Below, in pieces: positions 1 through 64,000 of a DNA stretch of 64,000 bases. This stretch comes from a bacterium (lineage in GTDB: Archaea; Thermoplasmatota; Thermoplasmata; Lutacidiplasmatales; UBA184). The stretch is taken from assembly GCA_027309555.1 (NCBI GenBank), contig DAIDCO010000001.1, positions 13,036-77,035 on the forward strand. Reading direction: 5' to 3'. The stretch's first letter is position 1, and each line of letters opens with the position of its first letter. The position numbers and the translations under genes are program-made. The notes beneath the pieces were generated by a model. It saw only the letters and a list, made by a program, of their open reading frames with translations. It did not search any database and was not told the DNA's origin.

Positions 1-2
1 TC

Positions 3-812
3 CTCGCCCGCAAGCTTCCCGAGGGACATCTGCAGGCGGTCGCCCTGCTCACGGTCGGACTCTCGCGCATCGAGGGGAGCCCCGAGGAGCAGGAGGTCGC
101 CGAGCGATTCCTCAAGGCGGCACGGCTCGTGCTCGGCCGCTCCCGTCGCTGGGAGCTCGACGCGCTCGCCGAGGACCTCGAGGCCCGACTGCTCGAAGCG
201 CGCGGCGACGCCCAGCGGGCCCGCGAGGTGCGCGAGCGCAGCCTTCCCGCGCTCGAGCGGATGCATCTCCTACCCCTCGAACTCTCCCAACAGCTCGGGA
301 TCGCGGAGATCCTGCTCGATCGCGAGGGCCCGAGGGACGTCGAGATCCCCCTCAAGCGGGCGCACGAGATCGTCGACACGTTGCACCTCTTGCCTCCGAG
401 TCCGGGACTCTTGCGGCTCTGGCTCCTCGAGGGCCGGTGGAACGCGGTCCAAGACCTCCCCGACGCGGCGCGCGAGCGGTGGGAGGCGATCGTCGATCTT
501 CCGGGACCGGCCTCGATCCCCCGGATCCGCGCCGAGGCGACCGTGCGGCTCGCGCTGCTCGAGCACGTCCATCGCCCCGAGCGTGGCCGCGCGCTCGCCG
601 AGGAGCTCCGCTCGCGCGAGCTCCTCGCGGCCCTGCCGGCGGGTTGGTCCGCCTGGGTGCGCGACCTCGCGACCCTCGCTCCGGCGAGCGAGAATGGCGG
701 GGCCCGGCTCCCTCCCGCGGTCAAAGGGCCGGCGCGCCCATCGTCACCCCAACGACGGGAACGCCCCCGGCGCGAGCCCGTAGGCAATCGTCAACGCGCC
801 CACGATCGTTAG
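3..812 (+). CDS. hypothetical helical-repeat protein (5' end outside window)
   Basis: The frame is open from nt 3, with no stop before the GTG at 129 used by the ORF track. Composition is L/A/R/E-rich and helical-repeat-like. No family recognised. The last ~70 nt overlap the convergent transporter gene. Confidence 0.4.
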   Translation, partial: LARKLPEGHLQAVALLTVGLSRIEGSPEEQEVAERFLKAARLVLGRSRRWELDALAEDLEARLLEARGDAQRAREVRERSLPALERMHLLPLELSQQLGIAEILLDREGPRDVEIPLKRAHEIVDTLHLLPPSPGLLRLWLLEGRWNAVQDLPDAARERWEAIVDLPGPASIPRIRAEATVRLALLEHVHRPERGRALAEELRSRELLAALPAGWSAWVRDLATLAPASENGGARLPPAVKGPARPSSPQRRERPRREPVGNRQRAHDR

Positions 813-1352
813 TACGACCACCACCACCCGATGGAGCAACCGGGGCGGGATCCGTCGGCCGATCCGCTGGCCGATGAGGACGTTCCACGCCGCGACCAGG
901 ACGAGCGCGGCCGAGCCCGCGGCGAGGACCACGAGCCAGCCCCAGTCGGGAACGAAGAGGATCATGAAGATCATCGTCGTATCCCCGAGCTCGAGCAGGG
1001 CGATCGTCACGAAGGCGGCGACAAAAGCGGAGCGCGCCCCTTCGCGCACGTGCGGCGCCTCCTCCTCCTCCGGATGGAAGAGCACCCAGACGGCGTACCC
1101 GATCAGGAAGACCCCGCCGCCGACGCGCACGAGGCCGATGTTCCCCGGACCGAGAGCGGCGATGAGCGCGACGCCGACGGTGACCGAGAGGACGCTCGTG
1201 AAAACGAACGCCGAGGCGGCGCCGCCCCACGTCCCGACGCCGTGGTGGCGCGCGGCGAGGGCGATCGTCGCGAAGCTCGTCCGGTCGAAGATCTCAAGCC
1301 CGCCGATCACGAGGAAGACGACGGCGAATCCCGTCGCGATCCCGAGGTCCAC
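744..1352 (-). CDS. UPF0016/GDT1-family cation (Ca2+/Mn2+) transporter
   Basis: A ~200-aa polytopic membrane protein with two copies of the family motif E-x-G-D-(K/R)-(T/S): EIFDRTS and ELGDTTM. Confidence 0.8.
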   Translation of the reverse strand: MDLGIATGFAVVFLVIGGLEIFDRTSFATIALAARHHGVGTWGGAASAFVFTSVLSVTVGVALIAALGPGNIGLVRVGGGVFLIGYAVWVLFHPEEEEAPHVREGARSAFVAAFVTIALLELGDTTMIFMILFVPDWGWLVVLAAGSAALVLVAAWNVLIGQRIGRRIPPRLLHRVVVVVLTIVGALTIAYGLAPGAFPSLG

Positions 1353-1368
1353 GGTCGAGCCCCCGCCG

Positions 1369-1833
1369 TCAGGCGAGGTGATGGAGGAAGTCGTCGAGCT
1401 CGCGCTCGCAGTAGACGCAGCTCAGGATCACCGGGCGCCGCGACGTGAGCTCGAACTCGCTCTCGATCGGCTCGGACTGGTTCGAGATGCAGTTCGCGTT
1501 CGGGCAACGGACGACCCCGACGATCCGCTCGGGAAGATCGACCGATCGCTTCTCCCGCACCTTGAAGTCGCGGATGATCGAGATCGTCGCGGTCGGCGCG
1601 ATGAGCGCGATCGCGTTGACCTTGCGCGGGGAGAGCTCCATGTTCTCGACCTTGACGATATCCTTCCAACCGATCTTGTTCGACCGCACGTGAAGGGCGA
1701 CGCTCACCGTCGAATCCTTGTCGAGGGTCTGGGCCCCGATGATGCGAAGGACCTCGAGGGCCAGGCCGTTCGTGATGTGATCGATGACCGTCCCGTTCGT
1801 GATCGGGGTGATCTTGAGCCCGCGCGCCGACAT
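1369..1833 (-). CDS. pyrI: aspartate carbamoyltransferase regulatory subunit
   Basis: N-terminus LKITPITNGTVIDHI and a C-terminal Zn domain (CPNANC...CVYCE). Its start abuts the pyrB stop. Confidence 0.95.
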   Translation of the reverse strand: MSARGLKITPITNGTVIDHITNGLALEVLRIIGAQTLDKDSTVSVALHVRSNKIGWKDIVKVENMELSPRKVNAIALIAPTATISIIRDFKVREKRSVDLPERIVGVVRCPNANCISNQSEPIESEFELTSRRPVILSCVYCERELDDFLHHLA

Positions 1834-2769
1834 TTAGTCCCCCTTCCGTCCGCCCAGGATCATGTCGAGGAGCGCCATCCGGACCGGCACCGCGAGGGCC
1901 GCCTGCCGGAAGTACACCGCGTGGGGGGTCGAGTCGACCTCGGGCGCGATCTCGCCGGCTCGGGGGAGCGGATGCATCACCGCGAGGCGCGGCTTCGCAT
2001 CGGCGAGGACCGAGGCGTCGACCCGGTAGGACCCGGCCACCCTCCGGTACTCTGATTCGTCCCCGAACCGCTCCTTCTGGATGCGGGTCACGTAGAGGAC
2101 GTCGGCGTCCCGGATCGCCTCGTGAAGGTCGGCCTGCTCGCGGACCTTCGCGCCCATGTGCTCGAGCTGCCGTCGCGCTTGGGCGGGCAGGCCGAGCGCC
2201 GGGGGGCTCGTGAGGACGATATCGCTGCCGAACAGGGCGATCGCGTGCGCGAGCGAGTGCACGGTGCGTCCGAACTTGAGGTCGCCCAAGAGGACCACCC
2301 GGAGGCCGCTCAGGGTCCCGAACGCCTCCTGCATGGTCGCAAGATCGAGGAGCGTCTGCGTCGGGTGCTGGCCCGAGCCGTCTCCGGCGTTCAGCACCGG
2401 ACGGTCCGAGGCGCGGGCGGCGAGTCGGGCGGAGCCCTCGTTCGGATGTCGGATCACGATCGCGTCGGCATAGGAGCCCAGCATCCGGATCGTGTCGTGC
2501 AGGCTCTCCCCCTTGCGCATCGAAGTGACCGACGCGTCGGCGATCGTGATGCAGCTGCCCCCGAGACGCTGGACGGCCGCCTCGAAGGAGAGGCGCGTGC
2601 GGGTCGACGGTTCGAAGAACGCCATCGCCACGATCTTGTGATCGAGCGAGTGGGAGACCTTCGCGCCCCCCGCATACGGGACCATCCTCTTCGCGGCGGC
2701 GAGGACGTCCTCGATCTCCTCTCGCGACAGGTCCCGGATCGAGATCAGGTCGCGACCGTGGAGCGACAT
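1834..2769 (-). CDS. pyrB: aspartate carbamoyltransferase catalytic subunit
   Basis: Contains the STRTR, HPTQ and HPLPR motifs. Length is 311 aa. It lies immediately upstream of pyrI. Confidence 0.97.
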   Translation of the reverse strand: MSLHGRDLISIRDLSREEIEDVLAAAKRMVPYAGGAKVSHSLDHKIVAMAFFEPSTRTRLSFEAAVQRLGGSCITIADASVTSMRKGESLHDTIRMLGSYADAIVIRHPNEGSARLAARASDRPVLNAGDGSGQHPTQTLLDLATMQEAFGTLSGLRVVLLGDLKFGRTVHSLAHAIALFGSDIVLTSPPALGLPAQARRQLEHMGAKVREQADLHEAIRDADVLYVTRIQKERFGDESEYRRVAGSYRVDASVLADAKPRLAVMHPLPRAGEIAPEVDSTPHAVYFRQAALAVPVRMALLDMILGGRKGD

Positions 2770-2891
2770 CCGGCGCGCGGAAGGGGGCCCTGGTTTATGC
2801 GCTTATCTCCGCCGGTACGCGAAACCGCTAGAGGCCGGTCGCCCCTCGCCCCCCGACGCCCGGTCTCCGCAACCCCTATGGCCCGAGCCGG

Positions 2892-3830
2892 ATGGGTCTC
2901 GCCGTGGCCCGGATCTCCTGGTCGTGGACGACCCGGTTCCTCTTCCTGTTCGTTGGGGTAGTGTGGGGGTTCAACTTCCTCTTCATCCGCGTGGCCCTCG
3001 CCGACGCGAGCCCCCTGTGGCTCTCCTTCCTACGGGCTGCGGTGGGTGCCGCCGCGACCGCGGTCGTGATCACGCCGTTCGAGGGTTGGCACCAGCTCGA
3101 CGTTCGGGGCAAACGGGACGCGCTCCTGCTCGGGATCCCGAACACGATGGCGTTCTACGCGCTCCTGTTCGTCGCGGTCGAGTCGATCCTCCCAGGGGTC
3201 GCCGCCGTGCTCACCTATACGTTCCCTCTTTGGGTAGCCCTCCTCTCCCCGGTCGTACTGGGCCATCGCCTCGGCGTTCGCCACTGGGCCGCGGTCGGCG
3301 CCGGCTTTCTCGGCGTAGCGCTCATCTCCCAGGCGTGGTCCTCGGTCGCCTCCCAGGTGTCGCTCGTTCCGGTGCTCGAGGTGCTGGGAGCCGCGGTCTC
3401 CTGGGCGATCGGCACCGTGGTCTTCCAGCGACGTTTTCCCCGACACCAGATGCTCGAGGCGAACGCGTACCAGCTGATCGGAGGGACCGTGGGGCTCGCG
3501 ATCCTGGTCGCGGCATTCGCGCCGGTCCCATTGCCCCGCGCGTCGTGGACCCTCGGGCTGAGCCTGGTCTGGCTGGGCGTTCTCGGGACGGCGCTCGCGT
3601 ACTCGATCTGGTTCGACCTGCTCGGCCGTACGAAGGCCGCGACGCTCTCGGCCTACGCGTTCATCGTCCCGGTCGTAGCTCTCCTCGGCTCGGTCGTGTT
3701 CTTCGGGGAGCGGCTCTCCCTATTCCAGCTCGGCGGCGTAGGGCTCATCCTCGTGAGCATCTACGGCATCGGCCGGGCCGCCGCCTCGATGCCGACCGAG
3801 GACCGGGCCGTCGCACCACCCGAGGGCTGA
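2892..3830 (+). CDS. EamA/DMT-family transporter
   Basis: A ~10-TM protein with two EamA-like halves and typical DMT hydrophobic repeat organisation. Confidence 0.8.
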   Translation: MGLAVARISWSWTTRFLFLFVGVVWGFNFLFIRVALADASPLWLSFLRAAVGAAATAVVITPFEGWHQLDVRGKRDALLLGIPNTMAFYALLFVAVESILPGVAAVLTYTFPLWVALLSPVVLGHRLGVRHWAAVGAGFLGVALISQAWSSVASQVSLVPVLEVLGAAVSWAIGTVVFQRRFPRHQMLEANAYQLIGGTVGLAILVAAFAPVPLPRASWTLGLSLVWLGVLGTALAYSIWFDLLGRTKAATLSAYAFIVPVVALLGSVVFFGERLSLFQLGGVGLILVSIYGIGRAAASMPTEDRAVAPPEG

Positions 3831-3941
3831 CGTCTCGGCCCGTCGCTCTCCGAGCGCCCGGTACCGCCGAGCGTCGTGCTCGGAGACGCGCCTCGGATGC
3901 CGCGAAGCCCCACCGATTACGGGCGGTGCCGGCGCGCGGAG

Positions 3942-5009
3942 TCAGTGCGCGGCGTCCGATCCAAGGAATCCCAGTTGCTCGAGCGGCAGCGCCTCGACCC
4001 GGTGGTCTTCGAAGCCCACCATCGGTTCGGCCGCGACCAAGCAGTTCACGATCGCTTCGTCGGTCGCCTGCACGACGGCTTCGAACAGGGGGTCGAGGGC
4101 GTCGTTCGGAAGCGCCTCCAATCTCTCGAGCGGGGAGCCGCCCCGTTCGCGCCTCGCGGTCGAGAACGCGAGGAAGAAGTCCCCCGAGGCGTTTCCCGAG
4201 ATGCTGCCCGAGCGAGCGAGGCCGAGACCGGCCCGTCGCGCCAGCCGACGCAACTGATGAGGCAACATCGGCGCATCGGTGGCCACGAAGACCAGGATCG
4301 ACCCCGCTTCGGGTCGGGGAGAAGGCCCGAGGGCCCGACCAACGGGCTGGCCGGCGATCCGGAGCTGCTCGCGGCGGCCATGGTTCGCCTGGACGAGCAC
4401 TCCGACCTGATACGGACCGGGAACCTCGAGCACTCGGGACGCCGAGCCCATCCCGCCTTTGAACCCGTAGCAGATGGCGGCCGTCCCTCCCCCCACGCTC
4501 CCTTCCGCGACGGGGCCCGGTCGGGCCGAGTCGAGCGCCTCGCGGACGTGCTCTTCGTTGAGGTGGCGGCCGCGGACGTCGTGAAGATAGCCGTCCCAGG
4601 TCTCGCCGACCACCGGGAGCGCCCACGCTCCGGGAGGCAGCCCGTGTTCCCGCATCCATCGCACGAGACCGTCCCGCACCAGGCCCACGCCATCGGTGGC
4701 CGTGGAGGCGATCGGTCCCAACAGCTCACCGGACTCCTCGACCCACGCCGCACCGGTCAGTTCGCCATTTCCGTTCAGGGTCGCGAGCCCCGCGAACACG
4801 GGACCGAGGTCCCTCGGCCCTTGGGGGAAGATCGTCGTGACCCCGGTACGCACCCAATGGCGACGGTCGGCAGGGATCGAGGTCGCGGGGCGTACCGTGA
4901 CCTGGCCTACCTCGACCCCCGGCACGTCCGTGATCGCGTTCCACGGACCGGGGGTCCCGTCGAAGGGGATCCCGCGATCCCGGGCCCTCGGTCGCATGAC
5001 TTCGGGCAT
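3942..5009 (-). CDS. DmpA/P1 (S58)-family aminopeptidase
   Basis: NAITDVPGVEVGQ near the N-terminus and a GGTAAICYGFKGGMGSAS block, both typical of the L-aminopeptidase/D-esterase family. Confidence 0.75.
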   Translation of the reverse strand: MPEVMRPRARDRGIPFDGTPGPWNAITDVPGVEVGQVTVRPATSIPADRRHWVRTGVTTIFPQGPRDLGPVFAGLATLNGNGELTGAAWVEESGELLGPIASTATDGVGLVRDGLVRWMREHGLPPGAWALPVVGETWDGYLHDVRGRHLNEEHVREALDSARPGPVAEGSVGGGTAAICYGFKGGMGSASRVLEVPGPYQVGVLVQANHGRREQLRIAGQPVGRALGPSPRPEAGSILVFVATDAPMLPHQLRRLARRAGLGLARSGSISGNASGDFFLAFSTARRERGGSPLERLEALPNDALDPLFEAVVQATDEAIVNCLVAAEPMVGFEDHRVEALPLEQLGFLGSDAAH

Positions 5010-5122
5010 CCGTCGCGACTCAATAGACCCACCTGAGGCCGGTTCTGTCCCTTTTCGGACGTTGAAGGCTCCCCGTCGGGGTGCGTATCACAACGGCCGG
5101 TCACACGTTAGGAGCGTGCCCC

Positions 5123-5479
5123 CTACTCTTCCCTGGGGACCTTGGCCTTCTCCAGCCGACGAAGAAGGGGGGGTGCTTCCTCCGTTGCGACGTCCCACAC
5201 GACCTGTCGGCTCGCCGTAGTATAGTCGTGGGTGAGCAGTTGGCGAACCTCGCCGATACGGTATCTCTTGATTGGCGGGTTCGCGCTCCAGAAGGAAACA
5301 CCGAGCCGATTATTCGACTCGAAGGCCTTCCACAGTTCCGCCTCAACGGCAACGGAAAGAACAGGGTCTTCCTCGGCGAAGAACTCATCACGGCCCCGCT
5401 TGGCATAGCCGATCGCCTTCTGCAAGTGCTCGATGCCGAGAGCGAGGTTGGTTTGATTTGATGCGGGTCCGGTCTTCAC
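5123..5479 (-). CDS. HepT-like HEPN (DUF86) toxin
   Basis: C-terminal R-x4-H-x-Y motif (RQLLTHDY). The GTG start overlaps the upstream MNT stop by 4 nt (GTGA). The long N-terminal extension in the ORF track (to 5938) is rejected. Confidence 0.7.
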   Translation of the reverse strand: MKTGPASNQTNLALGIEHLQKAIGYAKRGRDEFFAEEDPVLSVAVEAELWKAFESNNRLGVSFWSANPPIKRYRIGEVRQLLTHDYTTASRQVVWDVATEEAPPLLRRLEKAKVPREE

Positions 5480-5901
5480 AGAGGAACCGCCTCCGTGACA
5501 ACTTGTGGTTGAACGAGCCAGAAGAGGTCGTCCTCCGCCGCCGGATCCACCCTTCGCTCGAGGGTTTCGGCGAGTGCCATAGCGAGGTCGAATTGCCGGA
5601 ACCTGCGACCCTTGGCCCGGTCGATGAGATTGTCGACATCGCTCTCCGCCGTTGCTTCCTTCCGCGCGACGGACCCGAAGATGCGGACGTTCGTTGCGCC
5701 GTGTAGTCGTGCGAGACGGAAAACTCTCGCCCGCTTCGTTCCGATTACTTCCCTGATTCCTAGCCCGGAGCCGCCGGTGGGAACCCGAGTCTTTGGGAAC
5801 CAGTAGAACGGGGACTTGCACCGGGCGCAGATGCGTACTCGGGACCGGCGGGGGGTCCATACATACCCGCAGCGGTAGCAGTGTGCCTCTTCCCGCGTCA
5901 T
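5476..5901 (-). CDS. MNT-type nucleotidyltransferase antitoxin with N-terminal zinc ribbon
   Basis: NTase motif FGSVARKEATAESDVD, preceded by CYRC-x16-CARC. ATG at 5901 (MTREEAH). The upstream part of the 238-aa ORF is low-complexity. Confidence 0.75.
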   Translation of the reverse strand: MTREEAHCYRCGYVWTPRRSRVRICARCKSPFYWFPKTRVPTGGSGLGIREVIGTKRARVFRLARLHGATNVRIFGSVARKEATAESDVDNLIDRAKGRRFRQFDLAMALAETLERRVDPAAEDDLFWLVQPQVVTEAVPL

Positions 5902-6196
5902 TCTCTCGGCCCAGGTAAGAAAACGAGGTAGGATACACTTACCTAGGATGAGGCTCGGTCGCGTTTCGGCTGACGAGACCGGCGAGCCGAATGGTCCCGC
6001 CCTCGCCGAAGGAGGGACCACCGGACGATTCGGGGTGGGGACCCCTTGGGCCCGAGCAGCGCGGGAGGGATGCAGAGGCCCCCGGCACTCCCCGGGCCGC
6101 CGGGGGAACGCGAGCCGCGGGTTCTTAACGGGGGCCCGCATCGCCCTTCCCGTGCCCGACGCCCCGTCGCCCGAAGTCCCGAGCCTCCCCACGACG

Positions 6197-6772
6197 ATGG
6201 CCGCGTCACCCGGGCCGCTCGACCTTGACCTGAGGGCGGAGGCTCGCCAACTGGTGCGGGGCCACCTTCCGACGACCGGAGTGGGACTTGGGTTCGGCGC
6301 GGTCTTCGTCGGGGTCGGGAGCTACGAGCTCTCCACGAACGGCCTCCAGGCTCCGGTGATCGACCTGGTCGTCGCGGGGCTCTTGATCGTGCTCGGCCTC
6401 CTACTGGCCACCCTTAGTCTCCGGGCCGGGCTGCTCGACCCCATCGTGCGGATCCAGTTGGACGGTTCCGGCGTGCGCCTCCAGCGGCGATGGAGGAACG
6501 CCGAAGTGCTTTTCCCCTGGAAGGACCCGGCGCTCGACCTTGAGCTCGAAGATCCGGCCCCGGACCCGGCCGTGCCTCCGGAGAACAAGCGCCACGTCTT
6601 CTTCACGGTCTCCTCCTCCCTCTACGGGAGCCTCGACCGGGCGCAGTGCGGACCGCTGTTCGACGCGGCCCGTGCGCACGGTCTTCGGGTGCGGATGTGG
6701 AACGATCGGTTCCGCGCGGGCCGCCAGGACCGAGTGGTACGACGGATCCGCATCTCCTCGTCCGACGCGTAG
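6197..6772 (+). CDS. hypothetical membrane protein (2 TM plus PH-like C-terminal domain)
   Basis: ATG at 6197 (MAASPGPLD). Two hydrophobic helices are followed by a soluble domain. The upstream 83 codons of the ORF look non-coding. Confidence 0.5.
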   Translation: MAASPGPLDLDLRAEARQLVRGHLPTTGVGLGFGAVFVGVGSYELSTNGLQAPVIDLVVAGLLIVLGLLLATLSLRAGLLDPIVRIQLDGSGVRLQRRWRNAEVLFPWKDPALDLELEDPAPDPAVPPENKRHVFFTVSSSLYGSLDRAQCGPLFDAARAHGLRVRMWNDRFRAGRQDRVVRRIRISSSDA

Positions 6773-6824
6773 GACGAGAGATGGGGATTTGTAGGTCGAC
6801 CCGCTCGCCCCGATAGAGGAAGCG

Positions 6825-7670
6825 ATGGTCGCGCCGGGCGAACGAATGGCGCCCGAGAAGTTCTGGGAGCGGGTCCGCTCGGAGTTCGGGCACCGCTATC
6901 CGGGCTTCCACGACGAGGCGCCCACCGACCCGCCGACCGGTCAACGGCGGAAGCGGACCTCCCCGTCCGTGGTCGGCAACTTTGCGGGGCGACTCTGGGA
7001 GATCGGCTTCCGGGAGCCCCGCGTGCTCGCCCCGGATCTCCAGATCGGATTCACGACGGCGGCCCGCCTAGTCGAGCCGGCCCAGATGCTCTCCCAGTGG
7101 CTCCCGTGGGTCTACGCGGGCGAACGACCTCGCGTGCTCTCGAAGAACGTCTTTGACTTCGACCGCATCATCATGCGCTACCGGCGCCGGGAGGGCCACT
7201 TCAAGGGCACCCTGACGGGGGACCCCGAGCTCGACCGTCGGTGGGGGATCTACCCCTACCTCGACGAGGCCGGGGAGGTCTTTCGAGAAGAAGAGGTCCG
7301 GGCGGTTCTACGGCTTTCCGCTCGGCTCTCGCCGAACCCCAAGAGCGCGATCCCGACGCTGGCGGTGTTCGGGACCGAGGCGACCCTCACCCTGCTCGTC
7401 GACCCCCTTCCGGGCCACGTACCTGAGCTCACGTCGGCGTTCGAGGGGTTCAGCCGCATCCTAGACCGCCTCGAGGTTCGGCTGGGGTCCACCTCGGCCC
7501 GCCAGCGGCCGATCGAGATGGACATCGTTCGCGACGAGTTCGGTGGGCCGTTCCCGGTGGCGCGCTTCGAGTGCCCGGTCTGCCGAGTGCCGACCCACCC
7601 CCGCTATCAAGCGAACCTCGAGACCGAGGTCTGCGAGAAGTGCGGGAAGATGTTGTACCGGTGGACCTGA
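6825..7670 (+). CDS. hypothetical protein with C-terminal zinc ribbon
   Basis: A 281-aa ORF with protein-like composition, ending CPVC-x17-CEKC. No family recognised. Confidence 0.5.
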   Translation: MVAPGERMAPEKFWERVRSEFGHRYPGFHDEAPTDPPTGQRRKRTSPSVVGNFAGRLWEIGFREPRVLAPDLQIGFTTAARLVEPAQMLSQWLPWVYAGERPRVLSKNVFDFDRIIMRYRRREGHFKGTLTGDPELDRRWGIYPYLDEAGEVFREEEVRAVLRLSARLSPNPKSAIPTLAVFGTEATLTLLVDPLPGHVPELTSAFEGFSRILDRLEVRLGSTSARQRPIEMDIVRDEFGGPFPVARFECPVCRVPTHPRYQANLETEVCEKCGKMLYRWT

Positions 7671-7765
7671 CCGCGACAGGGGGTCCGACGACCCTCACCG
7701 CGAGCAATCGCGGTGGGCCCGACCGGCCCAAAGGAAAGGGTTTGGGGGCAGGGCGCACTCCGGCC

Positions 7766-9811
7766 CTACGCGGGCGGGCTCTGCGAGATTCCCGGGGCCT
7801 CGACGAGTCCCGCTTCTTCCTCTTCCTCGGCCTTGATCACTCCGCCTTCCGCTACGACCGCCTTGAGCTCATCGGTCTCGAAGGCCGAGAGGGCCGCCCA
7901 AACGAAGAACACGGCACCGAGGATCACCGCGAGGATCGTTCCATCGGGGAAGAGATTGACGTTCCCCGCGCTCGGGTACCCCGTGGGGCCGAACTCCGTG
8001 AAGTACGAGAGTAGATAGAACGCGAAGGTCCACACCGGTACCCAGAACGCCGCAGAGATGTGCTTCTTGAACTGGGGCTTGACCATCACCCACAGGAGGA
8101 GCGGCATCCCGATCGTGAGCGCGCCGAAGATCCCGAAGTAGAGCGCGTCGGTGGACCCGTTCGTCGCCGACCAGATGAAGTTGTTCGGGACGCTCTGACC
8201 GCCGTTATACATGGGCCCGAAGTACGCGAGGACCCCGAGGACGATGAACGTCAGGATCGCCAGTCCGACGGTGGCCCCGCGATCGAGCCCCATCTTGAGG
8301 GGGGCCGCATAGAGGAGGTAGAGGCCGATCCCGAGGTAGATGGCGATCAGCACCCAAGTGATGGTGCCGAACCCGCTCCAGAAGAGGACGAGGGCCGACG
8401 CGATGAACGATGCGCCCGCGAGGATCCATGGCGCGGGAAGTCGGAACGGCCGATGCAGGCCTCCCGCGTACTTCCGGAACGCCGGTATGATCGCCCCGCC
8501 CGTAACGTAGGTGAGGGCGCTCGTGCTCGAGATGAATCCGACCAACTCGTACCAGCTCGGCAAAGGAGCGAGGAATGCTATTCCCAGTACCAAGGAAACG
8601 AGGAGCGCGACCCAGGGGATGCGGAACCGGTCGTGGATCGCGTGGAGGCCCCGCGGGAAGTACCCCTCGATCGAGAGCCCGTACAGCGTTCGGGTCGACG
8701 TCCCCAGGTACACCCAGCCGGTCCCCGAAGGAGAGAGCCAGGAATCAAAGAGGAGGACCGCGGCAAAGAACGCGAACCAGGCTCCGGCGCCGGAGGCGAC
8801 CGCATACTTGAGGGGCAGCGTCCCCCAATTGCTGAGCGAAAGTGCCGACCAATCCCCTTTGACGATCGGGACGCTCACGCCGCTCGCGATGGCGGCCGGA
8901 GTGCACCCGGGATAAAGTCCCAGGTTGGCCATGCTGTTCGAGCACGTGACGGTGATGTTCGCCCAGTCGATGGCGCCGATGTACGACAGCTGCAGCAGCG
9001 TGTAGATCCCGATGGCAAGGAGCACGGCCCCGATCGTCGCGACCGGGATGTCCTTCTGCGGATTCTTCGCCTCTCCGCCGTACTCGAGCCCCTGACGGAA
9101 ACCGAGGTACGCGAAGAAGACACCCGAGGTGGGGATCGCGAGGAACGTGTTAGCGGTTCCGAGCGGGAAGAACGCCGAAGAGCCTCCCGGGGCGCCCGGG
9201 AGGGGAGCGAGATTGAAGTTCCCCGACCGAAACAGGCTGAACAGCGTGATGAACGTGATGATCGGGATGGCGATCTTCCACGCCGTGACGTAGGTGTTCG
9301 TCTTCCCGAGCAGTCGAATCCCGCCGTAGTTCAGGAAGAAGAAGACGACCATGAGAAGGGCGGCGAAGAGGATCCCGAGGGCATTGAGCTCCTCGACGGG
9401 AGTGCCGAGGAACGTTCCCGAAGTGGTGAGCGAGCTGGTGAAGCTCGGATTGACCGAGGCGATACCGAAGAGCACTCCTTCGACTTCGATCGGCGGAACT
9501 GTGACGGCGGTCAGGAAGTAGGCCCAACCGAACGTGAAGCCGGTGTAGCTCCCATGGCTCCAGAACGGATACCGGACGATCGCTCCCGAACGTGGCGCCA
9601 TCGCCGAGATCTCGGCCCAGGCCAACGCGACGAACAGGACGAGGATACCCCCGACGACCCACGAGAGGATCGCCGAAGGCCCCGCGGTGTACACGGCCTT
9701 GTTGACCCCGAAGAGCCAGCCGGAGCCGATGATACCGCCCATCGACAGGCCCAGGAGGTCGTATACGGTCAGCGCACGTCGCAGCTTCCGGTCCGGATTA
9801 GATGCCGCCAT
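7766..9811 (-). CDS. APC-superfamily amino acid permease
   Basis: N-terminal LTVYDLLGLSMGGIIGSGWLFG signature region and more than 12 TM segments. Long 681-aa form with a C-terminal acidic tail. Confidence 0.85.
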   Translation of the reverse strand: MAASNPDRKLRRALTVYDLLGLSMGGIIGSGWLFGVNKAVYTAGPSAILSWVVGGILVLFVALAWAEISAMAPRSGAIVRYPFWSHGSYTGFTFGWAYFLTAVTVPPIEVEGVLFGIASVNPSFTSSLTTSGTFLGTPVEELNALGILFAALLMVVFFFLNYGGIRLLGKTNTYVTAWKIAIPIITFITLFSLFRSGNFNLAPLPGAPGGSSAFFPLGTANTFLAIPTSGVFFAYLGFRQGLEYGGEAKNPQKDIPVATIGAVLLAIGIYTLLQLSYIGAIDWANITVTCSNSMANLGLYPGCTPAAIASGVSVPIVKGDWSALSLSNWGTLPLKYAVASGAGAWFAFFAAVLLFDSWLSPSGTGWVYLGTSTRTLYGLSIEGYFPRGLHAIHDRFRIPWVALLVSLVLGIAFLAPLPSWYELVGFISSTSALTYVTGGAIIPAFRKYAGGLHRPFRLPAPWILAGASFIASALVLFWSGFGTITWVLIAIYLGIGLYLLYAAPLKMGLDRGATVGLAILTFIVLGVLAYFGPMYNGGQSVPNNFIWSATNGSTDALYFGIFGALTIGMPLLLWVMVKPQFKKHISAAFWVPVWTFAFYLLSYFTEFGPTGYPSAGNVNLFPDGTILAVILGAVFFVWAALSAFETDELKAVVAEGGVIKAEEEEEAGLVEAPGISQSPPA

Positions 9812-9926
9812 GCTCGCCTAAGCCTGTCACGGCGTAACACGGTAGTGGTATTAAAATCGCACGAAAGCGCCAGTTCCGCGAAAAGGCGGCCTCATAAGCC
9901 CCAGAGCGCTTGAACCCTGCGGAATC

Positions 9927-11123
9927 ATGCCGGAAGCTTCCCCGCGCCATCCCTCCGCCCAACGGGTCGACCGTACACTGTCGGAGAACGGGCTGAGCGG
10001 ACGGGTCCGGGAGCTCCCTTCATCGACGCGTACCGCGGCCGAAGCGGCCGCGGCCGTGGGCTGCGACGTAGGGCAGATCGTGAAGTCCCTCGTATTCCGG
10101 ACCGAGCGCTCGCACCGGCCGGTCCTCGTTCTCGCGAGCGGGGCGCACCGGGTGGACGAGGCGGTGATGGCGCGCTTCGTGGGCGAGCCGATCACCCGGG
10201 CGGATCCGGAGTACGCCCGTACGGTCACCGGGTTCGCGATCGGCGGGGTCCCGCCGGCTGGACACCCCGCTCCACTCCCCACGTTCGTGGACTATGATCT
10301 CCTCGAGCAGCCGGAGGTCTGGGCTGCCGCCGGCCACCCTCACGCCGTGTGCCGACTCACCTCTTCGGAATTGCTACGCCTGACCAGGGGTCGCCCGGTC
10401 CCCGTCGTTCCGCTCGACGCCCCGACGGTTCCTGCCCGGGCCTGGGTCACCTTCGATTGCCTGGGCACGCTGGTCGACTGGCGCCGGGGATTCCTCGATG
10501 CGATCCGGCCCCTGGTCCGTGGCGCGAGCCCCGCGGCGACGTCCGCCCTCTTCGAGTCCTACCTCGTCGAGGAACAGCGGCTCGAAGCCGGACCGTATCT
10601 CCCCTACCGAGAGATTATGGTCGCAGCGCTCCGCTCGGCGGCGGGCGCCGGCGGGATCCTCCTTTCTCGTTCCGACGCCGAACGGATTCCCGAGTCGATC
10701 CCTCAGTGGCCGCTTTTCCCCGATACCCGGGGGGCGATCGATGGGCTCCGGTCGCGGGGCCTTTGCGTCGGGGTGCTCTCGAACATCGACCGCGACCTCC
10801 TCGACCAGACCCTGAGGGCGCATGGGCTCGGGACCACGATGTCGGTCACCGCCGAAGAGGTGCGAGCCTACAAACCGTCCCCGGCCCACTGGATCCGTTT
10901 CCTCAAGGCGACGGGCGCCGATCCCCAGAGCGTCTGGCACGTGGCGGGGGAGTACGCCTACGACATCCCTCCGGCCTCGCGTCTCGGCTTCCACACGGCG
11001 TTCGTGGCGCGGTATCGCGAGGCGCCGGCCGCGTCCGAGGCCGACCTCGAGGTGCGCGACCTCGGGGAGCTCCTTCGCTCACCCCTCGGGGGAGTGACCG
11101 GAGCTGCCCCGGGGTCGAGTTAG
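9927..11123 (+). CDS. fusion protein: YbaK/aminoacyl-tRNA deacylase domain plus HAD (type II dehalogenase-like) hydrolase
   Basis: The N-terminal half resembles the YbaK/EbsC editing domain (TAAEAAAAVGCDVGQIVKSLVF...GGVPPAGH). The C-terminal half has HAD motif I (VTFDCLGTLVDW) and YKP/SN.D motifs. Confidence 0.75.
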   Translation: MPEASPRHPSAQRVDRTLSENGLSGRVRELPSSTRTAAEAAAAVGCDVGQIVKSLVFRTERSHRPVLVLASGAHRVDEAVMARFVGEPITRADPEYARTVTGFAIGGVPPAGHPAPLPTFVDYDLLEQPEVWAAAGHPHAVCRLTSSELLRLTRGRPVPVVPLDAPTVPARAWVTFDCLGTLVDWRRGFLDAIRPLVRGASPAATSALFESYLVEEQRLEAGPYLPYREIMVAALRSAAGAGGILLSRSDAERIPESIPQWPLFPDTRGAIDGLRSRGLCVGVLSNIDRDLLDQTLRAHGLGTTMSVTAEEVRAYKPSPAHWIRFLKATGADPQSVWHVAGEYAYDIPPASRLGFHTAFVARYREAPAASEADLEVRDLGELLRSPLGGVTGAAPGSS

Positions 11124-11284
11124 TACGAACCTCGAGGGAGCGAGACCAAGGCGGAATCCCCATCGGCGGCGGCTCCCCGCGGCCGAGCATAGTTCGCGAC
11201 CGATCGGGACTCGGGCAGCAATGGGGAACGGAGCTTCGGGATTCTTCCGAGACTCCCAGGCCCAACTCGATGCGATGCCTCCCT

Positions 11285-11764
11285 TCAGGGGGGCGGCCGA
11301 GCCCGCACCGGCGGGTCGGTGGGCGACGAAGAGGTAGGAGCGAGAGGGGGGGCGTCGTCGATCCACGAGCGCGACCCCAGACCGCGCCCCAGACGCTCGA
11401 ACCAAGAGCCCGGTACTGGAGTGTCGGGTCTCCGGGGCCCCACCGGCGCGAAGGAGGCGGTAGGTCTTCCCCCCGCGGTGGGCCCCTCCGCCGGGGCGGG
11501 TCGTAGAGATACGAGGGCCTGGTACGACGTGTACACGCCCGCGGTAAACAGAAGCATGCTCAGAAAAGCCATTCCGATGGCCGCCAACGAGTGGGGAACG
11601 ACGCACACCGTCGTGCCGGGTCCGTACGAGATCGGAATGCAGAACGTGAACAGCACGACCGCGGCGATCGCGCTCGCCGCAGAGAACACTATCAGGAAGA
11701 TCGACCCGAGGGCCCAGCCGTAGAACTCGCGGAGTGGAGGAAAGGCCGACGGGCGCTCGCTCAT
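11285..11764 (-). CDS. hypothetical small membrane protein
   Basis: ATG at 11764 (MSERPSAF). Three hydrophobic helices are followed by a P/G/R-rich tail. The tail may be non-coding read-through. Confidence 0.4.
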   Translation of the reverse strand: MSERPSAFPPLREFYGWALGSIFLIVFSAASAIAAVVLFTFCIPISYGPGTTVCVVPHSLAAIGMAFLSMLLFTAGVYTSYQALVSLRPAPAEGPTAGGRPTASFAPVGPRRPDTPVPGSWFERLGRGLGSRSWIDDAPPLAPTSSSPTDPPVRARPPP

Positions 11765-11904
11765 CGCTCGAGCTGCGACCTCGGGAATGCGACGGCGAAC
11801 CCCAGCGTGCGCGCAGGGTGGGAACCTCCCTCGACCGCGGGGGGCCCGGCGCGGCTCCGAGAGGGGCGAGACGTCGGAAGGCGTACACCCCGGCGGTTGC
11901 CCGC

Positions 11905-12230
11905 CGGAGCGGCCAGGTGGTGGTAGTAAGCCCCTTTCGGTTTCAGGCAGCATTCGACTGCGCGCTCTCCTCGACGGTCAGGGAGACTCCTCATCCCGTC
12001 CCTCAGGGCTTGCTCCCGGGGAGTCGGCCGTTTCATCATATCCCGATGGAGCCTCCGATGCACCATCTTCACCGTCCCATCGGGCTGTGTCGTTTCTGCT
12101 CCGGAGCTCGGACTCTCGCCCGTCGGGCTCCCACCCGACCCCGTGTCTCCCGGAGAGGGGACTTTCCTCAGCGGCCGGCCGTTGCCGGCTCGGTCCACCG
12201 TCAGCTGCCCTCCACCTCCTGGCGGGCCGG
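11905..12230 (-). ncRNA. rnpB: RNase P RNA (archaeal type A)
   Basis: The minus strand reads ...GCCGGCAACGGCCGGCCGCUGAGGAAAGUCCCCUC..., a P3-like hairpin plus the universal CR-I GAGGAAAGUCC. Downstream come ...AUGAAACGGCC... and ...GAAAGGGGCUUACUACC... (CR-IV/V-like GGCUUA). 5' GCCAGGAGGUGG (12212-12223) pairs with 3' CCACCACCUGGC (11912-11923) as P1/P2. No plausible ORF. Ends are approximate. Confidence 0.75.
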
Positions 12231-12448
12231 GAAGAGTCGGGGAGGCCCTTAGCCCTTGCCTTCGTTTCGTCCCGTTCCGGGTCGCGTCGAGCGCAGGGGG
12301 CGGGAGGGGAGTACCTTCACGGCGGTGACCATGGCTTCGGAACGCCCAAGGCGAGACGAGGCGTTCGCGTCGGCGATCTCCGAAGCTCCTACTCCCCCGG
12401 CGAGGCTCCGCGCAGGGAGGGGAAAGCCCGAAATCCTCCGTCCGTGTC

Positions 12449-13189
12449 GTGGGGGACGCGCCCGCTCCTCCTCCGGCCCGCAGCCCGCCCCCGCAAACGG
12501 CGGTGGTGCCGACCGAAAAGCGGGGCACCACCCCCTCCCTCGTCCCGTGCCTTCTCCTGAAGGCCGGGGAGGTCTATCGGCCCGGTCCGGACGGACCCGA
12601 GGTTGCCCGTACTCCGAAGGGGGTCCCGTTCGACCCGTTCGACGTGGTGGACCGACTCTCGCCGGACTACGCGCTCTTGTACGTGGTCGACCTGGACGGC
12701 ATCGAGCGGGAGGACCCGCAGCTCGATTACCTTCAGGAGCTTTCCCGCGATATGACCCTCTGGGTCGACGCGGGCGTTCGCACCGCGGACCACGCGATCG
12801 ACATCTTGGTCTCGGGCGCTCGTCGCGTTGTGCTGTCGAGCGCGTACCTCCAGGGGCCGAAGCAGCTCGCCCGGGCTTGGAAACTGAGTCCCGAGATCGT
12901 CTTCGAGATCGAGCTCGACGGCACACACGTCGCACCGGCCCACGCGGATTGGGATGCGCAGGACCCGGTCGCGCTCGCCCGCGCCGTACGCGCGATGGGA
13001 CCGGACCACCTGATCCTCTCCCCCCGCGAGAAGGAACCCGACTGGGCGCTCGTGCGCTCGGTCTCGGCCGATGGGCCCACCTGGGTCGACGGCGCTTTCT
13101 CGGTCGAAGAGTCCGGCCGTCTTACGGATTCCGGCGCCCGCGGTGGGATCTTCCATCTCACCGATCTGCTCGATCATTGGGAGGGTTGA
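12449..13189 (+). CDS. HisA/HisF-like (beta/alpha)8-barrel family protein
   Basis: The pattern ...LLLKAGEV...YVVDLDGIE...WVDAGVR...GARRVVLSS... resembles the HisA/HisF-related barrel family. The start is uncertain because the first ~30 codons are P-rich. Confidence 0.55.
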   Translation: MGDAPAPPPARSPPPQTAVVPTEKRGTTPSLVPCLLLKAGEVYRPGPDGPEVARTPKGVPFDPFDVVDRLSPDYALLYVVDLDGIEREDPQLDYLQELSRDMTLWVDAGVRTADHAIDILVSGARRVVLSSAYLQGPKQLARAWKLSPEIVFEIELDGTHVAPAHADWDAQDPVALARAVRAMGPDHLILSPREKEPDWALVRSVSADGPTWVDGAFSVEESGRLTDSGARGGIFHLTDLLDHWEG

Positions 13190-13970
13190 CTCGCATCGGC
13201 CTTTCTCCGAGCCGGCGGCGCGACGCTGTGCGCGATGATGATGACTAGAACCAGCTGAATCATGATGAGTGATGGGCGAGCTGAGCGCACCTCGGTAGAC
13301 GCGTCCTGCGAATCCCCTGGGAGAGCCTCCCGACCGGCTCGAAGCATCGGCGTTTCACCTCGGCCGTTCGGACTAGGTCGCTTCCGGAATCGGGCGGTTG
13401 TCGTCGTGCAGTCTCAGAGCGAAGGTACTCTTCATCTGCAGGAATCCTCCGAGCGGTTTCCGGATTCGTCCGCCTCCGCACCTAGCGTCGGGCAGGGGTA
13501 GCGGACTTCGGAGCTTTCCCGGGTGGCGCGGTAAGGTCCATCGTTCGCGCCCCCCTCGGTACCTGCGCTCGCCCTAGTGTGTTACGACGACCCGATGCTC
13601 GGGCGCACCGCGATCCCTGGCCGTCGCCCCCGTTACATTCTCCCGAAACGACTCGGTCTCTGCTTCGAGGGAAGTCGTGCCGGCCATGCAGCGGGCTCGG
13701 AACTGGCCGCGAGGCACGTTGCGCCGGGCAGGTTCCCCCGGAGACTGACCGCCTTTTCCAGCGCTCGTTCGGCCGAAGTCAGACGCCAGTTCGAAGCTCC
13801 CGGGACCGCCTCTTCGCCTCCCACGGCGGATTCCTTCCCTGCCCTCCCCGACCATTCCCGGCGCCGGGAGCCACCGCCTCCGGAGGGGTTGGGAGTGAGA
13901 ACGGTGGGTCTGAGCCATGAGGCCGGACACCGAGACGCCGGAGTCAGCGGGGGCCAGACGTAGGTGGAGC

Positions 13971-14393
13971 CTACGGTTTCGATTCGAACCGGTCGACTGC
14001 TCCGAACGCGTAGACTCGCGGCGCGTCGCCGTCGAGGACGGCCCTCTCCGCCACCGTCGCGGGTCGAGGCCGAAGGCCGAACCAGAAGAGCAAGAGGAGT
14101 GCGATCGATCCCCCCAGGAACGTCGGAGTGCTCACCAGATCGGTGATCGACGGAGAGTAGTACCCCATCATTCCGAGAGTGCCGAAGACTCCCGCGAGGA
14201 CGTACGTGATGGCCACGATAACGAACAGCACGGCGAGACGCGTCCGACGGCCGTGAAGGAAAACGGCGTAGGCCAAGCCGTCCTGGAGTCCCCCCGCGAG
14301 CCAGAGGCGCACGAACAGTCCAAGGCCCACGACGAGCAGCAGGGTGGGAACCAGCAGCAACACCAACCCGACGACAAGAAGGAGCGGTCCCAT
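13971..14393 (-). CDS. hypothetical membrane protein
   Basis: 140 aa with four hydrophobic helices. No family recognised. Confidence 0.5.
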   Translation of the reverse strand: MGPLLLVVGLVLLLVPTLLLVVGLGLFVRLWLAGGLQDGLAYAVFLHGRRTRLAVLFVIVAITYVLAGVFGTLGMMGYYSPSITDLVSTPTFLGGSIALLLLFWFGLRPRPATVAERAVLDGDAPRVYAFGAVDRFESKP

Positions 14394-14580
14394 TCGGGCC
14401 TACCTGCCACGGTTTCGAGACGACGGTTCATAAGGTTATGTCCCAACCCGCCGTGCGAATGGCAGCGGCAGGGCGAGGGCGGGATGTCGGTAGGATGGCC
14501 CGAAGGGTCGAGGGAGATCCGCCCCCTCCACGGGCACGAAGCCTTTTTGGTAAGCCACTAAGTCCTCTCGCTGAGGCGTC

Positions 14581-16497
14581 ATGCTCGAGGGGGAGCCCGT
14601 CCACATCCGATTCCCGGACGGCCGGGGCGTTGACGTACCGCGCGGCACGCCCGCCGGCGGGGCGCTTGCCCTCTGGGACCCCGGTCGAGCCGGCACCTTC
14701 CTCGCCGCGCTCTGGAAGGGTCTTCCCGTGGACCTCGCGAGCCCGCTCCTCGAAGGGGGGGAGCTCGCTCCGCTCTCGTTCGCGGACCGGGCCGGGCGCG
14801 ACATCCTCCAGCACTCGGCGGCCCATCTCCTGGCGAAGGCCCTCGTAGAGACGATCCCCGAGGCCCGGCCGACCGTGGGCCCTCCGACCGACGAAGGATT
14901 CTACTACGACTTCGAGGTCCGGCCGCTCACTCCCGGCGACCTCGACGCGATCCGAACCGCGATGCACCGCTCCGTGCAGGCTCGCGAAGCGTTCCGTCGG
15001 CGCGAGGTGTCGAGGGATGAAGCTCGCACGCTCTTCGCACGCAATCCGTACAAGCTGAGGTACATCGCGGAGGTCCCGGAGGGAGAAGCCGTGTCGGTCT
15101 ACGACACCGGCGCTTTCACCGACCTCTGCCGGGGCCCCCACGTGCCCGACACCGGATGGCTCGCGGGGGTCCACGTGCTCGGATTCTCGGCGATCACTCC
15201 GGACGCCCCCGGCTCGGTCCCGCTGCAGCGGGTGCGCGGAGTGGGCTTTCCGACCCCGAAGGAGCTCGAGGCGTACCTCAAGCTTCGCGCGGAAGCCGAG
15301 GCGCGCGACCATCGCACGATCGGTTCGCGCCAGGAGCTCTTCCTGTTCCTGGACGAAGCGCCGGGATTCCCGATCTGGCTGCCGAAGGGGATGGTCATGG
15401 TCCGCGAGCTCGAGAAGTTCGTGACGGAGCACCTCAGGGAGGCGGGCTACGCCGAGATCCGGACCCCGCTCCTGTTCGCCCAGTCCGTCTACGAGACGAG
15501 CGGCCATTGGGAGCACTACCGGGAGAACATGTTCCTGTCGACGGTCGAGAACCGGGTCTTCGGTTGGAAGCCGATGAACTGCCCGGGCTCGATGCTCGTG
15601 TTCGGGTCGCGCTCGCGCAGCTACCGGGAGCTCCCCCTGCGCCTCGCGGAGTTCGCCCCCCTCCATCGGCTCGAGGCGAGCGGCACGCTGCACGGCCTGA
15701 CCCGGGTGCGGGAGCTCGTCCAGGACGACGCGCACATCTTCTGCACGGAGGAACAGGTCGAAGCCGAGATCCGGGTCCTGCTGCGCTGGATCCGCGAGGC
15801 GTTCTCCACCTTTCGGCTCACCTGGTCCTACGAGCTCTCGACTCGGCCGGCGAAGTTCCTCGGGGAGGCGGCGCTCTGGGACCGGGCCGAGGCCACGCTC
15901 GAAAAGCTGCTCAAGGAGTCCGGGATCGAGTACCGGGTCTCTCCCGGGGAAGGCGCGTTCTACGGCCCGAAGATCGACATCCACATTCGCGACTCGCTCG
16001 GCCGGCCCTGGCAGACCGGAACAATCCAGCTCGACTACCAGATCCCGCAGCGATTCCGGCTCGAGTACCAAGGGCCGGACGGCCAGCTCCACACGCCGGT
16101 GGTGGTCCACCGCACCATCCTCGGGACGTGGGAGCGCTTCCTCGGCGTGGTGATCGAGCACTGCGCGGGTCGCTTTCCCCCCTGGCTCGCCCCGGTGCAG
16201 GCGAGGATCCTGCCGGTCACCGAGCATCAGGCCCCTGGGGCGAACGGGCTCGCCGACGAGCTGCGGGCCGTCGGGCTACGCGTCGAGGTCGGGGGGACGG
16301 AGGAGTCGCTCGCGAAGCGGGTGCGGACGGCCGAGCTGGACCGCGTCCCGTACATCGCCGTCCTCGGGGAGCGCGAGATCGCCGACGGGAGCGTCGCCCT
16401 GCGGGTCCGCGGCCAGAAGGCGAACCGGCCGATGTCCCGACCGGAGTTTGTCGAGTACGTGCGGGACCGGGTGCGCCGGCGCGAGTACGATCCCTAG
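14581..16497 (+). CDS. thrS: threonine--tRNA ligase
   Basis: N-terminal TGS-like domain, editing-domain HSAAHLL motif, class II core and a C-terminal anticodon-binding domain. Length is 638 aa. Confidence 0.97.
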   Translation: MLEGEPVHIRFPDGRGVDVPRGTPAGGALALWDPGRAGTFLAALWKGLPVDLASPLLEGGELAPLSFADRAGRDILQHSAAHLLAKALVETIPEARPTVGPPTDEGFYYDFEVRPLTPGDLDAIRTAMHRSVQAREAFRRREVSRDEARTLFARNPYKLRYIAEVPEGEAVSVYDTGAFTDLCRGPHVPDTGWLAGVHVLGFSAITPDAPGSVPLQRVRGVGFPTPKELEAYLKLRAEAEARDHRTIGSRQELFLFLDEAPGFPIWLPKGMVMVRELEKFVTEHLREAGYAEIRTPLLFAQSVYETSGHWEHYRENMFLSTVENRVFGWKPMNCPGSMLVFGSRSRSYRELPLRLAEFAPLHRLEASGTLHGLTRVRELVQDDAHIFCTEEQVEAEIRVLLRWIREAFSTFRLTWSYELSTRPAKFLGEAALWDRAEATLEKLLKESGIEYRVSPGEGAFYGPKIDIHIRDSLGRPWQTGTIQLDYQIPQRFRLEYQGPDGQLHTPVVVHRTILGTWERFLGVVIEHCAGRFPPWLAPVQARILPVTEHQAPGANGLADELRAVGLRVEVGGTEESLAKRVRTAELDRVPYIAVLGEREIADGSVALRVRGQKANRPMSRPEFVEYVRDRVRRREYDP

Positions 16498-16688
16498 AGC
16501 CGGGACCGGCGGGCGCGTCGCGCCTCGATGCGGGCCTCGAGGAAGTGCTTCTCGAGGGACGACGAATCGAGCTGGTGCTCGGAGCGCAGGTGGTCGCGCA
16601 TCCGAGCCATCTCCACGGGGCGTTCGCAGATCGCGCAGTAGACGCGCTGCCGGCGGGTTCCCGAGTCCCGCTCTGGCATCGATTGCAT
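16494..16688 (-). CDS. small C2H2 zinc-finger protein
   Basis: ATG at 16688. The 64-aa product has C-x2-C-x11-H-x4-H (YCAICERPVEMARMRDHLRSEH). Its stop overlaps the thrS stop inside CTAG. Confidence 0.5.
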   Translation of the reverse strand: MQSMPERDSGTRRQRVYCAICERPVEMARMRDHLRSEHQLDSSSLEKHFLEARIEARRARRSRL

Positions 16689-16818
16689 ACGCGCGCGGTT
16701 GGCACTCGGGGGAGTATAGAACCGATGGTGCACTGCCAACGCGGAACGCGGCCCGCCCGGGCCGGCAAGGTTTAATTGGGGTCCCTCCTGAGCGGCCCTA
16801 ACCCTCGAGGAACGCACG

Positions 16819-18939
16819 ATGGAACTCACCACCGGACAGCTCGAAATCCTGATCTTCCTTGCCGGAGCGATCGGCCTCGTCTACGCGGCGGTCCAGACCG
16901 CGCTCGTCCTTCGCGAGGACGACGGGGACGAGCGGATGAAGGAGATCGCAGGGGCGATCCGGGAAGGCGCGATCGCCTTCCTGCGCCGAGAGTACACGGT
17001 CGTCTTCGTGGTCGCCGTGGTCCTCTCCGTCGTCATCGCGTTCGCGTTTGGGATCACCGGCGACGGCTGGAAGCTTTCGGTCGGCTTCCTCTTCGGGGTG
17101 GCCGGGAGCGCCCTCGCCGGGGCGGTCGGGATGCTCGTGAGCATCCGGGCGAACGTCCGGACGGCGGCCCACGCCCGGCGTGGGAACCTCGCGGCCACGA
17201 TGAGCTTCGCCTTCCGCGGGGGCAGCGTCACGGGGATGTCGGTCGCGAGCCTGGCGCTCATCGAACTCGTCGGATTCTACTGGGCGTTCAACGGCAATGT
17301 CCTCAGCATGGTGGGGGTCCTCTTCGGGGCCTCTCTCATGAGCCTCTTTGCCCGCGTTGGCGGCGGCATCTACACCAAGGGGGCGGACGTCGGGACCGAC
17401 CTGGTCGGCAAGGTCGAGGCCGGGATCCCCGAGGACGACCCGCGCAACCCGGGGGTCATCGCGGACAACGTGGGGGACAACGTCGGCGACTGTGCCGGCA
17501 TGGCGGCCGACCTGTTCGAGACCTACGTCGTCACCGCGCTCTCCGCGATGCTCCTCGCCTATCTGATCGGGGCCGTTCCCGGGGCGACTCCGCTCCTTAC
17601 GCTCTTCCCGAACGCCATCCTCTTCCCGCTCCTCGTCTGCGCGTGGGCGATCGTCGCGACCATCGTCGGGACGCTCTTCGTCCGGATGCGGCGGGGCGGA
17701 TCGATCATGGGAGCCCTCTACCAGGGCCTCGGCGCGACGACGGCGGTCGGTCTCGTCGGCCTTTACCTCCTCGACTATTACTTCATGAACGGGAACCTGG
17801 GGATCTTTGTCGCCACGGCGGTCGGATTGATCGTCATGATCCTGATTGTCGTGTCGACCGACTACTACACGGGGACCAAGTACCGGCCCGTGCAGAAGAT
17901 CGCGGAGGCCGCTCAGGCGGGCGCGGGGCCGACCGTCATTAGCGGCCTCGCGGTGGGGCTCGAGTCCGCCTGGATCCCGGGCCTCGTCATCATCTCGGGC
18001 ACGCTCGCCGCGTACGCGGCGGCCGGCTGGTACTCCGGCTACTCGATGCACCCGGACCCCTACCTCGGCCTCTACGGGATCGGCCTCGCGGCCGCGAGCA
18101 TGCTCTCGGTCACGGGGATGATCATCTCGATCGACGCGTTCGGGCCGATCACCGACAACGCGGGGGGGATCGCCGAGATGGCGAAGCTGCCCGAGCAGGC
18201 GCGCGCGATCACCGACCCGCTCGACGCCGTCGGCAACACGACCAAGGCGATCACGAAGGGGTACGCGATCGGCTCGGCGGTCCTCGCGGCGCTCGCGCTC
18301 TTCGCGGCGTACACGTTTGCGGCCGCGGCCCAGTGGGGCCAGCCCTGGGGGACGTTCACCGGCCTCCTCACCCTCTCCGAGCCGCTCGTGGTCGCGGGGC
18401 TCGTCATCGGCGCGGTCCTTCCGTTCTTCTTCACCTCGTTCCTGATGCGCGCGGTCGGCATCGCGGCGGAAAAGATGGTCTTCGAGATCCGCCGCCAGTT
18501 CCACGAGATCGCCGGGATCCTCGAGGGGACGGGGAAGCCGGACTACGGCAAGTGCGTCGACATCGTGACCCTCACGGCCCTCCAGCAGCTCGCGGTCCCG
18601 GCGATCATCGCGGTCGCGACCCCGCTCGCGGTCGGCTTCCTCCTCGGGCCGGTGGCGCTTGCCGGGCTCCTGCTCGGCACGATCGTCTCAGGATTCCCGC
18701 TCGCGCTGATGATGACGACCGGCGGAGCGGCCTGGGACAACGGCAAGAAGTACATCGAGAGCGGCCACTACGGGGGCAAGCGCTCCGAAGCCCACAAGGC
18801 GGCGGTCGTCGGCGACACCGTCGGCGATGCGACGAAGGATACCGCGGGACCGGCGATCAACCCGCTGATCAAGGTCGTCAACACGATCTCGATCCTGTTC
18901 ATCGCGCTCATCGTGGCCCACTCGGTGATCCCGATCTAG
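16819..18939 (+). CDS. hppA: membrane-bound H+/K+-dependent pyrophosphatase
   Basis: Signature sequences GGIYTKGADVGTDLVGKVE and DNVGDNVGDCAGMAADLFETY. A 706-aa polytopic protein. Confidence 0.97.
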   Translation: MELTTGQLEILIFLAGAIGLVYAAVQTALVLREDDGDERMKEIAGAIREGAIAFLRREYTVVFVVAVVLSVVIAFAFGITGDGWKLSVGFLFGVAGSALAGAVGMLVSIRANVRTAAHARRGNLAATMSFAFRGGSVTGMSVASLALIELVGFYWAFNGNVLSMVGVLFGASLMSLFARVGGGIYTKGADVGTDLVGKVEAGIPEDDPRNPGVIADNVGDNVGDCAGMAADLFETYVVTALSAMLLAYLIGAVPGATPLLTLFPNAILFPLLVCAWAIVATIVGTLFVRMRRGGSIMGALYQGLGATTAVGLVGLYLLDYYFMNGNLGIFVATAVGLIVMILIVVSTDYYTGTKYRPVQKIAEAAQAGAGPTVISGLAVGLESAWIPGLVIISGTLAAYAAAGWYSGYSMHPDPYLGLYGIGLAAASMLSVTGMIISIDAFGPITDNAGGIAEMAKLPEQARAITDPLDAVGNTTKAITKGYAIGSAVLAALALFAAYTFAAAAQWGQPWGTFTGLLTLSEPLVVAGLVIGAVLPFFFTSFLMRAVGIAAEKMVFEIRRQFHEIAGILEGTGKPDYGKCVDIVTLTALQQLAVPAIIAVATPLAVGFLLGPVALAGLLLGTIVSGFPLALMMTTGGAAWDNGKKYIESGHYGGKRSEAHKAAVVGDTVGDATKDTAGPAINPLIKVVNTISILFIALIVAHSVIPI

Positions 18940-19242
18940 GGGCGGCCGCGAACGTTCCTCGGCCCCGAGGAGGCTCGTGCGCCGCGCCTCCCTGCGCGCG
19001 AGAGCGCGCACCCCGCGACGTTGATAAGGGGCCCCGCCCTGGGTCTAGACGAGGTGCCCAGGATGTGCGACACCTGCGGGTGTAAGTCGAAGAAGAAGCC
19101 GTGAGGTATCGCACCGGTCGATCCCCAGCGGACGACCCCGTGCCCTCGCTCGGAACCGCTTCCGTACCCACTTTCGGGTCGCGAACCCATTCCGGAATCG
19201 ACGGCAGAGTTTTTTCTGGGGCCGCTCCCTCTCGGCCCTCGC

Positions 19243-19995
19243 ATGTCGGATCTCGCCGGGCACGTCGTCCTCGTGACCGGGGGTTCGCGCGGCATCGGAC
19301 GGGCGATCGCTCTCGAGCTCGGAGCGGCGGGCGCGACCGTGGCGGTCCACTATCGCAGCCGGGCGGCGGACGCCGCGGAGGTCGTCCGCCGTATCGTCGA
19401 GCAGGGGTCGGAGGCCCGCTCGTTTTCCGCGAACGTCGCGAACCGGGCCGAAGCCGCGGCGATGGTCCGCGCTGCGGGCGAATGGAAGGGACGCCTCGAT
19501 GGAGTCGTTACGTCGGCCGGGATCTATCACGGACCCGCGCTCGAGGAGGTCGGTGCCGAGGACTGGGAGGAGATGTTCCGCACCGATGTCGAAGGGACGT
19601 TCCGTACGGTCCAGGCGGCGCGGCCATTCCTCGACCGGTCCGACCGGGCCGCGGTCGTCACGGTCTCCTCGGTCTTGGGCTCCCACGCCGCGGTCGGCGG
19701 CGCCCCCTACCAGATGGCGAAGGCCGCGATCGAGCAGATGACCCGCGCCCTCGCGCTCGAACTCGCGCCTCGCATCCGAGTGAACTCGGTCGCCCCGGGG
19801 TTTATTCGCACCGACATCAACCGGACCGGGCACGAAGACCCCGCCTTCCACGCGCTGGTCGCCCGGTCGACCCCGCTGAAACGCTGGGGAGACCCGGAGG
19901 AGGTCGCGCCGTCCGTTCGCTTCCTCCTGAGCCGGGAGGCGGACTGGGTGACCGGAACGATTCTGGGGATCGACGGAGGGATCGCCCTTCGATGA
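19243..19995 (+). CDS. SDR-family oxidoreductase (FabG-like)
   Basis: TGGSRGIGRA cofactor motif and a Y-x3-K catalytic pair (YQMAK). Confidence 0.9.
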   Translation: MSDLAGHVVLVTGGSRGIGRAIALELGAAGATVAVHYRSRAADAAEVVRRIVEQGSEARSFSANVANRAEAAAMVRAAGEWKGRLDGVVTSAGIYHGPALEEVGAEDWEEMFRTDVEGTFRTVQAARPFLDRSDRAAVVTVSSVLGSHAAVGGAPYQMAKAAIEQMTRALALELAPRIRVNSVAPGFIRTDINRTGHEDPAFHALVARSTPLKRWGDPEEVAPSVRFLLSREADWVTGTILGIDGGIALR

Positions 19996-20771
19996 GCGCC
20001 CCTACGACGCCCCCGCCGCGCGTCGCTCTCGTGACCGGTGGCTCGAGAGGGATCGGGCGGGCCGTCGCGCTCGCGTTCGCCCGAAACGGGGCCGACGTGG
20101 CGTTCAGCTACCGACGCGAGCCGGCGGCGGCCGACGAGACCGCCTCGGCGATCCGCGGGCTCGGCCGACGGGTCTTCTATCGGGCCAGCGACGCGGCCGA
20201 CGCGACCGATGCGGCACGGTTCGTCGAGGAGGCCGCGAGCGAGCTCGGACGCCTCGATGTCGTAGTCCCCAACGCCGGGATCGCTCCCGACACGGGCTGG
20301 GAGGAGGTCGCTCCCGAGACCTGGACGCACCTGCTCTCGACCCTGCTCGTCGGGCCCTACGCCACGGTCCGCGCGGCCACGCCGCATCTCAGGGTCTCGG
20401 GAGGATCGGTCGTCCTCGTCGCCTCCATCGCAGGGTTCTCCGCCTATCCCGAGGAGCTGCCGTACGCGGCCGCGAAGGCAGGAGTGATCTCGCTCGCCCG
20501 CAGCCTGGCCCTCGCCCTCGCTCCTCAGGTTCGAGTGAACGCGGTCGCCCCGGGCTGGGTCCGGACCGGGATGACCCGGGAGCTGTACGACGACCCGCGC
20601 TCCCGGACCGCGATCGAGCGGAGCACGCCCCGGGGCCGATGGGGCGAGCCCGAAGACGTCGCCGCCGCCGTGATCTTCCTCGCGTCGGACGGCGCCCGGT
20701 TCATCACGGGGGAGACCCTCGTCGTCGACGGGGGCGAGAGCTTGGGCTGGCGCGTCGGACGGCTCCGTTAG
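19992..20771 (+). CDS. SDR-family oxidoreductase (FabG-like), second tandem copy
   Basis: ATG at 19992 overlaps the upstream stop (ATGA). Has TGGSRGIGRA and YAAAK motifs. Confidence 0.9.
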   Translation: MSAPTTPPPRVALVTGGSRGIGRAVALAFARNGADVAFSYRREPAAADETASAIRGLGRRVFYRASDAADATDAARFVEEAASELGRLDVVVPNAGIAPDTGWEEVAPETWTHLLSTLLVGPYATVRAATPHLRVSGGSVVLVASIAGFSAYPEELPYAAAKAGVISLARSLALALAPQVRVNAVAPGWVRTGMTRELYDDPRSRTAIERSTPRGRWGEPEDVAAAVIFLASDGARFITGETLVVDGGESLGWRVGRLR

Positions 20772-20784
20772 ATCGGGTCGACGA

Positions 20785-21144
20785 TCAGGCGTAGTGGCTC
20801 AGGCTGCTCCGCTCCTTCTTCGAAGCGTCGCCCTGGTCGCTGCGCTCCTCCCGCCGCCGCTCGCGCTCGCACTCTTCCTCGGAGACCCACTTGAACTCGA
20901 CGTCCTCGGGGTGGTCGTGGGCGATGAACGCGCCGGCCTCGAAGGCGCTCGCGAGGATCTCCTCGAAGTTGTCGGCCTCGTTGCCTTCGAGCCGACCCGC
21001 CGTACGCCAGTACCAGTCCGGTGCTTTCCCCGAGGCTTGAAGATACTCCGTGATCAGGTCGTAGATCGAGCTGCGTTCGTCCGCCAGGCGGACGTGGAGG
21101 TGGCGGTCGTGCTCGTTCGCGGCAGGGGCCTCGGGGTCCGGCAT
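20785..21144 (-). CDS. hypothetical acidic protein
   Basis: A 119-aa ORF with protein-like composition. No family recognised. Confidence 0.45.
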   Translation of the reverse strand: MPDPEAPAANEHDRHLHVRLADERSSIYDLITEYLQASGKAPDWYWRTAGRLEGNEADNFEEILASAFEAGAFIAHDHPEDVEFKWVSEEECERERRREERSDQGDASKKERSSLSHYA

Positions 21145-21191
21145 CGTCCCGAGATGGGGGCGAACGCTATAACGACCCGGCCGAGCGGTCG

Positions 21192-21641
21192 GTGCCGCCG
21201 CAACCCTTCAAGAGCCGCGGTGGCTTGGGGTCGAGCGTCGTGATCTCCGAGCCCGCGAATGCCGGTGCGCCGGCGTCGGTCGCCCAGCGCAATCAGCGCT
21301 ACGTCTTCCTCATCGGCCGATTGCGGAGCCGGCAGATGACCATGGAAGAAGCGACGGAGCTGTTCGCGCTCATGGAGGGGATGCTGCGCGCGAGCGAGGC
21401 GGCGCGAACGGCCCTTCTGCGCACCCCGCCCGCCCCCCCGAGCCTGGCCGCGCCGGCCGCTCCTCCGCGGACGGCGCCCGCGCCGGTCGGGGGCGGAGAC
21501 GATTTCCTGCTCCTCGGGATCCTCGCGATGGGGGCCGGCGCGGGCCTCATCGCGGCGATGGGGAAGCGCATGCAGGATCTCGCCTCGTCGCCGGCGCCCG
21601 GATCGGGGCGGACCGTTCCATCGGCCGCGAAGTCCCCCTAG
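21192..21641 (+). CDS. hypothetical protein with C-terminal TM helix
   Basis: GTG start. A helical segment, a P/A-rich linker and one TM helix (FLLLGILAMGAGAGLIAAMG). It ends 9 nt before mre11. The start is uncertain. Confidence 0.4.
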   Translation: MPPQPFKSRGGLGSSVVISEPANAGAPASVAQRNQRYVFLIGRLRSRQMTMEEATELFALMEGMLRASEAARTALLRTPPAPPSLAAPAAPPRTAPAPVGGGDDFLLLGILAMGAGAGLIAAMGKRMQDLASSPAPGSGRTVPSAAKSP

Positions 21642-21650
21642 GGAGACCGG

Positions 21651-22931
21651 ATGGCACGCGACCGGTTCGTCTTTGCCCATCTCGCGGACGCGCATGTAGG
21701 CGCCTGGCCGCGAGACCCTTCGGTGCGGGCGGCTCTGCGCCAGAGCCTGCTCCGCGCGCTCGAGGTCGCCGAGGCCCGGGACGCGGAGTTCCTCCTGATC
21801 TCGGGCGACCTCTTTCACACGCCGGTACCGGACCCGGGCGAGGTGGCCCCGGTGGCCGCCGCGCTCCGCCGGCTGGTCGACGACGGTCGCCGCATCTACG
21901 TCATCTACGGCTCCCACGACTACGTCGCCCACCGAACGAGTTGGCTCGACGTGCTCGCGGAGACCGGCGTCTTCCTCCGGGTGGCTCCCGAGGCGGTGCG
22001 CACCGAAGGGACCCGATGGAGTCTGCCGTACCTCGTGGACGAGCCGACCGGGGCGCGCATCGCGGGCATCTCGGGCCGCTCCCACGGCCTCGACCGAGAG
22101 TATTTCCGTGCGGTCGATTCCGAGGCGTTTCGGGCGGAGCCGGGATTCAAGGTCTTCCAGTTCCACGCAGCGGTCGAGGACTACCTCCCCCCTTCGCTCC
22201 GCGAGCACATTCACGGGATCCGGGTCGAGGATCTGCCGACCGGTTGTGACTACTACGCCGGGGGGCACATCCACTTCACGTACGAAGGGACGGGCCCGGG
22301 AGGGGGACTCCTCGTCAATCCGGGCCCGGTCTTCGGCACGAGCCGGACCGACCTCGAGAACGGTCTGGCCGGGCGCACCCACCAGGGAATCGCCATCGTG
22401 ACGGTCGCGAACGGGACCCCGACCGTGGAGTTCGTCGACACGGCTCCGCGCGACCTCGTGCGGCTCGTGGACGTGGACGTGTCGGGAAAGAGCGTGGAGG
22501 AGGCGCGCGCGGAGCTCCGCGAACGGGTGGAGGGCGAGGCGAGGCCCGGCACGCTCGTCTTTCCTCGCGTCCACGGGACGCTCTCCGACGGGAGCGTCGC
22601 GAGCCTCGCCCTCGCCGACCTGGGCCGAACGGCGGGCAAGGCGGCTGGCAGCGTGCACTGGGACGTGCGGGACCTCCTCCCGGCGAGCCCGGACGGAACC
22701 CTCGCGACCACCGAGAGCGACGTCGAAGGTACCGGACTGCGCGAACTCCTCACCGCGTCGCGTCCGGGCGCCTCCTGGCTCGAAGGGCCGGAAGGGGAAC
22801 GCCGCGTACGGGAGCTCCTGCGGGAGCTCGGGCTCCCGAAGGGGGACGGAGAGTCCCGCCAGGACTACACGAACGCTCGGCTCTCGAGCGCACGCCACCT
22901 GCTCGGCGTCCGCGACGAGGGTGGGGCGTAG
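21651..22931 (+). CDS. mre11: DNA double-strand break repair nuclease Mre11
   Basis: Calcineurin-like phosphoesterase motifs DAHVG, GDLFH, GSHD and GGHIH. Confidence 0.9.
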   Translation: MARDRFVFAHLADAHVGAWPRDPSVRAALRQSLLRALEVAEARDAEFLLISGDLFHTPVPDPGEVAPVAAALRRLVDDGRRIYVIYGSHDYVAHRTSWLDVLAETGVFLRVAPEAVRTEGTRWSLPYLVDEPTGARIAGISGRSHGLDREYFRAVDSEAFRAEPGFKVFQFHAAVEDYLPPSLREHIHGIRVEDLPTGCDYYAGGHIHFTYEGTGPGGGLLVNPGPVFGTSRTDLENGLAGRTHQGIAIVTVANGTPTVEFVDTAPRDLVRLVDVDVSGKSVEEARAELRERVEGEARPGTLVFPRVHGTLSDGSVASLALADLGRTAGKAAGSVHWDVRDLLPASPDGTLATTESDVEGTGLRELLTASRPGASWLEGPEGERRVRELLRELGLPKGDGESRQDYTNARLSSARHLLGVRDEGGA

Positions 22932-25578
22932 GAGCGCGGAGTCCGTGCAGCTGCGGCGACTGCGGGTGCGGAACATCCGCAGCTACGAGTCCGGCGCGGT
23001 CGATTTCCCGGCAGGAGCGACCCTCCTCTCGGGGGATGTCGGCGCCGGGAAGACCAGCCTCCTCTACGCGATCGAGATGGCGCTCTTCGGCGTCGCCGAG
23101 GTCGACGCCGCCTACCTCGTGCGCCACGGCGCGTCGCACGCGGAGGTCGACGTCGAGTTCGAGGACGCCGAGCACCGCTACCGGATCTTTCGACGCTTCC
23201 GCCGCGTGCGTCGCAAGGGCAAGCCGACGTTCGAGCCGGAGAAGATCTCGTTCCGGGTCGACGGCGCGGAGACGACCTACTCGGCGACCGAGCTGCGGCA
23301 GCGCGTCATCGAGCTCCTCGGTTTTCCGGACAATCCGAATCCGCAGGCCCACTCGGACCTCTGGCGCTGGGCCGTGTACGTCCCCCAGGAGCGGATGCGG
23401 GACATTCTCGGCGCACGCCCCCAGGACCGGCTCGAGACGGTGCGCAAGGCCCTCGGGGTCGAGCGGTACCGGATCGCGTCGGACAACGCGCAGGAGCTCG
23501 CGACCGACCTGCGTCACCGCATGGCGGGTCGTCGGGCGGAAGCCGAGCGCCTACGCCACTTCGACCTCGAGCATAGCGAGGCGACCCTCGAGGCCGATCG
23601 GCTCGGGATCGAGCGGCGATCCCTCGAACGGTCGATCGCCGAACGGACGACCGCGGTCGCGACGGCGCAGGCAACGCTCGCTCGCGCCGACGCCCTCGTT
23701 CGGCAGACCGAGGCGGACCGTCGCGAGCTCGCGAGCCTCGAACGCGAGCAGACTTCGGACGCCCGTCTCCTCGCCGACGGCGCCCGCGGGCGCGCCGAGC
23801 GGATCGAGGAGGCGGCCCGTCGGGAGCGCGAGGCGAAGGAAGCGGGCGCGGAAGCGCTCGAACGGGAACCCCGGCGCGAACGCCTCTCTGCGGCCGAGAC
23901 GGCGCGCGCGGCGACGCGCGCCGCGATCGACCGGCAGGCTGCGGTCCTGCGATCGCTCACCCAGGCCCGGGCCGAACTCGCCGCTGCCGGCCGCCGGACG
24001 AACGAGCTGGAACGCACGCTCGGTGCGGCCGAGCGGGAACGGGACGACCTCCGCCGGGACCTCGCCTTGGTCGGGAAGGAGGGGCCGGCCCGCGAGCCCC
24101 CGGCACCGACGCCGCGGTCGCTCGGGGAGATCGACGGAGCGCTTGGCGCCGCGCGAGAGGCAGAGTCCGAACGGCTCGGCGCGCTCGCTCGCGGGCGCGC
24201 GGCGCTCGGCGAGGTCGAATCGCTCCTCTCGGCCGGGGTCTGTCCCCGGTGCCACCAGCCGGTCCGCTCCCAGGATTTTGAGGGTCATCGAGCGGAGGCC
24301 GAGTCGGCGGTACGCGAGCTCGAGGTGAACTACGGGACGACGGTCGCGGCCCGGGAACGGCTCGAGGAGGAGCGACGAGCCCGCGAGCGCTACGAGCGGG
24401 CCCACGAGCGATGGCAGGAGCTAGAGAAGCGTCGCAGCCTTGCCGCGGCCGCGCGCACCCGCGCTGAGGAAGCGGTGCGCTCCGCGACCGAGACGCTCGC
24501 GAGTGCCCGTGCCGCGCGCTCGGAGGCCGCCGCCCGGGTCGAAGCGCTCGCGTCGGCGGAAAGGGGGGAGACGGACCTGCGCGAGGAACTTGAGCGGCGC
24601 GAGGAGGAGTGCCGACGCATCGGCGCCGAGCTGGAGCGGGCGAACCTCGCCGCCGAGCGAGAGCGCGCCGCGTCGAACGCGCGGGACGCCCTGCGGGCGG
24701 AGGTGGGCCGACTCGACCGAGAGCTCGCGATCGCTCACGAACGCTCCGTGGCCCGAGCGGACCGCCTCTCCGCGCTCCGGACGACGCTCGTCGGCGCGGA
24801 CGATCGAGACCGGCAGCGCGAGGAGGCCGAACGGGCCGTCGCGGCCGCCTCCCAAGCGCTCTCGGCCGAGCAGGTCGTCGAGGCCCGGGTCGAGGCCCGC
24901 CTCGAGGAGACCGCCCGCCGGATCCGCGCGGCCGAGCGGGGCCGGGCCGAGCGGGCGACCCTCCTCGAGGAATCGAACGACCTCGAGCAAAAGGCGGAGT
25001 GGGTCGCGGGCCCGTTCCGCACGGCGCTCCTCACGATGGAGAAGAAGCTGCTCGCCCACGCCCAAGGGCTCTTCGACCGGAATCTCGCGCGCTACTTCTC
25101 CGCCCTCCTCGACGACCCCGCGCTCGTGGCGGGGACCGACACCGCGTTCTCGCCAGTGGTCTGGATCGAGGGAGAGTGGACCCCCGCCGAGGCGCTCAGC
25201 GGCGGGGAGCGCACCAGCCTCGCGCTCGCGTTCCGGCTCGCGCTCGCCCAGGTCGTGCGCAGCCTCGGGAGCCTTCGACTCGACACGGTCCTCCTCGACG
25301 AACCGACCGACGGGTTCTCGCCGGAACAGGTCGTCCGAATGGGCGAGCTGCTCGACGAGCTTGCGCTTCCCCAGGTGGTGATCGTCTCCCACGAGTCCGA
25401 GCTCGCCGGGATCGCCGACCGGGTCGTCCGTGTCGAGAAGCGCGACGGTCGCTCGACCCTCGTGCGGGGGGGCGACGGCGGAACGCCCGATGCCCCGGCA
25501 CCGCCCGAAGCGCCCACGGCCTCGGTCCGGGCGGCGCGCCGCCGGGCGTCGGGCGCCTCCCCGCCCCTCGATGGCTAG
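22921..25578 (+). CDS. rad50: DNA double-strand break repair ATPase Rad50
   Basis: Walker A GDVGAGKTS, a long coiled coil with a CPRC zinc hook, signature LSGGERTSLALA and Walker B/D-loop LLDEPTDGF. An alternative GTG start at 22945 (MQLRRLRVRNIRSY) is possible. Confidence 0.92.
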   Translation: MGRRSAESVQLRRLRVRNIRSYESGAVDFPAGATLLSGDVGAGKTSLLYAIEMALFGVAEVDAAYLVRHGASHAEVDVEFEDAEHRYRIFRRFRRVRRKGKPTFEPEKISFRVDGAETTYSATELRQRVIELLGFPDNPNPQAHSDLWRWAVYVPQERMRDILGARPQDRLETVRKALGVERYRIASDNAQELATDLRHRMAGRRAEAERLRHFDLEHSEATLEADRLGIERRSLERSIAERTTAVATAQATLARADALVRQTEADRRELASLEREQTSDARLLADGARGRAERIEEAARREREAKEAGAEALEREPRRERLSAAETARAATRAAIDRQAAVLRSLTQARAELAAAGRRTNELERTLGAAERERDDLRRDLALVGKEGPAREPPAPTPRSLGEIDGALGAAREAESERLGALARGRAALGEVESLLSAGVCPRCHQPVRSQDFEGHRAEAESAVRELEVNYGTTVAARERLEEERRARERYERAHERWQELEKRRSLAAAARTRAEEAVRSATETLASARAARSEAAARVEALASAERGETDLREELERREEECRRIGAELERANLAAERERAASNARDALRAEVGRLDRELAIAHERSVARADRLSALRTTLVGADDRDRQREEAERAVAAASQALSAEQVVEARVEARLEETARRIRAAERGRAERATLLEESNDLEQKAEWVAGPFRTALLTMEKKLLAHAQGLFDRNLARYFSALLDDPALVAGTDTAFSPVVWIEGEWTPAEALSGGERTSLALAFRLALAQVVRSLGSLRLDTVLLDEPTDGFSPEQVVRMGELLDELALPQVVIVSHESELAGIADRVVRVEKRDGRSTLVRGGDGGTPDAPAPPEAPTASVRAARRRASGASPPLDG

Positions 25579-26840
25579 GCCAGAAGGCCCGCGAACGGCT
25601 CCGCGCCCCATGGCAGCCGGGCGGCGACCTCGAGGTTCTCGGAGAGGTGCTCGGAGCGCTTCTGACCGATGAGCGGCCCGAGCGTACCCGGCGCCGAGCG
25701 GGCGAACTGGAGCGCCGTCTGGGCGGAGGTGAGCCCGTTGCGCTTTGGGCCGGTGCGAGCGAGCTGGCCCTGGAACAGGGGAACGCTCGTAAAGCATCCG
25801 AGACCGAGCTTCCGGGCGGCGGAGAAGAGGTCGACGACCTCTCCGCCCGCCGGCTGGTTGCGCAGCGTGGCCGCTTCGGGCATGACGAGGTTGAACGGGA
25901 ACTGGAGGAAGCGGAAGCCGTGGTCGGCGCCTCCGACCTTTCTCGCGACGCGGACCGCCGACTCGAGCGAGAGGTACCCCGCGTCGGTGCGGCGCGCGCG
26001 CAAGCAGTCCCAGGTGGCGAGCCCATAGAACGAGAGCCGGTCCTGCGTGCGGAACCCCTCGAAGACGCGGAACGCCGCTTCGAGCCGGGCGAGGAACGCC
26101 TCCCGACCGACGACCGGGATCTGCGCGTCCGGCCCGTTGTGCAGGTAGAGGAGGTCGAGGCTGGCGAGCCCGAGGTTGTCGAGGGACCGTCGGAACTGGT
26201 CGGTGAGGTACGAGGGGCTCATCGCGTGGCAATGGTCGACGATGTCGGCGGGGTCGAGAATGCCCGGACGCACGAGTTCTTCCTCGACCCATCGCTCGGG
26301 CGGGATCTTCGACTCGGCGTCCGGGGCGAGGTAGCCGTTCTTCGACGCGACGAACACCTCGTCCCGCGCGACCTCGCCGCGTTCGACCAGCTGAGCGAGT
26401 CCGCGGCCGAGGCTGCGCTCGGCCCGCTGGTAGCGGTAATTGATGGCCGTATCCAGCACGTTCACACGGCCCGAAGTAAGGCAGACCGTCGCCGACTCTT
26501 GGACGGCGAGGTCGGTGACCGCGTCGGGCGGTCCGATGTATGTGCCGAGGCCGAGCGAGGAGACCCAGAGCTTCCCGGGCGCGGGCCGGAAGTGCTCGAG
26601 CGGAAGACGACGGTCCCGCACGGCCCGGTCCCGGAACCGGGTCGTCCCTTCGGGGGTCGCCTTTCCCGTGAGGAGAGGCACGGGAGGCGGGGAGCGCGCA
26701 TCCTCAAAAGCCGACCGGGTGGTCGCCGGCTGCGGCCCCGGCGCGTCACTCTGAAGAGCCTCGGGGACCTGCCGCCCCCCTCGCAGGGATGCCGCGGCGC
26801 AAGTACGGACGGCTCCGGAAACCGATCCCGCCAGTTCCAC
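25575..26840 (-). CDS. aldo/keto reductase
   Basis: AKR core (LGLGTY..., ...NVLDTAINY...). The N-terminal 53 codons are P/A-rich. A GTG at 26681 (VPLLTGKATPEGTTRF) is a plausible true start. Confidence 0.8.
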   Translation of the reverse strand: MELAGSVSGAVRTCAAASLRGGRQVPEALQSDAPGPQPATTRSAFEDARSPPPVPLLTGKATPEGTTRFRDRAVRDRRLPLEHFRPAPGKLWVSSLGLGTYIGPPDAVTDLAVQESATVCLTSGRVNVLDTAINYRYQRAERSLGRGLAQLVERGEVARDEVFVASKNGYLAPDAESKIPPERWVEEELVRPGILDPADIVDHCHAMSPSYLTDQFRRSLDNLGLASLDLLYLHNGPDAQIPVVGREAFLARLEAAFRVFEGFRTQDRLSFYGLATWDCLRARRTDAGYLSLESAVRVARKVGGADHGFRFLQFPFNLVMPEAATLRNQPAGGEVVDLFSAARKLGLGCFTSVPLFQGQLARTGPKRNGLTSAQTALQFARSAPGTLGPLIGQKRSEHLSENLEVAARLPWGAEPFAGLLA

Positions 26841-26963
26841 GCGAGAAGTGCCGCCTTTGCCGGCTGAAGCGGGCCTGCCCGCTCCACGGGCGAAGCGAGT
26901 CGCACTGACCGGCGGCGAGCGAGCGTCCCGCGGGGAGTCGGGCAGCGGGCCCGGCCGACGAGC

Positions 26964-27170
26964 TCAGGCGTCGGTTCGGTGTCCCCGTCGAGGGAGCGGC
27001 CGGCCGCCCGAGATCGCGCCGACCGGGCAGTACGGGACGCACCAGCCGCATTCGGTGCAGTTCGAAAGGACGAGGAGTCGTGTCGCGGTGAGCTCCATCG
27101 CGTTCGGCGGACAGACTCCCGTGCAGAGCCCGCACAGCACGCAGAGGTCCGGGTCGACCACGACCGACAT
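26964..27170 (-). CDS. 2x[4Fe-4S] ferredoxin
   Basis: Two Cys clusters: CVLCGLCTGVCP and CTECGWCVPYCP. Confidence 0.85.
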   Translation of the reverse strand: MSVVVDPDLCVLCGLCTGVCPPNAMELTATRLLVLSNCTECGWCVPYCPVGAISGGRPLPRRGHRTDA

Positions 27171-27203
27171 CGCGTTCAGGCTCCGGTGCGCGCGAGGCGG
27201 CGT

Positions 27204-27593
27204 TCATTCCGTGGCGATCGGCGGCCCGGCGTGAAGCGCTCGACCGAAGGCCACGAACCCGGTGAGGGCGCACTTGATCCGAGCGGGCGAGAGCGGGATC
27301 CCGAGCATCTGGAAGACCGAATCCCGGTCGAGGCGACCCGCCTCTTCGAGCGAGAGCCCGCGGAGCTTCTCGGTCAGCAGGGAGCTGCTGGCCACGCTGA
27401 TCGCGCAACCGTCCCCCTCGAACCGGACCTCGTCGATCCTCTGCGCCGCGTCATCGACCTTGAGGCGCATCGTGATGTGGTCACCGCAGAGCGGATTCGA
27501 CTCTTCCCCGACCCGATTCGCGCCCTCGAGGGGGCCGAAGTTCTTCGGGGTCCGGTAATGCTGGAGGATGACCTCCTGGTACATGTCGTACAT
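27204..27593 (-). CDS. sufU: SufU/IscU-type Fe-S cluster scaffold
   Basis: LQHYRTPKNFG, NPLCGD, GDGCAIS and KCA motifs. ATG at 27593 (MYDMYQ). The first six codons lie in or next to the attL repeat. Confidence 0.85.
   Translation of the reverse strand: MYDMYQEVILQHYRTPKNFGPLEGANRVGEESNPLCGDHITMRLKVDDAAQRIDEVRFEGDGCAISVASSSLLTEKLRGLSLEEAGRLDRDSVFQMLGIPLSPARIKCALTGFVAFGRALHAGPPIATE
27576..27590. repeat. attL core (CTGGTACATGTCGTA)
   Basis: Exact copy of the 15-mer at 31735-31749. On the minus strand it encodes YDMYQ of sufU. Confidence 0.6.
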
Positions 27594-27759
27594 CGTCAGG
27601 GAATCACTGTTACCCAAGTCAAACCGACCTCATAAGCGCACTCTCGGAGCTTACCTCGTGGACCACTAAGTTACCAACCCTTTCGGCGGGGCCCGGGGAA
27701 CCGGGTCCCGTTCTTTGTTTCATCTGCGGGATGGAACACACCCTCGGAGGACCGTGCCC

Positions 27760-28020
27760 ATGAGCGGTCCCCCGCCTCCCTCCTGGCCGACTCCCCAGCG
27801 TGGGAACGAGGGCTATCGGTGCGGAACTTGCGGTCACCGGGTCAAAACCCACTGGTACGATCGGGCGGACTCCCGGTTCCGAGACCACCCTCGGACGTAC
27901 TGGTGCCAGATTTGCGGAGCCTACTGCCCCGATGAATCGGTCCTGACCCCGCGCGCCAAGGCGGCTAGGGAACGATTCTCACGAAAGCCACAAGGGTCCG
28001 GAGCAGGGGGGGCCCTATGA
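27760..28020 (+). CDS. element ORF, zinc-ribbon protein
   Basis: ATG at 27760. Has CGTC-x23-CQIC. Its stop overlaps the next start (ATGA). Confidence 0.45.
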   Translation: MSGPPPPSWPTPQRGNEGYRCGTCGHRVKTHWYDRADSRFRDHPRTYWCQICGAYCPDESVLTPRAKAARERFSRKPQGSGAGGAL

Positions 28021-28145
28021 CCGTCTTACCCCGCCCCCTGGCCTTCCGGGAACGCGGGATCCGGGTATGCCCCCGGTGTGCTAAGCCGTTCTTTGCCCGC
28101 AATTTGGACTGGCACGTTAGAAAAGCCCACGGAGGCAAGCCGTGA
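28017..28145 (+). CDS. element ORF, 42-aa C2H2 zinc finger
   Basis: Below the ORF-track length cutoff. Product is MTVLPRPLAFRERGIRVCPRCAKPFFARNLDWHVRKAHGGKP (C-x2-C-x11-H-x4-H). It has an ATGA overlap upstream and a GTGA overlap downstream. Confidence 0.4.
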   Translation: MTVLPRPLAFRERGIRVCPRCAKPFFARNLDWHVRKAHGGKP

Positions 28146-28528
28146 CCGGTTGGTCCTGGTTGGACCGCTACCTTCCGCCCGGGCCAATCCGGGAGGGCGG
28201 CCGCCATAACACGTTAGTCTCCTTCGCCGGGAAACTCCGATACCGGGGGACGGATGAAGAACGCATAGTATCGATACTTTCGGAGGTAAACCGGGATCGG
28301 TGCGTGCCTTCTCTTTCCGACCTTGAAATCCGAACCATAGCCCGTACCGCCTCCTCTCGCCCACCCACGGTAACAGACGACAACCCTAGCCGTCCCAGAT
28401 CGCCGCATACTCACCGTTTCCACTTCTTCAACCTTGATGCGCCGGGCCCCTGGGAAGGGGTCCCATGTCTCGACTGTACCGACCCAGTCCCACCAATGGA
28501 CCTAGGAGACATTCCACGATTTTGGTAA
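28142..28528 (+). CDS. element ORF, PriCT-1-like (primase C-terminal) domain protein
   Basis: GGRHNTLVSFAGKLRYRGTDEERIVSILSEVNRDRCVPSLSDLEIRTIARTA matches the PriCT-1 pattern G.RN..L...A..L...G......I......N.....PL...E. Confidence 0.55.
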   Translation: MTGWSWLDRYLPPGPIREGGRHNTLVSFAGKLRYRGTDEERIVSILSEVNRDRCVPSLSDLEIRTIARTASSRPPTVTDDNPSRPRSPHTHRFHFFNLDAPGPWEGVPCLDCTDPVPPMDLGDIPRFW

Positions 28529-28865
28529 AGTAGCAGCATCAACCCCTTCGGCGAAAGCCGGGTGGCCCGCTGTAGGTGCCCGGTGAGTATCGATCCGCAT
28601 GGGGCGAACGGGAGCGGTAAGCAGTCCGCACCGGGCCTCTTCAGTGAGGGATACATGCGGACAATCGGGACGGTCAAGGAGCCTTCCGCCGCAGTTTCCG
28701 AGGTCCCCAGGAGGGGACCAAGAGGGGGGAGGCTATCGCCGGTCAAATAACTTGGACCGAAGGACAAGCCCCATCGTAGGTTAGGTATTGATATGGTTTA
28801 GAAGGGCTCGTAACAGAATCCTTAGAGTAAACAGAATACTTATGTAACTCTGTGTTATAGGGTGT

Positions 28866-29561
28866 ATGATGGCAGACACCGGGTGCCTCATATGCGGAAA
28901 AGACCTGAGCCGAAGCGACGCACTACTCCGACACCGGCGAGAGCAGCACGGTATCTTGGACATAATCGACAATCTCCCTCAAGGTCGGTACTGGCCTGAA
29001 TCGGCGGAGCCACAAGCGACCGCCCGGGAACAGATCGCCCTATCGAGATGGGAGCTGGGAGTCGCCGCCGAGCTAGAACGACTCAAGTCCGACCCTTCCC
29101 TGGTAACCGTCCCGGTTCATCCTAGCATCAAGGCCGACCCGAGACTCTACAATGGGCTTCTTGAGAACCTTTCCAAAGCTCACTTTACATCGGACGAAGG
29201 AGTCGATGCCGGGCACGTTGAACGACTCAATCGACGGATCGCCGACTTTCACCGAATCGAGGGAGAGCATCGGAATTTTCATCGTCAGATCGTAACTGCC
29301 GGCGGACCTCAGGGGTCAACACAACGAAACAACGTCAACCTCGGTCCACGTCACGCCGAGGTTCACCGGCTTCTAGGCCTACCTGGGACTCCCGACAATC
29401 AATGGAATTCCTGGATTGGGCATACCCATTTCTCCGACGGCACAATCACTTTCATCCCACGACCTGCGCCGCCTAAGTCTGTAGAGGAACGCAACCAAGA
29501 CGACCTGAGCGAACTACGCCGCGAGGTGGCAGCACTCAAGGCCAAGCTGGTGGGTGTCTGA
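28866..29561 (+). CDS. element ORF, C2H2 zinc-finger protein with C-terminal coiled coil
   Basis: CLICGKDLSRSDALLRHRREQH (C-x2-C-x12-H-x4-H) at the N-terminus. Preceded by an AT-rich region. Confidence 0.55.
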   Translation: MMADTGCLICGKDLSRSDALLRHRREQHGILDIIDNLPQGRYWPESAEPQATAREQIALSRWELGVAAELERLKSDPSLVTVPVHPSIKADPRLYNGLLENLSKAHFTSDEGVDAGHVERLNRRIADFHRIEGEHRNFHRQIVTAGGPQGSTQRNNVNLGPRHAEVHRLLGLPGTPDNQWNSWIGHTHFSDGTITFIPRPAPPKSVEERNQDDLSELRREVAALKAKLVGV

Positions 29562-29707
29562 TGACTGGTCGGAAGAAAGCCCGGCGGCCTGGTAAGGGGG
29601 CTAGTTGGATAGCTGAGTTACCAAGAACCGTCGGTCGTTTCGCTCCCTCCGGCAGCGGGTCTGTAGAATACGGTAAACTGAAGGTCAAAGGCCGAGCGAG
29701 AGGATAG
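29561..29707 (+). CDS. element ORF, 48-aa basic protein
   Basis: Below the ORF-track cutoff. The ATG overlaps the upstream TGA (TGATG), and its TAG directly abuts the next ATG. Confidence 0.3.
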   Translation: MTGRKKARRPGKGASWIAELPRTVGRFAPSGSGSVEYGKLKVKGRARG

Positions 29708-29893
29708 ATGGGGCGACCTCCGTCACGATGGGTGATTCATCTTCCTGACGCTAGCTGCCCTAACTGTAGGCACCGCCTAAAGGTCTCTTACAATGGGGGC
29801 TGGATTAAAATCTGGGCTGCTCCAAAAGGCCGCCGTAAGTCTGCGGGTTTGTCTAAGAATAGTGTTGTGACACCTGACAGCCCGGGGGACTGA
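29708..29893 (+). CDS. element ORF, small CxxC protein
   Basis: 61 aa with CPNC. Its stop overlaps the next start (TGATG). Confidence 0.4.
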   Translation: MGRPPSRWVIHLPDASCPNCRHRLKVSYNGGWIKIWAAPKGRRKSAGLSKNSVVTPDSPGD

Positions 29894-30027
29894 TGCCGCT
29901 CTTTCCCAACTTGGAGGAGCTGGCCGCCCGCATGGAGGCCGTCCATGCTCAGGACGTCGAGCGGGAAGAGCGGAAGATCGCGTTGCTCCAGGCCATACTG
30001 GATGAACTGAAACGAGGGAACGAATGA
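29893..30027 (+). CDS. element ORF, 44-aa helical protein
   Basis: Below the ORF-track cutoff. Product is MPLFPNLEELAARMEAVHAQDVEREERKIALLQAILDELKRGNE. It has an ATGA overlap with the next ORF. Confidence 0.35.
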   Translation: MPLFPNLEELAARMEAVHAQDVEREERKIALLQAILDELKRGNE

Positions 30028-30479
30028 CGGTCGAGTGTGAATCTTGTGGCCGTTCGTTCAAAGGAGCAGGTGGTCTCGACTATCACCGGTCTTGGTGTAA
30101 GGGTCCCTCACCCGCGCATGGTACGCGCGCGCGTGACGTACGCGTAGAGAAACCCGCTTCTTCGCCCGAGCTGATAGTTCATTCGCCAGACTACCCAAGG
30201 GGTCGAGTGAGCGGTGGGACCACTTGGGACCTAGTCGACCGCATTCAATCCCAGGCCCAAGCCCAGGCGGAGCCGAAGCCGGTTCCGAAGCCGGGTCTAT
30301 TCGACCACTGGGGTGTTGTCGGGGGCCACCACCGCAAGACCGTTTTGGAGGTTCCTCCCGCGGCTCCCGCCTACGTCTCGCCGGAGTCTCTTTCCTCCCT
30401 GGGGTGGAACGGGAGACTCCGCCGAGCCATTGGCCGGAACGACCGAGATCGGAGACGGAGTTTCGGATTTCTGAAATGA
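30024..30479 (+). CDS. element ORF, C2HC zinc-finger protein
   Basis: CESCGRSFKGAGGLDYHRSWC (C-x2-C-x12-H-x3-C) at the N-terminus. Confidence 0.5.
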   Translation: MTVECESCGRSFKGAGGLDYHRSWCKGPSPAHGTRARDVRVEKPASSPELIVHSPDYPRGRVSGGTTWDLVDRIQSQAQAQAEPKPVPKPGLFDHWGVVGGHHRKTVLEVPPAAPAYVSPESLSSLGWNGRLRRAIGRNDRDRRRSFGFLK

Positions 30480-30809
30480 AGAGGCAGAGTCCAATGCCCT
30501 TTGAAACGTCGAACCGAGGAACTTTATACGAAGGTTCCTGTCATCCATCGAAGGTCCGGAGGTCTACACGGATGCGGCAAGAGTTTAGATTCGCTTCGTC
30601 TTGACAAAGATCGGAGCGGGGGCTCCGACCGAGCGTAGACCCTCGGTCGTCCCCTGCGCCCTTCTCGTTGAAGTTTCTCCCATCAGTGCCGGGGGGCGGC
30701 CTTCGGGCCGACCTACACCTGCCAACCCCGGCCGGGAGAGGGAGGCATGGATTAGAGAGCGATTTTCCACCTCGATACGCTAACAGATTCTTCGACAAGG
30801 GAGACCACT

Positions 30810-31694
30810 TTGACCTCGCAAGAGGAGTGGTGGTCCAAGAGAGCAAGAGAGTACACGCAGTCGAAGCGAGGAGCCAGCGACCGATGGAAGCGGACCACCT
30901 ACAACCTGCTACGAAACCTCGCAGTAGATGGAAGGAAGCCCGCGATCTTTACTCGGTCGTCCATCTCCCCACTTCCCCACGGCCCCTCGGAAGTCACCGA
31001 GGAGCAAGTGCTGGCCGTCAAGCGATTCGGAGTAGAGACCTACACGCCGCCGAGTCTCCGGGGGCTCCTATGGGGCTTCCGGGACTTCTTGGCGTGGGAT
31101 GGAAACAAGATCGCCAAGGACGATACGTTGTGGCTGTGTCCAACCGGGGACCCGATTCATCCTCGGTGGCTGTCGGCCCAGCACTTGGGCGACCTACTCC
31201 GCGCAGCGGTCGGGAGGGAACGCCCGGTCTGTGCTCTCCTCGGTACGTGCGGGCTTCGGAGTATCGAGGTATGGCGACTCCGATACCGGGATGTAGATAT
31301 GGACCTAGCCCACCCGACGCTCCGGGTTTGGGGGAAGGGCCGGTCCGGAGGGAAGTGGCGGACGGTCCCGCTTTCGAAGATCGCGTGGACCGAGCTCCTA
31401 CCGTTTGTCGAGGGGAAGAGACCCGAGGACCGCATACTACCGTGGGCGCTCGTCACGCTCCAATTGGACGTGAGGACCGCAGCACGGAGGGCGGGCCTGG
31501 TGGCTTCTACCCACGACCTACGGCGGTCGTTCGGCCGCGTGGCCTTCAAGGACGCGAAGGTGCCCCTGACGACCATACAGAAAATCTACGGGCACGCCAG
31601 CATCGACACGACCATCCGGTATCTGGGACTCAACCTCGACGACATGACGGATGGGATCGCCGCGTTCGACCGCGTTATGGCGGAGGTCGCGTAG
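30810..31694 (+). CDS. tyrosine recombinase / integrase
   Basis: Catalytic pattern GLRSIE (R), GKGRSGGKWRTVPL (K), HDLRRSF (H-x-x-R) and GHASIDTTIRYL (H...Y). TTG start. It reads toward attR. Confidence 0.9.
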   Translation: MTSQEEWWSKRAREYTQSKRGASDRWKRTTYNLLRNLAVDGRKPAIFTRSSISPLPHGPSEVTEEQVLAVKRFGVETYTPPSLRGLLWGFRDFLAWDGNKIAKDDTLWLCPTGDPIHPRWLSAQHLGDLLRAAVGRERPVCALLGTCGLRSIEVWRLRYRDVDMDLAHPTLRVWGKGRSGGKWRTVPLSKIAWTELLPFVEGKRPEDRILPWALVTLQLDVRTAARRAGLVASTHDLRRSFGRVAFKDAKVPLTTIQKIYGHASIDTTIRYLGLNLDDMTDGIAAFDRVMAEVA

Positions 31695-31755
31695 ATGGCT
31701 CGGGAACAGGGATTCTCCGGCGAGAACCGACATGCTGGTACATGTCGTAGGCCAT
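31675..31755 (-). pseudogene. orphaned 5' fragment of sufU (26 codons)
   Basis: Starts ATG-GCC-TAC-GAC-ATG-TAC-CAG (MAYDMYQ), then diverges into element DNA and stops. It lies ~35 nt downstream of a TATA-like box (31786-31797). Confidence 0.6.
31735..31749. repeat. attR core (CTGGTACATGTCGTA)
   Basis: Exact copy of the 15-mer at 27576-27590. It encodes YDMYQ of the orphaned sufU 5' fragment. Confidence 0.6.
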
Positions 31756-31860
31756 CGGAACCGCCTCGCATTCCACCACGGGCCTTCGATATAAATCGAA
31801 GCCGTTGCCGTGCGTCGACCGTCGCCCGCGGACCGCCCGAGCGCCTCTCACCCCGCTCAT

Positions 31861-31888
31861 CTTATAAACACCCCCGCGTGTGTAAATC
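31861..31888 (+). promoter_or_regulatory. putative sufD promoter: TATA-like box plus GTGTGTAAATC motif
   Basis: cttataaaca at 31861-31870 lies ~25 nt before the ATG at 31891, which implies a near-leaderless transcript. GTGTGTAAATC at 31878-31888 recurs at 38440-38450. Confidence 0.4.
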
Positions 31889-31890
31889 CA

Positions 31891-33285
31891 ATGGCCCTGA
31901 CGGCCCCCCGTTACTCGGAATGGCTTTCGGCGGAGCAGGTCCACGCCCTCTCGGGTGCGCTCGCCGACCCCGAGGTCTACCGGAAGGCCCGCGCCGAGTC
32001 GTTCGAGCGGTTCCGGGAGCTCCCGCTCGAGCCGAACCCGCTCTACCGGGGCTACGGCTACTTCGCGGGGGTCGACCTTACGGGCATCGAACCCGAGCTG
32101 CGGGGACCGCCGGTCGAGCTTCCTCCGCTGCTCGAAGGGGCCGTGCACTTGGTCCAGGACGTGTCGGGGACCCGGCTCGACCTGCCGCCGGCGCTCGCCG
32201 CCCAGGGGATCAAGGTCACCACCTTGCCCGAGCTCTGGCGGCGCGGGAACGGCGAGCTCCCGGCGTTCCTTCGCGGCGTCGAATCCATCCCGGACCGCCT
32301 CTCCGCGCTTGCGACGACGTTGCTGAACCGCGGGTACCGCCTCGAGATCCCCGACGGCTTTCGCGACCCGGTGCGGGTCCAGGAGCTCGCGATCCTCTCG
32401 CGACCCCACGAGGCCCTCTCCGTCCGGCGCTCCGTCCGGGCCGGGTCGGACGCCCAGCTGCTGATCACGGAGGAGACGTACTCGACCGCAGCGAGCTTCG
32501 AGGGCCAGCGGCTGTATGCGTCGACGACCGACCTCGACCTCGCCGACCGGGCGAAGGTCGTATTTCTAACGGTCCACGCGCCCGACCTGCGCACGGTCTC
32601 GGTCTACCGCCGGTCGGTCACGACGGGTACCGGGGCCCGGATCGCGTGGCTCTGGAACGGCCTCGGCGGATTCCGCACGAAGGTGCGCAACCAGACGATG
32701 CTCACCGGCCAGGGGTCGGCCTCGGACGATCTCCAGACCTTCTATGGGTCGAAGAACCAGTCCTACGACAGCTCGGTGGACGTCACGCACGTCGGGACCG
32801 ACACCCATGCGCAGTCGATCACGCGGGGCGTATTCACGGACGAAGCTCGGGGCATGAGCCGCGGGCTCGTGCGCATCGAAGCGAACGCGCGCAAGACGAT
32901 CGCCTACGTCTCCGAGCACGCGATGCTGCTGTCGCGCGGCGCGCGCTCGGACACGATCCCGATCCTCGAGATCCTCTGTCGGGACGTCAAGGCCACCCAC
33001 TCGACGTCGGTGGCGCCGGTCGACCCGGAGAAGGTCTTCTATCTCGAGTCCCGCGGCCTCGGCCGGGACGAAGCGATCCGAATGATCGGCGAAGGGTTCC
33101 TCGCCTACGTGCACGAACGCGCCCCGATCGCGGGCCTGCGGGAGATCCTGTACCCGACGTTGAGCCGCCGCTGGGAAGGCAAGGACGTTGTCTGGCGGGC
33201 CGGCGAGTATCCCCTGCTGCCGAGCCTGACGGTCTCGGGCACGGACGCCGCGCCCGAGTGGCGGTTCGACGCGAAGCTGCGCTAG
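31891..33285 (+). CDS. sufD: Fe-S cluster assembly protein SufD (SufB/SufD family)
   Basis: C-terminal SufBD beta-helix region (HxGTDTHAQS..., ...KATHSTSVAPVD..., FYLESRGL). ATG at 31891 (MALTAPRY). Confidence 0.9.
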   Translation: MALTAPRYSEWLSAEQVHALSGALADPEVYRKARAESFERFRELPLEPNPLYRGYGYFAGVDLTGIEPELRGPPVELPPLLEGAVHLVQDVSGTRLDLPPALAAQGIKVTTLPELWRRGNGELPAFLRGVESIPDRLSALATTLLNRGYRLEIPDGFRDPVRVQELAILSRPHEALSVRRSVRAGSDAQLLITEETYSTAASFEGQRLYASTTDLDLADRAKVVFLTVHAPDLRTVSVYRRSVTTGTGARIAWLWNGLGGFRTKVRNQTMLTGQGSASDDLQTFYGSKNQSYDSSVDVTHVGTDTHAQSITRGVFTDEARGMSRGLVRIEANARKTIAYVSEHAMLLSRGARSDTIPILEILCRDVKATHSTSVAPVDPEKVFYLESRGLGRDEAIRMIGEGFLAYVHERAPIAGLREILYPTLSRRWEGKDVVWRAGEYPLLPSLTVSGTDAAPEWRFDAKLR

Positions 33286-33312
33286 GCGCGAAAGGGAAGG
33301 ACCCGGCGCCCG

Positions 33313-33636
33313 ATGCCGCTCATCCTGGAACCCGAGCGGCACTCGGTCGCGGCTCTCGAGGAGCTCCTCCGCTCGCTACGGAGCGACCTGGACGAGTCAC
33401 GCGACCTCTTCCGGCACCCGCGCGGGCGGGCGCTCGACCCGGCGAGCCTCGAGACCGCCGAATCGCTCCTCCTCTCCACGCTCGAGGCGATCGACGCCGA
33501 GGGCCCCCGCGACGCGACGGGCCTCGCGGCGAAGGTCAATCTCGCCTATGCCTCGCTCCTCGCGGTGATCGACCTCGTGAAGTCGCACAGCGATGTCCCA
33601 CGCGTTCCCGCCGCCCGGAAGTCTTCACCCCCCTGA
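33313..33636 (+). CDS. hypothetical helical protein
   Basis: A 107-aa ORF starting 27 nt after sufD. No family recognised. Confidence 0.4.
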   Translation: MPLILEPERHSVAALEELLRSLRSDLDESRDLFRHPRGRALDPASLETAESLLLSTLEAIDAEGPRDATGLAAKVNLAYASLLAVIDLVKSHSDVPRVPAARKSSPP

Positions 33637-33676
33637 CAGGTGGAGGGACCGCCCCGAGCGGCGGCCGGGGTCGGAC

Positions 33677-36181
33677 CTATCCGACCGCGCCGGCCATCTC
33701 GAGCTGGATCAGCCGGTTCAGCTCGAGGGCGTAGTCGACGGGAAGCTCCTTTGCGAACTCCGCAAGGAACCCCATCAGGATCAGGTGGATCGCGTCCGAC
33801 TCCGTGAGGCCGCGGCTCATCAGGTAGAAGATCTGCTCCTCCCCGATCTTGCCGACCACCGCCTCGTGGGTGATCGTCGCGTCCTCTTCGTGGATCTCGT
33901 TGTACGGATACGTGTCGGAGCGGCCGGATTCGTCCGGAAGGAGCGCATCGCAGCGCACCGCGGCCTTCACGCCGGTCGCGCCGGGCGCGACGTGGAGGAG
34001 CCCGCGATAGCTCGTTTGGCCGCCCCGGATCGCGATCGACTTCGCGACGATCTTGCTCGAGGTGTCCGGCGCGGAATGGACCGCCTTCGCGCCCGAGTCG
34101 ATGATCTGCCCCTGGCTCGCGAACGCGACCGAGAGGATATCGGCGCGCGCGCCGCGGCCCTTCAGGTAGACCGACGGGTACTTCATCGTGATCTTGGAGC
34201 CCATGTTCCCGTCGACCCATTCGACCAGCGCGCCCTCGTAGGCGACGGCGCGCTTCGTCACGAGGTTGTACACGTTCTTGGACCAGTTCTGGACCGTCGT
34301 ATACCGGACCTTGGAGAACGGCTCTCCGACCACCTCTACCACGGCCGCGTGGAGCGAGTCGGTGGAGTAGATCGGCGCCGTGCAGTTGTGCACCGAGAAT
34401 CCTTTCACGAGGTAGGTGTTGTTATCGCCCGCGACATGGAAGTTGTAGACGTTGCCGTGGTACGGGCTCCGCGAGATCTGCCGGATCGGGACCAGGAAGG
34501 CATCCCCCGCGCGGCGTACCGCCTCGGCGTGCTTTCCCACCTGGTGATAGACCGTGTACATTCGCCGGTGAGAGATCGTCCGCCCGTCCGGCATCGTCTC
34601 GTCGAACGGTTCCCGGACATTGATCGTCGCGAAGACGCCTTGCCGTGCCTGGAGCTCCTGGACCTGGAACGCCAGCTGGCGCGACACCGTCATGACGCGG
34701 TGCACGGTTCCACCGTTTCGGTCGTAGAAGTTGCCGTCACCGTTGTAGTAGGTCGCCAGGAGAATCCGCTGCTTTTCCGGCGGCAACTCCATCACGACCT
34801 TGCTCAGCTGCTTCTGCCCCGCGAGCTTCCCCGCGTGCTGTAGGCAGAACCCGTAGAGCTCCTTCGAGTATACCCCGACGGAGACAGCGTGCTTCTCCGG
34901 TTGCTGGGCCGCCCACGGGGTCTTCCCGGTGAGCTCTTGAATGGCGGCACTGAGCTCCGCGACGAACCGGGTCTCCTCGATGTGGAAGGTAAACGTCACA
35001 GCTTCGCACCCGTTGATCTTCTGTACGCATCCCTCCGAGAGGTAGTACCCCAGGAGCGTGAGCGCGGCGGTTCCGAAGCCGGGCTCGTCCCGCTCCGTTC
35101 GGTTGATGGGGTAGTGGACGAAGTCGCCGGGCTCGAGGTCGCCGGCCGGGATGAACTCCGGGGAGGCCTTCAGCAGCTTCTCCGGGTCCACGTCGGACCA
35201 CTGTCGGTGGGTCCGGTGCCCCGCGACCACCTTCCGGCGAGGAATGCAGTACACCGGGTGCTCTGGGGTCAATTCGAACGCATTCCCGACAGAGACCGGA
35301 GTGATGTGCACGAGCTCTCCATCGAACGGCCGGACCATCGTCTTCTCGACGGTCGTCTCGAGCCCGTCGCTGTTGAGCACGGGCTGGCCGGTCTCGATGG
35401 CCTCGATCGGGGTCAACTGGTCCCCGACCAACACCTCCTCCCCGAGAGGGAGGCACCCTTCGATGTAGTGCACCTTCGCGCCCTTATCGGCAATGATGAG
35501 CGTGCGCTCGAACTGGCCGACGTTCTTGGCGTTGATCCGGAAGTACGCCTGGAGCGGAATCCCGGCATCGACCCCGGGCGGAATGTAGACGAAACTCCCG
35601 CCGGACCAGACGGCGCTGTTGAGCGCGGAGAACTTGTTGTCGTTGTAGGGCACGATCCGACCGAAGTACTTGCGTACGATCTCGGGGTGCTCCTTCACGG
35701 CGGTGTCGGTGTCGCAGAAGAGGACGCCCTTCGCAGAGAGGTCCTCGCGGATCTTGTGGTAGACGGTCCCGCTGTCGTACTGGGCGCCCACCCCGCCGAA
35801 GTACTCTCGCTCTGCTTTCGGGATGCCGAGCTTTTCAAACGTATTCTTGATGTCGGCGGGGAGGTCCTCCCACTTGCGCTTCGTCTCGCCTTCCAGCATG
35901 GGGTTCGCGTAGTAGGTGTAGGAGTCGAAGTCGATCTCGGCGAGGCTCGGGCCCCAGTCCGGCATCGGACGCTCCACGAAATGGTCGTAGGCGCGCAGTC
36001 GGTACTCGAGCATCCAGGACGGCTCGTCCTTGAACTTCGAGATCTGCTCGACGACCGAGCGGCTAAGCCCCTTCGGGATCCGCAGGCGGTAGGTTTCCGG
36101 GTTCTTGAAGTCGTACCGGGTGTAATCGAGGGGCGTGATCTCGTTCGCCTGCGCCATGGTGACCTCGACCAATTCCATCAC
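33677..36181 (-). CDS. sufB: Fe-S cluster assembly protein SufB, interrupted by an intein
   Basis: The SufB sequence is continuous except for a 357-aa insertion inside the conserved YIEG|CTAP motif. The exteins total 477 aa. The start may be ATG 36178 or M9. Confidence 0.95.
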   Translation of the reverse strand: MMELVEVTMAQANEITPLDYTRYDFKNPETYRLRIPKGLSRSVVEQISKFKDEPSWMLEYRLRAYDHFVERPMPDWGPSLAEIDFDSYTYYANPMLEGETKRKWEDLPADIKNTFEKLGIPKAEREYFGGVGAQYDSGTVYHKIREDLSAKGVLFCDTDTAVKEHPEIVRKYFGRIVPYNDNKFSALNSAVWSGGSFVYIPPGVDAGIPLQAYFRINAKNVGQFERTLIIADKGAKVHYIEGCLPLGEEVLVGDQLTPIEAIETGQPVLNSDGLETTVEKTMVRPFDGELVHITPVSVGNAFELTPEHPVYCIPRRKVVAGHRTHRQWSDVDPEKLLKASPEFIPAGDLEPGDFVHYPINRTERDEPGFGTAALTLLGYYLSEGCVQKINGCEAVTFTFHIEETRFVAELSAAIQELTGKTPWAAQQPEKHAVSVGVYSKELYGFCLQHAGKLAGQKQLSKVVMELPPEKQRILLATYYNGDGNFYDRNGGTVHRVMTVSRQLAFQVQELQARQGVFATINVREPFDETMPDGRTISHRRMYTVYHQVGKHAEAVRRAGDAFLVPIRQISRSPYHGNVYNFHVAGDNNTYLVKGFSVHNCTAPIYSTDSLHAAVVEVVGEPFSKVRYTTVQNWSKNVYNLVTKRAVAYEGALVEWVDGNMGSKITMKYPSVYLKGRGARADILSVAFASQGQIIDSGAKAVHSAPDTSSKIVAKSIAIRGGQTSYRGLLHVAPGATGVKAAVRCDALLPDESGRSDTYPYNEIHEEDATITHEAVVGKIGEEQIFYLMSRGLTESDAIHLILMGFLAEFAKELPVDYALELNRLIQLEMAGAVG
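34385..35455 (-). mobile_element. SufB intein with LAGLIDADG homing-endonuclease domain
   Basis: Residues C243-N599. Starts CLPLGEEVLV and ends FSVHN, followed by the +1 Cys (CTAPIY). Internal LLGYYLSEG and YYNGDGNF resemble the two LAGLIDADG blocks. Confidence 0.9.
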
Positions 36182-36322
36182 CCCAGTGTATTTAAATTAG
36201 AGGTCGTAGGCTCCGCGACAGCTTGAGGTGTATCGGAGGTCGGGGGGGTGCGCGGCCGGGCTGTCGGCCCCCGCGCTACACGTGCTGCGGGACGCCAGCG
36301 AGAGAGACCGGCCGGGCTCGAT

Positions 36323-37615
36323 TCACGCCCGCGCGGGCGGAATCGGCTCGGGCCGGGCAAAGAGGCGCACCGCCTCCGCGAGGCCCTCGAACAGCTCTAC
36401 GAGCTCCGCCTCGGTGTTGTAGAGGTAGGGGCTCGCCCGAGTGAGGGCCGGGACCCCGAGGCGGTCCATGAGGAGCTGCGCGCAATGGTGGCCGGCGCGC
36501 ACGCAAACGCCGCGGGCATCGAGGAGGCTTGCCACGTCGTGCGGATGGACGCCTCGCAAACGGAAGGAGACCACCGCCTCGCGCTGCCGGGGGTCCCTCG
36601 GACCGAAGATCGTGACCGCGTCGCCGAGCCGCTCATCGGCGAGTCGGAGCGCCGTCGCCTGGAGCCGATGCTCGTGCGCCGCGAGCTCCTCCCAGCCGAT
36701 CCCCTCGAGGTAGGAGAGGGCCGCGGCGAGGCCCACCGCTCCGGCGGCGTTCGGCGTGCCGGCCTCGAACTTCGCGGGCGACTCGCGATAGCTCACGCGG
36801 TCCCGGTGGACCTCGCGGATCATCTCCCCTCCGCCCATCCCCGGCGGGAGCGATTCGAGCAGGTCGCCCCGGCCCCACAGGGCACCGATTCCCATCGGAC
36901 CGAGCGTCTTGTGGCCCGAGAAGGCCAGAAAGTCGGCCCCGAGCTTCCCGACGTCGATCGGGAGATGGGGCGCGGACTGGGCCGCGTCCACGACGACGAG
37001 GGCCCCGACCGAGTGCGCACGGTCGGCGATCTCCCGCACGGGGTTCGTAGTGCCGAGGACGTTCGAGACATGGGTCAGCGTGACGACCTTCGTGCGGCGG
37101 TCGAGGTAGCGGTCGAGCTCGTCGAGGCGCAGCCGACCCTCTTCGTCGACGTCGACGAACTCGAGTTCGATGCCGCCGTATTCCCGCAGGAAATGCCACG
37201 GAACGATGTTCGAATGGTGCTCCATGACCGTCGTCACGACGCGGTCGCCCTTCTTCAGGGTCGAGCGCCCGAGGCTCGTCGCGAGAAGATTGATCGCCTC
37301 GGTCGTGCCACGAAGGAAGACGACCTCGGAGGCCGCGCGCGCTCTCAAGAAGCGAGCGACGCGTTCGCGCGCTCCCTCGAAGGCGTCGGTCGCCTCGACG
37401 CTGAGACCGTAGACGCCCCGGTGGACGTTCGCGTTCGTCCGCTCGTAGAACTCCGCTTCGGCGGCGATCACCGAACGCGGCTTCTGGCTCGTCGCCGCGG
37501 AATCGAGATACACGAGCGGCCGCCCGTTCGATGTGCGGGAGAGGAGCGGGAAGTCCGCCCGGATCTTCGCGACGTCCATCGTACTCCCTCTCGGAGGGGA
37601 AGCGTCCGAGAGCAC
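36323..37615 (-). CDS. sufS: cysteine desulfurase SufS
   Basis: Class V aminotransferase fold. Has FSGHKTLGPMG (PLP lysine) and the RAGHHCAQ active-site loop. Confidence 0.95.
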   Translation of the reverse strand: MLSDASPPRGSTMDVAKIRADFPLLSRTSNGRPLVYLDSAATSQKPRSVIAAEAEFYERTNANVHRGVYGLSVEATDAFEGARERVARFLRARAASEVVFLRGTTEAINLLATSLGRSTLKKGDRVVTTVMEHHSNIVPWHFLREYGGIELEFVDVDEEGRLRLDELDRYLDRRTKVVTLTHVSNVLGTTNPVREIADRAHSVGALVVVDAAQSAPHLPIDVGKLGADFLAFSGHKTLGPMGIGALWGRGDLLESLPPGMGGGEMIREVHRDRVSYRESPAKFEAGTPNAAGAVGLAAALSYLEGIGWEELAAHEHRLQATALRLADERLGDAVTIFGPRDPRQREAVVSFRLRGVHPHDVASLLDARGVCVRAGHHCAQLLMDRLGVPALTRASPYLYNTEAELVELFEGLAEAVRLFARPEPIPPARA

Positions 37616-38392
37616 TTAGTTTGTGGCCTGGGGGACAACGGGGCGCACGAAGTCGTAGCCTTTCGCCTCGAGCTCCTCGGCGAGCTCGCGCCCTCCCGAG
37701 AGCTGGATGATCCCGTCCACCATCACGTGCACCCGGTCCGGTTTGAGGTACTTCAGGATCCGCTGGTAGTGCGTGATGACGAGGATCCCCGCGTCGGGCC
37801 GGTGGAGCTTCGCGACGGTCTCCCCGACGGCGCGGACCGCATCGATGTCGAGACCCGAGTCCGGCTCGTCGAGGATCGAGAAGAGCGGATGCAGGGTCGC
37901 CATCTGGAGGACCTCGACGCGCTTCTTCTCCCCTCCCGAGAACCCCTCGTTCAGCGAGCGTTTCAGGAGCGACCCGTCCATTTCGAGGTATCCGAGATGC
38001 GCCTGGAGCTCGCGGTCGAACTCGGCCGTGTCGGCCGTTTGCGCCGTGTGCCGCTGCATGTAGGCGGTCCAGAGGAATTTCGAGAGCGAGAGCCCCGAGA
38101 CCTCCTGAGGATACTGGAATCCGAGGAAGAGACCGGCCTTCGAGCGCTGGTCGACGCTGAGCTTGAAGAGGTCCTGGCCATCGAGGAGCGCTCGACCTTG
38201 GGTGACCTTGTACTTCGGGTGGCCCATGAGCGCGTACGCGAGCGTGCTCTTCCCGGAACCGTTCGGACCCATCAGTGCGGTGAGCTCGCCGCTATGGAGC
38301 GTCAACGTGACCCCTCGCAGGATCTCCTTTCCGGCGACCTCCGCGTGAAGGTTTTCGATGACGAGCGTGTGGGGCGTGGTCAGCGCGGTCAT
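37616..38392 (-). CDS. sufC: Fe-S cluster assembly ATPase SufC
   Basis: Walker A GPNGSGKST, signature FSGGEKKR and Walker B ILDEPDSGLD. It abuts sufS. Confidence 0.97.
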   Translation of the reverse strand: MTALTTPHTLVIENLHAEVAGKEILRGVTLTLHSGELTALMGPNGSGKSTLAYALMGHPKYKVTQGRALLDGQDLFKLSVDQRSKAGLFLGFQYPQEVSGLSLSKFLWTAYMQRHTAQTADTAEFDRELQAHLGYLEMDGSLLKRSLNEGFSGGEKKRVEVLQMATLHPLFSILDEPDSGLDIDAVRAVGETVAKLHRPDAGILVITHYQRILKYLKPDRVHVMVDGIIQLSGGRELAEELEAKGYDFVRPVVPQATN

Positions 38393-38420
38393 GTCGATCG
38401 ACCGGATACGAGCCGATACC

Positions 38421-38450
38421 GTTATTTAAGCATGGCGCGGTGTGTAAATC
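38421..38450. promoter_or_regulatory. bidirectional TATA-like box plus GTGTGTAAATC motif between sufC and the regulator gene
   Basis: gttatttaag (38421-38430) lies ~30 nt from the sufC ATG on the minus strand and ~45 nt from the regulator ATG on the plus strand. GTGTGTAAATC at 38440-38450 is identical to 31878-31888. Confidence 0.4.
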
Positions 38451-38472
38451 GATCCGGGGAACGGAGGAGTCG

Positions 38473-39207
38473 ATGACGATGGTAGCTGCCGCGAGCGAGC
38501 TTCTCGAAGGAACGCGGGGGCGGATTCTGGAAGAGCTCGCGAATGCGCCGCGCACCGCTCGGGACCTTTCGAAGATGCTCGGCATCCAGGAGAGTGCCGC
38601 CCGCGGTCACTTGGACCGGATGCAGGACAAGGGACTCGTTGTCGCCTCCTTCCGCCGGGAAGGCGTCGGCCGACCGCGGAAGCGCTACGTCCTGACCGGC
38701 CAGGGGCAGGACCTGTTCCCGAAGAAGTACGACCTCATCCTCGACACCGTGGTCGACGAACTCCTCGCTCGCGAGGGGGAGGGGTACGTCAGTGCCCTCT
38801 TTGCCGAAGCGGCGCGCCGAATGGCGGGAACGGTCGCCCGGGAGATCCCGAAGGGCGGGCCTCCGGCGGAGCGGATCCGGAACCTCGTGACCGCGCTCAA
38901 TCGACTCGGCTTCCGCTGCAGCGCCGAGGAGCGGCCGGACGGGACCTTGCGGATCGTCCGCACGAACTGCGTCTTCCGTCACAGTGCGCTCTCGCACCCG
39001 TTCCTTCTCTGCGACGTTTTCGACAAACACCTCACCGAGGCCCTCTTGGGCCAGGTGGGGGTCGACCTCCAGGACTCCATCGGTCGGGGCGGCGTCCAGT
39101 GCACCCACTTGGTTCAGCTCCTCGGGGCGCGACCGGTCGTCCGTCGAGGTTCCGAGCCACGACGCCCGGTCGGCCTCCCGTCGCGCGACGGGGCGGGCGC
39201 CGAGTAG
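38473..39207 (+). CDS. ArsR/SufR-like winged-helix transcriptional regulator
   Basis: HTH region TARDLSKMLGIQESAARGHLDRMQDKGLV. The C-terminal domain has spaced cysteines (C-x16-C-x13-C...C). It is divergent from sufCSB. ATG at 38473 is preceded by GGAGGAG. Confidence 0.7.
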   Translation: MTMVAAASELLEGTRGRILEELANAPRTARDLSKMLGIQESAARGHLDRMQDKGLVVASFRREGVGRPRKRYVLTGQGQDLFPKKYDLILDTVVDELLAREGEGYVSALFAEAARRMAGTVAREIPKGGPPAERIRNLVTALNRLGFRCSAEERPDGTLRIVRTNCVFRHSALSHPFLLCDVFDKHLTEALLGQVGVDLQDSIGRGGVQCTHLVQLLGARPVVRRGSEPRRPVGLPSRDGAGAE

Positions 39208-39269
39208 GCAAGGCGCCTTCGCGCTCGCGGGACCGGGAAGAGCTCGCACGGGAGGTTCGAGGTCGTTCC

Positions 39270-40241
39270 ATGGGCGCAGCCCCGTCGCGCGTGGCCGGAG
39301 CGATGGCGCCCGTTGGCCCGACCGCGGTCGCCCCGGCGCTCCGGCTCGACGACCCGCTCCTGCGCGCGATCGGCGGGACTCCGCTCCTCCCGCTCCCTCG
39401 CATCGTCGCCGCTGCGGGGGGAGGGTTCGAGATCCTGGCGAAGGCCGAGTTCCTCAATCCCTCGGGGTCGGTGAAGGACCGAGCCGCCCTTGGGATCGTA
39501 CGTCGCGCCGTAGAAGAGGGGTCGCTCGATGGCCGCCGTACGCTCGTCGACGCATCGAGCGGCAACACCGCGGTCGCCTACGCGATGCTCGGCGCCCGGC
39601 TCGGGTTCCGGGTCGAGCTCGTGCTGCCCCGGAACGCGAACCCCGAGCGCGTGGGACGGATCCGGGCTTACGGGGCCCGGGTCGTGTTCACGGACCCGCT
39701 CGAGGGTACCGATGGCGCGCAACGAGAGGCGCTACGTCGCGCGACCGAGGATCCGGCGCGGTACTTCCATCCGGACCAGTACAACAACCGGTCGAACCCC
39801 GACGCCCACTACGCCACGACGGGGCCCGAGATCTGGCGGCAGTCCCGCGGCCGGCTGACCCACTTCGTCGCCGGGGTCGGTACTGGCGGCACGATCTCGG
39901 GGGCCGGTCGGTTCCTGAAGGAGCAGCAGCGCTCGCTTGAGGTGGTCGGGGTCGAGCCGTCGGGGCCGATGCACGGGCTCGAAGGGCTGAAGCACCTTCC
40001 GACCGCCCTCCGGCCCTCCACGTACGACGGTAGGGTCGTCGATCGGACCGTCCGCGTGGCAACCGAAGACGCGGCCGAGATGAGGTCCCGCCTTGCCGAA
40101 GAGGAAGGGCTCGTGGTCGGCCTGTCGGCCGCAGCCGCAGTGCTCGTTTCGGTCGAGGTGGGGCGTCGGGCGCCCGGCTCGGTGGTCGCGACCGTGCTCC
40201 CCGACGCCGGCCACGCCGTGGACCCCCTCGGGGGCGTGTAA
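39270..40241 (+). CDS. cysM: cysteine synthase (CysM-like, PLP-dependent)
   Basis: Has PSGSVKDRAA (PLP lysine) and SSGNTAVAY. ATG at 39270. The longer ORF-track start would overlap the regulator. Confidence 0.85.
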   Translation: MGAAPSRVAGAMAPVGPTAVAPALRLDDPLLRAIGGTPLLPLPRIVAAAGGGFEILAKAEFLNPSGSVKDRAALGIVRRAVEEGSLDGRRTLVDASSGNTAVAYAMLGARLGFRVELVLPRNANPERVGRIRAYGARVVFTDPLEGTDGAQREALRRATEDPARYFHPDQYNNRSNPDAHYATTGPEIWRQSRGRLTHFVAGVGTGGTISGAGRFLKEQQRSLEVVGVEPSGPMHGLEGLKHLPTALRPSTYDGRVVDRTVRVATEDAAEMRSRLAEEEGLVVGLSAAAAVLVSVEVGRRAPGSVVATVLPDAGHAVDPLGGV

Positions 40242-40242
40242 G

Positions 40243-40728
40243 ATGCGGTCGGTGCGCCTGGCCCGAACGCACCTCGAGGCGATGGCGGTCCACGCCCGGG
40301 CCACGTACCCGGACGAATGCTGCGGCTTTCTCGTGGCGAACCCGGACCCCGGCCCGCCCGAAGCTCCGCGCACGATTACGGCGGTCGAGCCGGCGGCGAA
40401 CGAGTTCGAGGGGGTCCGGCGCCGTCGGTTCCTCCTCCGCCCCGAAGAGCTCCGGGCCGCCGAGTCACGGCTCGAGAGGACCGGGCGCATCGTGGCCGGG
40501 TTCTATCACTCGCACCCCGATCATCCGGCCTTGCCCTCGACGTTCGACCGGGACCATGCCTGGCCCTGGTATACCTACCTCGTCGTCGGCGTCACTCCCT
40601 CGGGGGTGAGCGAGATTCGCGCGTTCGAGCTCGATCCCGACCGGGGGGAGTTCGTCGAGGCGGGCCTAGCGGTCGCCCCGGTTCACGAAGCGCCCGCGAT
40701 GCGGGGGAGTCGGGAAGCGAGAGCCTAA
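40243..40728 (+). CDS. JAMM/MPN+ metalloprotease (Mec-like)
   Basis: Has ECCGFL (Glu) and HSHPDHPALPSTFD (H-x-H-x7-S-x2-D). The ATG lies 2 nt after the cysM stop. Confidence 0.85.
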   Translation: MRSVRLARTHLEAMAVHARATYPDECCGFLVANPDPGPPEAPRTITAVEPAANEFEGVRRRRFLLRPEELRAAESRLERTGRIVAGFYHSHPDHPALPSTFDRDHAWPWYTYLVVGVTPSGVSEIRAFELDPDRGEFVEAGLAVAPVHEAPAMRGSREARA

Positions 40729-40754
40729 GAGGATTGTAGGAGGGATACGGGTAG

Positions 40755-42236
40755 ATGGCAAAGGTCACGGTCCGGGTGCCGACCCCGCTACGCCCACTCG
40801 CCGGGGGCCTTGCTGAGGTCGTGGTGGACGGTGCGACGGTCGGGGGCGTCGTGGAAGAGCTCGCGCGCGCCCACGCCGGGCTCCGGCGCCATCTCTTCTC
40901 GCCCGAAGGCAAGCTGCGCAGTTTTGTCACAATCTACCTCAACGACGAGGACGTTCGCTACCTTCAACGGGACGGGACCCCGGTCGCGGAGGGGGACGTG
41001 CTCTCGATCGTCCCCGCGATCGCGGGCGGCGCCCCGACCGCGCTCTCCTCCGCGTCCCGCGACCGCCGCGAAGCGATCCCTTCGGCGGCGGACGCGTTCT
41101 CCCGGGACGACCTGCGCCGCTACAGCCGCCATCTCCTGCTCCCCGAGGTCGGAGTCGCGGGCCAGAAGAAGCTGCGACGGGCGAAGGTCCTCCTCGTCGG
41201 CGCCGGGGGGCTGGGGGCTCCGACGGCCCTCTACCTGGCCGCCGCGGGGGTCGGCGAGATCGGCCTCGTCGACTTCGACCGGGTCGACCTCTCGAATCTG
41301 CAGCGCCAGGTTCTCTACACGACCCGCGACGTCGGCCGGCCAAAGCTCGAGGCGGCGAAGGAGCGTCTCGAGGCGCTGAACCCGGGGGTCCGGGTCATCC
41401 CGCACGGGGAGCGCCTCACGGCCGACAACGCGCTCGGAGTCCTCGCGCCGTACGACATCATCGTCGACGGTACCGACAACTTCCCGACCCGCTACCTCGT
41501 CAACGACGCGTCGGTGCTGCTCGGGAAACCGAACGTCTACGGCTCGATCTACCGGTTCGAGGGCCAGGTGAGCGTCTTCGACGCGCAGCGGGGCCCGTGC
41601 TACCGATGCTTGTATCCCGAGCCGCCCCCACCGGACCTCGTTCCGTCGTGCGCGGAGGCGGGCGTTCTCGGCGTGCTGCCGGGGCTCATCGGGACCCTCC
41701 AGGCGACCGAGACGGTGAAGCTCCTCCTCGGTCAGGGGGAGCCCCTCATCGGCCGGTTGCTGCTGTTCGACGCGCTCGCGCTCAAGTTCCGCGAGCTCCG
41801 GCTCCGCAAGAACCCCCACTGCGTTCTGTGCTCGCCCCAAGCGACCCAGAAAGGGCTCATCGACTATCCGGCGTTCTGCGGCGTGGCGGCCCCCGGCGAC
41901 GAGGAGGTCGGCGGGGCCGTTCCGTCGATCGAACCGGAGGCGCTCGCGGCGGCGCTCGCCTCGACCGACCCTCCCGTGCTGATCGACGTGCGTGAACCGA
42001 TGGAATGGGCGATCGCCCATCTGCCGAGCGCGCGGCTGATCCCGGGAGCGGAACTTCCGGAGCGCGTAGACGAGTTCACTCGCGCGCGCGAGCTGGTCCT
42101 CTACTGCCGCAACGGCGGACGTTCCGCCCATGCGACGCGTCTCCTCCTCGACCTCGGCTTCTCGAACGTACGCAACCTCCGGGGGGGCATCCTCGCCTGG
42201 TCCGAGCGGGTGGACCCGAACCTGCCCCAGTACTAG
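40755..42236 (+). CDS. fusion protein: CysO/MoaD-like beta-grasp sulfur carrier (ends AIAGG at residue 92), ThiF/MoeB E1 and rhodanese (MoeZ-like)
   Basis: Residues 1-92 resemble CysO along their whole length (VTVRVPTPLRPLAGG...FVTIYLNDEDVRY...GDVLSIVPAIAGG). No stop follows the GG codons (41025-41030). Then come VLLVGAGGLGAP, CYRC/CVLC, PSCAEAGVLG and the rhodanese active site LYCRNGGRS. Confidence 0.9.
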   Translation: MAKVTVRVPTPLRPLAGGLAEVVVDGATVGGVVEELARAHAGLRRHLFSPEGKLRSFVTIYLNDEDVRYLQRDGTPVAEGDVLSIVPAIAGGAPTALSSASRDRREAIPSAADAFSRDDLRRYSRHLLLPEVGVAGQKKLRRAKVLLVGAGGLGAPTALYLAAAGVGEIGLVDFDRVDLSNLQRQVLYTTRDVGRPKLEAAKERLEALNPGVRVIPHGERLTADNALGVLAPYDIIVDGTDNFPTRYLVNDASVLLGKPNVYGSIYRFEGQVSVFDAQRGPCYRCLYPEPPPPDLVPSCAEAGVLGVLPGLIGTLQATETVKLLLGQGEPLIGRLLLFDALALKFRELRLRKNPHCVLCSPQATQKGLIDYPAFCGVAAPGDEEVGGAVPSIEPEALAAALASTDPPVLIDVREPMEWAIAHLPSARLIPGAELPERVDEFTRARELVLYCRNGGRSAHATRLLLDLGFSNVRNLRGGILAWSERVDPNLPQY

Positions 42237-42271
42237 CCGGACGGCCTTCGGCCCCCCCGAGGTCCCGCGGT

Positions 42272-42874
42272 CTAGCTCGTTTCGACCGGGGGGCTTGCGA
42301 GCGGGTCTCCGACGTCCACGGCCAACCGGCCGCTGTAGGACCGGACCCGGCGGGAGAGCTCTCGCGCGAAGCGGTCCGGCTGGCGCGGGGAGAGATACAG
42401 CGGATACTCTCCGGCGGTGACGAGGAGCCCGCGCGCGGCGTCGGTGTAGATCGAGTCGAACCGCCCGAGCACCGGGCTCCACATCCGCCCTCGCCATCCC
42501 CAGGAACCGAAGAATCCGCCGGTCGCCGCAAGGTCCCTCAGCGACGCGTATTCGATGCTTCGGACCTGGTCGAGGCGGACCTTGACGCCGCCGAGGATCC
42601 GCCGCGCTCGGAGGTACCGCTCGTCGATGCGGTAGTTCGTGGAGAGGTAGCGCGCGAGCGCGACGAGGAGGATCCCGGAGATCACATAGGAGCCCCACCA
42701 AGAGAGGACCGCCGAGCCCCGACCGAGGATCAAGACGACGATCAGAAGCAGGACGACGTACGTGCCGACGATCGTGTAGGAGATCGTCCCCCACGCATGG
42801 TATCGCCCGAGCGCGTCGAGCGCCCCGCGGTCGGAGGAGGCCGTTTCGAAAGACCGGTCGATCCGAGGGGACAA
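42272..42874 (-). CDS. hypothetical membrane protein (2 TM plus bacterial PH-like domain)
   Basis: The two TM helices and the RIDERYLRARRILGGVKVRLDQVRSIE region resemble the bPH/YdbS-type. The nearest usable starts are TTG 42874 or TTG 42946. The upstream part of the 339-aa ORF is ABCE1-derived pseudogene sequence. Confidence 0.45.
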   Translation of the reverse strand: MSPRIDRSFETASSDRGALDALGRYHAWGTISYTIVGTYVVLLLIVVLILGRGSAVLSWWGSYVISGILLVALARYLSTNYRIDERYLRARRILGGVKVRLDQVRSIEYASLRDLAATGGFFGSWGWRGRMWSPVLGRFDSIYTDAARGLLVTAGEYPLYLSPRQPDRFARELSRRVRSYSGRLAVDVGDPLASPPVETS

Positions 42875-42989
42875 CGGAATGGGGTTCGCCTCCGTCCACG
42901 CGGCCGGTATTGCGGTCCCGCGGCGGTCGTACGCCGCGCCCTGCAAATAGATTACCGTCGGCCCGGATCCGTAGATCCGGCGGCGGGTT

Positions 42990-43378
42990 CGGGTCCGTAG
43001 CAGGGCGGACGAGCACCGACTCGAAGAGGGCGGTGAGCGGCGTCGAGTTCCCGGGCCCATTGGGTCCGAGGAGGCCTGCGATTCCCCGGGGAGTCGGGAC
43101 CGGCAGGAGATAGAGTCGGACGCCGCGGTAGCCGTACCGGTGCACAATCCCGACTCGTCCGCCTCGGGCGTGTTGTGGATATGGATCGCATCGAACGGAC
43201 ACGTGACCGCCCAGACGTCTCGTCCTATGCAGAGAGTCTCCGAGCTGAGGGGGTCGCCGAGCGGCCCTTCGCCGATGCACTCCCGGCCCATGCGCGCCGT
43301 CGGACAGCGGACCCGGCGCTCCCATTGGCACCACTTCGGAAGGCGGCGGTCGAGCGCAGGATCTCATCCCACGCCAAC
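42990..43378 (-). pseudogene. decayed copy of the ABCE1 N-terminal region (FeS domain to P-loop)
   Basis: [47 protein letters not shown] versus genuine [47 protein letters not shown]: 33 of 47 identical by hand, with two cluster Cys lost. After a frameshift, IVHRYGYRGVRLYLLPVPTPRGIAGLLGPNGPGNST matches IVHRYGYNGFRLYRLPLPPPQGITGLLGPNGTGKST. Weaker similarity may continue to ~42800. Confidence 0.7.
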
Positions 43379-43384
43379 TAGAGA

Positions 43385-43720
43385 GAGAACCCCAAGTAAT
43401 TGCGCATGGTCGTTGGAGGGCCTCGTTTCCCCTCCGCCAGGCTTCGAAGGTGTGTTCCACTGCCGTGCCCACATCCTCGAGCTTGGGAAGGTGCCGATTC
43501 TGCGGACACCTCCGCAAGGTGAACTTCCAGACCCGTTCAGTCGGAATCAACCGCGGGCTTCCGGCGGGGAGGAACGAGTGCTCGAACCGGGGACTCGCCC
43601 CGCGTCGCCGCTCCTCGTGAAGGCGGGCGTGGGGGTACTGCGCGCTGTCGCCAATCACCACTCCTCGGCGCAGCACGAGGTGCTCTCCCGGTAGCGCGGA
43701 TGGAGGAACTGAGCGCGGCC
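43385..43720 (-). pseudogene. IS630/Tc1-mariner-family transposase C-terminal remnant
   Basis: VVIGDSAQYPHARLHEE...FEHSFLPAGSPRLIPTERVWKFTLRRCPQNRHLPKLEDVGTAVEHTFEAW matches the DDE_3 pattern (D..H......LPPYSP.LNPIE.VW...K......F..L..L...V...). No N-terminal half and no terminal repeats were seen. Confidence 0.65.
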
Positions 43721-43789
43721 GACCTTGTTGAGCGCTCCCTCGTCTCGCCGAGAAGTCATCTTCCCACCGCGAAGTCGGACGGCTCCCCA

Positions 43790-44065
43790 TTACTCGACCG
43801 ACTTGTCGGTCACGTGCACGAGGTCGGTTGGGTTTCCGAGGGGGAGCGGCGACGGGAGGAGCCCACGCGCGGCAGGACTCGGCGTCGGCCCGAACTCCCC
43901 GGGAATCACCCCCTCGGCAAGGGTCTGCGTGATGGCACCGCTCGGTGCGTGGGTCTCCGGCGCGACACTCAGAACCGGAGACGCGGCGACGACCGAGCGG
44001 GCGCCGAGGAACCGCTCGGTGAGCCCGTGCGCGTTCGCGACCCATTGGAGTCCGACGGCAATCAT
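43790..44065 (-). pseudogene. decayed fragment of an FtsX-type ABC permease (paralog of 53900-55147)
   Basis: ...ASPVLSVAPETHAPSGAITQTLAEGVIPGEFGPTPSPAARGLLPSPLPLGNPTDLVH versus genuine ...ASPVLSVDVDAYTTSGALSPVLAEGVIPAQFGPTLSPAERGLFPSPLPLGDPTDLRH. About 47 of 76 positions are identical by hand alignment. Confidence 0.7.
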
Positions 44066-44561
44066 CCCGCAGCGCCGGGCCGAAACGGATGGACGGGCTC
44101 CTCTTCGCCCCCGCCGCCCCGTCGCTGGGAGACCGTCGGCCGTGCCAGGTCCTCACTTCTTCCGGTGGGACCACGGGGTCTCCCCACCCCTCGTAACCCA
44201 TATCTACCGAACCCGGTTCTCCACCCGGAAGCGAACGCCGATCGAGCTCACCGCAAGCCCCGTAGCGCAGAGTCGGACCGAGGGAGGTCCACGCCCGCCC
44301 GGGCCTTGGCTCACCCGTGGGCCGAGGTATGGCAAGCCGGTCGCCCCGGCAGCACGCAACGGTGAAGGGAGGGCGGGCGACCGCTTGCAGGGGGAGGGAT
44401 TTATCCCTGCGCCAGCCCCCAAGCTGAGCCGGTCCGACCCGGGCACGTCGCCCGAGCTTCCCGAGCCCCATTCCACCGAAGGCGACATCGAGGGGAGACG
44501 GCGGCGATGGAGCCGTTCCGCCCGCTTCGTCCTCCGTCGCGCGGTCGGCGATCGGTTCCGG

Positions 44562-46553
44562 TTGTTGCTGATCCCCCCGTTCCTCGCCTACGTGGTGTTC
44601 TGGTCGTATGTGGACCTGGCCCGGCTCTACGCCCTCCAGGCAACCGTCTATGACCTCGGCTACAACATGCAGTTGCTCTGGTTCTCCCTCCCGACGACGG
44701 GCTCCCCCGGGTTCGGTTACTTGATCAAGATCGCTTACAATCCGGTTTGGGTCCTCTTCTCTCCGCTCTCGGTCGGTGCGCAGTTCCCGGTCCTTCTCGT
44801 CGTCCAAGCGATCGCCCTCGCGTTTCCTGCCTTCCTCGTCTACGAGATCTCGAAGCGCGAGCTGGGCCTGCCGATCCCTTCTTACTTAATCGCGCTCGGC
44901 TACCTGCTCTACCCCCTGCTCGCCGGGCCAAGTTGGTTCGACTTCCACTTCCAGGCGTTCTTCGTCCTGTTCTTCTTGGGCGGCTACTACTTCCTCCAGC
45001 GGGAGCGCCGCTGGGCTGCAGGAGTGCTGCTGATCCTGGGGGGGGAGGCGACGTATCCGTATGGCCTCCTGATCGTCCTGTTCGCGACAGTCACCGTCTT
45101 TGCCGAGCTGTATCGGCTTCAGTCATTCCGGGCCCTCGCGCGCTGGACGGAGTTCCGGTTCTTCCTCACGCTCGGTCTCGTGGCCGCCCTGCTTCTCGAA
45201 GTGCACCAGCTCATCGCCCCTGCGGTCGGCGTGCTAGGCGCCGCGCACGCTGCGGCTCAGCCGGTTGCTCCTAACCTCGGGAACGTTCTCTTCACGGTGG
45301 TACTGATCCTGGCCCCCCTCGGTTTCCTGCCGCTTCTCGCCCCCCGCTGGCTGATCCTTCTGGCCCCGTTCGCCTACCTACTCCTCTTCTCCGGTTCGCC
45401 GCTCTTCGCCTATCCACTCCTCCTCCAGGACCAGTACTCGGCCATGATCATCCCCTTCGTGTTCCTGGGGTTCATCGCTGGGGTCGCGCGACTGGCCCGA
45501 AGAACGGAGACGGCTCGCGTGGCTTCCACTCGGGAGCCGGCGCACCGGACTCGCCGGAGTCTCCCATGGGCCGCTCGCGAGCGCGCGCTCGCCACCGTGG
45601 TCCCGACGATCGCAATTGCGGTCCTCCTGGGGCTGGCCTACCAACCGTACGGCCCCTGGAATCCCACGACCGGGGCCAACTTTGGTCTCGGCCCCTTGCT
45701 CGAGTACAACCGAACCTCCTACGACGACCTGGCCGCGCTCGCGGGGCTGATCCCGGCCTCTTCCCCGTACGTCCTCTTCCAGAACAATATGCCGGAGGTC
45801 CTGCCCCGACCCGCGGCGTACGAAGGGGAACCGCTCACGACCTACCTCGACTGGGGAACCCCGACACGGGCGGAAGCGGATACCGGCCATTTCTCGCTCG
45901 TCCTGCCCTCGGGGAACCGCGTCGAAGCGACCATTGACTTTGCGCTCTCGGACCCGTACACCCCCCTCTGGTTCACCTACCATGGCCCGAGCCCCAACAC
46001 CTCCATGTACGACTTCATCCGCGTCCTCTACGAGAGCGGGGCGTACGGCATTCTAGGGGAGGCGGGCGGCATGGTGCTGCTCGAGCGGAACTACACCGGT
46101 GCCCCCCGGTTCTTCGTCCCCTTCGAGTCCACGTTCTCCTCGGCGAGCCTCCGGTCGACCGCGGCCTGTTCGCAGACGCCCTCGGCGATCGTCTGTTCGA
46201 ACGTCTCGCGGGTCTTCGCCGGCTGGTACGGCCCCTCCCTCTACCTCTCCCCCGGCACGTACGAGGTGCGCTTCTCGATGATGACGACCGACACCTCCGT
46301 TCAGAACCAGTTGTGGCTGCTGGCGACAGCGAACAGCCAATCGACCGTCTTCCCCGGGGGGGCCCTCCGGGTCACTGGGGCTGACTTCGGGCAGCCGAAC
46401 GTCTGGAAGACGTTCACGCTCAGCTTCACGGTGAACGACACCTACGCGAACGTCGAGTTCCCGGCCGACTCGATCGATTGGAATGGAAGCGTCTCTCTGA
46501 GCGGGGTCACCCTGGAGCAACTGGCCCCGGGCGCCGACCGCCCGCCAGCCTGA
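44562..46553 (+). CDS. DUF2079-family polytopic membrane protein (GT-C-like) with C-terminal beta-sandwich domain
   Basis: YDLGYNMQLLW near TM1, multiple TM helices and a long extracytoplasmic C-terminal part. There is no in-frame ATG or GTG near the first TM. TTG 44562 is the nearest start, so the start is uncertain. The palindromic AT-box AGGGATTTATCCCT at 44395-44408 is the only TATA-like element upstream. Confidence 0.7.
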   Translation: MLLIPPFLAYVVFWSYVDLARLYALQATVYDLGYNMQLLWFSLPTTGSPGFGYLIKIAYNPVWVLFSPLSVGAQFPVLLVVQAIALAFPAFLVYEISKRELGLPIPSYLIALGYLLYPLLAGPSWFDFHFQAFFVLFFLGGYYFLQRERRWAAGVLLILGGEATYPYGLLIVLFATVTVFAELYRLQSFRALARWTEFRFFLTLGLVAALLLEVHQLIAPAVGVLGAAHAAAQPVAPNLGNVLFTVVLILAPLGFLPLLAPRWLILLAPFAYLLLFSGSPLFAYPLLLQDQYSAMIIPFVFLGFIAGVARLARRTETARVASTREPAHRTRRSLPWAARERALATVVPTIAIAVLLGLAYQPYGPWNPTTGANFGLGPLLEYNRTSYDDLAALAGLIPASSPYVLFQNNMPEVLPRPAAYEGEPLTTYLDWGTPTRAEADTGHFSLVLPSGNRVEATIDFALSDPYTPLWFTYHGPSPNTSMYDFIRVLYESGAYGILGEAGGMVLLERNYTGAPRFFVPFESTFSSASLRSTAACSQTPSAIVCSNVSRVFAGWYGPSLYLSPGTYEVRFSMMTTDTSVQNQLWLLATANSQSTVFPGGALRVTGADFGQPNVWKTFTLSFTVNDTYANVEFPADSIDWNGSVSLSGVTLEQLAPGADRPPA

Positions 46554-46559
46554 TTCGCC

Positions 46560-47326
46560 TTCGAAACGCGCGTCGAATCCCGAACGGCACGCGGCTCCTC
46601 CCGGGCCGGCGACTCCGCGCGCGCGCCGCAGCGCGCCACCTCCGGCTGGAGGGGTTTCGGACCGCTGGGGACCGCCGGTGCCGACGCTCGACGCCCCGCG
46701 ACGCGATCGACGAACCGCAGGACGCGCCCGAAAGAGGCCATGGCCCGGAGCGCCGACTCGAGCGCCCAAGCAAGGGTGAGAGCCGCCGCACCGGGTGACC
46801 GGATCGGGACCTCGTTGATGGAGGGCAGTTGCTGTGTGTCATCGCTCCGACCGTTCCCGCCACCAGGATCACCACGGAGAGAGCGAGCGCAACTATCACA
46901 GGCGCGTAACCGGTCGACCCCGAAGCCATAGCGGCGACGGATGCCACTTCGACGATGGGCCGCATCCGGTCGACTGTCTCCCATGACTTGGCTTCGCAGC
47001 CACCCCACCCGCGCGCGAGTTCCCCCTCGCGCGGGTCGAAATCCGCATGTCGCCGGCTCTTGACGCTCGGAAGCGGCCTCAGGGCCGAGGGCGTCCTCCC
47101 CCCCGCACCGACAAGAGATCTCCCAGAAGCGGTGCCAGAGCCCGCGGGCGTCGGCCGCGGTCCATCGCCGGGGGTCCGGCGACCGGCCCGCTGATCGGAA
47201 GGCCGCGACGGCCCGGGTCGCGGCACAGCGGTAATGCGCGACCGTCTCAGCAGCGCAGCCCGCTCGCTGCTTCGAGAGGAACCAGGCCCTCGGATCCACC
47301 GTGGGGGCTCCATAGCCCCCCCACAC
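46560..47326 (-). pseudogene. frameshifted tyrosine-recombinase (integrase) remnant
   Basis: Frame A (47326-47117) reads WFLSKQRAGCAAETVAHYRCAATRAVAAF...RRWTAADARGLWHRF, which is N-terminal SAM-like. Frame B (47085-46970) reads ALRPLPSVKSRRHADFDPREGELARGWGGCEAKSWETV, compared with GLRSIEVWRLRYRDVDMDLAHPTLRVWGKGRSGGKWRTV in the intact integrase. A possible RHRRS (HxxR) lies near 46660. Confidence 0.4.
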
Positions 47327-47513
47327 AGGCTGAGCCCGTCACCTGAGCGGATCGTCTCGAACGTGAACGGTGGACCGAGATCCCCCCCGGTAGCGGGCGC
47401 CATCCTATCGACGCATATCCGTCGAGAAGGGCCGGGAGTCGCGGGCGAGCGACCGATCCTTTCGCGGAAGAACGGAAGGACGATATAGCACCCCACGGTA
47501 AACAATATCACAG

Positions 47514-48275
47514 ATGCCGTCGGAGCCGGGGACTCCGGGCATTCGCTTCGTCATTCCGGTGTGGAACGGGGAGGACCGCCTGGCCCGCACCCTCGAGAGC
47601 TATCTTCCGGCTCTGGAACGCCGGGGCGACCCGTTCGAGGTCGTGGTCGGCGGGGTTCGGGATCGCACGGCGGAGGTCGCGGCCCGCTACGCATCCCACC
47701 ACGTGCGCCTGTTGCAGATCCCCAACAACCTCGGAAAGGGGGATGCGATCCGAGCCGGGCCGCGGGTAGCGTGCCACGAGTACGTCGGCTATCTCGGTGC
47801 CGACGTACCGATCTCCCCCGAGGCGATTTACGGCCTCGTGGGCTGCCTCGAGGACGTCGACCGCGTCGTCGCCTCCCGCTGGCTGCGGGGCGCAGTCGGG
47901 GTGGAGGCGAAGCCGCTGTTCAACCGCGTCGCGGGCCGGGCGTGGAACTTCCTGACCCGCTCCTTGCTCTTCCTGCCGCTCCGCGACATCCAGGCGAGGG
48001 AGAAGTTCTTCCGCGGCTCGGTCGTCCGCTCGCTCCTCCGGAGCGTGACGCTGACGTACCGGCCGTTTGACCTCGACCTCCTCTACCACGTGCGGAAGTG
48101 GGGCGGACGAGTGAAGGAGTTGCCGGTCCGCTGGGCGCACGACCCCGCGAGCCACACCCCGGTCGGCCGCGCGCTCCCTGTGATGTTCCTCTCGCAGCTC
48201 CGGGTGCGCCTCCTCAACTCACCGGTGGGAAAGCGCGTCCCGCCGCGCTTCATCGCTTGGCCACACGGGTACTAG
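47514..48275 (+). CDS. family 2 glycosyltransferase (dolichyl-phosphate hexose synthase-like)
   Basis: Has IRFVIPVWNGEDRL, NNLGKGDAIRAG and the YLGADVP (DxD-like) region. Confidence 0.85.
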   Translation: MPSEPGTPGIRFVIPVWNGEDRLARTLESYLPALERRGDPFEVVVGGVRDRTAEVAARYASHHVRLLQIPNNLGKGDAIRAGPRVACHEYVGYLGADVPISPEAIYGLVGCLEDVDRVVASRWLRGAVGVEAKPLFNRVAGRAWNFLTRSLLFLPLRDIQAREKFFRGSVVRSLLRSVTLTYRPFDLDLLYHVRKWGGRVKELPVRWAHDPASHTPVGRALPVMFLSQLRVRLLNSPVGKRVPPRFIAWPHGY

Positions 48276-48280
48276 AGTTC

Positions 48281-50314
48281 ATGTCTATCGCTCCGAGCAT
48301 CGGCACGGTTTCTGGAGCCTCAACTTCAGGCAGCGCCAGTGTCACAACCCCGAACCAATCGGTTTCGTCGGGAGCCATGGTGTACGTCCAAGTGGCGATG
48401 TACGGAAGCGCTCTCGCGAATCCATCGATTGCCGACGCCCAGAGAGGAGTGTATTCCCTCCTCGGGAACATTCAGTCCGGCTCCGTCTTCCTTTGGGTTT
48501 TCCGACGGTCCTCTGGGGTGGTTTCTTCCTCCGCGTTTACGGTCACAGCCACGCCCTCATCGTCGACAGCGCCCATCGAGGTGATCGCGATAGAGGTTCT
48601 CAATGATGGCGGCGTCGACGTGGTTGGGCTTGCGAGCGGCACAGGCACCACTGAAACCGTAACCCGATTAACAACTACTGACAACGAGACAATCTTCTTT
48701 CTGGGGGCGGACAACTCCGCGACCTTCTCCTCTTGGGGAAGCGGCCAGACAGGGATCAGTTCTTACCCGGTACCTCCCTCAAGTGTGACTGCGTGGGGAA
48801 GCTACCAATCAGCGGCCTCTCTGGGATCCTTTGGCCCCAGTCGGAAGGTCACTTCGAGTACAGCCTGGGCAGCGGTATTTGTCGCGATTGCCTATCAGAC
48901 CTTTTGGCCCCAACTTGCGGGGAAAACGGGAGTGACGGTTTCCCCCATTGGGCTGCATACGACGCCGACCGCTCCGACGGCCAATGACGGGGCCGACTTT
49001 GGTCCTGACACACCAGGGACTACCACAAGTGGAATTCAAGAAGCTATCAACGGCGCGTTGAACAGCGGGTCACAAGCAGGTCCCCTGCCGATTCTCCTCC
49101 TGCCAGGGAACTTCGTGGTTAGTCCGGCGTCGGGGAACACGTACGCGATACTGCTGTACAGCGGCATCCACATCATAGGGGCGGGTCGATTGGAGTATGT
49201 CAACGCCGCGGGCACAGCCGAAGGATCCATCATATCGGCAGGTCAAGCCAACATGACACTCTTCAAGGCCAATAACGGGACCAGCCCAATCTCACGGGTG
49301 ACGATCGAGAGCCTCGCTTGTGGAACGACGTACTCAGGCGTCACAGCTTTCGACTTTACCTGGTCCTTGACGGGCAGTCCAGTAGCGACCGGACATGCCT
49401 TGCGATACATCACCATCGATGGAGCGTCCACCGGACAGCTGCCCTTCGCCATGGCCGCTCTCATGGACGGGAACGATGAGTGTGTATTCGAAGATTGGTA
49501 TGTATTCACGGGCGACATCCAGTGGCAGGCGACCTTCCCGAAACTAATCTCTATCAGCATGGTTCCTCCACTCTCGTCATCGGACACGTGCCGGATAATC
49601 TTGAACGGCCAGCAGGTTCTTGTGAGAGACAGCACGGTCTCGAACATTACTTTCACCAACACTCCGAGCACAAGCATTTACTTGGCCACGCTCGACAACG
49701 TCTACATGGTCAACAACAACTCTCACATTGGGAACATCACATGCGCCTGGCCAGCTTCTGGCCAGGTGGCCGTCGACTGCCTTCGGCTAGTGGGCTGTTT
49801 CATGGGCACCTACAAGAACAACTTCTCGATCTTCTACAATCCCGGCACGTCCTCGGGTCAGAACTTCAGCATCTACAGACTAGTCGTCGAGGGATGCCGG
49901 TTCGATACTTTGGGAAACTCGACAGGAGTGGTCTGGGTCAACAGTGCGAGTCCCACATTGACATTGGTAGCCATTGCAGGCAACGGGGCTGAAATGGCAT
50001 GGAGGGACAACTCTATCGTGGGTACCTTCGGAAGTGGAATCTCACTCTACGGAGGCTTCTACTTTCAACCTCGTCCAGCGGGAGTAGGCCTCAATCCCCA
50101 ACCCTCCGTACCCGGCAGCGGATCGAGCTTCACTAACGATTACCCTTGCGCAGTGGAGGTTTACATATACGGGGGGACCGGCAGCTCTCCATTCGTGAAG
50201 ATCAACGGTACGCGAGTGTCAGGGGCTTTGCAGGGACGGTTCCGTCTGGAACCTGGGGACAGCATCAACCTCGGCTACAGCAGTGCGCCGACCTGGCTGT
50301 GGTACGGCGACTAA
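48281..50314 (+). CDS. right-handed beta-helix protein (pectate-lyase-3 / tailspike-like), S/T/N-rich
   Basis: ATG at 48281. TTSGIQEAINGAL...GPLPILLLPGNFVV resembles the Pectate_lyase_3 N-cap (DdT.AiQ.Ain.A....g..v.lPaG.Y.v), followed by repetitive beta-strand-like segments. There are many N-x-S/T sequons and no obvious signal peptide. The gene has low G+C. Confidence 0.65.
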   Translation: MSIAPSIGTVSGASTSGSASVTTPNQSVSSGAMVYVQVAMYGSALANPSIADAQRGVYSLLGNIQSGSVFLWVFRRSSGVVSSSAFTVTATPSSSTAPIEVIAIEVLNDGGVDVVGLASGTGTTETVTRLTTTDNETIFFLGADNSATFSSWGSGQTGISSYPVPPSSVTAWGSYQSAASLGSFGPSRKVTSSTAWAAVFVAIAYQTFWPQLAGKTGVTVSPIGLHTTPTAPTANDGADFGPDTPGTTTSGIQEAINGALNSGSQAGPLPILLLPGNFVVSPASGNTYAILLYSGIHIIGAGRLEYVNAAGTAEGSIISAGQANMTLFKANNGTSPISRVTIESLACGTTYSGVTAFDFTWSLTGSPVATGHALRYITIDGASTGQLPFAMAALMDGNDECVFEDWYVFTGDIQWQATFPKLISISMVPPLSSSDTCRIILNGQQVLVRDSTVSNITFTNTPSTSIYLATLDNVYMVNNNSHIGNITCAWPASGQVAVDCLRLVGCFMGTYKNNFSIFYNPGTSSGQNFSIYRLVVEGCRFDTLGNSTGVVWVNSASPTLTLVAIAGNGAEMAWRDNSIVGTFGSGISLYGGFYFQPRPAGVGLNPQPSVPGSGSSFTNDYPCAVEVYIYGGTGSSPFVKINGTRVSGALQGRFRLEPGDSINLGYSSAPTWLWYGD

Positions 50315-50333
50315 CCTCTGGCGACGCGGGATT

Positions 50334-51077
50334 ATGGATCGTCCAGGACCTCTCGCCAATCAGCCTTACCACGCCAAGAGGTCGATGAAGTCTCGCCTGA
50401 AACGAATCCAGGCAGTCCTAGGAGTAGACCCTCTCTGGGAGCTCTTCTATCACACCCTGGGATCACAGGACGCCCCATCCGTCCTTCGATGGGGATTGGT
50501 CCCGCACAACTACTACGAGTTTGGAACCGGGTGGGGAGATAGTCTCCAGCGTTATCTCTCCGCTGCCCGGTCGTACTGTAGGGTCACGGGCAAGGACGAA
50601 CGCGAGTTCAATGTAGTGGCCTTCGACAGTTTTGAGGGTCTCCCCGAATCTGTTGCCGAGGCCGACCGGAATCCCAACTGGAGCCGGGGGGTGTACGCCT
50701 ACGGGCTCGATCACATCACCCGTCTGGTCCGCAGATCCGGATTCCGGGGCAAGTTCCTACCGGTCAAGGGGTTCTACGGCGACACTCTCACGAGTGATCT
50801 TAGGAACGAACTGAGAGCCATCCCTCCGTCGATTGTGAACATTGACGTCGACTACTACTCCAGCGCCGCCTCAGTATTGGCTTTCCTAAGCCCAATTCTT
50901 CAGAACGGTACCATCCTCTATTTCGACGATATCTACGACTTCTTTGGTTCTCCGAACAAGGGCGAGTTGCGGGCCGTTCTGGAGTTCAGCGCATCGAAAA
51001 CTGTCTCGTTGACTCCCTACTACCTACATGGGATACCGTATCTCTTTGGCAAGACTTTCGTCTTCTCTCGGGACTGA
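50334..51077 (+). CDS. TylF/macrocin-O-methyltransferase-like SAM-dependent methyltransferase
   Basis: YYEFGTGWGDS, FDSFEGLPE, VKGFYGDTL and the family C-terminal pattern VNIDVDYYSSAASVLAFLSPILQNGTILYFDDIYDF. Confidence 0.7.
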   Translation: MDRPGPLANQPYHAKRSMKSRLKRIQAVLGVDPLWELFYHTLGSQDAPSVLRWGLVPHNYYEFGTGWGDSLQRYLSAARSYCRVTGKDEREFNVVAFDSFEGLPESVAEADRNPNWSRGVYAYGLDHITRLVRRSGFRGKFLPVKGFYGDTLTSDLRNELRAIPPSIVNIDVDYYSSAASVLAFLSPILQNGTILYFDDIYDFFGSPNKGELRAVLEFSASKTVSLTPYYLHGIPYLFGKTFVFSRD

Positions 51078-51411
51078 TCCGCGGGGGCGGTCCGAACCAC
51101 TTGCTTACTGCGAAAAGCGAAGGGACTACCGCCGGCGAGAGAGCTGTGAAGACTGCCACGAGGACAGCCACGAGTGCGATTATGGACTGGTTGAAGTAGA
51201 AGCCCACGGCCAGGCCGGCGAGAGCGATTGCGATTCCGGCCGCGAAGGCTATCAGACGTCAGAGCCGCACACCCCCCCATCGTCGGCTAGAGATGAGCCC
51301 TCCCCGGCCGCCAAGGGAGGGGAAAGGGTTCGCTCCTTTGCGTTTGGAGGAACGAGAAGGGGCGGATACTACGGTTCCCGGTTGAACCGTGTTCTAGTGG
51401 GGCATTTCACG

Positions 51412-53190
51412 TCAACCGACCGCCTCGTAGTAGTATTCGCCTTTCTCGCGCTGCTCCCGGTCGAGAGCCGAGCCCTCGCGGTTGATGCGGGGTCGCAGCG
51501 TCTCCGCGTCCCGGCGGTAGGTGATGTCGACGGTGCGCAGCAGGCGGTTCATCCCCTCGCGCATCGCGAACGGCCCGTCTCCGCGTCCCCGCGAGCCGTC
51601 TTCGGTCTCCGAGCGGAAGACCATGAGCTCGTCGCAGGCGAGGTCGAGGAAGTAGACGTCGTGGTCCACGACGAGCGCCGAAACCGACTGGCGCTCGACC
51701 TGACGCCGGAGGAGGCGGGCCATCGACATCCGTTCGTCGGCGTCCAGATACGCGGACGGCTCGTCGAGCAGGTAGAGCGTCGCCGGGCGGGCGAGCGCGA
51801 GGGCGACCGCCGCCCGCTGGAGCTCGCCGCCCGAGAGGTCCGGGAGCGCGACATCGAGGATCTCGGAGAGGTGGAGCCCCGGGACGAGCTCGCGCTCGAA
51901 CAGACTCGCGTCGAACGTAGGGTCGGCGGAGAGTGCCGCCGTCCGCTCGCGGAGGCTGGCCGAGGAGGTCGCGCGGAGGTACTGGGGCTTGTAGCTCACG
52001 GTGACGCCCGGTGGCGGAGTGCCGCGGGTGGGAGGCTCGACTCCCGCGAGCATCCGGACGAACGTCGTTTTCCCCGTCGCGTTCGGGCCGACGATGCCGA
52101 CCGTCTCGCCCTTCGTGAGCCGGCCCCCGCCGACCGAGAGGTGGAAGTGGGGGAACTCCTTCTCGAGCTCGGGAAACTCGACGAGCGCGTTCTGACGGGC
52201 GACCGGCTTCGGGGGATGAGCGACGAAGCGGACCGGCTCCGTGCGGAAACGCACGTTCTCGTCCTTGAGGTAGCCGGTTAGGTAGGTGTTGATCGCCGAG
52301 CGCATCGGGAGGGGATGGCTGATGACGCCGAACGCGGCGGCCTCGCCGTAGAGGAGGTGGGCGGTGTCGGCGAGATAGTCGAGCAGGCCGAGGTCGTGCT
52401 CGACGACGAGAACGCTCTTCGTCGCTCCGAGGCGACGCAGCACGCGCGCGACGCGGAGCCGGTGCACGATGTCGAGATAGCTCGATGGTTCGTCGATGAG
52501 ATAGAGGTCGGCGTCGGTGGAGAGCGTCCGAGCGATCGCGGCCAGCTGGAGATGGCCGCCGGAGAGCTCGGCGAGCGGCCGGTCGCCCATCGCCCCGAGT
52601 CCGAGCTCGTCGAGCACCCTCGGTGCGTTCCCGCCCGCAGCGCGCACGTAGTCGAGCACGGTCCCCGGTTCGTCGGCGAGGCGGTCCACGTACTGGGGCT
52701 TGACGACGCTCCTCAGCTCGCCCTTCGCGACCCGCTCGAAGTGAGCCCGGAGCGCGGTGCCGCGGTAGTGCTCGAGGACCCGTGCCCAGCTCCCGGGCGC
52801 CCCGTACTCCCCGAGATTCGGCACCTCCGCGCCCGCGAGGAGCCGAAGCGCCGTCGACTTGCCCGTCCCGTTCGGCCCGAGGAGTCCCGTGATCCCCTGG
52901 GGAGGGGGCAGCGGCAAGCGGTAGAGGCGGAAGCCGTTGTAGCCGTAGCGGTGGACGATCTCGGACTCGTCGGCCTCGGGAGTGTTGAGGATCTTGATCG
53001 CATCGAAAGGGCATTTGTGCACGCAGATCCCGCAGCCGATGCAGAGCGTCTCGGAGATCACCGGCTTTCCGAGCGGCCCCTCCACGATGCACTCCTGACC
53101 CATGCGCACCGGCGGGCAGTACGCCTGGCACTCCCACTGGCACTCCTTCGGGTGGCAGCGGTCGGAGAGGAGGATCGCGATACGCGCCAT
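51412..53190 (-). CDS. abce1: ribosome-recycling ATPase ABCE1 (RNase L inhibitor homolog)
   Basis: N-terminal 2x[4Fe-4S] domain (CHPKECQWECQAYCP, CIGCGICVHKCP) and two ABC cassettes (GPNGTGKST, GPNATGKTT, LSGG signatures). Confidence 0.97.
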   Translation of the reverse strand: MARIAILLSDRCHPKECQWECQAYCPPVRMGQECIVEGPLGKPVISETLCIGCGICVHKCPFDAIKILNTPEADESEIVHRYGYNGFRLYRLPLPPPQGITGLLGPNGTGKSTALRLLAGAEVPNLGEYGAPGSWARVLEHYRGTALRAHFERVAKGELRSVVKPQYVDRLADEPGTVLDYVRAAGGNAPRVLDELGLGAMGDRPLAELSGGHLQLAAIARTLSTDADLYLIDEPSSYLDIVHRLRVARVLRRLGATKSVLVVEHDLGLLDYLADTAHLLYGEAAAFGVISHPLPMRSAINTYLTGYLKDENVRFRTEPVRFVAHPPKPVARQNALVEFPELEKEFPHFHLSVGGGRLTKGETVGIVGPNATGKTTFVRMLAGVEPPTRGTPPPGVTVSYKPQYLRATSSASLRERTAALSADPTFDASLFERELVPGLHLSEILDVALPDLSGGELQRAAVALALARPATLYLLDEPSAYLDADERMSMARLLRRQVERQSVSALVVDHDVYFLDLACDELMVFRSETEDGSRGRGDGPFAMREGMNRLLRTVDITYRRDAETLRPRINREGSALDREQREKGEYYYEAVG

Positions 53191-53192
53191 GC

Positions 53193-53903
53193 TCAGTTCC
53201 CCGCGACGTCCCGAACGACCGACCCGTCCCGCATCGTGAGGTGGCGGCCCGCGCGCGCCGCGACCTCGGGGTTGTGCGTGACGAGAAGGAGCGTCGCCGA
53301 CCGGGCGCTCCGGACGCGCACGAGGAGGTCGAGGATCGCGCGCGTGTTGCCGCTGTCGAGCTCGCCGGTCGGCTCGTCGGCGAGGAGGAGACCGGGTTGG
53401 TTCGCGAGGGCCCGGGCAACGGCGACGCGCTGCTCCTCGCCGCCCGAGAGTTGGTGCGGGAACGCACGTCCCCGGTCCGACAGCCCCACCTCGGAGAGCA
53501 GCTCGGCGGCGCGGCGGGTCCGATCTTCGCGCGGAAGTCCGAGCGCTCGCATCGGCAGCTCCACGTTCTCCTGGGCCGTCAACGTCGGGAGAAGGTAGAA
53601 CCGTTGAAAGATGAAACCCACGCTCCGTAGGCGGAGGCGGGCCCGCTCGCGGTCGGAGAGGCCCCCGACCGAATGCCCGTCCCAGCGCACCTCACCCGAG
53701 GTGGGCGCGTCGAGCAGGCCGACGAGGTTGAGCATCGTGGTCTTGCCGCAGCCGCTCGGGCCCTCGACGGAGACGAACGAACCGGACGCGATGCGGAGGT
53801 CGAGGGTGCGTAGCGCCCGCACCTCCTCGGCGCCCCCCGCGAAGTAGGTGCGCGAGACGTTCGCGAGCTCGAGCTCGGGGGGACGGGGGGCTGCGTCGTT
53901 CAT
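53193..53903 (-). CDS. ABC transporter ATP-binding protein (MacB/LolD-type)
   Basis: Walker A GPSGCGKTT, signature LSGGEEQR and Walker B LLADEPTGELD. Confidence 0.95.
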   Translation of the reverse strand: MNDAAPRPPELELANVSRTYFAGGAEEVRALRTLDLRIASGSFVSVEGPSGCGKTTMLNLVGLLDAPTSGEVRWDGHSVGGLSDRERARLRLRSVGFIFQRFYLLPTLTAQENVELPMRALGLPREDRTRRAAELLSEVGLSDRGRAFPHQLSGGEEQRVAVARALANQPGLLLADEPTGELDSGNTRAILDLLVRVRSARSATLLLVTHNPEVAARAGRHLTMRDGSVVRDVAGN

Positions 53904-55147
53904 CGGAGCGCCTCCCCGATCTCGAGCCGGAGCGCAGCCCGCGACGCGACCGCGCTCGCGAGCAGCGAGAGCCCCGCGACCCCGAGCGCGATCTCCGCGA
54001 GCACCGTCGGGTCGAACCGCGCGAGCGCCGCCGCTTCCTGGACGGTCGAGGTAGCCCAGGTCGCAAGGCCCTCGACCACGAGGTATCCCGCGAGGATCCC
54101 CGTCAACGCCCCGAGCACGGAGAGCAAGAGGCCCTCGCGCACGATCCCACCGGCGATCGACCAGCCGGGGAGCCCGAGCGCGCGGCGGATGCCGATCGAC
54201 CGATGCTCGGCCTCTACCCGGCGAAGGAGGACGAGGGCGAGGAACAGGAGTCCGATCGTGAGGCCGACCGAGGAGAGGGCGAGGTAGAAACCGGTGAGGA
54301 CCGCGTTCGCGCTCTCGAGTTGTTGCGCCTCTTGGGCGAGCGACGTCACGCTGTAGAGCGGGACGAGGGCTTGGATGCTGCCGCGCACGACCGCGAGCGC
54401 CGACGGGCTCACGGCGACCGCGCCCGTCACGGCCACCTGGACGGTGTCGGCAGCGTCCGGCACCGTGGCCGAGGCACTCGGCCCAAAGCCGGTCATCGTC
54501 TGGAGGTCCGAGAGGGGCAGGAGGACCAGGAAGGCGCCGGTGGGACCCAAGAGGGTCGGCAGCACACCGAACACCCCGGTCACGTTGTACAGGGTGCCGA
54601 GCGAGCGGTTCGTGGTCGGGCTCAGCAGCAGCGTGTCCCCGGTCCCGACGTGTTCGGCGGAGGCAAAGGGGAAGGAGATGAGCACGTCGTAGGTCGCTGG
54701 GCCGCTATAGGAGCCGTTGTCGAAGTGGCGGAGGTCCGTGGGGTCGCCGAGCGGCAGCGGGGAGGGAAAGAGCCCCCGCTCGGCGGGGCTCAAGGTCGGA
54801 CCGAACTGGGCCGGAATGACCCCTTCGGCGAGGACGGGAGAGAGCGCCCCCGAGGTCGTGTAGGCGTCGACGTCGACGCTCAGGACGGGCGAAGCGGCGG
54901 AGACCGAGCCGACGGCGAGGATCCGCTCGGCGAGCGCGTGCGCGTGCGAGATACCGTGGAGCCCCGCCGCACTCACCACGATCTGGTAGCCGGCGTTCTG
55001 GAGCGAGGCGAGCTCGTGAGCCGAGACGCCGCCGCCGACGCTGATGAGTACCACGGGGAGCGCCACGGCCGCGGCGATCGCCGCGACGGCGAGGACTACC
55101 TGGAGGCGGGTGTGACGGAGCGCTCGACCGCGACGGGGCCCTCTCAT
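53900..55147 (-). CDS. FtsX-type ABC transporter permease
   Basis: ATG at 55147 (MRGPRRGRAL) overlaps the upstream stop (ATGA). Has N-terminal TM1, a large extracytoplasmic domain and a C-terminal 3-TM FtsX domain. Confidence 0.85.
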   Translation of the reverse strand: MRGPRRGRALRHTRLQVVLAVAAIAAAVALPVVLISVGGGVSAHELASLQNAGYQIVVSAAGLHGISHAHALAERILAVGSVSAASPVLSVDVDAYTTSGALSPVLAEGVIPAQFGPTLSPAERGLFPSPLPLGDPTDLRHFDNGSYSGPATYDVLISFPFASAEHVGTGDTLLLSPTTNRSLGTLYNVTGVFGVLPTLLGPTGAFLVLLPLSDLQTMTGFGPSASATVPDAADTVQVAVTGAVAVSPSALAVVRGSIQALVPLYSVTSLAQEAQQLESANAVLTGFYLALSSVGLTIGLLFLALVLLRRVEAEHRSIGIRRALGLPGWSIAGGIVREGLLLSVLGALTGILAGYLVVEGLATWATSTVQEAAALARFDPTVLAEIALGVAGLSLLASAVASRAALRLEIGEALR

Positions 55148-56439
55148 GGCGCCCTCAGCTCCTCGGCCACCGGTAGCTGCATCGCTCGCGCCGCGGGGGC
55201 GATCGCGGCGAGCAACCCGACCGCGACCACGGCGAGGACCCCGGACAGGATCACCCCGGCGTCGAACACGACGAAGGAGAACGAGGTGGGAAGCCCGCTG
55301 ACGAGACGGAGGAGGTAGAAGTTCATCGCGGTCGCGCCGAGGTACGCGATCGGAAGGCCGATCCCGAGGCCGATCGCGGCGAGGACCAGCGATTCCTCCA
55401 CGACCGCGAGGCCGACGGACGCCCGCGAGTAGCCGATCGCGCGCAGCAGGGCGAGCTCCCGGCTCCGGTCGTCCACGGACATCTGGAGCACCGTTGTCGC
55501 GAACAGCGCGGCGACGACGAGCCCGATGAGTCCGATCAACGTCCCGAACGTTCGGTAGAGGTCCACGACATGCTGGATCGCACCGAGGATCTGGGAGAGC
55601 GTGAAGATCGTGAGCCCCGGGAAGGCGGCCTGGATCCGCACCTGGTCGGTCGACGCGCTCGTCGGGTCGCGCAGGTGGATGAGCAACACCGACGCGTAGT
55701 CGGTTCCCGAGCTGGCGCCTCCCACGATCGTCTGAAGCTCGGAAAGGTAGACGAAGGAGAGGAGGGCGGACGGGATGAGCCAGAACGGCCCCGAGACGCC
55801 GACGACCTGGAACGCCGAGGCGTTCGCGTACCATCCGGGGATCTCGGAGTTCGTCGCCGGGCTCGCCGGACTCGCCCAGACCCGGTCCCCGACGGTGACC
55901 CGGAGCACCGCGGCGAGCGCCTGGTCGAGCACGATCTCGTGGGTCGTGGGTCCGGAGTAGGTCCCGTTCGCGTAGTGCGGATCTCCCGGTTGCGTGAATC
56001 CGGTGCCGTTGTAGAGGTCCGGCGTCTCGATCCCTCCGTTGTTCGAGGGGATCCAACCGACCGTCCCCGACCCGGTAGGGGTCCAGCCGGCCGGCACCGC
56101 GCTCGCGTTAGCGGCGGACCACAGCGAGGCGTTCCCGAAGACCAGATTCGCGACGAGCCAGGGACTCGCCGTCACGACGTTCGGATCGACCCGGGGGACC
56201 TCGGAAGCGAGCGAGTGGGCGCCCGGGATCGGCGGGAACTCGGTCGACGTGATGGACGTGTTCGCGCTCGCCCCGATCAGGTCGACCCCGCTCGCGGTCG
56301 CGAGCTCCGCCGCGCTCGTCTGGACGCCGTTCGAGAGAGCGAGCAGCGTCACGACCAAGCCGATCGCGAGGCCGAGGCCGAGCGACGTGAGCACGGAACG
56401 GCGGGGTCGTCGCCGTATCGCATCGAGGGCATAGCGCAT
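55144..56439 (-). CDS. FtsX-type ABC transporter permease
   Basis: Same architecture (MRYALDAIRRRPRRSVLTSLGL...). The C-terminal FtsX helices contain the RAIGYS motif. Confidence 0.85.
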   Translation of the reverse strand: MRYALDAIRRRPRRSVLTSLGLGLAIGLVVTLLALSNGVQTSAAELATASGVDLIGASANTSITSTEFPPIPGAHSLASEVPRVDPNVVTASPWLVANLVFGNASLWSAANASAVPAGWTPTGSGTVGWIPSNNGGIETPDLYNGTGFTQPGDPHYANGTYSGPTTHEIVLDQALAAVLRVTVGDRVWASPASPATNSEIPGWYANASAFQVVGVSGPFWLIPSALLSFVYLSELQTIVGGASSGTDYASVLLIHLRDPTSASTDQVRIQAAFPGLTIFTLSQILGAIQHVVDLYRTFGTLIGLIGLVVAALFATTVLQMSVDDRSRELALLRAIGYSRASVGLAVVEESLVLAAIGLGIGLPIAYLGATAMNFYLLRLVSGLPTSFSFVVFDAGVILSGVLAVVAVGLLAAIAPAARAMQLPVAEELRAP

Positions 56440-56457
56440 CGGAGCCTCGCGGCCTCG

Positions 56458-57378
56458 CTACGGGCCGAGCGGCCGGCGCAGCTCTCCGAGCGTCAGCCGG
56501 TGGGCCGCATCGACGTTGTACTTGTGGATCGACTCCTCGCTGACGGTGCTCGCCCGGACCCCGGTCGCGTCCGCGAGCTCGGGGAATCGGTCGGGGATGC
56601 TCGCGAGGAGGTCTCGGACGACGTCTTCGACGAACTTCGGGTGGCGGTGGGCGTCCAGCACGACCTGACCCTCATCGCCGCGCTTCAGGATGGCGTACGT
56701 GGGGCTCGACTGCGAGGCCTCGATCGCGGCGATCACCCGGTCGACCTCGATCTCGACCGCGTCCTCGAGCTCGAAGACGAGTCGGGTCCGGTTCCGCTGA
56801 TTGTGCGAGATCATCGGGAGTGTCTCGAACTGAGGATCGGCGAGCCCCGGGTATTCCTGCAGGAGTTTGGCGCGACAGGTCTCCATCGCGCACGGACACG
56901 CGGTCATCCCCACCGCCTCGGCGCCGACGGATCGACGGAGCGTGACGTGGCCGTCCGGCTCCCGGACCGCTCGGGCTTCCGCAAGCAGTGTGTAATCCTC
57001 GTAGCTACGCTTCTCCTCCGAAATGCCCTTGCGGAGAAAGTATTCGGCGGACGCCTCGACGTACGCCTCGGTGGCGTAGGCGTGGCGCACGAGGAGTTCC
57101 CGGGCGATCGACGAGCAGGCGGACTCGAGGCTATCGACCGGACGGGTCACGGTAGTGTCGACGACCTCGGCGAGGATCTCCGCATTGCGCGAAAGGTCCG
57201 AGCCCTTGCGATCGGAGGGGAGGTCGACCGCGACGCGGAAGGTGACCGCGAGCGTGTTCTGCCGGTCGGGACGCTGGACGACGAGCGGTTTGCGGATCCC
57301 CGAGAGCCCGACGGACCGCAGTCGAAGGCGCCCGTGCGCCGGCGCCTCGGCGTGAACGTCCCGCATCGGTCGCGCCAC
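56458..57378 (-). CDS. mptA: GTP cyclohydrolase MptA (FolE2/type IB family)
   Basis: Has VDLPSDRKGSDLSRN, MTACPCA and ISHNQRNRT motifs typical of the FolE2/MptA family. Confidence 0.85.
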   Translation of the reverse strand: MARPMRDVHAEAPAHGRLRLRSVGLSGIRKPLVVQRPDRQNTLAVTFRVAVDLPSDRKGSDLSRNAEILAEVVDTTVTRPVDSLESACSSIARELLVRHAYATEAYVEASAEYFLRKGISEEKRSYEDYTLLAEARAVREPDGHVTLRRSVGAEAVGMTACPCAMETCRAKLLQEYPGLADPQFETLPMISHNQRNRTRLVFELEDAVEIEVDRVIAAIEASQSSPTYAILKRGDEGQVVLDAHRHPKFVEDVVRDLLASIPDRFPELADATGVRASTVSEESIHKYNVDAAHRLTLGELRRPLGP

Positions 57379-57470
57379 GAGCGGTTCGTTTAAACAGGTT
57401 GGGGGTCGCTCGCGCCGGAGTAACTAACGCCAGACACACCCTTATACGGGGCCGGAGGGTGTGAGGGGCG

Positions 57471-57857
57471 ATGACCGAGCCCGCCTCCACCGCGCCATCG
57501 GCCCCGACGCCCGCGACCCCCACGGTGCCGTCGGCTACTTCGCCCTCGGGACCGTACGCCGAGCGCGAGCGGCTGATCACGGAGAACCTGAAACAGATCT
57601 ACGACCCCGAGATCCCGATGAACATCGTCGACCTTGGGCTCATCTACGGCTTCGAGTGGGACGGGGATCGCGTCACGCTCAAGATGACCCTGACCGCGCC
57701 CGGTTGCCCGGTCGCCGGGATCCTCGCGGAAGAGGTCAAGCTCGCGATCGAGAAGGTCCCCAACGTCGCGACCGCCACGGTGGACCTGACGTGGGACCCG
57801 CCGTGGACGCCAGAGCGCATGAGCGAGTTCGCGAAGCGCCAGTTCGGCTACGCCTGA
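57471..57857 (+). CDS. DUF59/SufT-like Fe-S assembly protein
   Basis: YDPEIPMNIVDLGLIY...TLTAPGCP... is the MIP18/DUF59 core. A P/T/A-rich N-terminal tail is present. Confidence 0.8.
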   Translation: MTEPASTAPSAPTPATPTVPSATSPSGPYAERERLITENLKQIYDPEIPMNIVDLGLIYGFEWDGDRVTLKMTLTAPGCPVAGILAEEVKLAIEKVPNVATATVDLTWDPPWTPERMSEFAKRQFGYA

Positions 57858-57972
57858 GCGAGGCAGATACGCGCCCGCCCCCGTCGGTGCGCGACCGGCA
57901 CGGCCGGGTACGGGACCGCGCGGGGGTACGGCGGGAAGGCGGAAGACCACGCCCTCTTCGGACCGACCCTCC

Positions 57973-60360
57973 GTGACCGATCCCGAGATCCCGTCGGAAC
58001 CGTCGCAAGAGGCTGGCCTCACTTCGCTCGAGGTGGAGCGCCGCCGCGCGCAGTTCGGGCCCAACGAGGTCGCCGAGGAGCGGCCCCATCCGGCCCGTCT
58101 CTTCCTCGGCAAGCTCTGGGGGCCGATCCCGTGGATGCTCGAGATCGCCCTCGGGCTCGAGCTCGCGATCGACCACCTTCCCGAGGCGTTGATCCTCGCG
58201 GGCCTCCTGCTGTTCAATGGCGCGCTCGCCGTCAGCCAGGAACAACAGGCTCGAGCGGCGGTCGAGCTCCTGCGGAGCCGACTCCGCGTCCTGGCGCGCG
58301 CGCGGCGGGACGGCGAGTGGCGGAACGTCGCAGCCCGCGAGCTCGTGCCGGGCGATTTCGTGCACCTGCGGATGGGGGACATCGTCCCGGCCGACTGTCG
58401 CGTCCGCGACGGTCGGGTGGAGGTCGACCAATCGATGCTGACCGGAGAGTCCACGACCGTAAGTCGCGGCCCCGGGGAGGCCCTCTACTCCGGGTCGGTC
58501 CTGCGACGGGGCGAGGCGAGCGGCACAGTGACCGCGACGGGACCGCACAGCTTCTTCGGCCGAACGACCGAGCTCGTCCGTTCGGCGCACGGCCGGGGCC
58601 ACCTCCAGGAGCTGATGTTCCGCATCGTGCGCTACCTCGTAGCGGTCGACGCGTTCTTCGCGATTCTCGTGCTCGCGGACGCGGCCCTCCTGCGCGCGGA
58701 CCTGCTCCTCGCGACGGTCCCGTTCGTGCTGGTCGTGCTCATCTCCTCCATCCCCGCCGCGATGCCGGCGACGTTCACCGTCGCGAACGCGATCGAGGCC
58801 CGCCACCTCGCCGGCCGGGGCGTGCTCGTCACGGACCTCTCGGCGATCGAGGAGGCGGCGGGGATGGACGTCCTCTGCACGGACAAGACCGGGACCTTGA
58901 CGCAGAACCGGCAGTCCGTCGCCGCGGTCGAGCCCCTGACCGACGGGGGACCCGACCCCCTGCTCGCGCTCGCCCGCGCCGCGTGCGACGAAGCGACCCA
59001 GGACCCGATCGACCTCGCGATCCTCCGGGCGGCCGACGCGCGAAACACCGCCCGGCTCGAGCGGACGTCGTTCGTCCCGTTCGACCCCGCGACGAAGCGC
59101 TCCGAGGCCTCGGTCGTGGTCGACGGGCAGGCGCTCCGCGTGGTCCTCGGCCAGCCCGCGATCGTGGCGAGCCTGGCCACGGCCCCGGCCGACCTCGCCG
59201 CCCGCGTCGAGCATCTCGCGGAGAGCGGCGCTCGGGTCCTAGCGGTGGGCGCGGGGCCGTTGGGGGCCCTCGCCCTGGTCGGCCTGCTCGCGCTCGAGGA
59301 CCCCGTACGGGAGGATGCCGCCGCGCTGATCGCGACGCTGCGCTCGATGGGCGTGCGGGTCGTCGTGCTCACCGGCGACACCGTCCCCACGGCGCGGAGC
59401 GTGCTGCGCACGCTCGGGCTCCCAGGGGAGGTAGGAACCCGCGAGGACCTCCGGCGGGACTCCGAGGCGTTCGCGGGATTCGCCGGGGTCTACCCCGAGG
59501 AGAAGCTCGAGCTGGTCCGGTCGCTCCAAGCGTCGGGCCGGATCGCCGGCATGACCGGTGACGGGGTGAACGACGCCCCGGCGCTCAAACAAGCCGAGGT
59601 GGGAATCGCGGTCGCCGCGGCCACCGACGTCGCGAAAGCGGCCGCCAAGATCGTCCTGACCCGCCCGGGGCTCTCCGACATCGTGGAAGCGGTCGAGGGC
59701 GGCCGTCGCGTCTACCGGCGCATGATGACCTGGATGCTCAACAAGATCTCGAAGAACCTCGAGCTGGTCGTCCTCCTCTCCGTCGGCTTCCTCGTCTTCG
59801 GCGTCTTCGTCACGACGCCGCTGCTGGTCCTGGTGATGATCCTCGCCGGCGATTTCGTGACGATTGCGATCGGGACGGACCGGGCCCGAGTATCCCGCGA
59901 GCCCGACCGGTGGAACGTCCGCCGCCTCGTGACGCTGAGCGGGGCGATGGCAGCGGGCTGGCTCGTCCTGTCGTTCACCCTGGTCGTGCTCTCCCTGCGC
60001 GTTTTTGGCCTCAGCGTCGGGAGCCTCCAGACGGTCGTCTTTCTCTACCTCCTATTCTCGGGTCAGGCGACGCTCTACCTCATGCGCGAGCGCGGCCCGC
60101 TCTGGAGCTCGCGGCCGAGCCGTGCCCTCGTAACGGCCTCGGCGCTCGACGTCCTCGTGCTGAGCCTGCTGGCGGTCGGAGGGGTCTTCATGACGCCGAT
60201 CCCCGTGACCTGGGTCCTCGCGCTCCTCGGGATCATCGCGCTCATGGCGCTCGCCCTCGATCGACTGAAGCTTTGGCTCTTCGCGGTCACCGGCGAGTCG
60301 CTCGTCCGGGAGTCCACGGGCGCGGGGACCGCGCCGGTCGTCGGCGCCGCCGGAAGGTAG
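57973..60360 (+). CDS. P-type cation-transporting ATPase (type III H+-ATPase-like)
   Basis: Has CTDKTGTLTQN, TGES, LTGD and MTGDGVNDAPALKQAEVGIAV. Layout is about 10 TM. Confidence 0.93.
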   Translation: MTDPEIPSEPSQEAGLTSLEVERRRAQFGPNEVAEERPHPARLFLGKLWGPIPWMLEIALGLELAIDHLPEALILAGLLLFNGALAVSQEQQARAAVELLRSRLRVLARARRDGEWRNVAARELVPGDFVHLRMGDIVPADCRVRDGRVEVDQSMLTGESTTVSRGPGEALYSGSVLRRGEASGTVTATGPHSFFGRTTELVRSAHGRGHLQELMFRIVRYLVAVDAFFAILVLADAALLRADLLLATVPFVLVVLISSIPAAMPATFTVANAIEARHLAGRGVLVTDLSAIEEAAGMDVLCTDKTGTLTQNRQSVAAVEPLTDGGPDPLLALARAACDEATQDPIDLAILRAADARNTARLERTSFVPFDPATKRSEASVVVDGQALRVVLGQPAIVASLATAPADLAARVEHLAESGARVLAVGAGPLGALALVGLLALEDPVREDAAALIATLRSMGVRVVVLTGDTVPTARSVLRTLGLPGEVGTREDLRRDSEAFAGFAGVYPEEKLELVRSLQASGRIAGMTGDGVNDAPALKQAEVGIAVAAATDVAKAAAKIVLTRPGLSDIVEAVEGGRRVYRRMMTWMLNKISKNLELVVLLSVGFLVFGVFVTTPLLVLVMILAGDFVTIAIGTDRARVSREPDRWNVRRLVTLSGAMAAGWLVLSFTLVVLSLRVFGLSVGSLQTVVFLYLLFSGQATLYLMRERGPLWSSRPSRALVTASALDVLVLSLLAVGGVFMTPIPVTWVLALLGIIALMALALDRLKLWLFAVTGESLVRESTGAGTAPVVGAAGR

Positions 60361-60389
60361 ATGGGGGGCGGGAGTACTTGCTCCCCGCC

Positions 60390-60941
60390 ATGCTCGTTCG
60401 CAACGTCGCCTGGAGCGACTTCCCTGAGCTCCGGGAGATCTACTATCTGCTCTACGAGGAGCGCGACCAAGGTTTCCCGATCGGCATCACGCTCTTCGCG
60501 GACCGACCCTCGTTGGTCGACGAGATCGACTGGTTCGCCGGGGGGTACCGCCACGTGCTCGCCGGGGAGGACCTCTGGTCGGTCGCGGAGATCGACGGCC
60601 ACGTGGTCGGGGCGTGTACGATCCAGCGGCTCGGTCGGGGCCCCGGCTCCGAGCACGGACACGTCGGAGTCCTCGGGATCCTGGTCCACCGCGAGCACCG
60701 GGGGAAGGGCGTCGGCTCGGCGCTCCTCGATCACGCCCTGGCGGCCGCCCGGGGTCGGTTCGACCTCGTGCGCCTCTCGGTGTTCTCGGTCAACACCGGC
60801 GCCCGGCGCCTGTACGAGCGCTTCGGCTTCGTGGTCTCGGGGCACGTGCCCCGGGGGGTGAAGCGGGGGTCGGAGTACCTCGACGAGGAGGAGATGGTGC
60901 TCCTTCTCGACCCCGTCCCGGCTCCGCTCACGAACGCTTAA
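60390..60941 (+). CDS. GNAT-family N-acetyltransferase
   Basis: ATG at 60390. Acetyl-CoA motif VHREHRGKGVGSALL, followed by NTGARRLYERFGF. Confidence 0.85.
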   Translation: MLVRNVAWSDFPELREIYYLLYEERDQGFPIGITLFADRPSLVDEIDWFAGGYRHVLAGEDLWSVAEIDGHVVGACTIQRLGRGPGSEHGHVGVLGILVHREHRGKGVGSALLDHALAAARGRFDLVRLSVFSVNTGARRLYERFGFVVSGHVPRGVKRGSEYLDEEEMVLLLDPVPAPLTNA

Positions 60942-60965
60942 GCGCCCCCGCTCCTCGCCGGACCG

Positions 60966-61661
60966 ATGGTCGGCATCCGCACCTGGCGTCGCGAGCTCGA
61001 GACCGAGCGCGAGATGAAGGACGAGTTCATGGCCCGCCACCCCGAGTCCCCCTTCGTGGCCGGCCGCGTCCCGTTCCACGCGCTCCGTTACTTCCCGCCC
61101 GACCCGGTCTACCGCGTAGCGGCCCGGCTCGAGCGCCGCCCGGTCCCCGAGGAGGCATACCTCCGGACGAACCGGGATAACCAGGCGGTCATGCGCTATC
61201 TCGGCGACCTCGTCTTCTCGCTGCGGGGCCAGTCGCACCGACTGAGGCTCTTCCACGCCGGCGAGGGGGTGGGTACCTCCGTCTTCGTTCCGTTCCGCGA
61301 TGGGACGAGCGGGCGCGACAGCTACGGACCGGGCCGCTACCTCACGCTCGAGATGAACGAGCAGGACGAGTACGAGCTCGACTTCAACCGGGCGTTCAAC
61401 CCCTACTGCGCGTACACGGACGAGTTCGAGTGCGGGTTCCCGCCGGTCGAGAACGACCTCTCGGTGCCGATCCGGGCCGGCGAGATGGTCTGGGCGACCG
61501 AGCGCAACCCGGCGAGCGCGTCGAGCCTGATGCTGAGCCGTGCCGGGAAGCCCCCGCGGGTCGCTCGACCGGCGCGCCGGGAGCCGAGGACGCGGCCGAG
61601 CTCCGCCGCTCGGAGCCCGCAGCGGGCTACGGGAGCGGCCCGAGCGCGAAGATCCCGTTGA
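60966..61661 (+). CDS. DUF1684-domain protein
   Basis: Has YFPPDP.YRV, F.D.TSG..SYG.GRYL and the family pattern DFN.AFNPYCAY. The basic tail overlaps the convergent MarC gene by ~35 nt. Confidence 0.8.
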   Translation: MVGIRTWRRELETEREMKDEFMARHPESPFVAGRVPFHALRYFPPDPVYRVAARLERRPVPEEAYLRTNRDNQAVMRYLGDLVFSLRGQSHRLRLFHAGEGVGTSVFVPFRDGTSGRDSYGPGRYLTLEMNEQDEYELDFNRAFNPYCAYTDEFECGFPPVENDLSVPIRAGEMVWATERNPASASSLMLSRAGKPPRVARPARREPRTRPSSAARSPQRATGAARARRSR

Positions 61662-62262
61662 TCACGAACTGCACCGCGACGGCCGCGAGCAGGAGGCCGA
61701 GGACCCGGGTCATCGCCATCACGCCGACGCGTCCGAGGGCCCGCAGGATCCGCTGACCGTAGCGCAGGATGAGGAAGGCCGCGACCGTGGTGAGGGCGAT
61801 CCCGACGAACGTCGCGAGGATCAGAACCGGGTCGGAGCCGGCGCTCCCCTCGTAGATCATCACGGTCGAGATCGCCCCCGGACCCGCGAGCAGCGGGATC
61901 CCGAGCGGCATCACGGAGATCTCGTCCCGCCGGGCGATCGCCTCTTCCCGGTCCTGGGGAGAGAGCCGCGTGCGACCGAGCTCCCCCTGGAGCATGTCGT
62001 AGGCGACCACGAACAGGAGGATCCCCCCGGCGATCTCGAACGCCGCGAGGGTGAACCCGAACGCCGCGAAGAGGAACCGCCCGATGAGGGCGAAGATCGT
62101 GAGGAGACCGCCGAGGACCATCACCGCTCGGTTGAGGACGACGTGGCGGTCCTCCTCGCTGAACCCGTCCGTGAGCGAGACAAAGAACGGAAGGGTGCCG
62201 ATCGGGTCGACGATCGCAAAGATGCTGACGATGACCGCGGCGTAGAAGGCGAGCTCCGACAT
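61627..62262 (-). CDS. MarC/UPF0056-family membrane protein
   Basis: ATG at 62262 (MSELAFYAAVIVSIFAIVDPIGTLPFF). 6 TM. Confidence 0.85.
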   Translation of the reverse strand: MSELAFYAAVIVSIFAIVDPIGTLPFFVSLTDGFSEEDRHVVLNRAVMVLGGLLTIFALIGRFLFAAFGFTLAAFEIAGGILLFVVAYDMLQGELGRTRLSPQDREEAIARRDEISVMPLGIPLLAGPGAISTVMIYEGSAGSDPVLILATFVGIALTTVAAFLILRYGQRILRALGRVGVMAMTRVLGLLLAAVAVQFVINGIFALGPLP

Positions 62263-62759
62263 CTCCTCGAGACGGCCCCCTACCGTGCCCCGGGAGCGGG
62301 GAGCGTCCGAGCCCATCAATCCTTCGACCGCGGAGCGGACGGGGGGTGGCGGGCGCCCGAGCATTCCGGAGGCTTCGGCGGATCCCTTCCGGTGCTCGTC
62401 GGGTCGAGACCGCAGTCTCGAGCTCCGTCCCGAATACCTCGGGGGACGTAACCAGAGCTCCTGCCACTCCGCCCGAGGTCGCCCGGCGCAGGGCCCTCGA
62501 ACTGCTCGCACGGCATGCGGTACTCGACGGTCTCGGATTCAGGGAGGGGTCTACCAGCGGAGGATCGTGGTCGGCCGCGACGTTGGCCGTGCCAGCGAGA
62601 AGATCGAACTCCGACGCCGGGACCGCTCCTCCCGCCGCCGCGAAACGCTCTCCCTTGGGTGGAACCGGAATCGCGGGCCTGTCGTTGCCTCGGCCGAGGC
62701 CCCGCCCCCGCTCGGCGCGGCTCCCGTCGGCTCCCCCCGGAGCGACCCTCCCGGCCTCG

Positions 62760-63533
62760 CTACCGGACCGCGGCCAGGACGCGGTTTCGCCACCGCCCCC
62801 AGATCACTTCGACCTCTCGGAACCCGGAGTCCCGCAACAGCCGCTCGTGCCCGCGAAGGTCCGGGGTCGGGGTCCGCTCGTGATGACCGGGGAACCGCGC
62901 GCGATGCATCGCGGCCTCGTCCGCGAGGCGAGGCTCCCGGAGGACGGCCCGCCACCACGCAGCCCACGACTCCCCGCCCCCCGGAGACGGGTCGGGGGCA
63001 TCGCTCGCCGCACGGGCCAGTCGTGCGAGGCGTTTGGAATCGGGTGCGAAGCCGAACGAATCGCCGTTCAGGAAAACCCCTCGGGGACGGAGCAGGTCGC
63101 CGAGCCTGTGATAGACCCGGCGAAGCTCGGGTTCGGTGAGCCAGTGGAGCGCGGTCGTGGAGACGGCGGCGTCGAACCTTCCGGCAGGTACGCTCACGCT
63201 CCACCGGGGATCCCGTAGGTCGGCCTCCACCCAGGTCACTCGACCTGCTCTATCACCGAGCGCCGTGCGGCCCAGACGGAGCGTTATCGGGTCGAAGTCG
63301 AGGGCGACGACCCGGGCTTCGGGATAACGATCGAGGAGGCGCTCGGTGAGCGATCCCGTGCCGCAGCCGAGGTCGAGCGCCCGAAATCGGGGCCCGACGG
63401 CCCGGCCTATCGCGTCCAGGATCGCGTCGAATCGCTCCTCCCGCCCCGGGATCAGGCGCTCTTGCTGACGGTCCCACCGGCGGCGCCACGCACGCGCCAC
63501 CCCCACGGTCAGCCGGGCTCGAGAGCTCGTCAT
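62760..63533 (-). CDS. class I SAM-dependent methyltransferase
   Basis: Motif I ALDLGCGTGSL and motif II VVALDFD. Confidence 0.85.
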   Translation of the reverse strand: MTSSRARLTVGVARAWRRRWDRQQERLIPGREERFDAILDAIGRAVGPRFRALDLGCGTGSLTERLLDRYPEARVVALDFDPITLRLGRTALGDRAGRVTWVEADLRDPRWSVSVPAGRFDAAVSTTALHWLTEPELRRVYHRLGDLLRPRGVFLNGDSFGFAPDSKRLARLARAASDAPDPSPGGGESWAAWWRAVLREPRLADEAAMHRARFPGHHERTPTPDLRGHERLLRDSGFREVEVIWGRWRNRVLAAVR

Positions 63534-63609
63534 GTCGGCGATACCGGCCTCGCCCCGATAGCGGTTCGCCCCCTCTCCGCTCGACCGCCGCCTCGCCCTT
63601 CCGCGGGGG

Positions 63610-64000
63610 CTAGGTACGCCGGGCCCTCCGAGCCCGGGGCGTCGCTCGGCGAGCCCCGCGGCGTCGACCGTGCGAACCGGTTCGTGTCGCGTTCCGCGAC
63701 CTTCCTCTACTCTGCGCCACCGTCGCGACCGGAGCGCCGACGCCCCGGCCCCGCAGGCGTAACACGATCGGGAGACGGTCCGGGTTCGCGAACAGCAGCA
63801 CGTAATCCCCCGGAGTCTGGGGGTCGAAGAAGATCCGCGCCCGCCCGGCCAGCCGAACGCGTTGCACGTAGGGGCCGCCGGCGTGGCCGATCAGGAGCAC
63901 GAACGACCGGCCGGGCCGGGGGTTATCGAGCGAGACATCGATCTCGCAGGCCGGGGAGTCGAGACGCATGTCGACCCGGAGGGTCGACGCCGGCTCGATC
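63610..64000 (-). CDS. hypothetical protein (5' end possibly outside window)
   Basis: The frame stays open upstream of the ATG at 63969 to the window edge. The core looks like beta-strand and is followed by an R-rich tail. No family recognised. Confidence 0.3.
   Translation of the reverse strand, partial: IEPASTLRVDMRLDSPACEIDVSLDNPRPGRSFVLLIGHAGGPYVQRVRLAGRARIFFDPQTPGDYVLLFANPDRLPIVLRLRGRGVGAPVATVAQSRGRSRNATRTGSHGRRRGARRATPRARRARRT

Follow-up and report, generated by a model that had tools for sequence, protein, structure and literature searches.

A cryptic 4.1-kb element very probably integrated into the first codons of sufU in an uncultured Thermoplasmata archaeon

In the 64,000-nt stretch of archaeal DNA analysed here (the window), the first codons of the Fe-S gene sufU appear twice, once at the head of an intact gene and once, 4159 bp away, at the head of a short stub. 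We asked what lies between the two copies and how it came to be there. Our best explanation, of which we are highly confident, is a 4.1-kb cryptic plasmid-like integrative element, inserted in sufU of this uncultured soil/peat archaeon by its own XerA-like tyrosine integrase. As site-specific integration it is clear-cut and fairly ordinary; what sets it apart is mainly that the target is a protein gene's 5′ end. The features that frame the block are as follows.

27204..27593, minus strand: sufU (Fe-S sulfur-transfer/scaffold), intact, 129 aa, opening MYDMYQEVILQHY...
27576..27590: attL core, the left CTGGTACATGTCGTA copy
27591..31734, all nine ORFs on the plus strand: integrated element proper, 4,144 bp unique, 4,159 bp with one core
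27594..27759: element-borne region from the new sufU ATG to the first element ORF, 166 nt
31675..31796, minus strand: orphaned native sufU 5′ end (TATA box, leader, start, 26-codon stub ORF)
31728..31747: perfect inverted repeat CGACATG-CTGGTA-CATGTCG, spanning element flank and core
31735..31749: attR core, the right CTGGTACATGTCGTA copy
31891..33285, plus strand: sufD-like gene (SUFBD core), TIGR01981 sufD 7.7e-48, under the family cutoff

The intact gene matched Pfam NifU_N (1e-29) and the NCBIfam SufU profile TIGR01994 (99.6 bits; cutoff 92.5), and its neighbours are sufD, an intein-containing sufB, sufS, sufC and a SufR-like regulator; the above-cutoff TIGR01994 score and the suf-operon context together identify it as a SufU equivalog. 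Codons 2-6 of the present gene are the attL core, and its ATG (27591-27593) and everything upstream are element DNA. The initial annotation had read the left copy as following an ATG on the minus strand and opening an intact sufU, and the right copy as an M-A-YDMYQ stub of 26 codons. Both readings hold: the right copy translates on the minus strand as MAYDMYQHVGSRRRIPVPEPSTRPPP*, with a stop after 26 codons, and this stub ORF now overlaps the 3′ end of the integrase gene, int, in antisense. The native sufU promoter had also been correctly placed on the attR side. The segment 31750-31796 contains an ATGGCC start (31750-31755) and a TTTATAT box (complement of 31789-31795), and is homologous to the native upstream region of relatives, in which cgATGGCC and TATAAA stand the same distance apart.

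A search of the window confirmed the exact direct repeat at 27576-27590 and 31735-31749: CTGGTACATGTCGTA has only these two copies, even allowing one mismatch, with a start-to-start spacing of 4159 bp, and with two mismatches the match lengthens to 21 nt (19/21 identical). The chance expectation first given for a repeated 15-mer, of order one, was too low for this GC-rich window. Exact direct repeats of at least 15 nt number 29 here, where Markov-1 and Markov-3 models predict 13.5-16.3, and 4-5 are expected by chance within 10 kb. Because such repeats are common, the repeat is no evidence by itself and the case rests on context and position. The AT-richer 15-mer CTGGTACATGTCGTA itself recurred in 0 of 100 shuffles, and its genomic context strongly supports integration.

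That context comes first from relatives. Across more than 30 related loci in Thermoplasmata, sufU is divergent from sufD over a gap of ~130-220 nt and begins M-A-[Y/W/F]-DMYQE, 33-40 nt downstream of a TTTATA box; the adjoining sufD orthologues are 54-75% identical to the one here and are likewise divergent from sufU at empty sites. Deleting the block and one repeat in silico restored a divergent sufU-135 nt-sufD locus, with an intergenic region of the same length as in the related locus L116, and against 21 relatives the reconstruction stayed colinear through the junction (413-656 nt aligned, 68-75% identity). An unoccupied site with the exact core also occurs in twelve independent metagenome contigs, which read cgATGGCC, core and GAGGTCAT and have sufD 133-135 nt away. 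The block is absent from the relatives' sufU-sufD intergenic region. The empty-site comparison proposed in the initial annotation thus succeeded, in related loci and contigs other than those of the same species. Neither finding that it had named as counter-evidence was obtained, namely the same block at host-like composition in relatives or a repeat unrelated to recombination.

Composition draws the same borders. As proposed initially, G+C is lower between the repeats (0.60 for the element, 0.69 for the remaining window), falling locally from ~0.70 to 0.55-0.62, and GC3 is 0.51-0.77 in element ORFs versus 0.80-0.94 in host genes. In composition and codon usage alike the block is foreign, and the repeats coincide with the borders of this low-GC, low-GC3 region. 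Independent assemblies (L001, L002, L130-L135, L112-L114) contain the element at 99.97-100% identity, and two MAGs and five Logan runs reproduce its junctions; with more than six independent assemblies in agreement, the junctions are unlikely to be assembly chimeras.

From these comparisons, the recombining segment is the 15-bp identity CTGGTACATGTCGTA, which encodes Y-D-M-Y-Q, codons 3-7 of native sufU. Integration duplicated this core and stranded the native promoter, leader and 'MA' start at attR beside sufD. SufU now starts M-YDMYQ because the element DNA joined to the sufU body supplies a new ATG, in line with the earlier proposal that replacement codons keep the gene intact. The element may also supply a replacement promoter: the sequence CTTATGA, which is TATA-like, stands 36 nt before the present ATG, a spacing that matches the native TTTATA/TTTAGTA boxes of relatives. 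The first 9 nt of the 166-nt upstream region are CATCGTCAG (CTGACGATG in the sufU orientation). The inverted repeat CGACATG-CTGGTA-CATGTCG occurs in attR and in attP as reconstructed, whereas attL and attB lack it, and repeats of this kind occur in 1.8% of 50-nt windows here. Its position is consistent with CGACATG/CATGTCG being a candidate core-binding pair, so that strand exchange would take place in the 6-bp overlap CTGGTA, flanked in attP by perfect 7-bp inverted sites. The orphaned sufU promoter would transcribe antisense into int. These promoter, overlap and antisense assignments are predictions from sequence.

The nine same-strand ORFs form three tightly coupled units, compact and free of pseudogenes, with int nearest attR.

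27760..28020, plus strand: zinc-ribbon-like ORF, 86 aa, weak Zn_ribbon matches only
28017..28145, plus strand: C2H2-like ORF, 42 aa, weak match, gene called in independent assemblies too
28142..28528, plus strand: stand-alone PriCT-1 domain protein, 128 aa, PF08708 6.8e-11, 42 bits against a cutoff of 21.1
28529..28865: noncoding, 337 nt, G+C 0.56; the most AT-rich part of the element is ~28770-28865
28866..29561, plus strand: 231-aa ORF with an N-terminal C2H2 zinc finger, His-rich conserved body and C-terminal coiled coil
29561..30479, plus strand: four small ORFs coupled by overlapping or adjoining stop and start codons (TGATG, TAGATG, ATGA), of 48 aa (29561-29707), 61 aa (29708-29893), 44 aa (29893-30027) and 151 aa with a C2HC-like finger (30024-30479)
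30810..31694, plus strand: tyrosine integrase, 294 aa, TTG start, PF00589 and PHROG matches, reading toward attR

The intact recombinase gene noted initially at 30810-31694 was borne out by PF00589 (48 bits against a cutoff of 27.1, E = 1.6e-12), by PHROG 216 integrase (2.5e-21) and by its catalytic residues. R, K, HxxR, H and Y all align to XerA of P. abyssi (PDB 4A8E; GLRSIE/GLRVSE, GKGRSGGKWRTVPL/GGKGGKDRVVPI, HDLRRSF/HQLRHSF, GHASIDTTIRY/GHSNLSTTQIY). This chromosomal resolvase is the closest solved structure, at just E = 7e-10. We rejected a chromosomal XerA dimer resolvase as the identity of the gene, which scores 66.1 bits against the NF040815 cutoff of 220 and lies inside the foreign-composition block. 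A homologue of 296 aa (P0006) is full-length, 57% identical and covers 100% of the query. The att core starts at 31735, 40 nt beyond the int stop codon; the ORF is thus unbroken when integrated and the core lies outside it, as in the type II (non-suicidal, pNOB8-type) arrangement. A type I (SSV-type, suicidal) integrase was rejected: there is no int fragment at attL, where the element side is noncoding and then holds the 86-aa zinc-ribbon ORF. The integrase relatives all lie at element ends adjoining protein-coding host genes. We note that integrase relatives are also found in provirus-like elements of larger size, which carry DUF5131, RecT and HNH genes.

The remaining cargo gave little by homology. 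Across all nine ORFs, Pfam and PHROGs returned the integrase, PriCT-1 and weak zinc-finger matches only, with no capsid, terminase, conjugation or AEP/helicase match, at limited sensitivity for ORFs below 100 aa. The 86-aa ORF, whose protein has exact copies in NCBI and Logan assemblies, opens a three-gene translationally coupled unit (ATGA, GTGA overlaps) that ends with the PriCT-1 gene. PriCT-1 is the sole replication-related signature; the protein lacks a primase-polymerase or helicase domain, its homologues are all stand-alone (127-136 aa), and no replication initiator was identifiable in the element. A primpol-type plasmid replicon (AEP, PriCT and S3H helicase) was rejected, as PriCT-1 (PF08708) is present alone. 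The noncoding 28529..28865, which had no Rfam match, is a candidate promoter of the second operon and possibly an origin. The 231-aa family is small (17 representatives at E<=1e-3, with invariant C/H positions), and its AF2 model (mean pLDDT 88.8) had no neighbour in PDB or BFVD at E<=0.001. None of the cargo genes has a relative in the other loci that we examined.

The element shares much with the archaeal cryptic integrated elements (CIEs). These were defined for Thaumarchaeota, span 2.6-98 kb with an integrase and att repeats (median 17 bp, minimum 8 bp), and lack viral or conjugative hallmark genes; some enter protein-coding genes and substitute element-derived codons for the lost gene end (Krupovic et al. 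2019, PMC6563490). Here, too, an integrase and att direct repeats bound a small block that related genomes lack, integration is into a protein gene, and Pfam and PHROGs, which search small ORFs less sensitively, gave no virus hallmarks, conjugation genes, casposase or transposase. The PriCT-1 domain is a separate gene as in CIE CalSub-E1 (PMC6563490), although without an accompanying primpol or S3H gene. Its host is a member of Thermoplasmata rather than Thaumarchaeota, and whereas all 14 protein-gene integrations of that survey lie in 3′-distal regions (PMC6563490), this one lies in the 5′ end and exchanges start codon, leader and promoter.

Type II integrases likewise stay intact after integration, with attP downstream outside the ORF, following the lambda paradigm (Badel et al. 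2021, PMC8371274); the likeness drawn here is one of arrangement. Archaeal attB sites in protein-coding genes are known (HMG-CoA reductase, a cation efflux gene, AsnC), and sufU is not among the targets reported in that review (PMC8371274). Bacterial IMEs and prophages use a single tyrosine recombinase and a conserved gene-end target, with 5′ ends known but rarer than 3′ ends, and the target is not disrupted because one direct repeat carries the gene end (Guedon et al. 2017, PMC5704250). The sufU element works with the same parts, one tyrosine recombinase and a repeat carrying a conserved gene end. It differs in being archaeal, with TATA/BRE-type promoter architecture, and Pfam and PHROGs gave no relaxase, oriT or mobilisation module. 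The Sulfolobus pSSVi and pXZ1 are integrative non-conjugative circles of ~5.7-7 kb with an integrase and few genes, as here; unlike the present one, their integrases are SSV-type, split on integration and target tRNA genes rather than a protein gene.

The integrated element may still be able to excise, after which replication or transfer would depend on host or helper functions, perhaps via the stand-alone PriCT-1 protein. A possible but less probable alternative is that it arrived by the same route and is now an immobilised, domesticated remnant, kept as sufU needs its upstream sequence. Every contig seen of this strain, from eight or more assemblies, has an occupied site; contig-level searches found neither the excised circle (attP) nor a same-species empty site (attB), and the exact restored SufU (MAYDMYQEVIL...) is absent from a 15-billion-protein collection. 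The lack of a replicase among the element genes fits a remnant as well, as does a sufU without its native promoter, which only precise excision would restore. However, the 15-bp repeats and attP-type inverted repeat are perfect, the full-length integrase keeps every catalytic residue, and none of the nine ORFs is broken. In principle there is also no dependence trap, since precise excision would give back a fully native sufU.

We consider it quite unlikely that the block is a provirus or virus satellite, its zinc-finger ORFs and 231-aa product acting in the virion or in interaction with a virus, and its packaging done by a helper virus. Helper packaging is known for pSSVi/pSSVx in Sulfolobus, and many small C2H2 and zinc-ribbon ORFs, in which this element is rich, are typical of archaeal viruses. 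The confidently modelled 231-aa family without a known fold would also suit this reading, as would the larger provirus-like company (DUF5131, RecT, HNH) of the integrase relatives. However, Pfam and PHROGs gave no match to a major capsid protein, terminase or genome packaging, and the ORF translations include no hydrophobic small protein like the structural proteins of spindle viruses or pleolipoviruses. No relative of the element turned up in IMG/VR, nor in PLSDB, which counts against our own plasmid-like reading too, and we know of no archaeal dsDNA virus as small as 4.1 kb.

A second element bears on the site itself. In another species (L011 and L126), an unrelated element with an integrase just 28% identical to this one abuts the same core; the two share nine more element-side bases, CTGACGATG. 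Frequent as direct repeats of this length are here (29 against ~15), a chance repeat beside a genomic island that arrived by another route, with an unrelated integrase, is effectively refuted: the 15-mer recurred in no shuffle and matches to the base the synteny break with 21 relatives, conserved sufU codons are duplicated along with a stranded native start and promoter, and the second integrase-bearing element ends at the same core.

Site-specific integration into protein-coding sufU, the central proposal of the initial annotation, is therefore supported by synteny, composition, integrase and core together. A second, divergent element uses the same core and CTGACGATG, so the start of sufU serves recurrently as an att site. 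A broader and rather doubtful extension is that these first codons are a dedicated landing pad for several Thermoplasmata element lineages, with integrases in either orientation and down to 28% identity using the same 24-nt attP segment (CTGACGATG plus core). Each would put its own promoter and start in place of those of an essential Fe-S assembly gene and take over transcription of that gene, as host control or addiction, and the stranded promoter would be an antisense regulator of int. If so, excision would be coupled to the cell's iron-sulfur status through that antisense regulation. Of 42 related genome loci, 21 have CTGGTACATGTCGTA unchanged at the start of sufU, and 39 have it within two mismatches.

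Even with one mismatch allowed, the 64-kb window contains exactly two copies of the 15-mer CTGGTACATGTCGTA, and the direct repeat can be extended imperfectly to 21 nt with 19/21 identity. The features that define the locus are as follows.

27204-27593, minus strand: sufU
27576-27590: left repeat copy (attL)
27591-31734: the inserted block
30810-31694, plus strand: tyrosine integrase gene
31735-31749: right repeat copy (attR)
31891-33285, plus strand: sufD-like gene

On the minus strand, an ATG precedes the left copy, which starts an intact 129-aa protein, MYDMYQEVILQHY..., of the NifU_N family that passes the NCBI SufU equivalog (99.6 bits against a cutoff of 92.5). The right copy reads MAYDMYQ followed by 19 unrelated codons and a stop. 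These translations bear out the initial annotation, which described an exact 15-bp repeat whose left copy opens an intact sufU and whose right copy begins a 26-codon stub. Its estimate that a repeated 15-mer has a chance expectation of order one is too low, however. The window contains 29 exact direct repeats of at least 15 nt (15-19 nt), compared to 13.5-16.3 expected under Markov-1 and Markov-3 models; a repeated 15-mer here is therefore meaningless alone, and the case depends on the positions of both copies. The excess repeats are located in G+C-rich coding sequence and bear no relation to the element. The core itself is AT-richer and did not recur in any of 100 shuffles.

Relatives of the SufU protein place the host among uncultured Thermoplasmata known from soil and peat MAGs. 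At most of 42 related genome loci, sufU is divergent to a sufD-like gene across a gap of ~130-220 nt; in relatives with this arrangement, sufU starts M-A-(Y/W/F)-D-M-Y-Q-E and a TTTATA or TTTAGTA box lies 33-40 nt upstream. With 27591-31749 deleted, the window yields a sufU-135 nt-sufD locus with the same spacing as the compared locus L116, and this rebuilt locus aligns unbroken over the junction with those of 21 relatives, which are 68-75% identical across 413-656 nt. To the right of attR, the DNA (GGCCATCGGAAC...TATAAA) shows homology to the leader and TATA box of the native sufU in relatives. Because the rebuilt locus is colinear with relatives and the attR flank matches the native leader, the reading of the two copies as a chance repeat is excluded.

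We also scanned metagenomes with one degenerate pattern capable of matching attL, attR, attB or attP, which returned 12 attB-type contigs and one attL-type contig. All 12 attB-type contigs read cgATGGCC, the exact core and GAGGTCAT, with sufD 133-135 nt away. Empty sites in relatives, proposed earlier as a check, are thus present, and the native sufU promoter does lie on the attR side as suggested. Of the 42 related genome loci, 21 have the exact core and 39 have it with at most two mismatches, a degree of conservation that fits the usual reason given for mobile elements targeting tRNA genes.

Two other possible signs of occupancy among relatives were rejected. Gaps of 2.9-4.8 kb between sufD and sufU at five loci (L006, L013, L022, L024 and L035) consist of ordinary host genes, resembling the host in G+C and GC3 and lacking both an integrase and a second copy of the core. 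A start of M-YDMYQ rather than MA-YDMYQ is natural in several relatives with directly adjacent sufD, L005 and L007 among them. The MAG YP4.bin112 has two sufU loci: L022, where host-like genes fill the 4.8 kb separating sufD from sufU, and L009, without sufD within 10 kb and with a ferredoxin gene 5 kb downstream. The suf region may have been duplicated or rearranged, or the bin may be mixed.

The same occupied locus recurs at 99.97-100% identity in the MAGs GCA_027309585.1 and GCA_027309545.1, the metagenome assembly GCA_009712145.1 and five Logan runs, which rules out an assembly chimera. The diagnostic junction 41-mers are GGAGGATGACCTCCTGGTACATGTCGTAGGCCATCGGAACC for attB and GAGAACCGACATGCTGGTACATGTCGTACATCGTCAGGGAATC for attP. 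Contig-level searches found no same-species empty site or circular junction, and the restored SufU sequence is absent from the protein collection searched. Two contigs break at the junction (L003 ends at 27593 and L131 starts at 27564, an overlap of 30 nt), which could be taken to indicate a mixed occupied and empty population. An attB or attP alternative would produce breaks at 27590/27591 or 27575/27576, not at 27593/27594, and a better explanation is offered by 31-mers that the conserved 5′ end of sufU has in common with co-occurring relatives. The perfect repeats, perfect attP dyad and intact genes argue for an element that is recent or still mobile. The MAG contig DAIDCM010000086.1 (L001) matches the window at 99.98% up to 29879, where two nearby mismatches precede 55 unrelated nt at the contig end (L001 1-55); either the contig end is chimeric or the element occurs here as a variant whose right half differs.

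The integrase gene is unbroken, and its stop lies 40 nt from the start of the core, which is the type II (non-suicidal) arrangement described in PMC8371274. In attR, the element flank and the core together make a perfect inverted repeat, CGACATG-CTGGTA-CATGTCG (31728-31747), which is therefore also present in the reconstructed attP; attB has just a degenerate left arm. Such inverted repeats occur in only 1.8% of the window's 50-nt windows. The arms are predicted integrase core-binding sites, with CTGGTA as the putative overlap region for strand exchange.

The element measures 4,144 bp (4,159 bp including one core). Between the repeats, G+C falls from ~0.70 to 0.55-0.62, the block averages 0.60 versus 0.69 in the rest of the window, and GC3 is 0.51-0.77 in element ORFs versus 0.80-0.94 in host genes, extending to codon usage the compositional drop noticed by eye. 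Nine ORFs, all on the plus strand and with overlapping or abutting stop and start codons, form three units.

Unit 1, plus strand: 86-aa zinc-ribbon-like ORF, 42-aa C2H2-like ORF, 128-aa stand-alone PriCT-1 protein
Unit 2, plus strand, after a 337-nt AT-rich spacer: five ORFs of 231, 48, 61, 44 and 151 aa
Unit 3, plus strand, after a 330-nt spacer: 294-aa tyrosine integrase (PF00589, PHROG integrase)

The 128-aa protein matches PriCT-1 (PF08708, 6.8e-11); as every homologue, P0048 and P0051 included, is likewise a stand-alone protein, with a length of 127-136 aa, decay from a larger primase is excluded. One homologue (P0051, 63% identical) is encoded elsewhere on the 317-kb contig CAVQKI010000002.1, where the sufU site (L042) is empty, and that genome may carry a related element at another att site. 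The 231-aa protein (28866-29561, plus strand) belongs to a small family (including P0030-P0043) of 17 representatives, ~9 of them full length, in which an N-terminal C2H2 finger is invariant, as are six additional histidines (HxxxH, HxxxH, HxH). AlphaFold gives a confident model of the protein (mean pLDDT 88.8), which has no structural neighbour in PDB or BFVD. We rejected the H-x-H motif as a sign of an HUH rolling-circle Rep, as the family conserves no Tyr, the residue between the two histidines is non-hydrophobic and no fold match was obtained.

Pfam and PHROGs gave no capsid, terminase, conjugation, AEP-primase, helicase, Rep or transposase signature in the nine ORFs. No tRNA was found in the element, and Rfam assigned it no family, with a single sub-threshold snoRNA-like match (E = 0.52). 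IMG/VR contained no relatives of the integrase, the second integrase described below or the 231-aa protein; its 56 matches to the bare 15-mer have unrelated flanks and are due to chance. A PLSDB blastn search with the whole element gave no match.

The R, K, HxxR, H and Y residues of the integrase align to P. abyssi XerA (4A8E), which together with the PF00589 and PHROG matches upholds the call of an intact tyrosine recombinase at the element end; against the XerA equivalog it scores 66 bits, well below the cutoff of 220. Only 11 homologues were found among 5.8 billion clusters. Those with known context lie at the ends of larger elements, adjoining protein-coding host genes. Targets, including those of another integrase lineage, are listed by compared locus.

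L106: 5′ side of a DAO/acetyltransferase gene
L108: 3′ end of a His_biosynth gene (10014-10697)
L111: 3′ end of a class-Ib aminoacyl-tRNA synthetase gene
L137 and L138 (other lineage): 3′ end of a His_biosynth gene (6550-7149 and 1303-1989, respectively)

None of the integrase-homologue loci examined has cargo genes in common with the window's element. No att repeat longer than 13 nt was present in the 10-kb flanks of L106-L111, so these elements probably extend beyond the flanking sequence. Integrases of two different clades (P0007 and P0024) are directly followed by the 3′ end of a His_biosynth (hisA/hisF-like) gene, which may therefore serve in Thermoplasmata as a further recurrent att site within a protein gene. 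In L108, the opposite side of the His_biosynth gene carries another, partial integrase (11254-11874).

At the sufU site itself, a different integrase lies directly upstream of sufU in L011 (a contig end of MAG JBKQUP01, JBKQUP010000002.1) and L126 (a JGI metagenome contig), both of which stop inside this second element.

L011 50-1310 and L126 1-1410: second integrase region, reading toward sufU and ending 32-35 nt before the core

Over 208 aa, this integrase shares 28% identity with that of the window, and the N-terminal E-x-WW motifs of the two are similar. At the junction, ...CTGACGATG|TACGACATGTACCAG, the window's element has the same nine bases on the element side, beyond which similarity ends. 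The two integrase lineages, in opposite orientation relative to the core, therefore share a 24-nt attP segment. This segment would match attB over 20 nt, not 15, where sufU starts cgATG-TAC (L005, L007). A cluster 99% identical to the second integrase has 12 members in ENA, and a 69%-identical relative is encoded at the end of a 9.9-kb contig, which stops ~17 nt short of the expected ATG. The sufU core is used by at least two integrase lineages.

The occupied sufU coding sequence is intact; its sole loss is the Ala-2 codon, which some relatives naturally lack. The native TATA box, leader and ATGGCC now head the 26-codon stub, antisense into the integrase 3′ end, and this orphan promoter may damp integrase expression. 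A TATA-like CTTATGA precedes the new sufU ATG by 36 nt, the spacing of relatives' native boxes, suggesting that the element supplies a promoter for sufU.

Taken with the repeats, integrase, empty sites and rebuilt locus, the proposal of a small integrative element occupying protein-coding sufU is supported. The closest category is the archaeal 'cryptic integrated elements', which are 2.6-98 kb, are defined by an integrase and att repeats (median 17 bp), and in some cases lie in protein genes with element-supplied replacement codons, one with a separate PriCT-1 gene (PMC6563490). All 14 of the protein-gene targets in that survey are 3′-distal, whereas the window's element targets a 5′ end. Bacterial tyrosine-recombinase IMEs use 5′ ends of housekeeping genes 'more rarely' than 3′ ends (PMC5704250). 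sufU is not among the archaeal intragenic attB sites of PMC8371274, and a literature text search returned no report of it as an att site.

The element is notable for its 5′-end target with start and predicted promoter replacement, for a site that a second integrase lineage reuses, and for being very small. The mobilome of uncultured Thermoplasmata from soil and peat is almost unknown, and a cleanly bounded 4.1-kb element is added to it. Reports from archaea rarely describe a target of this type, in which a housekeeping protein gene is entered at its 5′ end and the start codon and upstream region come from the element. The stand-alone PriCT-1 and His-rich 231-aa families are new handles for finding related elements, and the integrase-attP module, with ~1 kb and a site of 24-35 nt, is a candidate tool for site-specific integration in this class of archaea.

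Two further features of the window were recorded.

11915-12220, minus strand: archaeal RNase P RNA (RF00373, 197 bits, E = 3e-57)
33677-36181, minus strand: sufB, 834 aa, with an insert parting the N- and C-terminal SufB halves

The SufB insert matches intein and LAGLIDADG homing-endonuclease models, which identifies an intein-containing SufB, and it coincides with a G+C dip at ~34.0-36.2 kb.

Follow-up and report, generated by a model that had tools for sequence, protein, structure and literature searches.

Among the closest described systems is the bacterial type 4c operon of Iyer, Burroughs and Aravind (2006), which combines a ThiS/MoaD carrier, an E1-rhodanese protein, a JAB protease and a cysteine synthase; carrier and E1 are encoded separately there, and no archaea are listed for this type (PMC1779556). 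Archaeal fusions were later reported by Padalko et al. (2024), namely MoaD-MoeB and MoaD-MoeB-rhodanese proteins in clusters 356.1-356.3 from Euryarchaeota/Poseidoniales (PMC11237513), and Makarova and Koonin (2010) had described the Ubl-E1-TBP of Thaumarchaeota. The archaeal fusion surveys contain the three-domain order reported below, in uncultured Euryarchaeota and with a suggested bacterial (Acidobacteria) origin, but they file the fusion under molybdopterin synthesis, with no link to CysM or a JAMM protease and no maturation mechanism.

Carriers with residues past the Gly-Gly are known from the thioquinolobactin pathway, in which QbsD trims QbsE-GG-CF, and from Wolinella methionine synthesis, in which HcyD trims HcyS-GG-A; in both, the operon-encoded JAMM protease removes these residues before E1 activation. 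Ubiquitin precursors (polyubiquitin and ubiquitin-ribosomal protein fusions) are likewise beta-grasp proteins made as fusions and are released by deubiquitinases, in eukaryotes mostly cysteine proteases, that cut after the Gly-Gly; Uba4/MOCS3 share the E1-rhodanese architecture, and we know of no ubiquitin fused to its own E1. In M. tuberculosis, Mec hydrolyses CysO-Cys, as reportedly found by Burns and colleagues in 2005. The carrier CysO is sulfurated there by MoeZR (PMC3227635). JAMM enzymes also cut linear Ubl fusions and expose the terminal Gly, as described for HvJAMM1, PfJAMM1 and DRJAMM on MoaD-MoaE (PMC8832034). Such MoaD-MoaE fusions (D. radiodurans DR2607/DRJAMM, M. tuberculosis MoaX and H. 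volcanii SAMP1-MoaE/HvJAMM1) are inactive until a JAMM protease exposes the terminal glycine.

We analysed an operon within a 64-kb stretch of DNA (the window), whose archaeal origin, claimed in the preliminary description, was confirmed by an archaeal RNase P RNA at 11915-12220 (197 bits). Three co-directional ORFs on the + strand (39270-40241, 40243-40728 and 40755-42236) encode, in this order, a CysM-like enzyme, a JAMM protease and a carrier::E1-rhodanese fusion, separated by gaps of 2 nt and 26 nt. The ORF coordinates and tight packing given earlier were thus correct, and profile searches (PALP, Prok-JAB, ThiS, ThiF and Rhodanese) recovered all four modules named. With a cysteine synthase, a JAB protease, a ThiS/MoaD-like carrier and an E1 fused to a rhodanese, the segment 39270-42236 corresponds to the type 4c definition (PMC1779556), from which it differs in the fusion of carrier to E1 and in its archaeal host. 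The features are as follows.

38440..39207, + strand: winged-helix (ArsR/MarR-like) regulator gene (Pfam HTH_5 9.7e-8, MarR_2 2.4e-7)
39270..40241, + strand: CysM-like PLP-dependent cysteine synthase, fold type II (PALP, SVKDR)
40243..40728, + strand: putative JAMM/MPN+ zinc metalloprotease, Mec-like (Prok-JAB, motif, PDB)
40755..42236, + strand: 493-codon ORF encoding carrier, linker, E1 and rhodanese, a CysO::MoeZ-type fusion (ORF call and profile searches)
40755..41030, + strand: beta-grasp sulfur-carrier domain, CysO-like, residues 1-92, ending IVPAIAGG (Pfam ThiS, PDB, AF2)
41025..41030, + strand: Gly91-Gly92 codons, with the predicted scissile bond Gly92-Ala93 at 41030/41031 (conservation in homologues)
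41031..41096, + strand: hypervariable Ala/Pro/Ser-rich linker, residues 93-114 (column entropy, AF2)
41097..41882, + strand: ThiF/MoeB-type E1 adenylation domain, residues 115-376 (ThiF profile, motifs)
41913..42233, + strand: C-terminal rhodanese domain, residues 387-493 (Rhodanese profile, CRNGGRS loop)

The fusion frame is uninterrupted over its 493 codons, as first described: the GG codons at 41025-41030 are followed directly by GCC and the frame stays open through to 42236, leaving the carrier Gly-Gly internal to the translated chain and not at a free C-terminus. Pfam domains follow one another in the order ThiS, ThiF and Rhodanese (40755-42233). A check for a hidden stop or frameshift after the GG, advised earlier, detected neither; the exact 493-aa product is present on 10 contigs from independent assemblies, the full 2967-nt operon has 0 mismatches in two Logan assemblies (SRR9320199 and SRR9320196), the three-domain architecture is kept in 120 of 120 homologous clusters (70-100% identity), and GC3 is 0.89 across the ORF, with 0.90 for the linker. 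That two genes were joined by an error of sequencing or assembly, for which nothing speaks except that such errors may occur in a 68% GC metagenome assembly, was therefore rejected as virtually inconceivable. Between fusion codons 93 and 253 no in-frame ATG, GTG or TTG was found, and hence no internal start for a separate E1.

The assignment of residues 1-92 to a beta-grasp carrier, aligned by eye over its whole length with M. tuberculosis CysO, was substantiated. Pfam ThiS matches residues 6-92 (8e-13; 49.2 bits against a cutoff of 22.5), and CysO of M. tuberculosis, the best match among solved structures (3dwg_C, E=1.1e-19), aligns end to end, query 3-92 on chain 2-93, with the Gly-Gly over the chain's C-terminal Gly-Gly. 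The match to A. orientalis CysO (4n6e_B) is 3e-17, those to MoaD/SAMP1 PDB chains range from 1e-5 to 0.08, and the NCBIfam SAMP1 model scores 46.4 bits, below its cutoff of 60. The AF2 model predicts a beta-grasp for this region (pLDDT 63-91). Judged by these sequence matches, the fused carrier is CysO-like rather than MoaD/SAMP-like, and neither the 64-kb window nor 85 loci yielded a second CysO-like carrier.

Pfam ThiF covers fusion residues 123-356 (7e-85) and Rhodanese residues 395-484 (3.1e-19). All the motifs named previously are present: the E1 has the P-loop GAGGLG149, the zinc pairs CYRC282 and CVLC356 and the crossover-loop Cys in PSCAE297, which are invariant across archaeal and bacterial fusions, and in the rhodanese active-site loop CRNGGRS the residues Cys451, Arg456 and Ser457 are invariant. 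Because it exceeds the cutoff of NCBIfam MoeB (NF006444, 482.6 bits against 449) and misses that of MoeZ (NF005902, 469.6 bits against 647), the E1-rhodanese is best described as MoeB/MoeZ-like and not as a curated MoeZ equivalog. The Gly-Gly that precedes it is invariant in 120 of 120 homologues, with Ala, Ser or Thr at the predicted P1' position in most and Pro at P2' in 85%. The linker beyond is the most variable segment of the protein, with a mean column entropy of 2.72 bits, compared with 0.5-0.9 for the domains (120 homologues), and the distance from GG to RYSRH varies from 19 to 33 residues. A linker of about 35 residues had been proposed; one is present, although shorter: conservation of the E1 sets in at F115, after about 22 residues, and the Pfam ThiF match begins after about 30. 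AF2 pLDDT falls to 25-40 over residues 88-129, and the junction is predicted to be flexible and exposed.

The JAMM assignment, including the ECCG glutamate, was borne out by the Prok-JAB match (40243-40725, 3.4e-20; 72.5 bits against a cutoff of 25) and by a complete catalytic motif, formed by the Glu in PDECCG and HSHPDHPALPSTFD at residue 89, a perfect HxHx7Sx2D. The protein scores 68.7 bits with the desampylase model NF041370, below the curated equivalog cutoff of 130, and its best PDB match (2kcq_A, 1.9e-22) is an uncharacterised Mov34/MPN protein. The upstream gene is the PLP-fold cysteine synthase it was thought to be (PALP on 39270-40238, 2.6e-68), with the lysine motif SVKDR at residue 67. 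Its start is ambiguous (GTG 39099, ATG 39270 or ATG 39303), with homology to CysM beginning near residue 30 counted from the 39270 start. The NCBIfam cysM cutoffs are missed (TIGR01138, 289.4 bits against 394.2; NF008735, 255.9 against 413), and PDB matches are stronger to Salmonella and E. coli CysM (220 and 213 bits, the best being 2jc3 at 220) than to M. tuberculosis CysM (3dwg_A, 154). Enterobacterial CysM uses sulfide or thiosulfate. Because the operon enzyme falls below the cysM cutoffs and is closer to enterobacterial than to mycobacterial CysM, it could be an ordinary sulfhydrylase. Use of O-phosphoserine would be an extrapolation from the M. tuberculosis enzyme and finds no support in these matches.

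The operon thus contains the same four protein families as the CysO/CysM/Mec+/MoeZR system of M. tuberculosis, with JAMM and CysM-like genes beside the carrier in both and an E1 with a C-terminal rhodanese common to MoeZR and the archaeal fusion. In M. tuberculosis, however, Gly-Gly forms the C-terminus of CysO and moeZ is encoded at an unlinked site, whereas here, in an archaeal host, carrier and E1 share one polypeptide, the carrier Gly-Gly is internal, the PLP enzyme is closer to that of enterobacteria and the MoeZ equivalog score is missed.

Relatives were surveyed with a carrier-only query, retaining 80 species-level loci, the best 80 of more than 600 matches, mostly from Acidobacteriota. 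Carrier and E1 are fused in 31 of these best 80. None of the 49 unfused carriers in the set ends at Gly-Gly; all have tails of 1-29 residues, resembling the QbsE and HcyS masks, which are one or two residues long, whereas the mask in the archaeal fusion is a 401-residue enzyme. A JAMM gene lies no more than 700 nt upstream in 30/30 fused and 24/43 unfused loci among the best 80 (Fisher p=5.7e-6, without phylogeny correction and ignoring shared ancestry), and adjoins the fusion in 9/9 Thermoplasmata loci; some short-tailed unfused relatives in the same best-80 set have no JAMM gene within 5 kb. A CysM-like gene adjoins the fusion in 30/30 fused bacterial loci of the best 80 and in 7/9 Thermoplasmata loci. 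The order CysM-JAMM-carrier-E1/rhodanese is common to Acidobacteriota, Chloroflexia, Cyanobacteriota, Bacteroidota and Thermoplasmata, and among the best 80 it occurs in 30/30 fused loci and most unfused relatives; gene content is identical to that of type 4c, and so is the order across the four bacterial groups surveyed. On the E1 tree the fused or unfused state switches at least 14 times. The Thermoplasmata operon was probably acquired from Acidobacteriota-like bacteria.

The fusion is thus real, but it is a common, already-listed variant of a cysteine/sulfur-transfer operon known from bacteria, and its presentation as a novel arrangement was overstated, given type 4c in 2006 (PMC1779556), the archaeal fusions of 2024 (PMC11237513) and the 31 fused loci among the best 80 matches. 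Our literature search found no experimental work on fused proteins of this kind, in agreement with the preliminary description. The proposed packing of the whole route into one operon is not universal: in 2/9 Thermoplasmata loci (L087, and L001 with a CysM remnant only) the JAB gene and the fusion are kept without an intact adjacent CysM gene. It follows that the module has, or can take on, a role independent of an adjacent CysM.

In the established E1/MoeB-MoaD chemistry, adenylation by the E1 requires the last glycine to have a free alpha-carboxylate. Of the two possibilities originally envisaged, a carrier acting in cis while tethered is for this reason chemically excluded for thiocarboxylate chemistry. 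The other, JAMM maturation after Gly92, is favoured by the invariant Gly-Gly followed by a hypervariable linker, the association of JAMM genes with fused loci, the lack of a second carrier nearby and the lack of an internal E1 start codon. From sequence comparison, we therefore consider that the carrier, within a Thermoplasmata type 4c cysteine/sulfur-carrier operon with an in-frame fusion of its carrier and E1-rhodanese genes, is probably a pro-protein freed by a JAMM cut after Gly92. The 493-aa product would be cleaved at Gly92-Ala93 by the co-transcribed JAMM protease, giving a 92-residue carrier with a free Gly-Gly carboxylate and a 401-residue MoeZ-like enzyme. The E1 domain would adenylate Gly92, and the rhodanese persulfide would turn the adenylate into a thiocarboxylate. 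The CysM-like enzyme may then combine the thiocarboxylate with an aminoacrylate intermediate, formed from O-phosphoserine or O-acetylserine, and after an S-to-N acyl shift the resulting carrier-Gly-Gly-Cys would be cut by the same JAMM protease at the Gly-Cys bond, releasing free cysteine as the presumed product. Both JAMM steps would be one reaction (carrier-GG/X), which would explain why residues follow the Gly-Gly in every relative and why a downstream fusion is tolerated and has been repeatedly gained and lost. In MoaD-MoaE fusions, too, a carrier is joined via its Gly-Gly to another protein of the pathway, namely MoaE, the enzyme that accepts the sulfur; here it is joined to the activating E1, and the protease gene lies in the same operon.

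The module could instead serve general sulfur-carrier activation (molybdopterin, tRNA thiolation or other thiolation), with a MoaD-type carrier and CysM as an optional passenger. The fusion has been filed as MoaD-MoeBR under Moco biosynthesis (PMC11237513), MoeB is the only NCBIfam name above cutoff, mycobacterial MoeZR serves both MoaD and CysO (PMC3227635), and L087 and L001 have intact JAB and fusion genes without CysM. Nevertheless, the carrier matches CysO at 1e-19 and MoaD/SAMP1 at 1e-5 or worse, a CysM-like gene is the usual neighbour of the fusion in bacteria and Thermoplasmata alike, and molybdopterin synthase genes were not found in the 64-kb window; we regard this explanation as unlikely.

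Alternatives to JAMM maturation concern the cut itself. The N-terminal beta-grasp might never be cleaved and instead serve the E1 in docking or regulation, the true carrier being encoded elsewhere in the genome, much as Iyer et al. proposed for the Campylobacter-type Ubl-ThiF, a non-carrier Ubl alongside a free ThiS (PMC1779556); the AF2 model, without confident inter-domain geometry (pTM 0.56), would accommodate this. Yet the fused domain is homologous to CysO over its full length and its Gly-Gly is invariant, close relatives encode this very domain as a separate carrier gene within the operon, the window and the 85 loci lack a second carrier, and a JAMM gene is adjacent in every fused locus of the best 80, making an uncleaved module highly improbable. 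Similarly doubtful, and to our judgement very unlikely, is a cut after the Gly-Gly by another protease or an E1-assisted reaction, with the adjacent JAMM freeing cysteine only, as Mec does. In M. tuberculosis, CysO already terminates at Gly-Gly (3dwg_C, 93 residues), so that Mec is needed solely to release the product, and the short-tailed unfused relatives lacking a nearby JAMM gene among the best 80 point the same way. Against this, JAMM genes lie beside all fused loci of that set, no protease class other than JAMM has been shown to process linear ThiS/MoaD-type fusions (PMC8832034), and the maturation and cysteine-release reactions are chemically identical.

The winged-helix gene at 38440..39207 lies directly upstream of the operon, divergent from sufC, and the same gene is found in this position in loci L003 and L084-L089. 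By its sequence, the encoded protein is a probable regulator.

The three co-directional open reading frames of the preliminary description were present where it had placed them, separated by spacers of 2 and 26 nt and with a GGAGG-like motif upstream of the third ATG, that of the fusion gene. Their products were assigned as follows.

Operon products and their Pfam domains (all above gathering thresholds)
39270-40238, forward strand: CysM-like gene product, PALP (2.6e-68)
40243-40725, forward strand: JAMM gene product, Prok-JAB (3.4e-20)
40755-42233, forward strand: fusion of 493 residues, ThiS (6-92), ThiF (123-356) and Rhodanese (395-484)

The domain assignments made earlier thus stood in profile searches for all five families, and the quoted motifs were all present (SVKDR; the PDECCG glutamate and HSHPDHPALPSTFD; GAGGLG; CYRC and CVLC; PSCAE; CRNGGRS). 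The likeness of residues 1-92 to M. tuberculosis CysO, proposed by eye, extended end to end in a comparison with PDB sequences (chain 3dwg_C, E=1.1e-19), in which the Gly-Gly of the fusion aligned on the terminal Gly-Gly of CysO. Use of O-phosphoserine by the CysM-like PLP enzyme, claimed too firmly before, would be a guess, since the protein scored below the NCBIfam cysM cutoffs and matched enterobacterial CysM (220 bits) better than M. tuberculosis CysM (154 bits); the residues discriminating O-phosphoserine from O-acetylserine specificity in CysM are presumably shared with the enterobacterial enzyme. The closest named homologues of the fusion were from Thermoplasmata MAGs. The window itself is archaeal, because it carries a full-length archaeal RNase P RNA at 11915-12220 on the reverse strand (Rfam RF00373, 197 bits), the only Rfam match in the 64 kb, in which a tRNA scan detected no tRNA genes.

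Gene calls on 10 independently assembled contigs gave the exact 493-residue product, and the 2967-nt operon recurred with 0 mismatches in Logan assemblies of two SRA runs, SRR9320196 and SRR9320199. A database survey for the three-Pfam-domain architecture, as suggested earlier, recovered it in 120/120 of the best-matching clusters (70-100% identical, 483-504 residues long). The identical frame on 10 contigs and the 120 fused clusters led us to reject an assembly artefact. GC3 was 0.89 along the fusion frame and 0.90 within the linker. Separate synthesis of the E1 by internal initiation was also rejected for this gene, as codons 93-253 contain no in-frame ATG, GTG or TTG and the E1 is therefore not producible alone from it. 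An antisense frame of 1339 codons (40788-44807, reverse strand), which lies over the fusion gene and beyond, failed the GC3/GC2 coding filter; most likely it is no gene but an artefact of the high GC content.

Among the 120 homologues Gly91-Gly92 was invariant and was followed by two semi-conserved positions, a small residue (Ala in 59%) and then Pro (85%). The remaining linker of 19-33 residues had a mean column entropy of 2.72 bits, against 0.5-0.9 in the three domains. AlphaFold2, run with a 44-sequence alignment, folded the three domains confidently and gave residues 88-129 a pLDDT of 25-40, so that the carrier tail and linker are predicted to be flexible and exposed; the inter-domain geometry of the model (pTM 0.56) is unreliable.

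With fusion residues 1-130 as query, a full HMMER search of 1.84 billion representatives detected the carrier-GG-linker-RYSRHL junction in many divergent, bacterial-looking proteins, in a library rich in cut-off or frameshifted metagenomic fragments whose counts are qualitative only. Other arrangements after the Gly-Gly were short tails rich in Cys, tandem carriers and the order carrier-rhodanese-E1. Among the library proteins P0194, P0203 and P0218, and P0123, P0140 and P0183, different partners follow the Gly-Gly of the carrier: P0194 is a permuted carrier-rhodanese-E1 protein of 486 aa, and the others comprise carrier-rhodanese fragments and tandem di-carrier proteins.

For the survey of loci, a carrier-only alignment was chosen as query against one genome per GTDB species because bias toward fused genes was to be avoided, and the best 80 of >600 matches were considered. 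These were mostly from Acidobacteriota, with some from Chloroflexia, Cyanobacteriota, Bacteroidota, Clostridia and Nitrospirota and two from Thermoplasmata, and kept the gene order CysM-like, JAMM, carrier, E1-rhodanese. The carrier was fused in frame to the E1-rhodanese in 31 of these best 80 loci and separate in 49; where an E1-rhodanese lay downstream of a separate carrier (47 cases), its homology began 22-293 nt past the Gly-Gly codons in 45. Not one of the 49 separate carriers among the best 80 of >600 loci ended at Gly-Gly, all having 1-29 extra residues, which suggests that JAMM-dependent maturation may be a general, overlooked step that includes the unfused forms. Several of these tails are Cys-rich (CARRCICR at locus L083, SSPRLLVCCCC at L079 and ...CCPACCR at L045). 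Of the same best 80, 30/30 fused loci had a JAMM gene no more than 700 nt upstream, compared with 24/43 unfused loci (Fisher p=5.7e-6, a value that ignores phylogeny). A tree built by neighbour joining from 85 E1 domains required at least 14 changes between the fused and unfused states (mean 28.9 and minimum 20 with shuffled states); the main Thermoplasmata clade was monophyletic and uniformly fused, and a second Thermoplasmata lineage (locus L081) was placed elsewhere. E1 identity to Acidobacteriota was 65-71%, in keeping with a bacterial origin as proposed in the literature.

Adenylation by E1-type enzymes takes place on the free alpha-carboxylate of the last glycine in the carrier. In the fusion the carboxylate of Gly92 is not free, so a tethered carrier could form no thiocarboxylate, and action in cis, one of the two fates offered in the preliminary description, is excluded; the other, a JAMM cut after Gly92, is favoured by the comparative evidence. 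Supply by a free second carrier nearby, after Campylobacter-type logic, was rejected, since a CysO-family HMM, which more distant ThiS/MoaD proteins may escape, found no second CysO-like carrier in the window or the 85 loci. In M. tuberculosis, CysM reportedly condenses CysO-COSH with O-phosphoserine, and Mec reportedly hydrolyses the CysO-Cys so formed (O'Leary 2008; Burns 2005). MoeZR sulfurates CysO (PMC3227635), and the JAMM enzymes HvJAMM1, PfJAMM1 and DRJAMM expose the carrier's terminal glycine in linear fusions, largely whatever follows it (PMC8832034). We infer that the fusion is a pro-protein that the operon JAMM would cut between Gly92 and Ala93, releasing a carrier with the C-terminal peptide ...DVLSIVPAIAGG that would act in trans with the E1-rhodanese as in M. 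tuberculosis, and that the same JAMM would later liberate cysteine by a cut between Gly92 and Cys. Carrier maturation and release of the product would then be one reaction with one recognition element, so that a carrier with any C-terminal appendage would be a legitimate JAMM substrate. This would explain the universal masking of Gly-Gly in the operon family, the perfect co-occurrence of JAMM with fusions among the best 80 of >600 loci and why the fusion has so often been gained and lost, for example via a stop codon lost or gained in the short spacer. If cleavage is confirmed, a ubiquitin-like protein would be made in one chain with its own E1 and set free by a JAMM enzyme of the deubiquitinase type, and this protease would later free the metabolic product as well; the processing of ubiquitin precursors would thus have a compact parallel in prokaryotes.

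The fusion might further be a zymogen-like control point, in which the tethered carrier would occupy or block its own E1 until a regulated JAMM cut freed the carrier and activated the E1 in strict 1:1 ratio, a reading that we consider improbable. If it were true, one protease would gate both entry (maturation) and exit (cysteine release) of a ubiquitin-like sulfur cycle, and prokaryotes would have their own form of ubiquitin-precursor processing, built into metabolism.

The same four-gene operon, with carrier and E1 as separate genes and in bacteria only, was described as 'type 4c' by Iyer et al. 2006 (PMC1779556), together with another kind of Ubl-ThiF fusion that was not considered to be the carrier, and Ubl-E1-TBP was reported in Thaumarchaeota by Makarova and Koonin 2010. 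Padalko et al. 2024 (PMC11237513) listed MoaD-MoeB-rhodanese fusions in 14 and 25 archaeal assemblies (unclassified Euryarchaeota, Poseidoniales), suggested transfer from Acidobacteria, filed the fusions under Moco biosynthesis and drew no link to CysM or JAMM. With the operon and the fusions already listed, the novelty first claimed was overstated: the fusion is real, but it is a variant in the architecture of a known system and had been listed before. Our additions are the assignment to CysO, the context of the operon, the masked-terminus rule (0/49 among the best 80 of >600 loci), the association with JAMM and the observation that the fusion is labile. We found no experimental work on the carrier-E1 fusion in the literature. 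A set of archaeal 'MoeB' or 'MoaD-MoeBR' annotations are probably CysO-type cysteine/sulfur-transfer modules of bacterial origin, a re-labelling that affects metabolic reconstructions of uncultured Thermoplasmata. The practical value of the finding is modest: its parts and chemistry were known before, and such fusions are frequent in databases.

In Thermoplasmata, the window and the related loci L003, L086, L088 and L089 shared one layout, with sufS-sufC on the opposite strand followed by a winged-helix regulator, PALP, JAB and the fusion. The order regulator-PALP-JAB-fusion was likewise seen in L084 and L085, which are shorter contigs carrying the operon of the window itself, and PALP-JAB-fusion in L004 and L081. 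L087 had regulator-JAB-fusion without a PALP gene, and L001 retained, upstream of intact JAB and fusion genes, an 81-residue CysM C-terminal remnant (9263-9508; 40% identity to residues 243-314 of the window CysM, E=4.5e-9). JAB and the fusion, present at 9/9 Thermoplasmata loci, are the constant core, and CysM (7/9) is frequent yet dispensable at the locus; since two lineages keep this core in the absence of CysM, the module can work with a different PLP enzyme or to a different end. Genes for serine acetyltransferase, sulfate assimilation or molybdopterin synthase were not found in the 64-kb window.

Genes flanking the operon
36323-38392 (reverse strand) and 27204-33285: Suf/NifU iron-sulfur assembly cluster beside the operon (SufS, SufC, SufB, SufD-like, NifU_N)
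33677-36181, reverse strand: SufB, 834 aa, intein-interrupted, with a split SUFBD_core and LAGLIDADG_3 (homing-endonuclease domain) at residues 469-535
31810-33285: SufD-like
27204-27617: NifU_N
42272-43291, reverse strand: bPH_5 (bacterial-PH-domain) membrane protein, directly downstream of the operon
51412-53190, reverse strand: ABCE1/RLI homologue, farther from the operon

Synteny with the Suf/NifU cluster was kept in the main Thermoplasmata clade. A functional link is plausible, in which the operon may supply cysteine to SufS or SufS may donate sulfur to the rhodanese; adjacency is suggestive of SufS as the physiological donor, which would render cysteine synthesis circular. SufB was uninterrupted (~470 aa) in L003 and L087, and the bPH_5 and ABCE1/RLI genes were syntenic in L003, L087 and L089. 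Elsewhere in the window, a 398-aa protein (9927-11123, forward strand) had both a YbaK-type domain for aminoacyl-tRNA editing (tRNA_edit, 3.9e-27) and a domain of the HAD hydrolases.

Follow-up and report, generated by a model that had tools for sequence, protein, structure and literature searches.

Archaeal ABCE1 (RLI) is an essential ribosome recycling factor and, to our knowledge, a universal single-copy gene in archaea. The 64,000-nucleotide stretch of DNA analysed here (the window) carries an intact ABCE1 operon and, near it, what look like pieces of another copy. What are these pieces, and how did they come to lie there? The source genome is that of an uncultured Thermoplasmata archaeon, a 2-Mb metagenome bin in 114 contigs.

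Relics of ABCE1 and FtsX1

The intact reference operon occupies 51412–56439 on the minus strand and, by Pfam assignment, consists of the minus-strand genes FtsX2 (55144–56439), FtsX1 (53900–55147), an ABC ATPase (53193–53903) and ABCE1 (51412–53190). When the region 42000–44900 was compared with the window by blastn, only two non-self matches were found: 43036–43363 matched 52847–53176 in ABCE1 (75.5% identity over 330 nt, E = 1e-60), and 43820–44064 matched 54731–54975 in FtsX1 (72.1% identity over 247 nt, E = 1e-29). The ABCE1 N-terminal relic and the FtsX permease fragment described in the original prediction, both on the minus strand and in the same order as the intact locus, are therefore significant similarities. 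No trace of the operon's ATPase gene was detected among the relics by tblastn, and no ncRNA or tRNA was found in 42–52 kb or 38–60 kb. As its sequence reads, 43026–44064 is all that is left, no longer functional, of a second FtsX1 (from codon ∼58)–ATPase–ABCE1 copy near the intact operon.

Similar fragments could in principle arise from chance similarity or from a chimeric contig of two related populations, and the genome is a bin of 114 contigs. We give this explanation almost no credence, given the E-values and the fact that the truncation, the frameshifts and an insertion sequence (IS) remnant between the fragments are not features that strain co-assembly can produce. Moreover, the same 16 kb is present at 99.7–100% identity in five other public assemblies (two NCBI bins and three single-run Logan assemblies), and the relic locus is therefore no assembly artefact.

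The ABCE1 relic (ψABCE1) lies at 43026–43377 on the minus strand and corresponds to codons 1–118. It was matched by tblastn in two frames, with amino acids 10–76 at 66% and 78–118 at 71% identity (joint E = 1e-35), and a codon-wise alignment of 21 sequences showed that homology reaches back to the start codon, which has changed from ATG to TTG (43377–43375). Homology stops at codon ∼118, leaving 20% of the length of ABCE1. Functional ABCE1/RLI proteins have eight N-terminal cysteines that bind two [4Fe-4S] clusters, and two complete ABC nucleotide-binding domains encoded in a single uninterrupted ORF of ∼590 aa. Homology to the family spans the relic's Fe-S domain and first P-loop, and the corrected translation of the relic is identical to intact ABCE1 at 75 of 116 residues; in contrast to functional members, the relic is interrupted by two 1-nt deletions and has lost four of the eight cluster cysteines in the frame-corrected translation (C12R, C21R, C53R and C56W). 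The original prediction had named the last two of these changes, to R and W. All eight cysteines are retained in 18 congeneric ABCE1 genes. In the Walker-A motif, GKST is now GNST (the relic reads GPGNST), asparagine having replaced the lysine. In a tree with two outgroups, the relic was nested within the genus clade with 100% support. It thus descends from the ABCE1/RLI family and, judged on these residues and frames, is no functional member of it. A second ABCE1 fragment was found in none of 40 relatives.

The FtsX1 relic (ψFtsX1; 43799–44064, minus strand) covers only the periplasmic part of the permease, codons ∼58–146, an extent defined by alignment with 16 congeneric genes. In the tblastn search, amino acids 60–146 of FtsX1 were matched at 60% identity (52/87, E = 8e-28). 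Permeases of the FtsX/MacB type have an N-terminal transmembrane helix, a periplasmic domain and a C-terminal four-helix FtsX domain. The relic is an open frame of 91 aa that has neither transmembrane helices nor an FtsX domain and gave no match to any Pfam family; with codons 58–146 only, it falls short of a functional permease of this type.

An IS630-family remnant and the shared decay of the relics

The DNA between the two gene relics (ψIS630; 43379–43811, minus strand) is the 3′ ∼433 nt, or 39%, of an IS630-family element. The original prediction had correctly recognized an IS630/Tc1-type DDE_3 remnant but placed it at 43385–43720, whereas it reaches 43811 and includes one frameshift. On its own, the remnant is matched by the Pfam DDE_3 profile only at profile positions 80–144 and below threshold (E = 3e-4, 21.1 bits versus a cut-off of 28.6), whereas an intact relative 68% identical to it, on contig C62 of the same genome, scores 92.8 bits. 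Compared with intact IS630-family elements of the same genome and of a congener, the remnant is 68–70% identical in protein and 75–81% in DNA, with 74.7% nucleotide identity to the C62 copy and 81% to the copy in the congener G012 (nt 677–1099 of its 1111 nt). The remnant is also closer to the G012 copy than to the live copies in its own genome, by 44 informative sites to 14. At least two live copies of the same IS element elsewhere break this assembly, probably one across the contig pair C28/C62 and one across C55/C113.

The retained nt ∼677–1111 of 1111 encode the C-terminal part of the transposase and include the right end (...CTCTC-TA-G), whose repeat has decayed; 61% of the element is missing. 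The reading frame has been damaged by one 1-nt deletion, a TAC to TAA change and the conversion of the stop codon TAG to TGG. Right ends of the form ...TA-G are found in the window copy and in the copies on contigs C62 and C113, and the full 1111-nt G012 copy is flanked as C-TA-[IS]-TA-G and has terminal inverted repeats of ∼28 nt, of which 21 of 28 positions match. As the window copy has lost its left end, the TA duplication is seen only around the G012 copy. According to the tabulation in PMC2577343 (Table 1) of Tenzen & Ohtsubo 1991, IS630 targets the TA within CTAG and makes a 2-bp duplication. Features shared with the IS630 family (IS630/Tc1/mariner superfamily) are the TA-G right ends of the three copies and, in the intact elements, the DDE_3 transposase, the inverted repeats and the length of ∼1.1 kb; the window remnant differs in being a decayed and immobile 3′ portion. 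Whereas a single ORF is present in IS630 itself, the live relatives carry two, which meet at an A8 run, and so probably need a frameshift.

The right end TA-G of the remnant directly abuts the TTG of the ABCE1 relic; the element entered a TA immediately 5′ of the start codon of the second ABCE1 copy (ABCE1′). A deletion between codon ∼143–146 of the second permease copy (FtsX1′) and nt ∼677 of the element subsequently removed the remainder of FtsX1′, ATPase′ in full and 61% of the element, with the junction falling in a short patch of similarity. An IS-mediated deletion had been proposed. This is not supported, since the endpoint lies inside the element, most of the element was destroyed and the junction is in a similarity patch, all of which points to illegitimate recombination rather than an adjacent deletion made by the transposase.

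Across the relics, 106 of 618 sites that are invariant in functional homologues (∼17%) have changed, with a flat distribution over codon positions; for the IS remnant the values were 13.5, 19.1 and 17.2% at positions 1, 2 and 3. Together the relics have three 1-nt deletions, two in ψABCE1 and one in ψIS630. The G+C content at codon positions 1, 2 and 3 is 0.68, 0.55 and 0.82 in the relic and 0.61, 0.48 and 0.92 in the intact copy, the base compositions of the three positions having converged during neutral drift. Judging from the Cys and Walker-A losses, the frameshifts, the stop codon changes and the codon-position-flat substitutions, all three relics are dead and drifting neutrally. Frameshifts, lost catalytic residues, truncation, an IS scar and flat substitutions are what ordinary prokaryotic pseudogenes and IS-disrupted remnants have in common; this relic differs from them in being unusually old for a 2-Mb genome and in deriving from a universal single-copy archaeal gene.

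The bPH gene and the ABCE1/bPH junction

Downstream of the ABCE1 relic, 150 nt of filler (42875–43025, minus strand) separate it from an intact, conserved gene for a bPH_5-domain membrane protein (42272–42874, minus strand; 25.2 bits versus a Pfam cut-off of 22.5). The protein has a conserved two-TM N-terminus, and homologues of the gene, 51–60% identical, adjoin MoeZ in 13 congeners; the genes of relatives aligned with it encode 180–193 aa. The suggestion that resemblance to ABCE1 continues to ∼42800 and into the 5′ part of a 339-aa ORF did not hold: the filler showed no homology to ABCE1, the island ends or other spacers (Smith-Waterman against shuffles, z < 1.5), and the 3′ 600 nt of the ORF are the ordinary bPH gene. 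In alignments with relatives, neither an ABCE1 3′ end between the relic and the bPH gene nor the native bPH start region could be recognized. ABCE1′ was cut after codon ∼118, and the native bPH start region was lost with it.

Gene callers extend the bPH gene to ATG 43291 (ORF 42272–43291, 339 aa), and this is the annotation in five assemblies. The ORF could accordingly be read as a live chimera, expressed from an ABCE1-derived ATG and joining a degenerate ferredoxin-like piece to bPH; the reading frame runs uninterrupted from ATG 43291 as far as the bPH stop, and the loss of the native start region requires a new start. We nevertheless consider this very unlikely. The extension follows the ABCE1 frame for just 48 residues, which lack two of four cluster Cys, and the next ∼40 codons are ABCE1 sequence read out of frame, in which GC peaks at position 2. 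Congeneric bPH proteins are ∼180–222 aa long and align only from residue ∼10–20 after TTG 42874, which is the likeliest start codon here, and coding GC periodicity begins only at ∼42874 and runs down through the bPH gene. Open frames are also cheap at 69% G+C; a 1339-aa antisense ORF spans the same DNA.

By synteny, the ancestral order is folE2-FtsX2-FtsX1-ATPase-ABCE1-bPH-MoeZ, with ∼30 nt from ABCE1 to bPH. ABCE1 directly abuts the bPH gene in seven congeneric species (G004, G006, G008, G009, G012, G014 and G016), and the relic therefore occupies the ancestral ABCE1 position. The nearest of the relatives compared share 84–86% identity in ABCE1. Here, the outer flanks are conserved (folE2 upstream, MoeZ downstream) and 8.5 kb of accessory DNA fills the junction, with the relics at its bPH end. 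The remainder is an accessory island (44066–51411, plus strand) containing, in order, ∼500 nt without a match, a DUF2079 membrane protein gene, ∼960 nt without a match and genes for a GT2 glycosyltransferase, a beta-helix protein and a TylF-like methyltransferase (Pfam). Its final 3.4 kb are G+C-poor (55–59% at 48.0–51.4 kb versus 69–72% in the flanks). The first 500 nt (44066–44590) gave no Pfam match in three minus-strand frames, and the DUF2079 gene is not at the ABCE1/bPH junction in any relative.

In about half of the congeneric species this junction is no longer intact. An island shared among relatives was ruled out by the unrelated genes in the gaps of G007 and G013 (pirin and patatin; citrate synthase, GHMP kinase and a PLP enzyme). 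A search for att-like repeats around the island revealed nothing beyond the ABCE1 repeat and short matches at chance level, and no att site, integrase or flanking repeat was found that would define an integration mechanism. A possible fossil integrase at 46560–47326 was rejected, as a tblastn comparison with the intact integrase at 30756–31691 was negative (best E = 2.1) and Pfam gave no match at E ≤ 1 in any minus-strand frame.

Origin of the second copy

The original prediction had offered either an old duplication or donor DNA, of which neither is proven. The simplest form of the former is an in-genome tandem duplication of FtsX1 (codon 58) to ABCE1, with or without the island, in which the bPH-side copy became redundant at once and then underwent the same IS insertion and deletions. 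Raw identity of both relic genes is highest to the intact copy in the same genome (ABCE1, 74.6% versus ≤72.2%; FtsX, 69.3% versus ≤63.3%), and the best-likelihood topology of a concatenated tree places the relic beside that copy, with 76% bootstrap and an internal branch of length zero. A search of 5.8 billion proteins (49 FtsX homologues) revealed no closer donor (best 61% versus 60% for the own copy), both outer flanks are ancestral, and dN/dS of the ABCE1 part alone is ∼0.4, near the 0.5 expected. Phylogenetic placement located the relic inside the genus; the AU test rejected only the G002/G005/G013/G014 clade as a source and did not separate a position sister to the own copy from most alternatives.

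The third codon positions argue against such a duplication. The relic and the own copy differ at 0.418 ± 0.035 of third positions (n = 196), whereas immediate decay of a duplicate, given the relic's own third-position decay of ∼0.19, predicts ≤0.29–0.33. C↔G differences at these positions amount to 0.257, about four times the two-lineage decay-time expectation (2 × 0.03 per site) and equal to the lowest of the interspecies values, which range from 0.25 to 0.38. On this reckoning, a fraction of ∼0.8 of the relic branch would have been under constraint, as a foreign or long-functional copy predicts. This clock is read from ∼200 third positions and presupposes that former first/second positions mutate at the same rate as third positions. 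The greater closeness of the IS remnant to the G012 copy also speaks for a foreign or long-separated origin. In addition, FtsX1′ is truncated at codon 58, so no selection on it would have been possible in the same genome. We therefore regard in-genome duplication as possible but doubtful. Because third-position divergence is near interspecies values, we lean towards donor DNA, and think it fairly probable that the relic and the intact copy come from different congeneric lineages.

If the two copies do have separate congeneric origins, FtsX1′-ATPase′-ABCE1′ DNA may have been joined in at the ABCE1/bPH junction, most likely from a lineage about as divergent as a sister species. This could have occurred by one homologous and one illegitimate crossover, or by a single crossover with a circular molecule, and would have produced the order ...ABCE1 – junction/cargo – FtsX1′ (codon 58 onward)-ATPase′-ABCE1′ – bPH. 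As only one copy would be needed, the bPH-adjacent copy would have lost constraint. The accessory island was built up at the same junction. Homology-facilitated illegitimate recombination was reportedly described by de Vries and Wackernagel in 2002 for natural transformation in bacteria. The ancestral outer flanks, the direct-order doubling of an internal segment and the foreign cargo at a novel junction fit this process and duplicative, Campbell-type integration. The present case, for which the mechanism is inferred from the architecture, shows no junction microhomology or circular intermediate after ∼17% decay, and it comes from an archaeal lineage, whereas the process is known from bacteria.

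A further reading, which we judge unlikely, is that the relic is native and that the intact ABCE1, together with its co-operonic ABC exporter genes, was acquired from a congeneric donor by duplicative recombination. If so, the displaced native ABCE1 would have decayed in place beside bPH, where it lies in relatives, and the locus, in which both copies can still be seen, would be a fossil of such an orthologous replacement, here affecting a core translation gene.

The decayed ABCE1-permease copy is an ordinary genomic scar of ∼1.3 kb with no function of its own, and leaves knowledge of ABCE1, ABC exporters and IS630 unchanged. As had been anticipated, it marks the rearrangement history of the accessory region, dating and ordering the events behind a cell-surface/glycan island at the ABCE1/bPH junction. 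The persistence of a piece of a ‘single-copy marker’ bears on marker-based estimates of contamination in metagenome bins. Finally, the ∼1.1 kb of unconstrained DNA gives a rare view of the neutral substitution spectrum in an uncultured high-G+C Thermoplasmata lineage: AT>GC changes at 0.23 per AT site and GC>AT changes at 0.08 per GC site, with an implied equilibrium of ∼74% G+C.

Anatomy and decay of the second ABCE1 copy

A blastn search of positions 42000–44900 against the whole window returned only two non-self matches, both to the intact minus-strand operon at 51412–56439. Positions 43036–43363 match 52847–53176 in ABCE1 (75.5% over 330 nt, E 1e-60) and positions 43820–44064 match 54731–54975 in the permease gene FtsX1 (72.1% over 247 nt, E 1e-29). 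Pfam assigns Fer4_RLI, Fer4 and two ABC_tran domains to the intact ABCE1 (51412–53190), and an ABC ATPase and two FtsX permeases to the other operon genes. At the protein level, ABCE1 residues 10–76 (66%) and 78–118 (71%) are matched in two different frames (joint E 1e-35) and FtsX1 residues 60–146 at 60% (52/87, E 8e-28); neither the ATPase gene nor FtsX2 has a counterpart among the relics in this comparison. The original prediction had read a decayed partial ABCE1/permease copy here, with a frameshift between two ABCE1 blocks, and these significant matches bear it out.

Aligned with 18 congeneric ABCE1 genes and two outgroups, the ABCE1 relic (43026–43377) starts exactly at the start codon, now TTG (43377–43375), and ends at about codon 118, with two 1-nt deletions within. 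Its frame-corrected translation is identical to the intact protein at 75 of 116 residues. Four of the eight cluster cysteines are gone, comprising the two predicted changes to R and W (C53R and C56W) together with C12R and C21R, and the Walker-A lysine has been replaced (GKST to GNST). The FtsX1 relic (43799–44064) covers codons ∼58–146 and contains no indel.

The suggestion that resemblance to ABCE1 continues to about 42800 did not hold: ABCE1′ ends at ∼43026, no match was found for the following 150 nt, and then comes the bPH gene. This gene (42272–42874) forms the final 200 codons of a 339-aa ORF and encodes a bPH_5-domain membrane protein (Pfam) with homologues of 180–222 aa, 51–60% identical, in 13 congeners. 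The frame is open up to ATG 43291, with further in-frame starts at TTG 43147, ATG 43060, TTG 42946 and TTG 42874. The bPH core has a GC periodicity typical of coding sequence (position 2 low, position 3 high), while the upstream segments have a high GC3 with atypical first and second positions, and GC in the out-of-frame ABCE1 block peaks at position 2. A start at TTG 42874 also yields a protein as long as those of the relatives, which makes a chimeric ABCE1/bPH protein unlikely. Public gene calls give 339 aa for this ORF. The ancestral bPH start region, which abuts or overlaps the ABCE1 stop in relatives, has been lost; no ATG or GTG lies close by, only TTG 42874 and TTG 42946, with ATG 43060 and ATG 43291 farther upstream. 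An AT-rich patch, GGTAATCTATTTGCAGG, at 42955–42939 could be a TATA box.

Of the 618 columns at which all functional homologues agree, 106 (17%) are changed in the relics. Changes at codon positions 1, 2 and 3 amount to 16.7, 19.5 and 25% in the ABCE1 relic and 13.5, 19.1 and 17.2% in the insertion sequence (IS) remnant between the two relics, compared with 3.6, 5.8 and 32.6% between two live IS copies. The similar decay of the three pieces indicates that the IS insertion and the functional loss both happened long ago, at about the same time. GC at the three codon positions has moved from 0.61/0.48/0.92 to 0.68/0.55/0.82 in the relic. The polarised spectrum of all three pieces (43026–44064) comprises 59 AT>GC changes at 255 AT sites (0.231 per site) and 29 GC>AT changes at 363 GC sites (0.080 per site), an excess that would bring G+C to an equilibrium of ∼74%, close to the 69% of the genome. 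In DNA without function, such a spectrum suggests that mutation or fixation is GC-biased in this lineage.

An IS630-family element and the deletion

The middle piece (43379–43811) gave only a sub-threshold DDE_3 match (Pfam profile positions 80–144 of 146). It aligns, as expected of the predicted IS630-like remnant, with an element elsewhere in this genome (a Thermoplasmata bin of 2.04 Mb, 114 contigs and 68.8% G+C) and in the congener G012. The G012 copy (contig C51) is complete at 1111 nt, with terminal inverted repeats matching at 21/28 positions and C-TA...TA-G flanks; its HTH and DDE_3 ORFs meet at an A8 run, and the homologue of the DDE_3 ORF on contig C62 of this genome scores 92.8 bits (Pfam). 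By length, repeats, flanks and ORFs the element is consistent with the IS630 family, in which the type member duplicates TA within CTAG (PMC2577343, Table 1). The A8 run is conserved between this genome and G012, which suggests that programmed frameshifting or transcriptional slippage may occur there. Only 3 of 24 congeners carry the element. In this genome it is split across two pairs of contig ends (C28:6–502 with C62:12463–13051, and C55:16262–16338 with C113:1–77) and so has at least two live copies; these break the assembly.

The window copy retains only nt ∼677–1111 and has suffered a 1-nt deletion, a TAC>TAA change and loss of its stop codon. Its right end (...CTCTC-TA-G) immediately adjoins the TTG of ABCE1′, which places the insertion at a TA immediately preceding the ABCE1′ start codon; this point corresponds to the ATPase stop codon site in the intact operon. 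At the second junction, FtsX1′ codon ∼143–146 is joined to the IS interior, where the parental sequences are alike (CCTC..CAC..GAC..ACAAG). The deletion that made this junction took the remainder of FtsX1′ together with the entire ATPase′, and 61% of the IS went with them. Since the IS itself was destroyed, this was not an adjacent deletion made by the transposase, and the IS-mediated loss of the ATPase and most of the permease is not supported in the form proposed.

A recurrent breakpoint between ABCE1 and bPH

All 24 searched congeners with the region assembled have a single ABCE1, and no second ABCE1 fragment was found in any of them. In seven (G004, G006, G008, G009, G012, G014 and G016) bPH follows within ∼30 nt of ABCE1, its start overlapping the ABCE1 end in G004. 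Both flanks are conserved: folE2-FtsX2-FtsX1-ATPase upstream and a convergent MoeZ downstream. In five others the junction is opened, by 2 kb (G002), 3 kb (G011), 9 kb (G007; pirin, patatin), 11 kb (G013; citrate synthase, GHMP kinase, PLP enzyme) and 32 kb (G010), with unrelated contents. The ABCE1/bPH junction at the end of this block is a recurrent breakpoint, opened in five congeners and intact in seven. In G008, a MoeZ (ThiS-ThiF-rhodanese) homologue (C35:2689–3927) matches only from residue 82 and has two in-frame stops (TAG, TAA); it is possibly a pseudogene of a fused sulfur-carrier/E1 gene.

In this genome the junction is opened by 8.5 kb, with the relics at the bPH end and the ABCE1 relic at the position held by ABCE1 in relatives. 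This arrangement, together with the conserved flanks, implies that the outer flanks are ancestral; an internal segment occurs twice in direct order, with cargo between the copies. The cargo, an island not conserved in the genus (44066–51411), encodes DUF2079, GT2, beta-helix and TylF-like methyltransferase proteins. Its ABCE1-proximal 3.4 kb has 55–59% G+C against 69–72% in the flanks; the drop is sharp and covers the beta-helix and TylF-like genes directly downstream of intact ABCE1 (48000–51411). This stretch appears to have been inserted later than the relics at the opposite end. The public gene call for DUF2079 (803 aa, from 44142) probably starts too early, adding ∼150 residues of Pro/Arg/Gly-rich translation; the Pfam domain and the G008 homologue begin near 44601. 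For two segments, 44066–44590 (∼500 nt) and 46554–47513 (∼960 nt), neither Pfam nor Rfam nor the rest of the genome offered a match. The region contains no Rfam families or tRNAs, a search turned up no att-like repeats, and neither BLAST nor Pfam supported an integrase remnant at 46560–47326.

Origin and meaning of the second copy

The relic falls inside the genus clade with 100% support. Within the genus, several observations favour duplication inside this genome as the source of the second copy, which we nevertheless regard as the less likely origin. Raw identity is highest to the own copy, both for ABCE1 (74.6% versus ≤72.2% for others) and for FtsX (69.3% versus ≤63.3%); a concatenated tree groups the relic with the own copy at 76% bootstrap, though across a zero-length branch; an AU test excludes only the G002/G005/G013/G014 clade; and in a 5.8-billion-sequence collection the best match to the FtsX relic reaches only ∼61%, against 60% for the own copy.

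Synonymous divergence, however, argues against it. Relic and own copy differ by 0.418 at third codon positions. The own copy differs from other species by 0.38–0.56 and the relic by 0.45–0.59, and from the excess of the relic's distances over those of the own copy the relic's own third-position decay is only ∼0.19, so that a duplicate decaying from the start would differ by ≤0.33. Third-position C<->G differences (0.257) lie within the interspecies range (0.25–0.38), while decay adds only 0.03 per G/C site. At informative sites, the IS remnant sides with the G012 copy 44 times and with this genome's live copy 14 times. Most of the synonymous divergence thus seems older than the loss of constraint. 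On this comparison of codon positions, we lean towards the two copies deriving from two lineages of the genus about as far apart as species are; of the two origins first proposed, donor DNA is the likelier, and duplication, with raw identity and the tree in its favour, the less likely. Either copy may be the native one: the intact genes order the relatives just as the neighbouring folE2 and MoeZ genes do, but the relic's ranking is roughly the same.

Two further NCBI bins and three single-run assemblies carry the 16 kb spanning MoeZ to folE2 at 99.7–100% identity, with differences concentrated at a scaffold gap. The locus is a real, well-delimited, old pseudogene/IS scar at a variable junction, and a feature of an ordinary kind. 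Its value is modest: it marks the history of the region, calls for caution in counting single-copy markers and offers a yardstick of neutral evolution.
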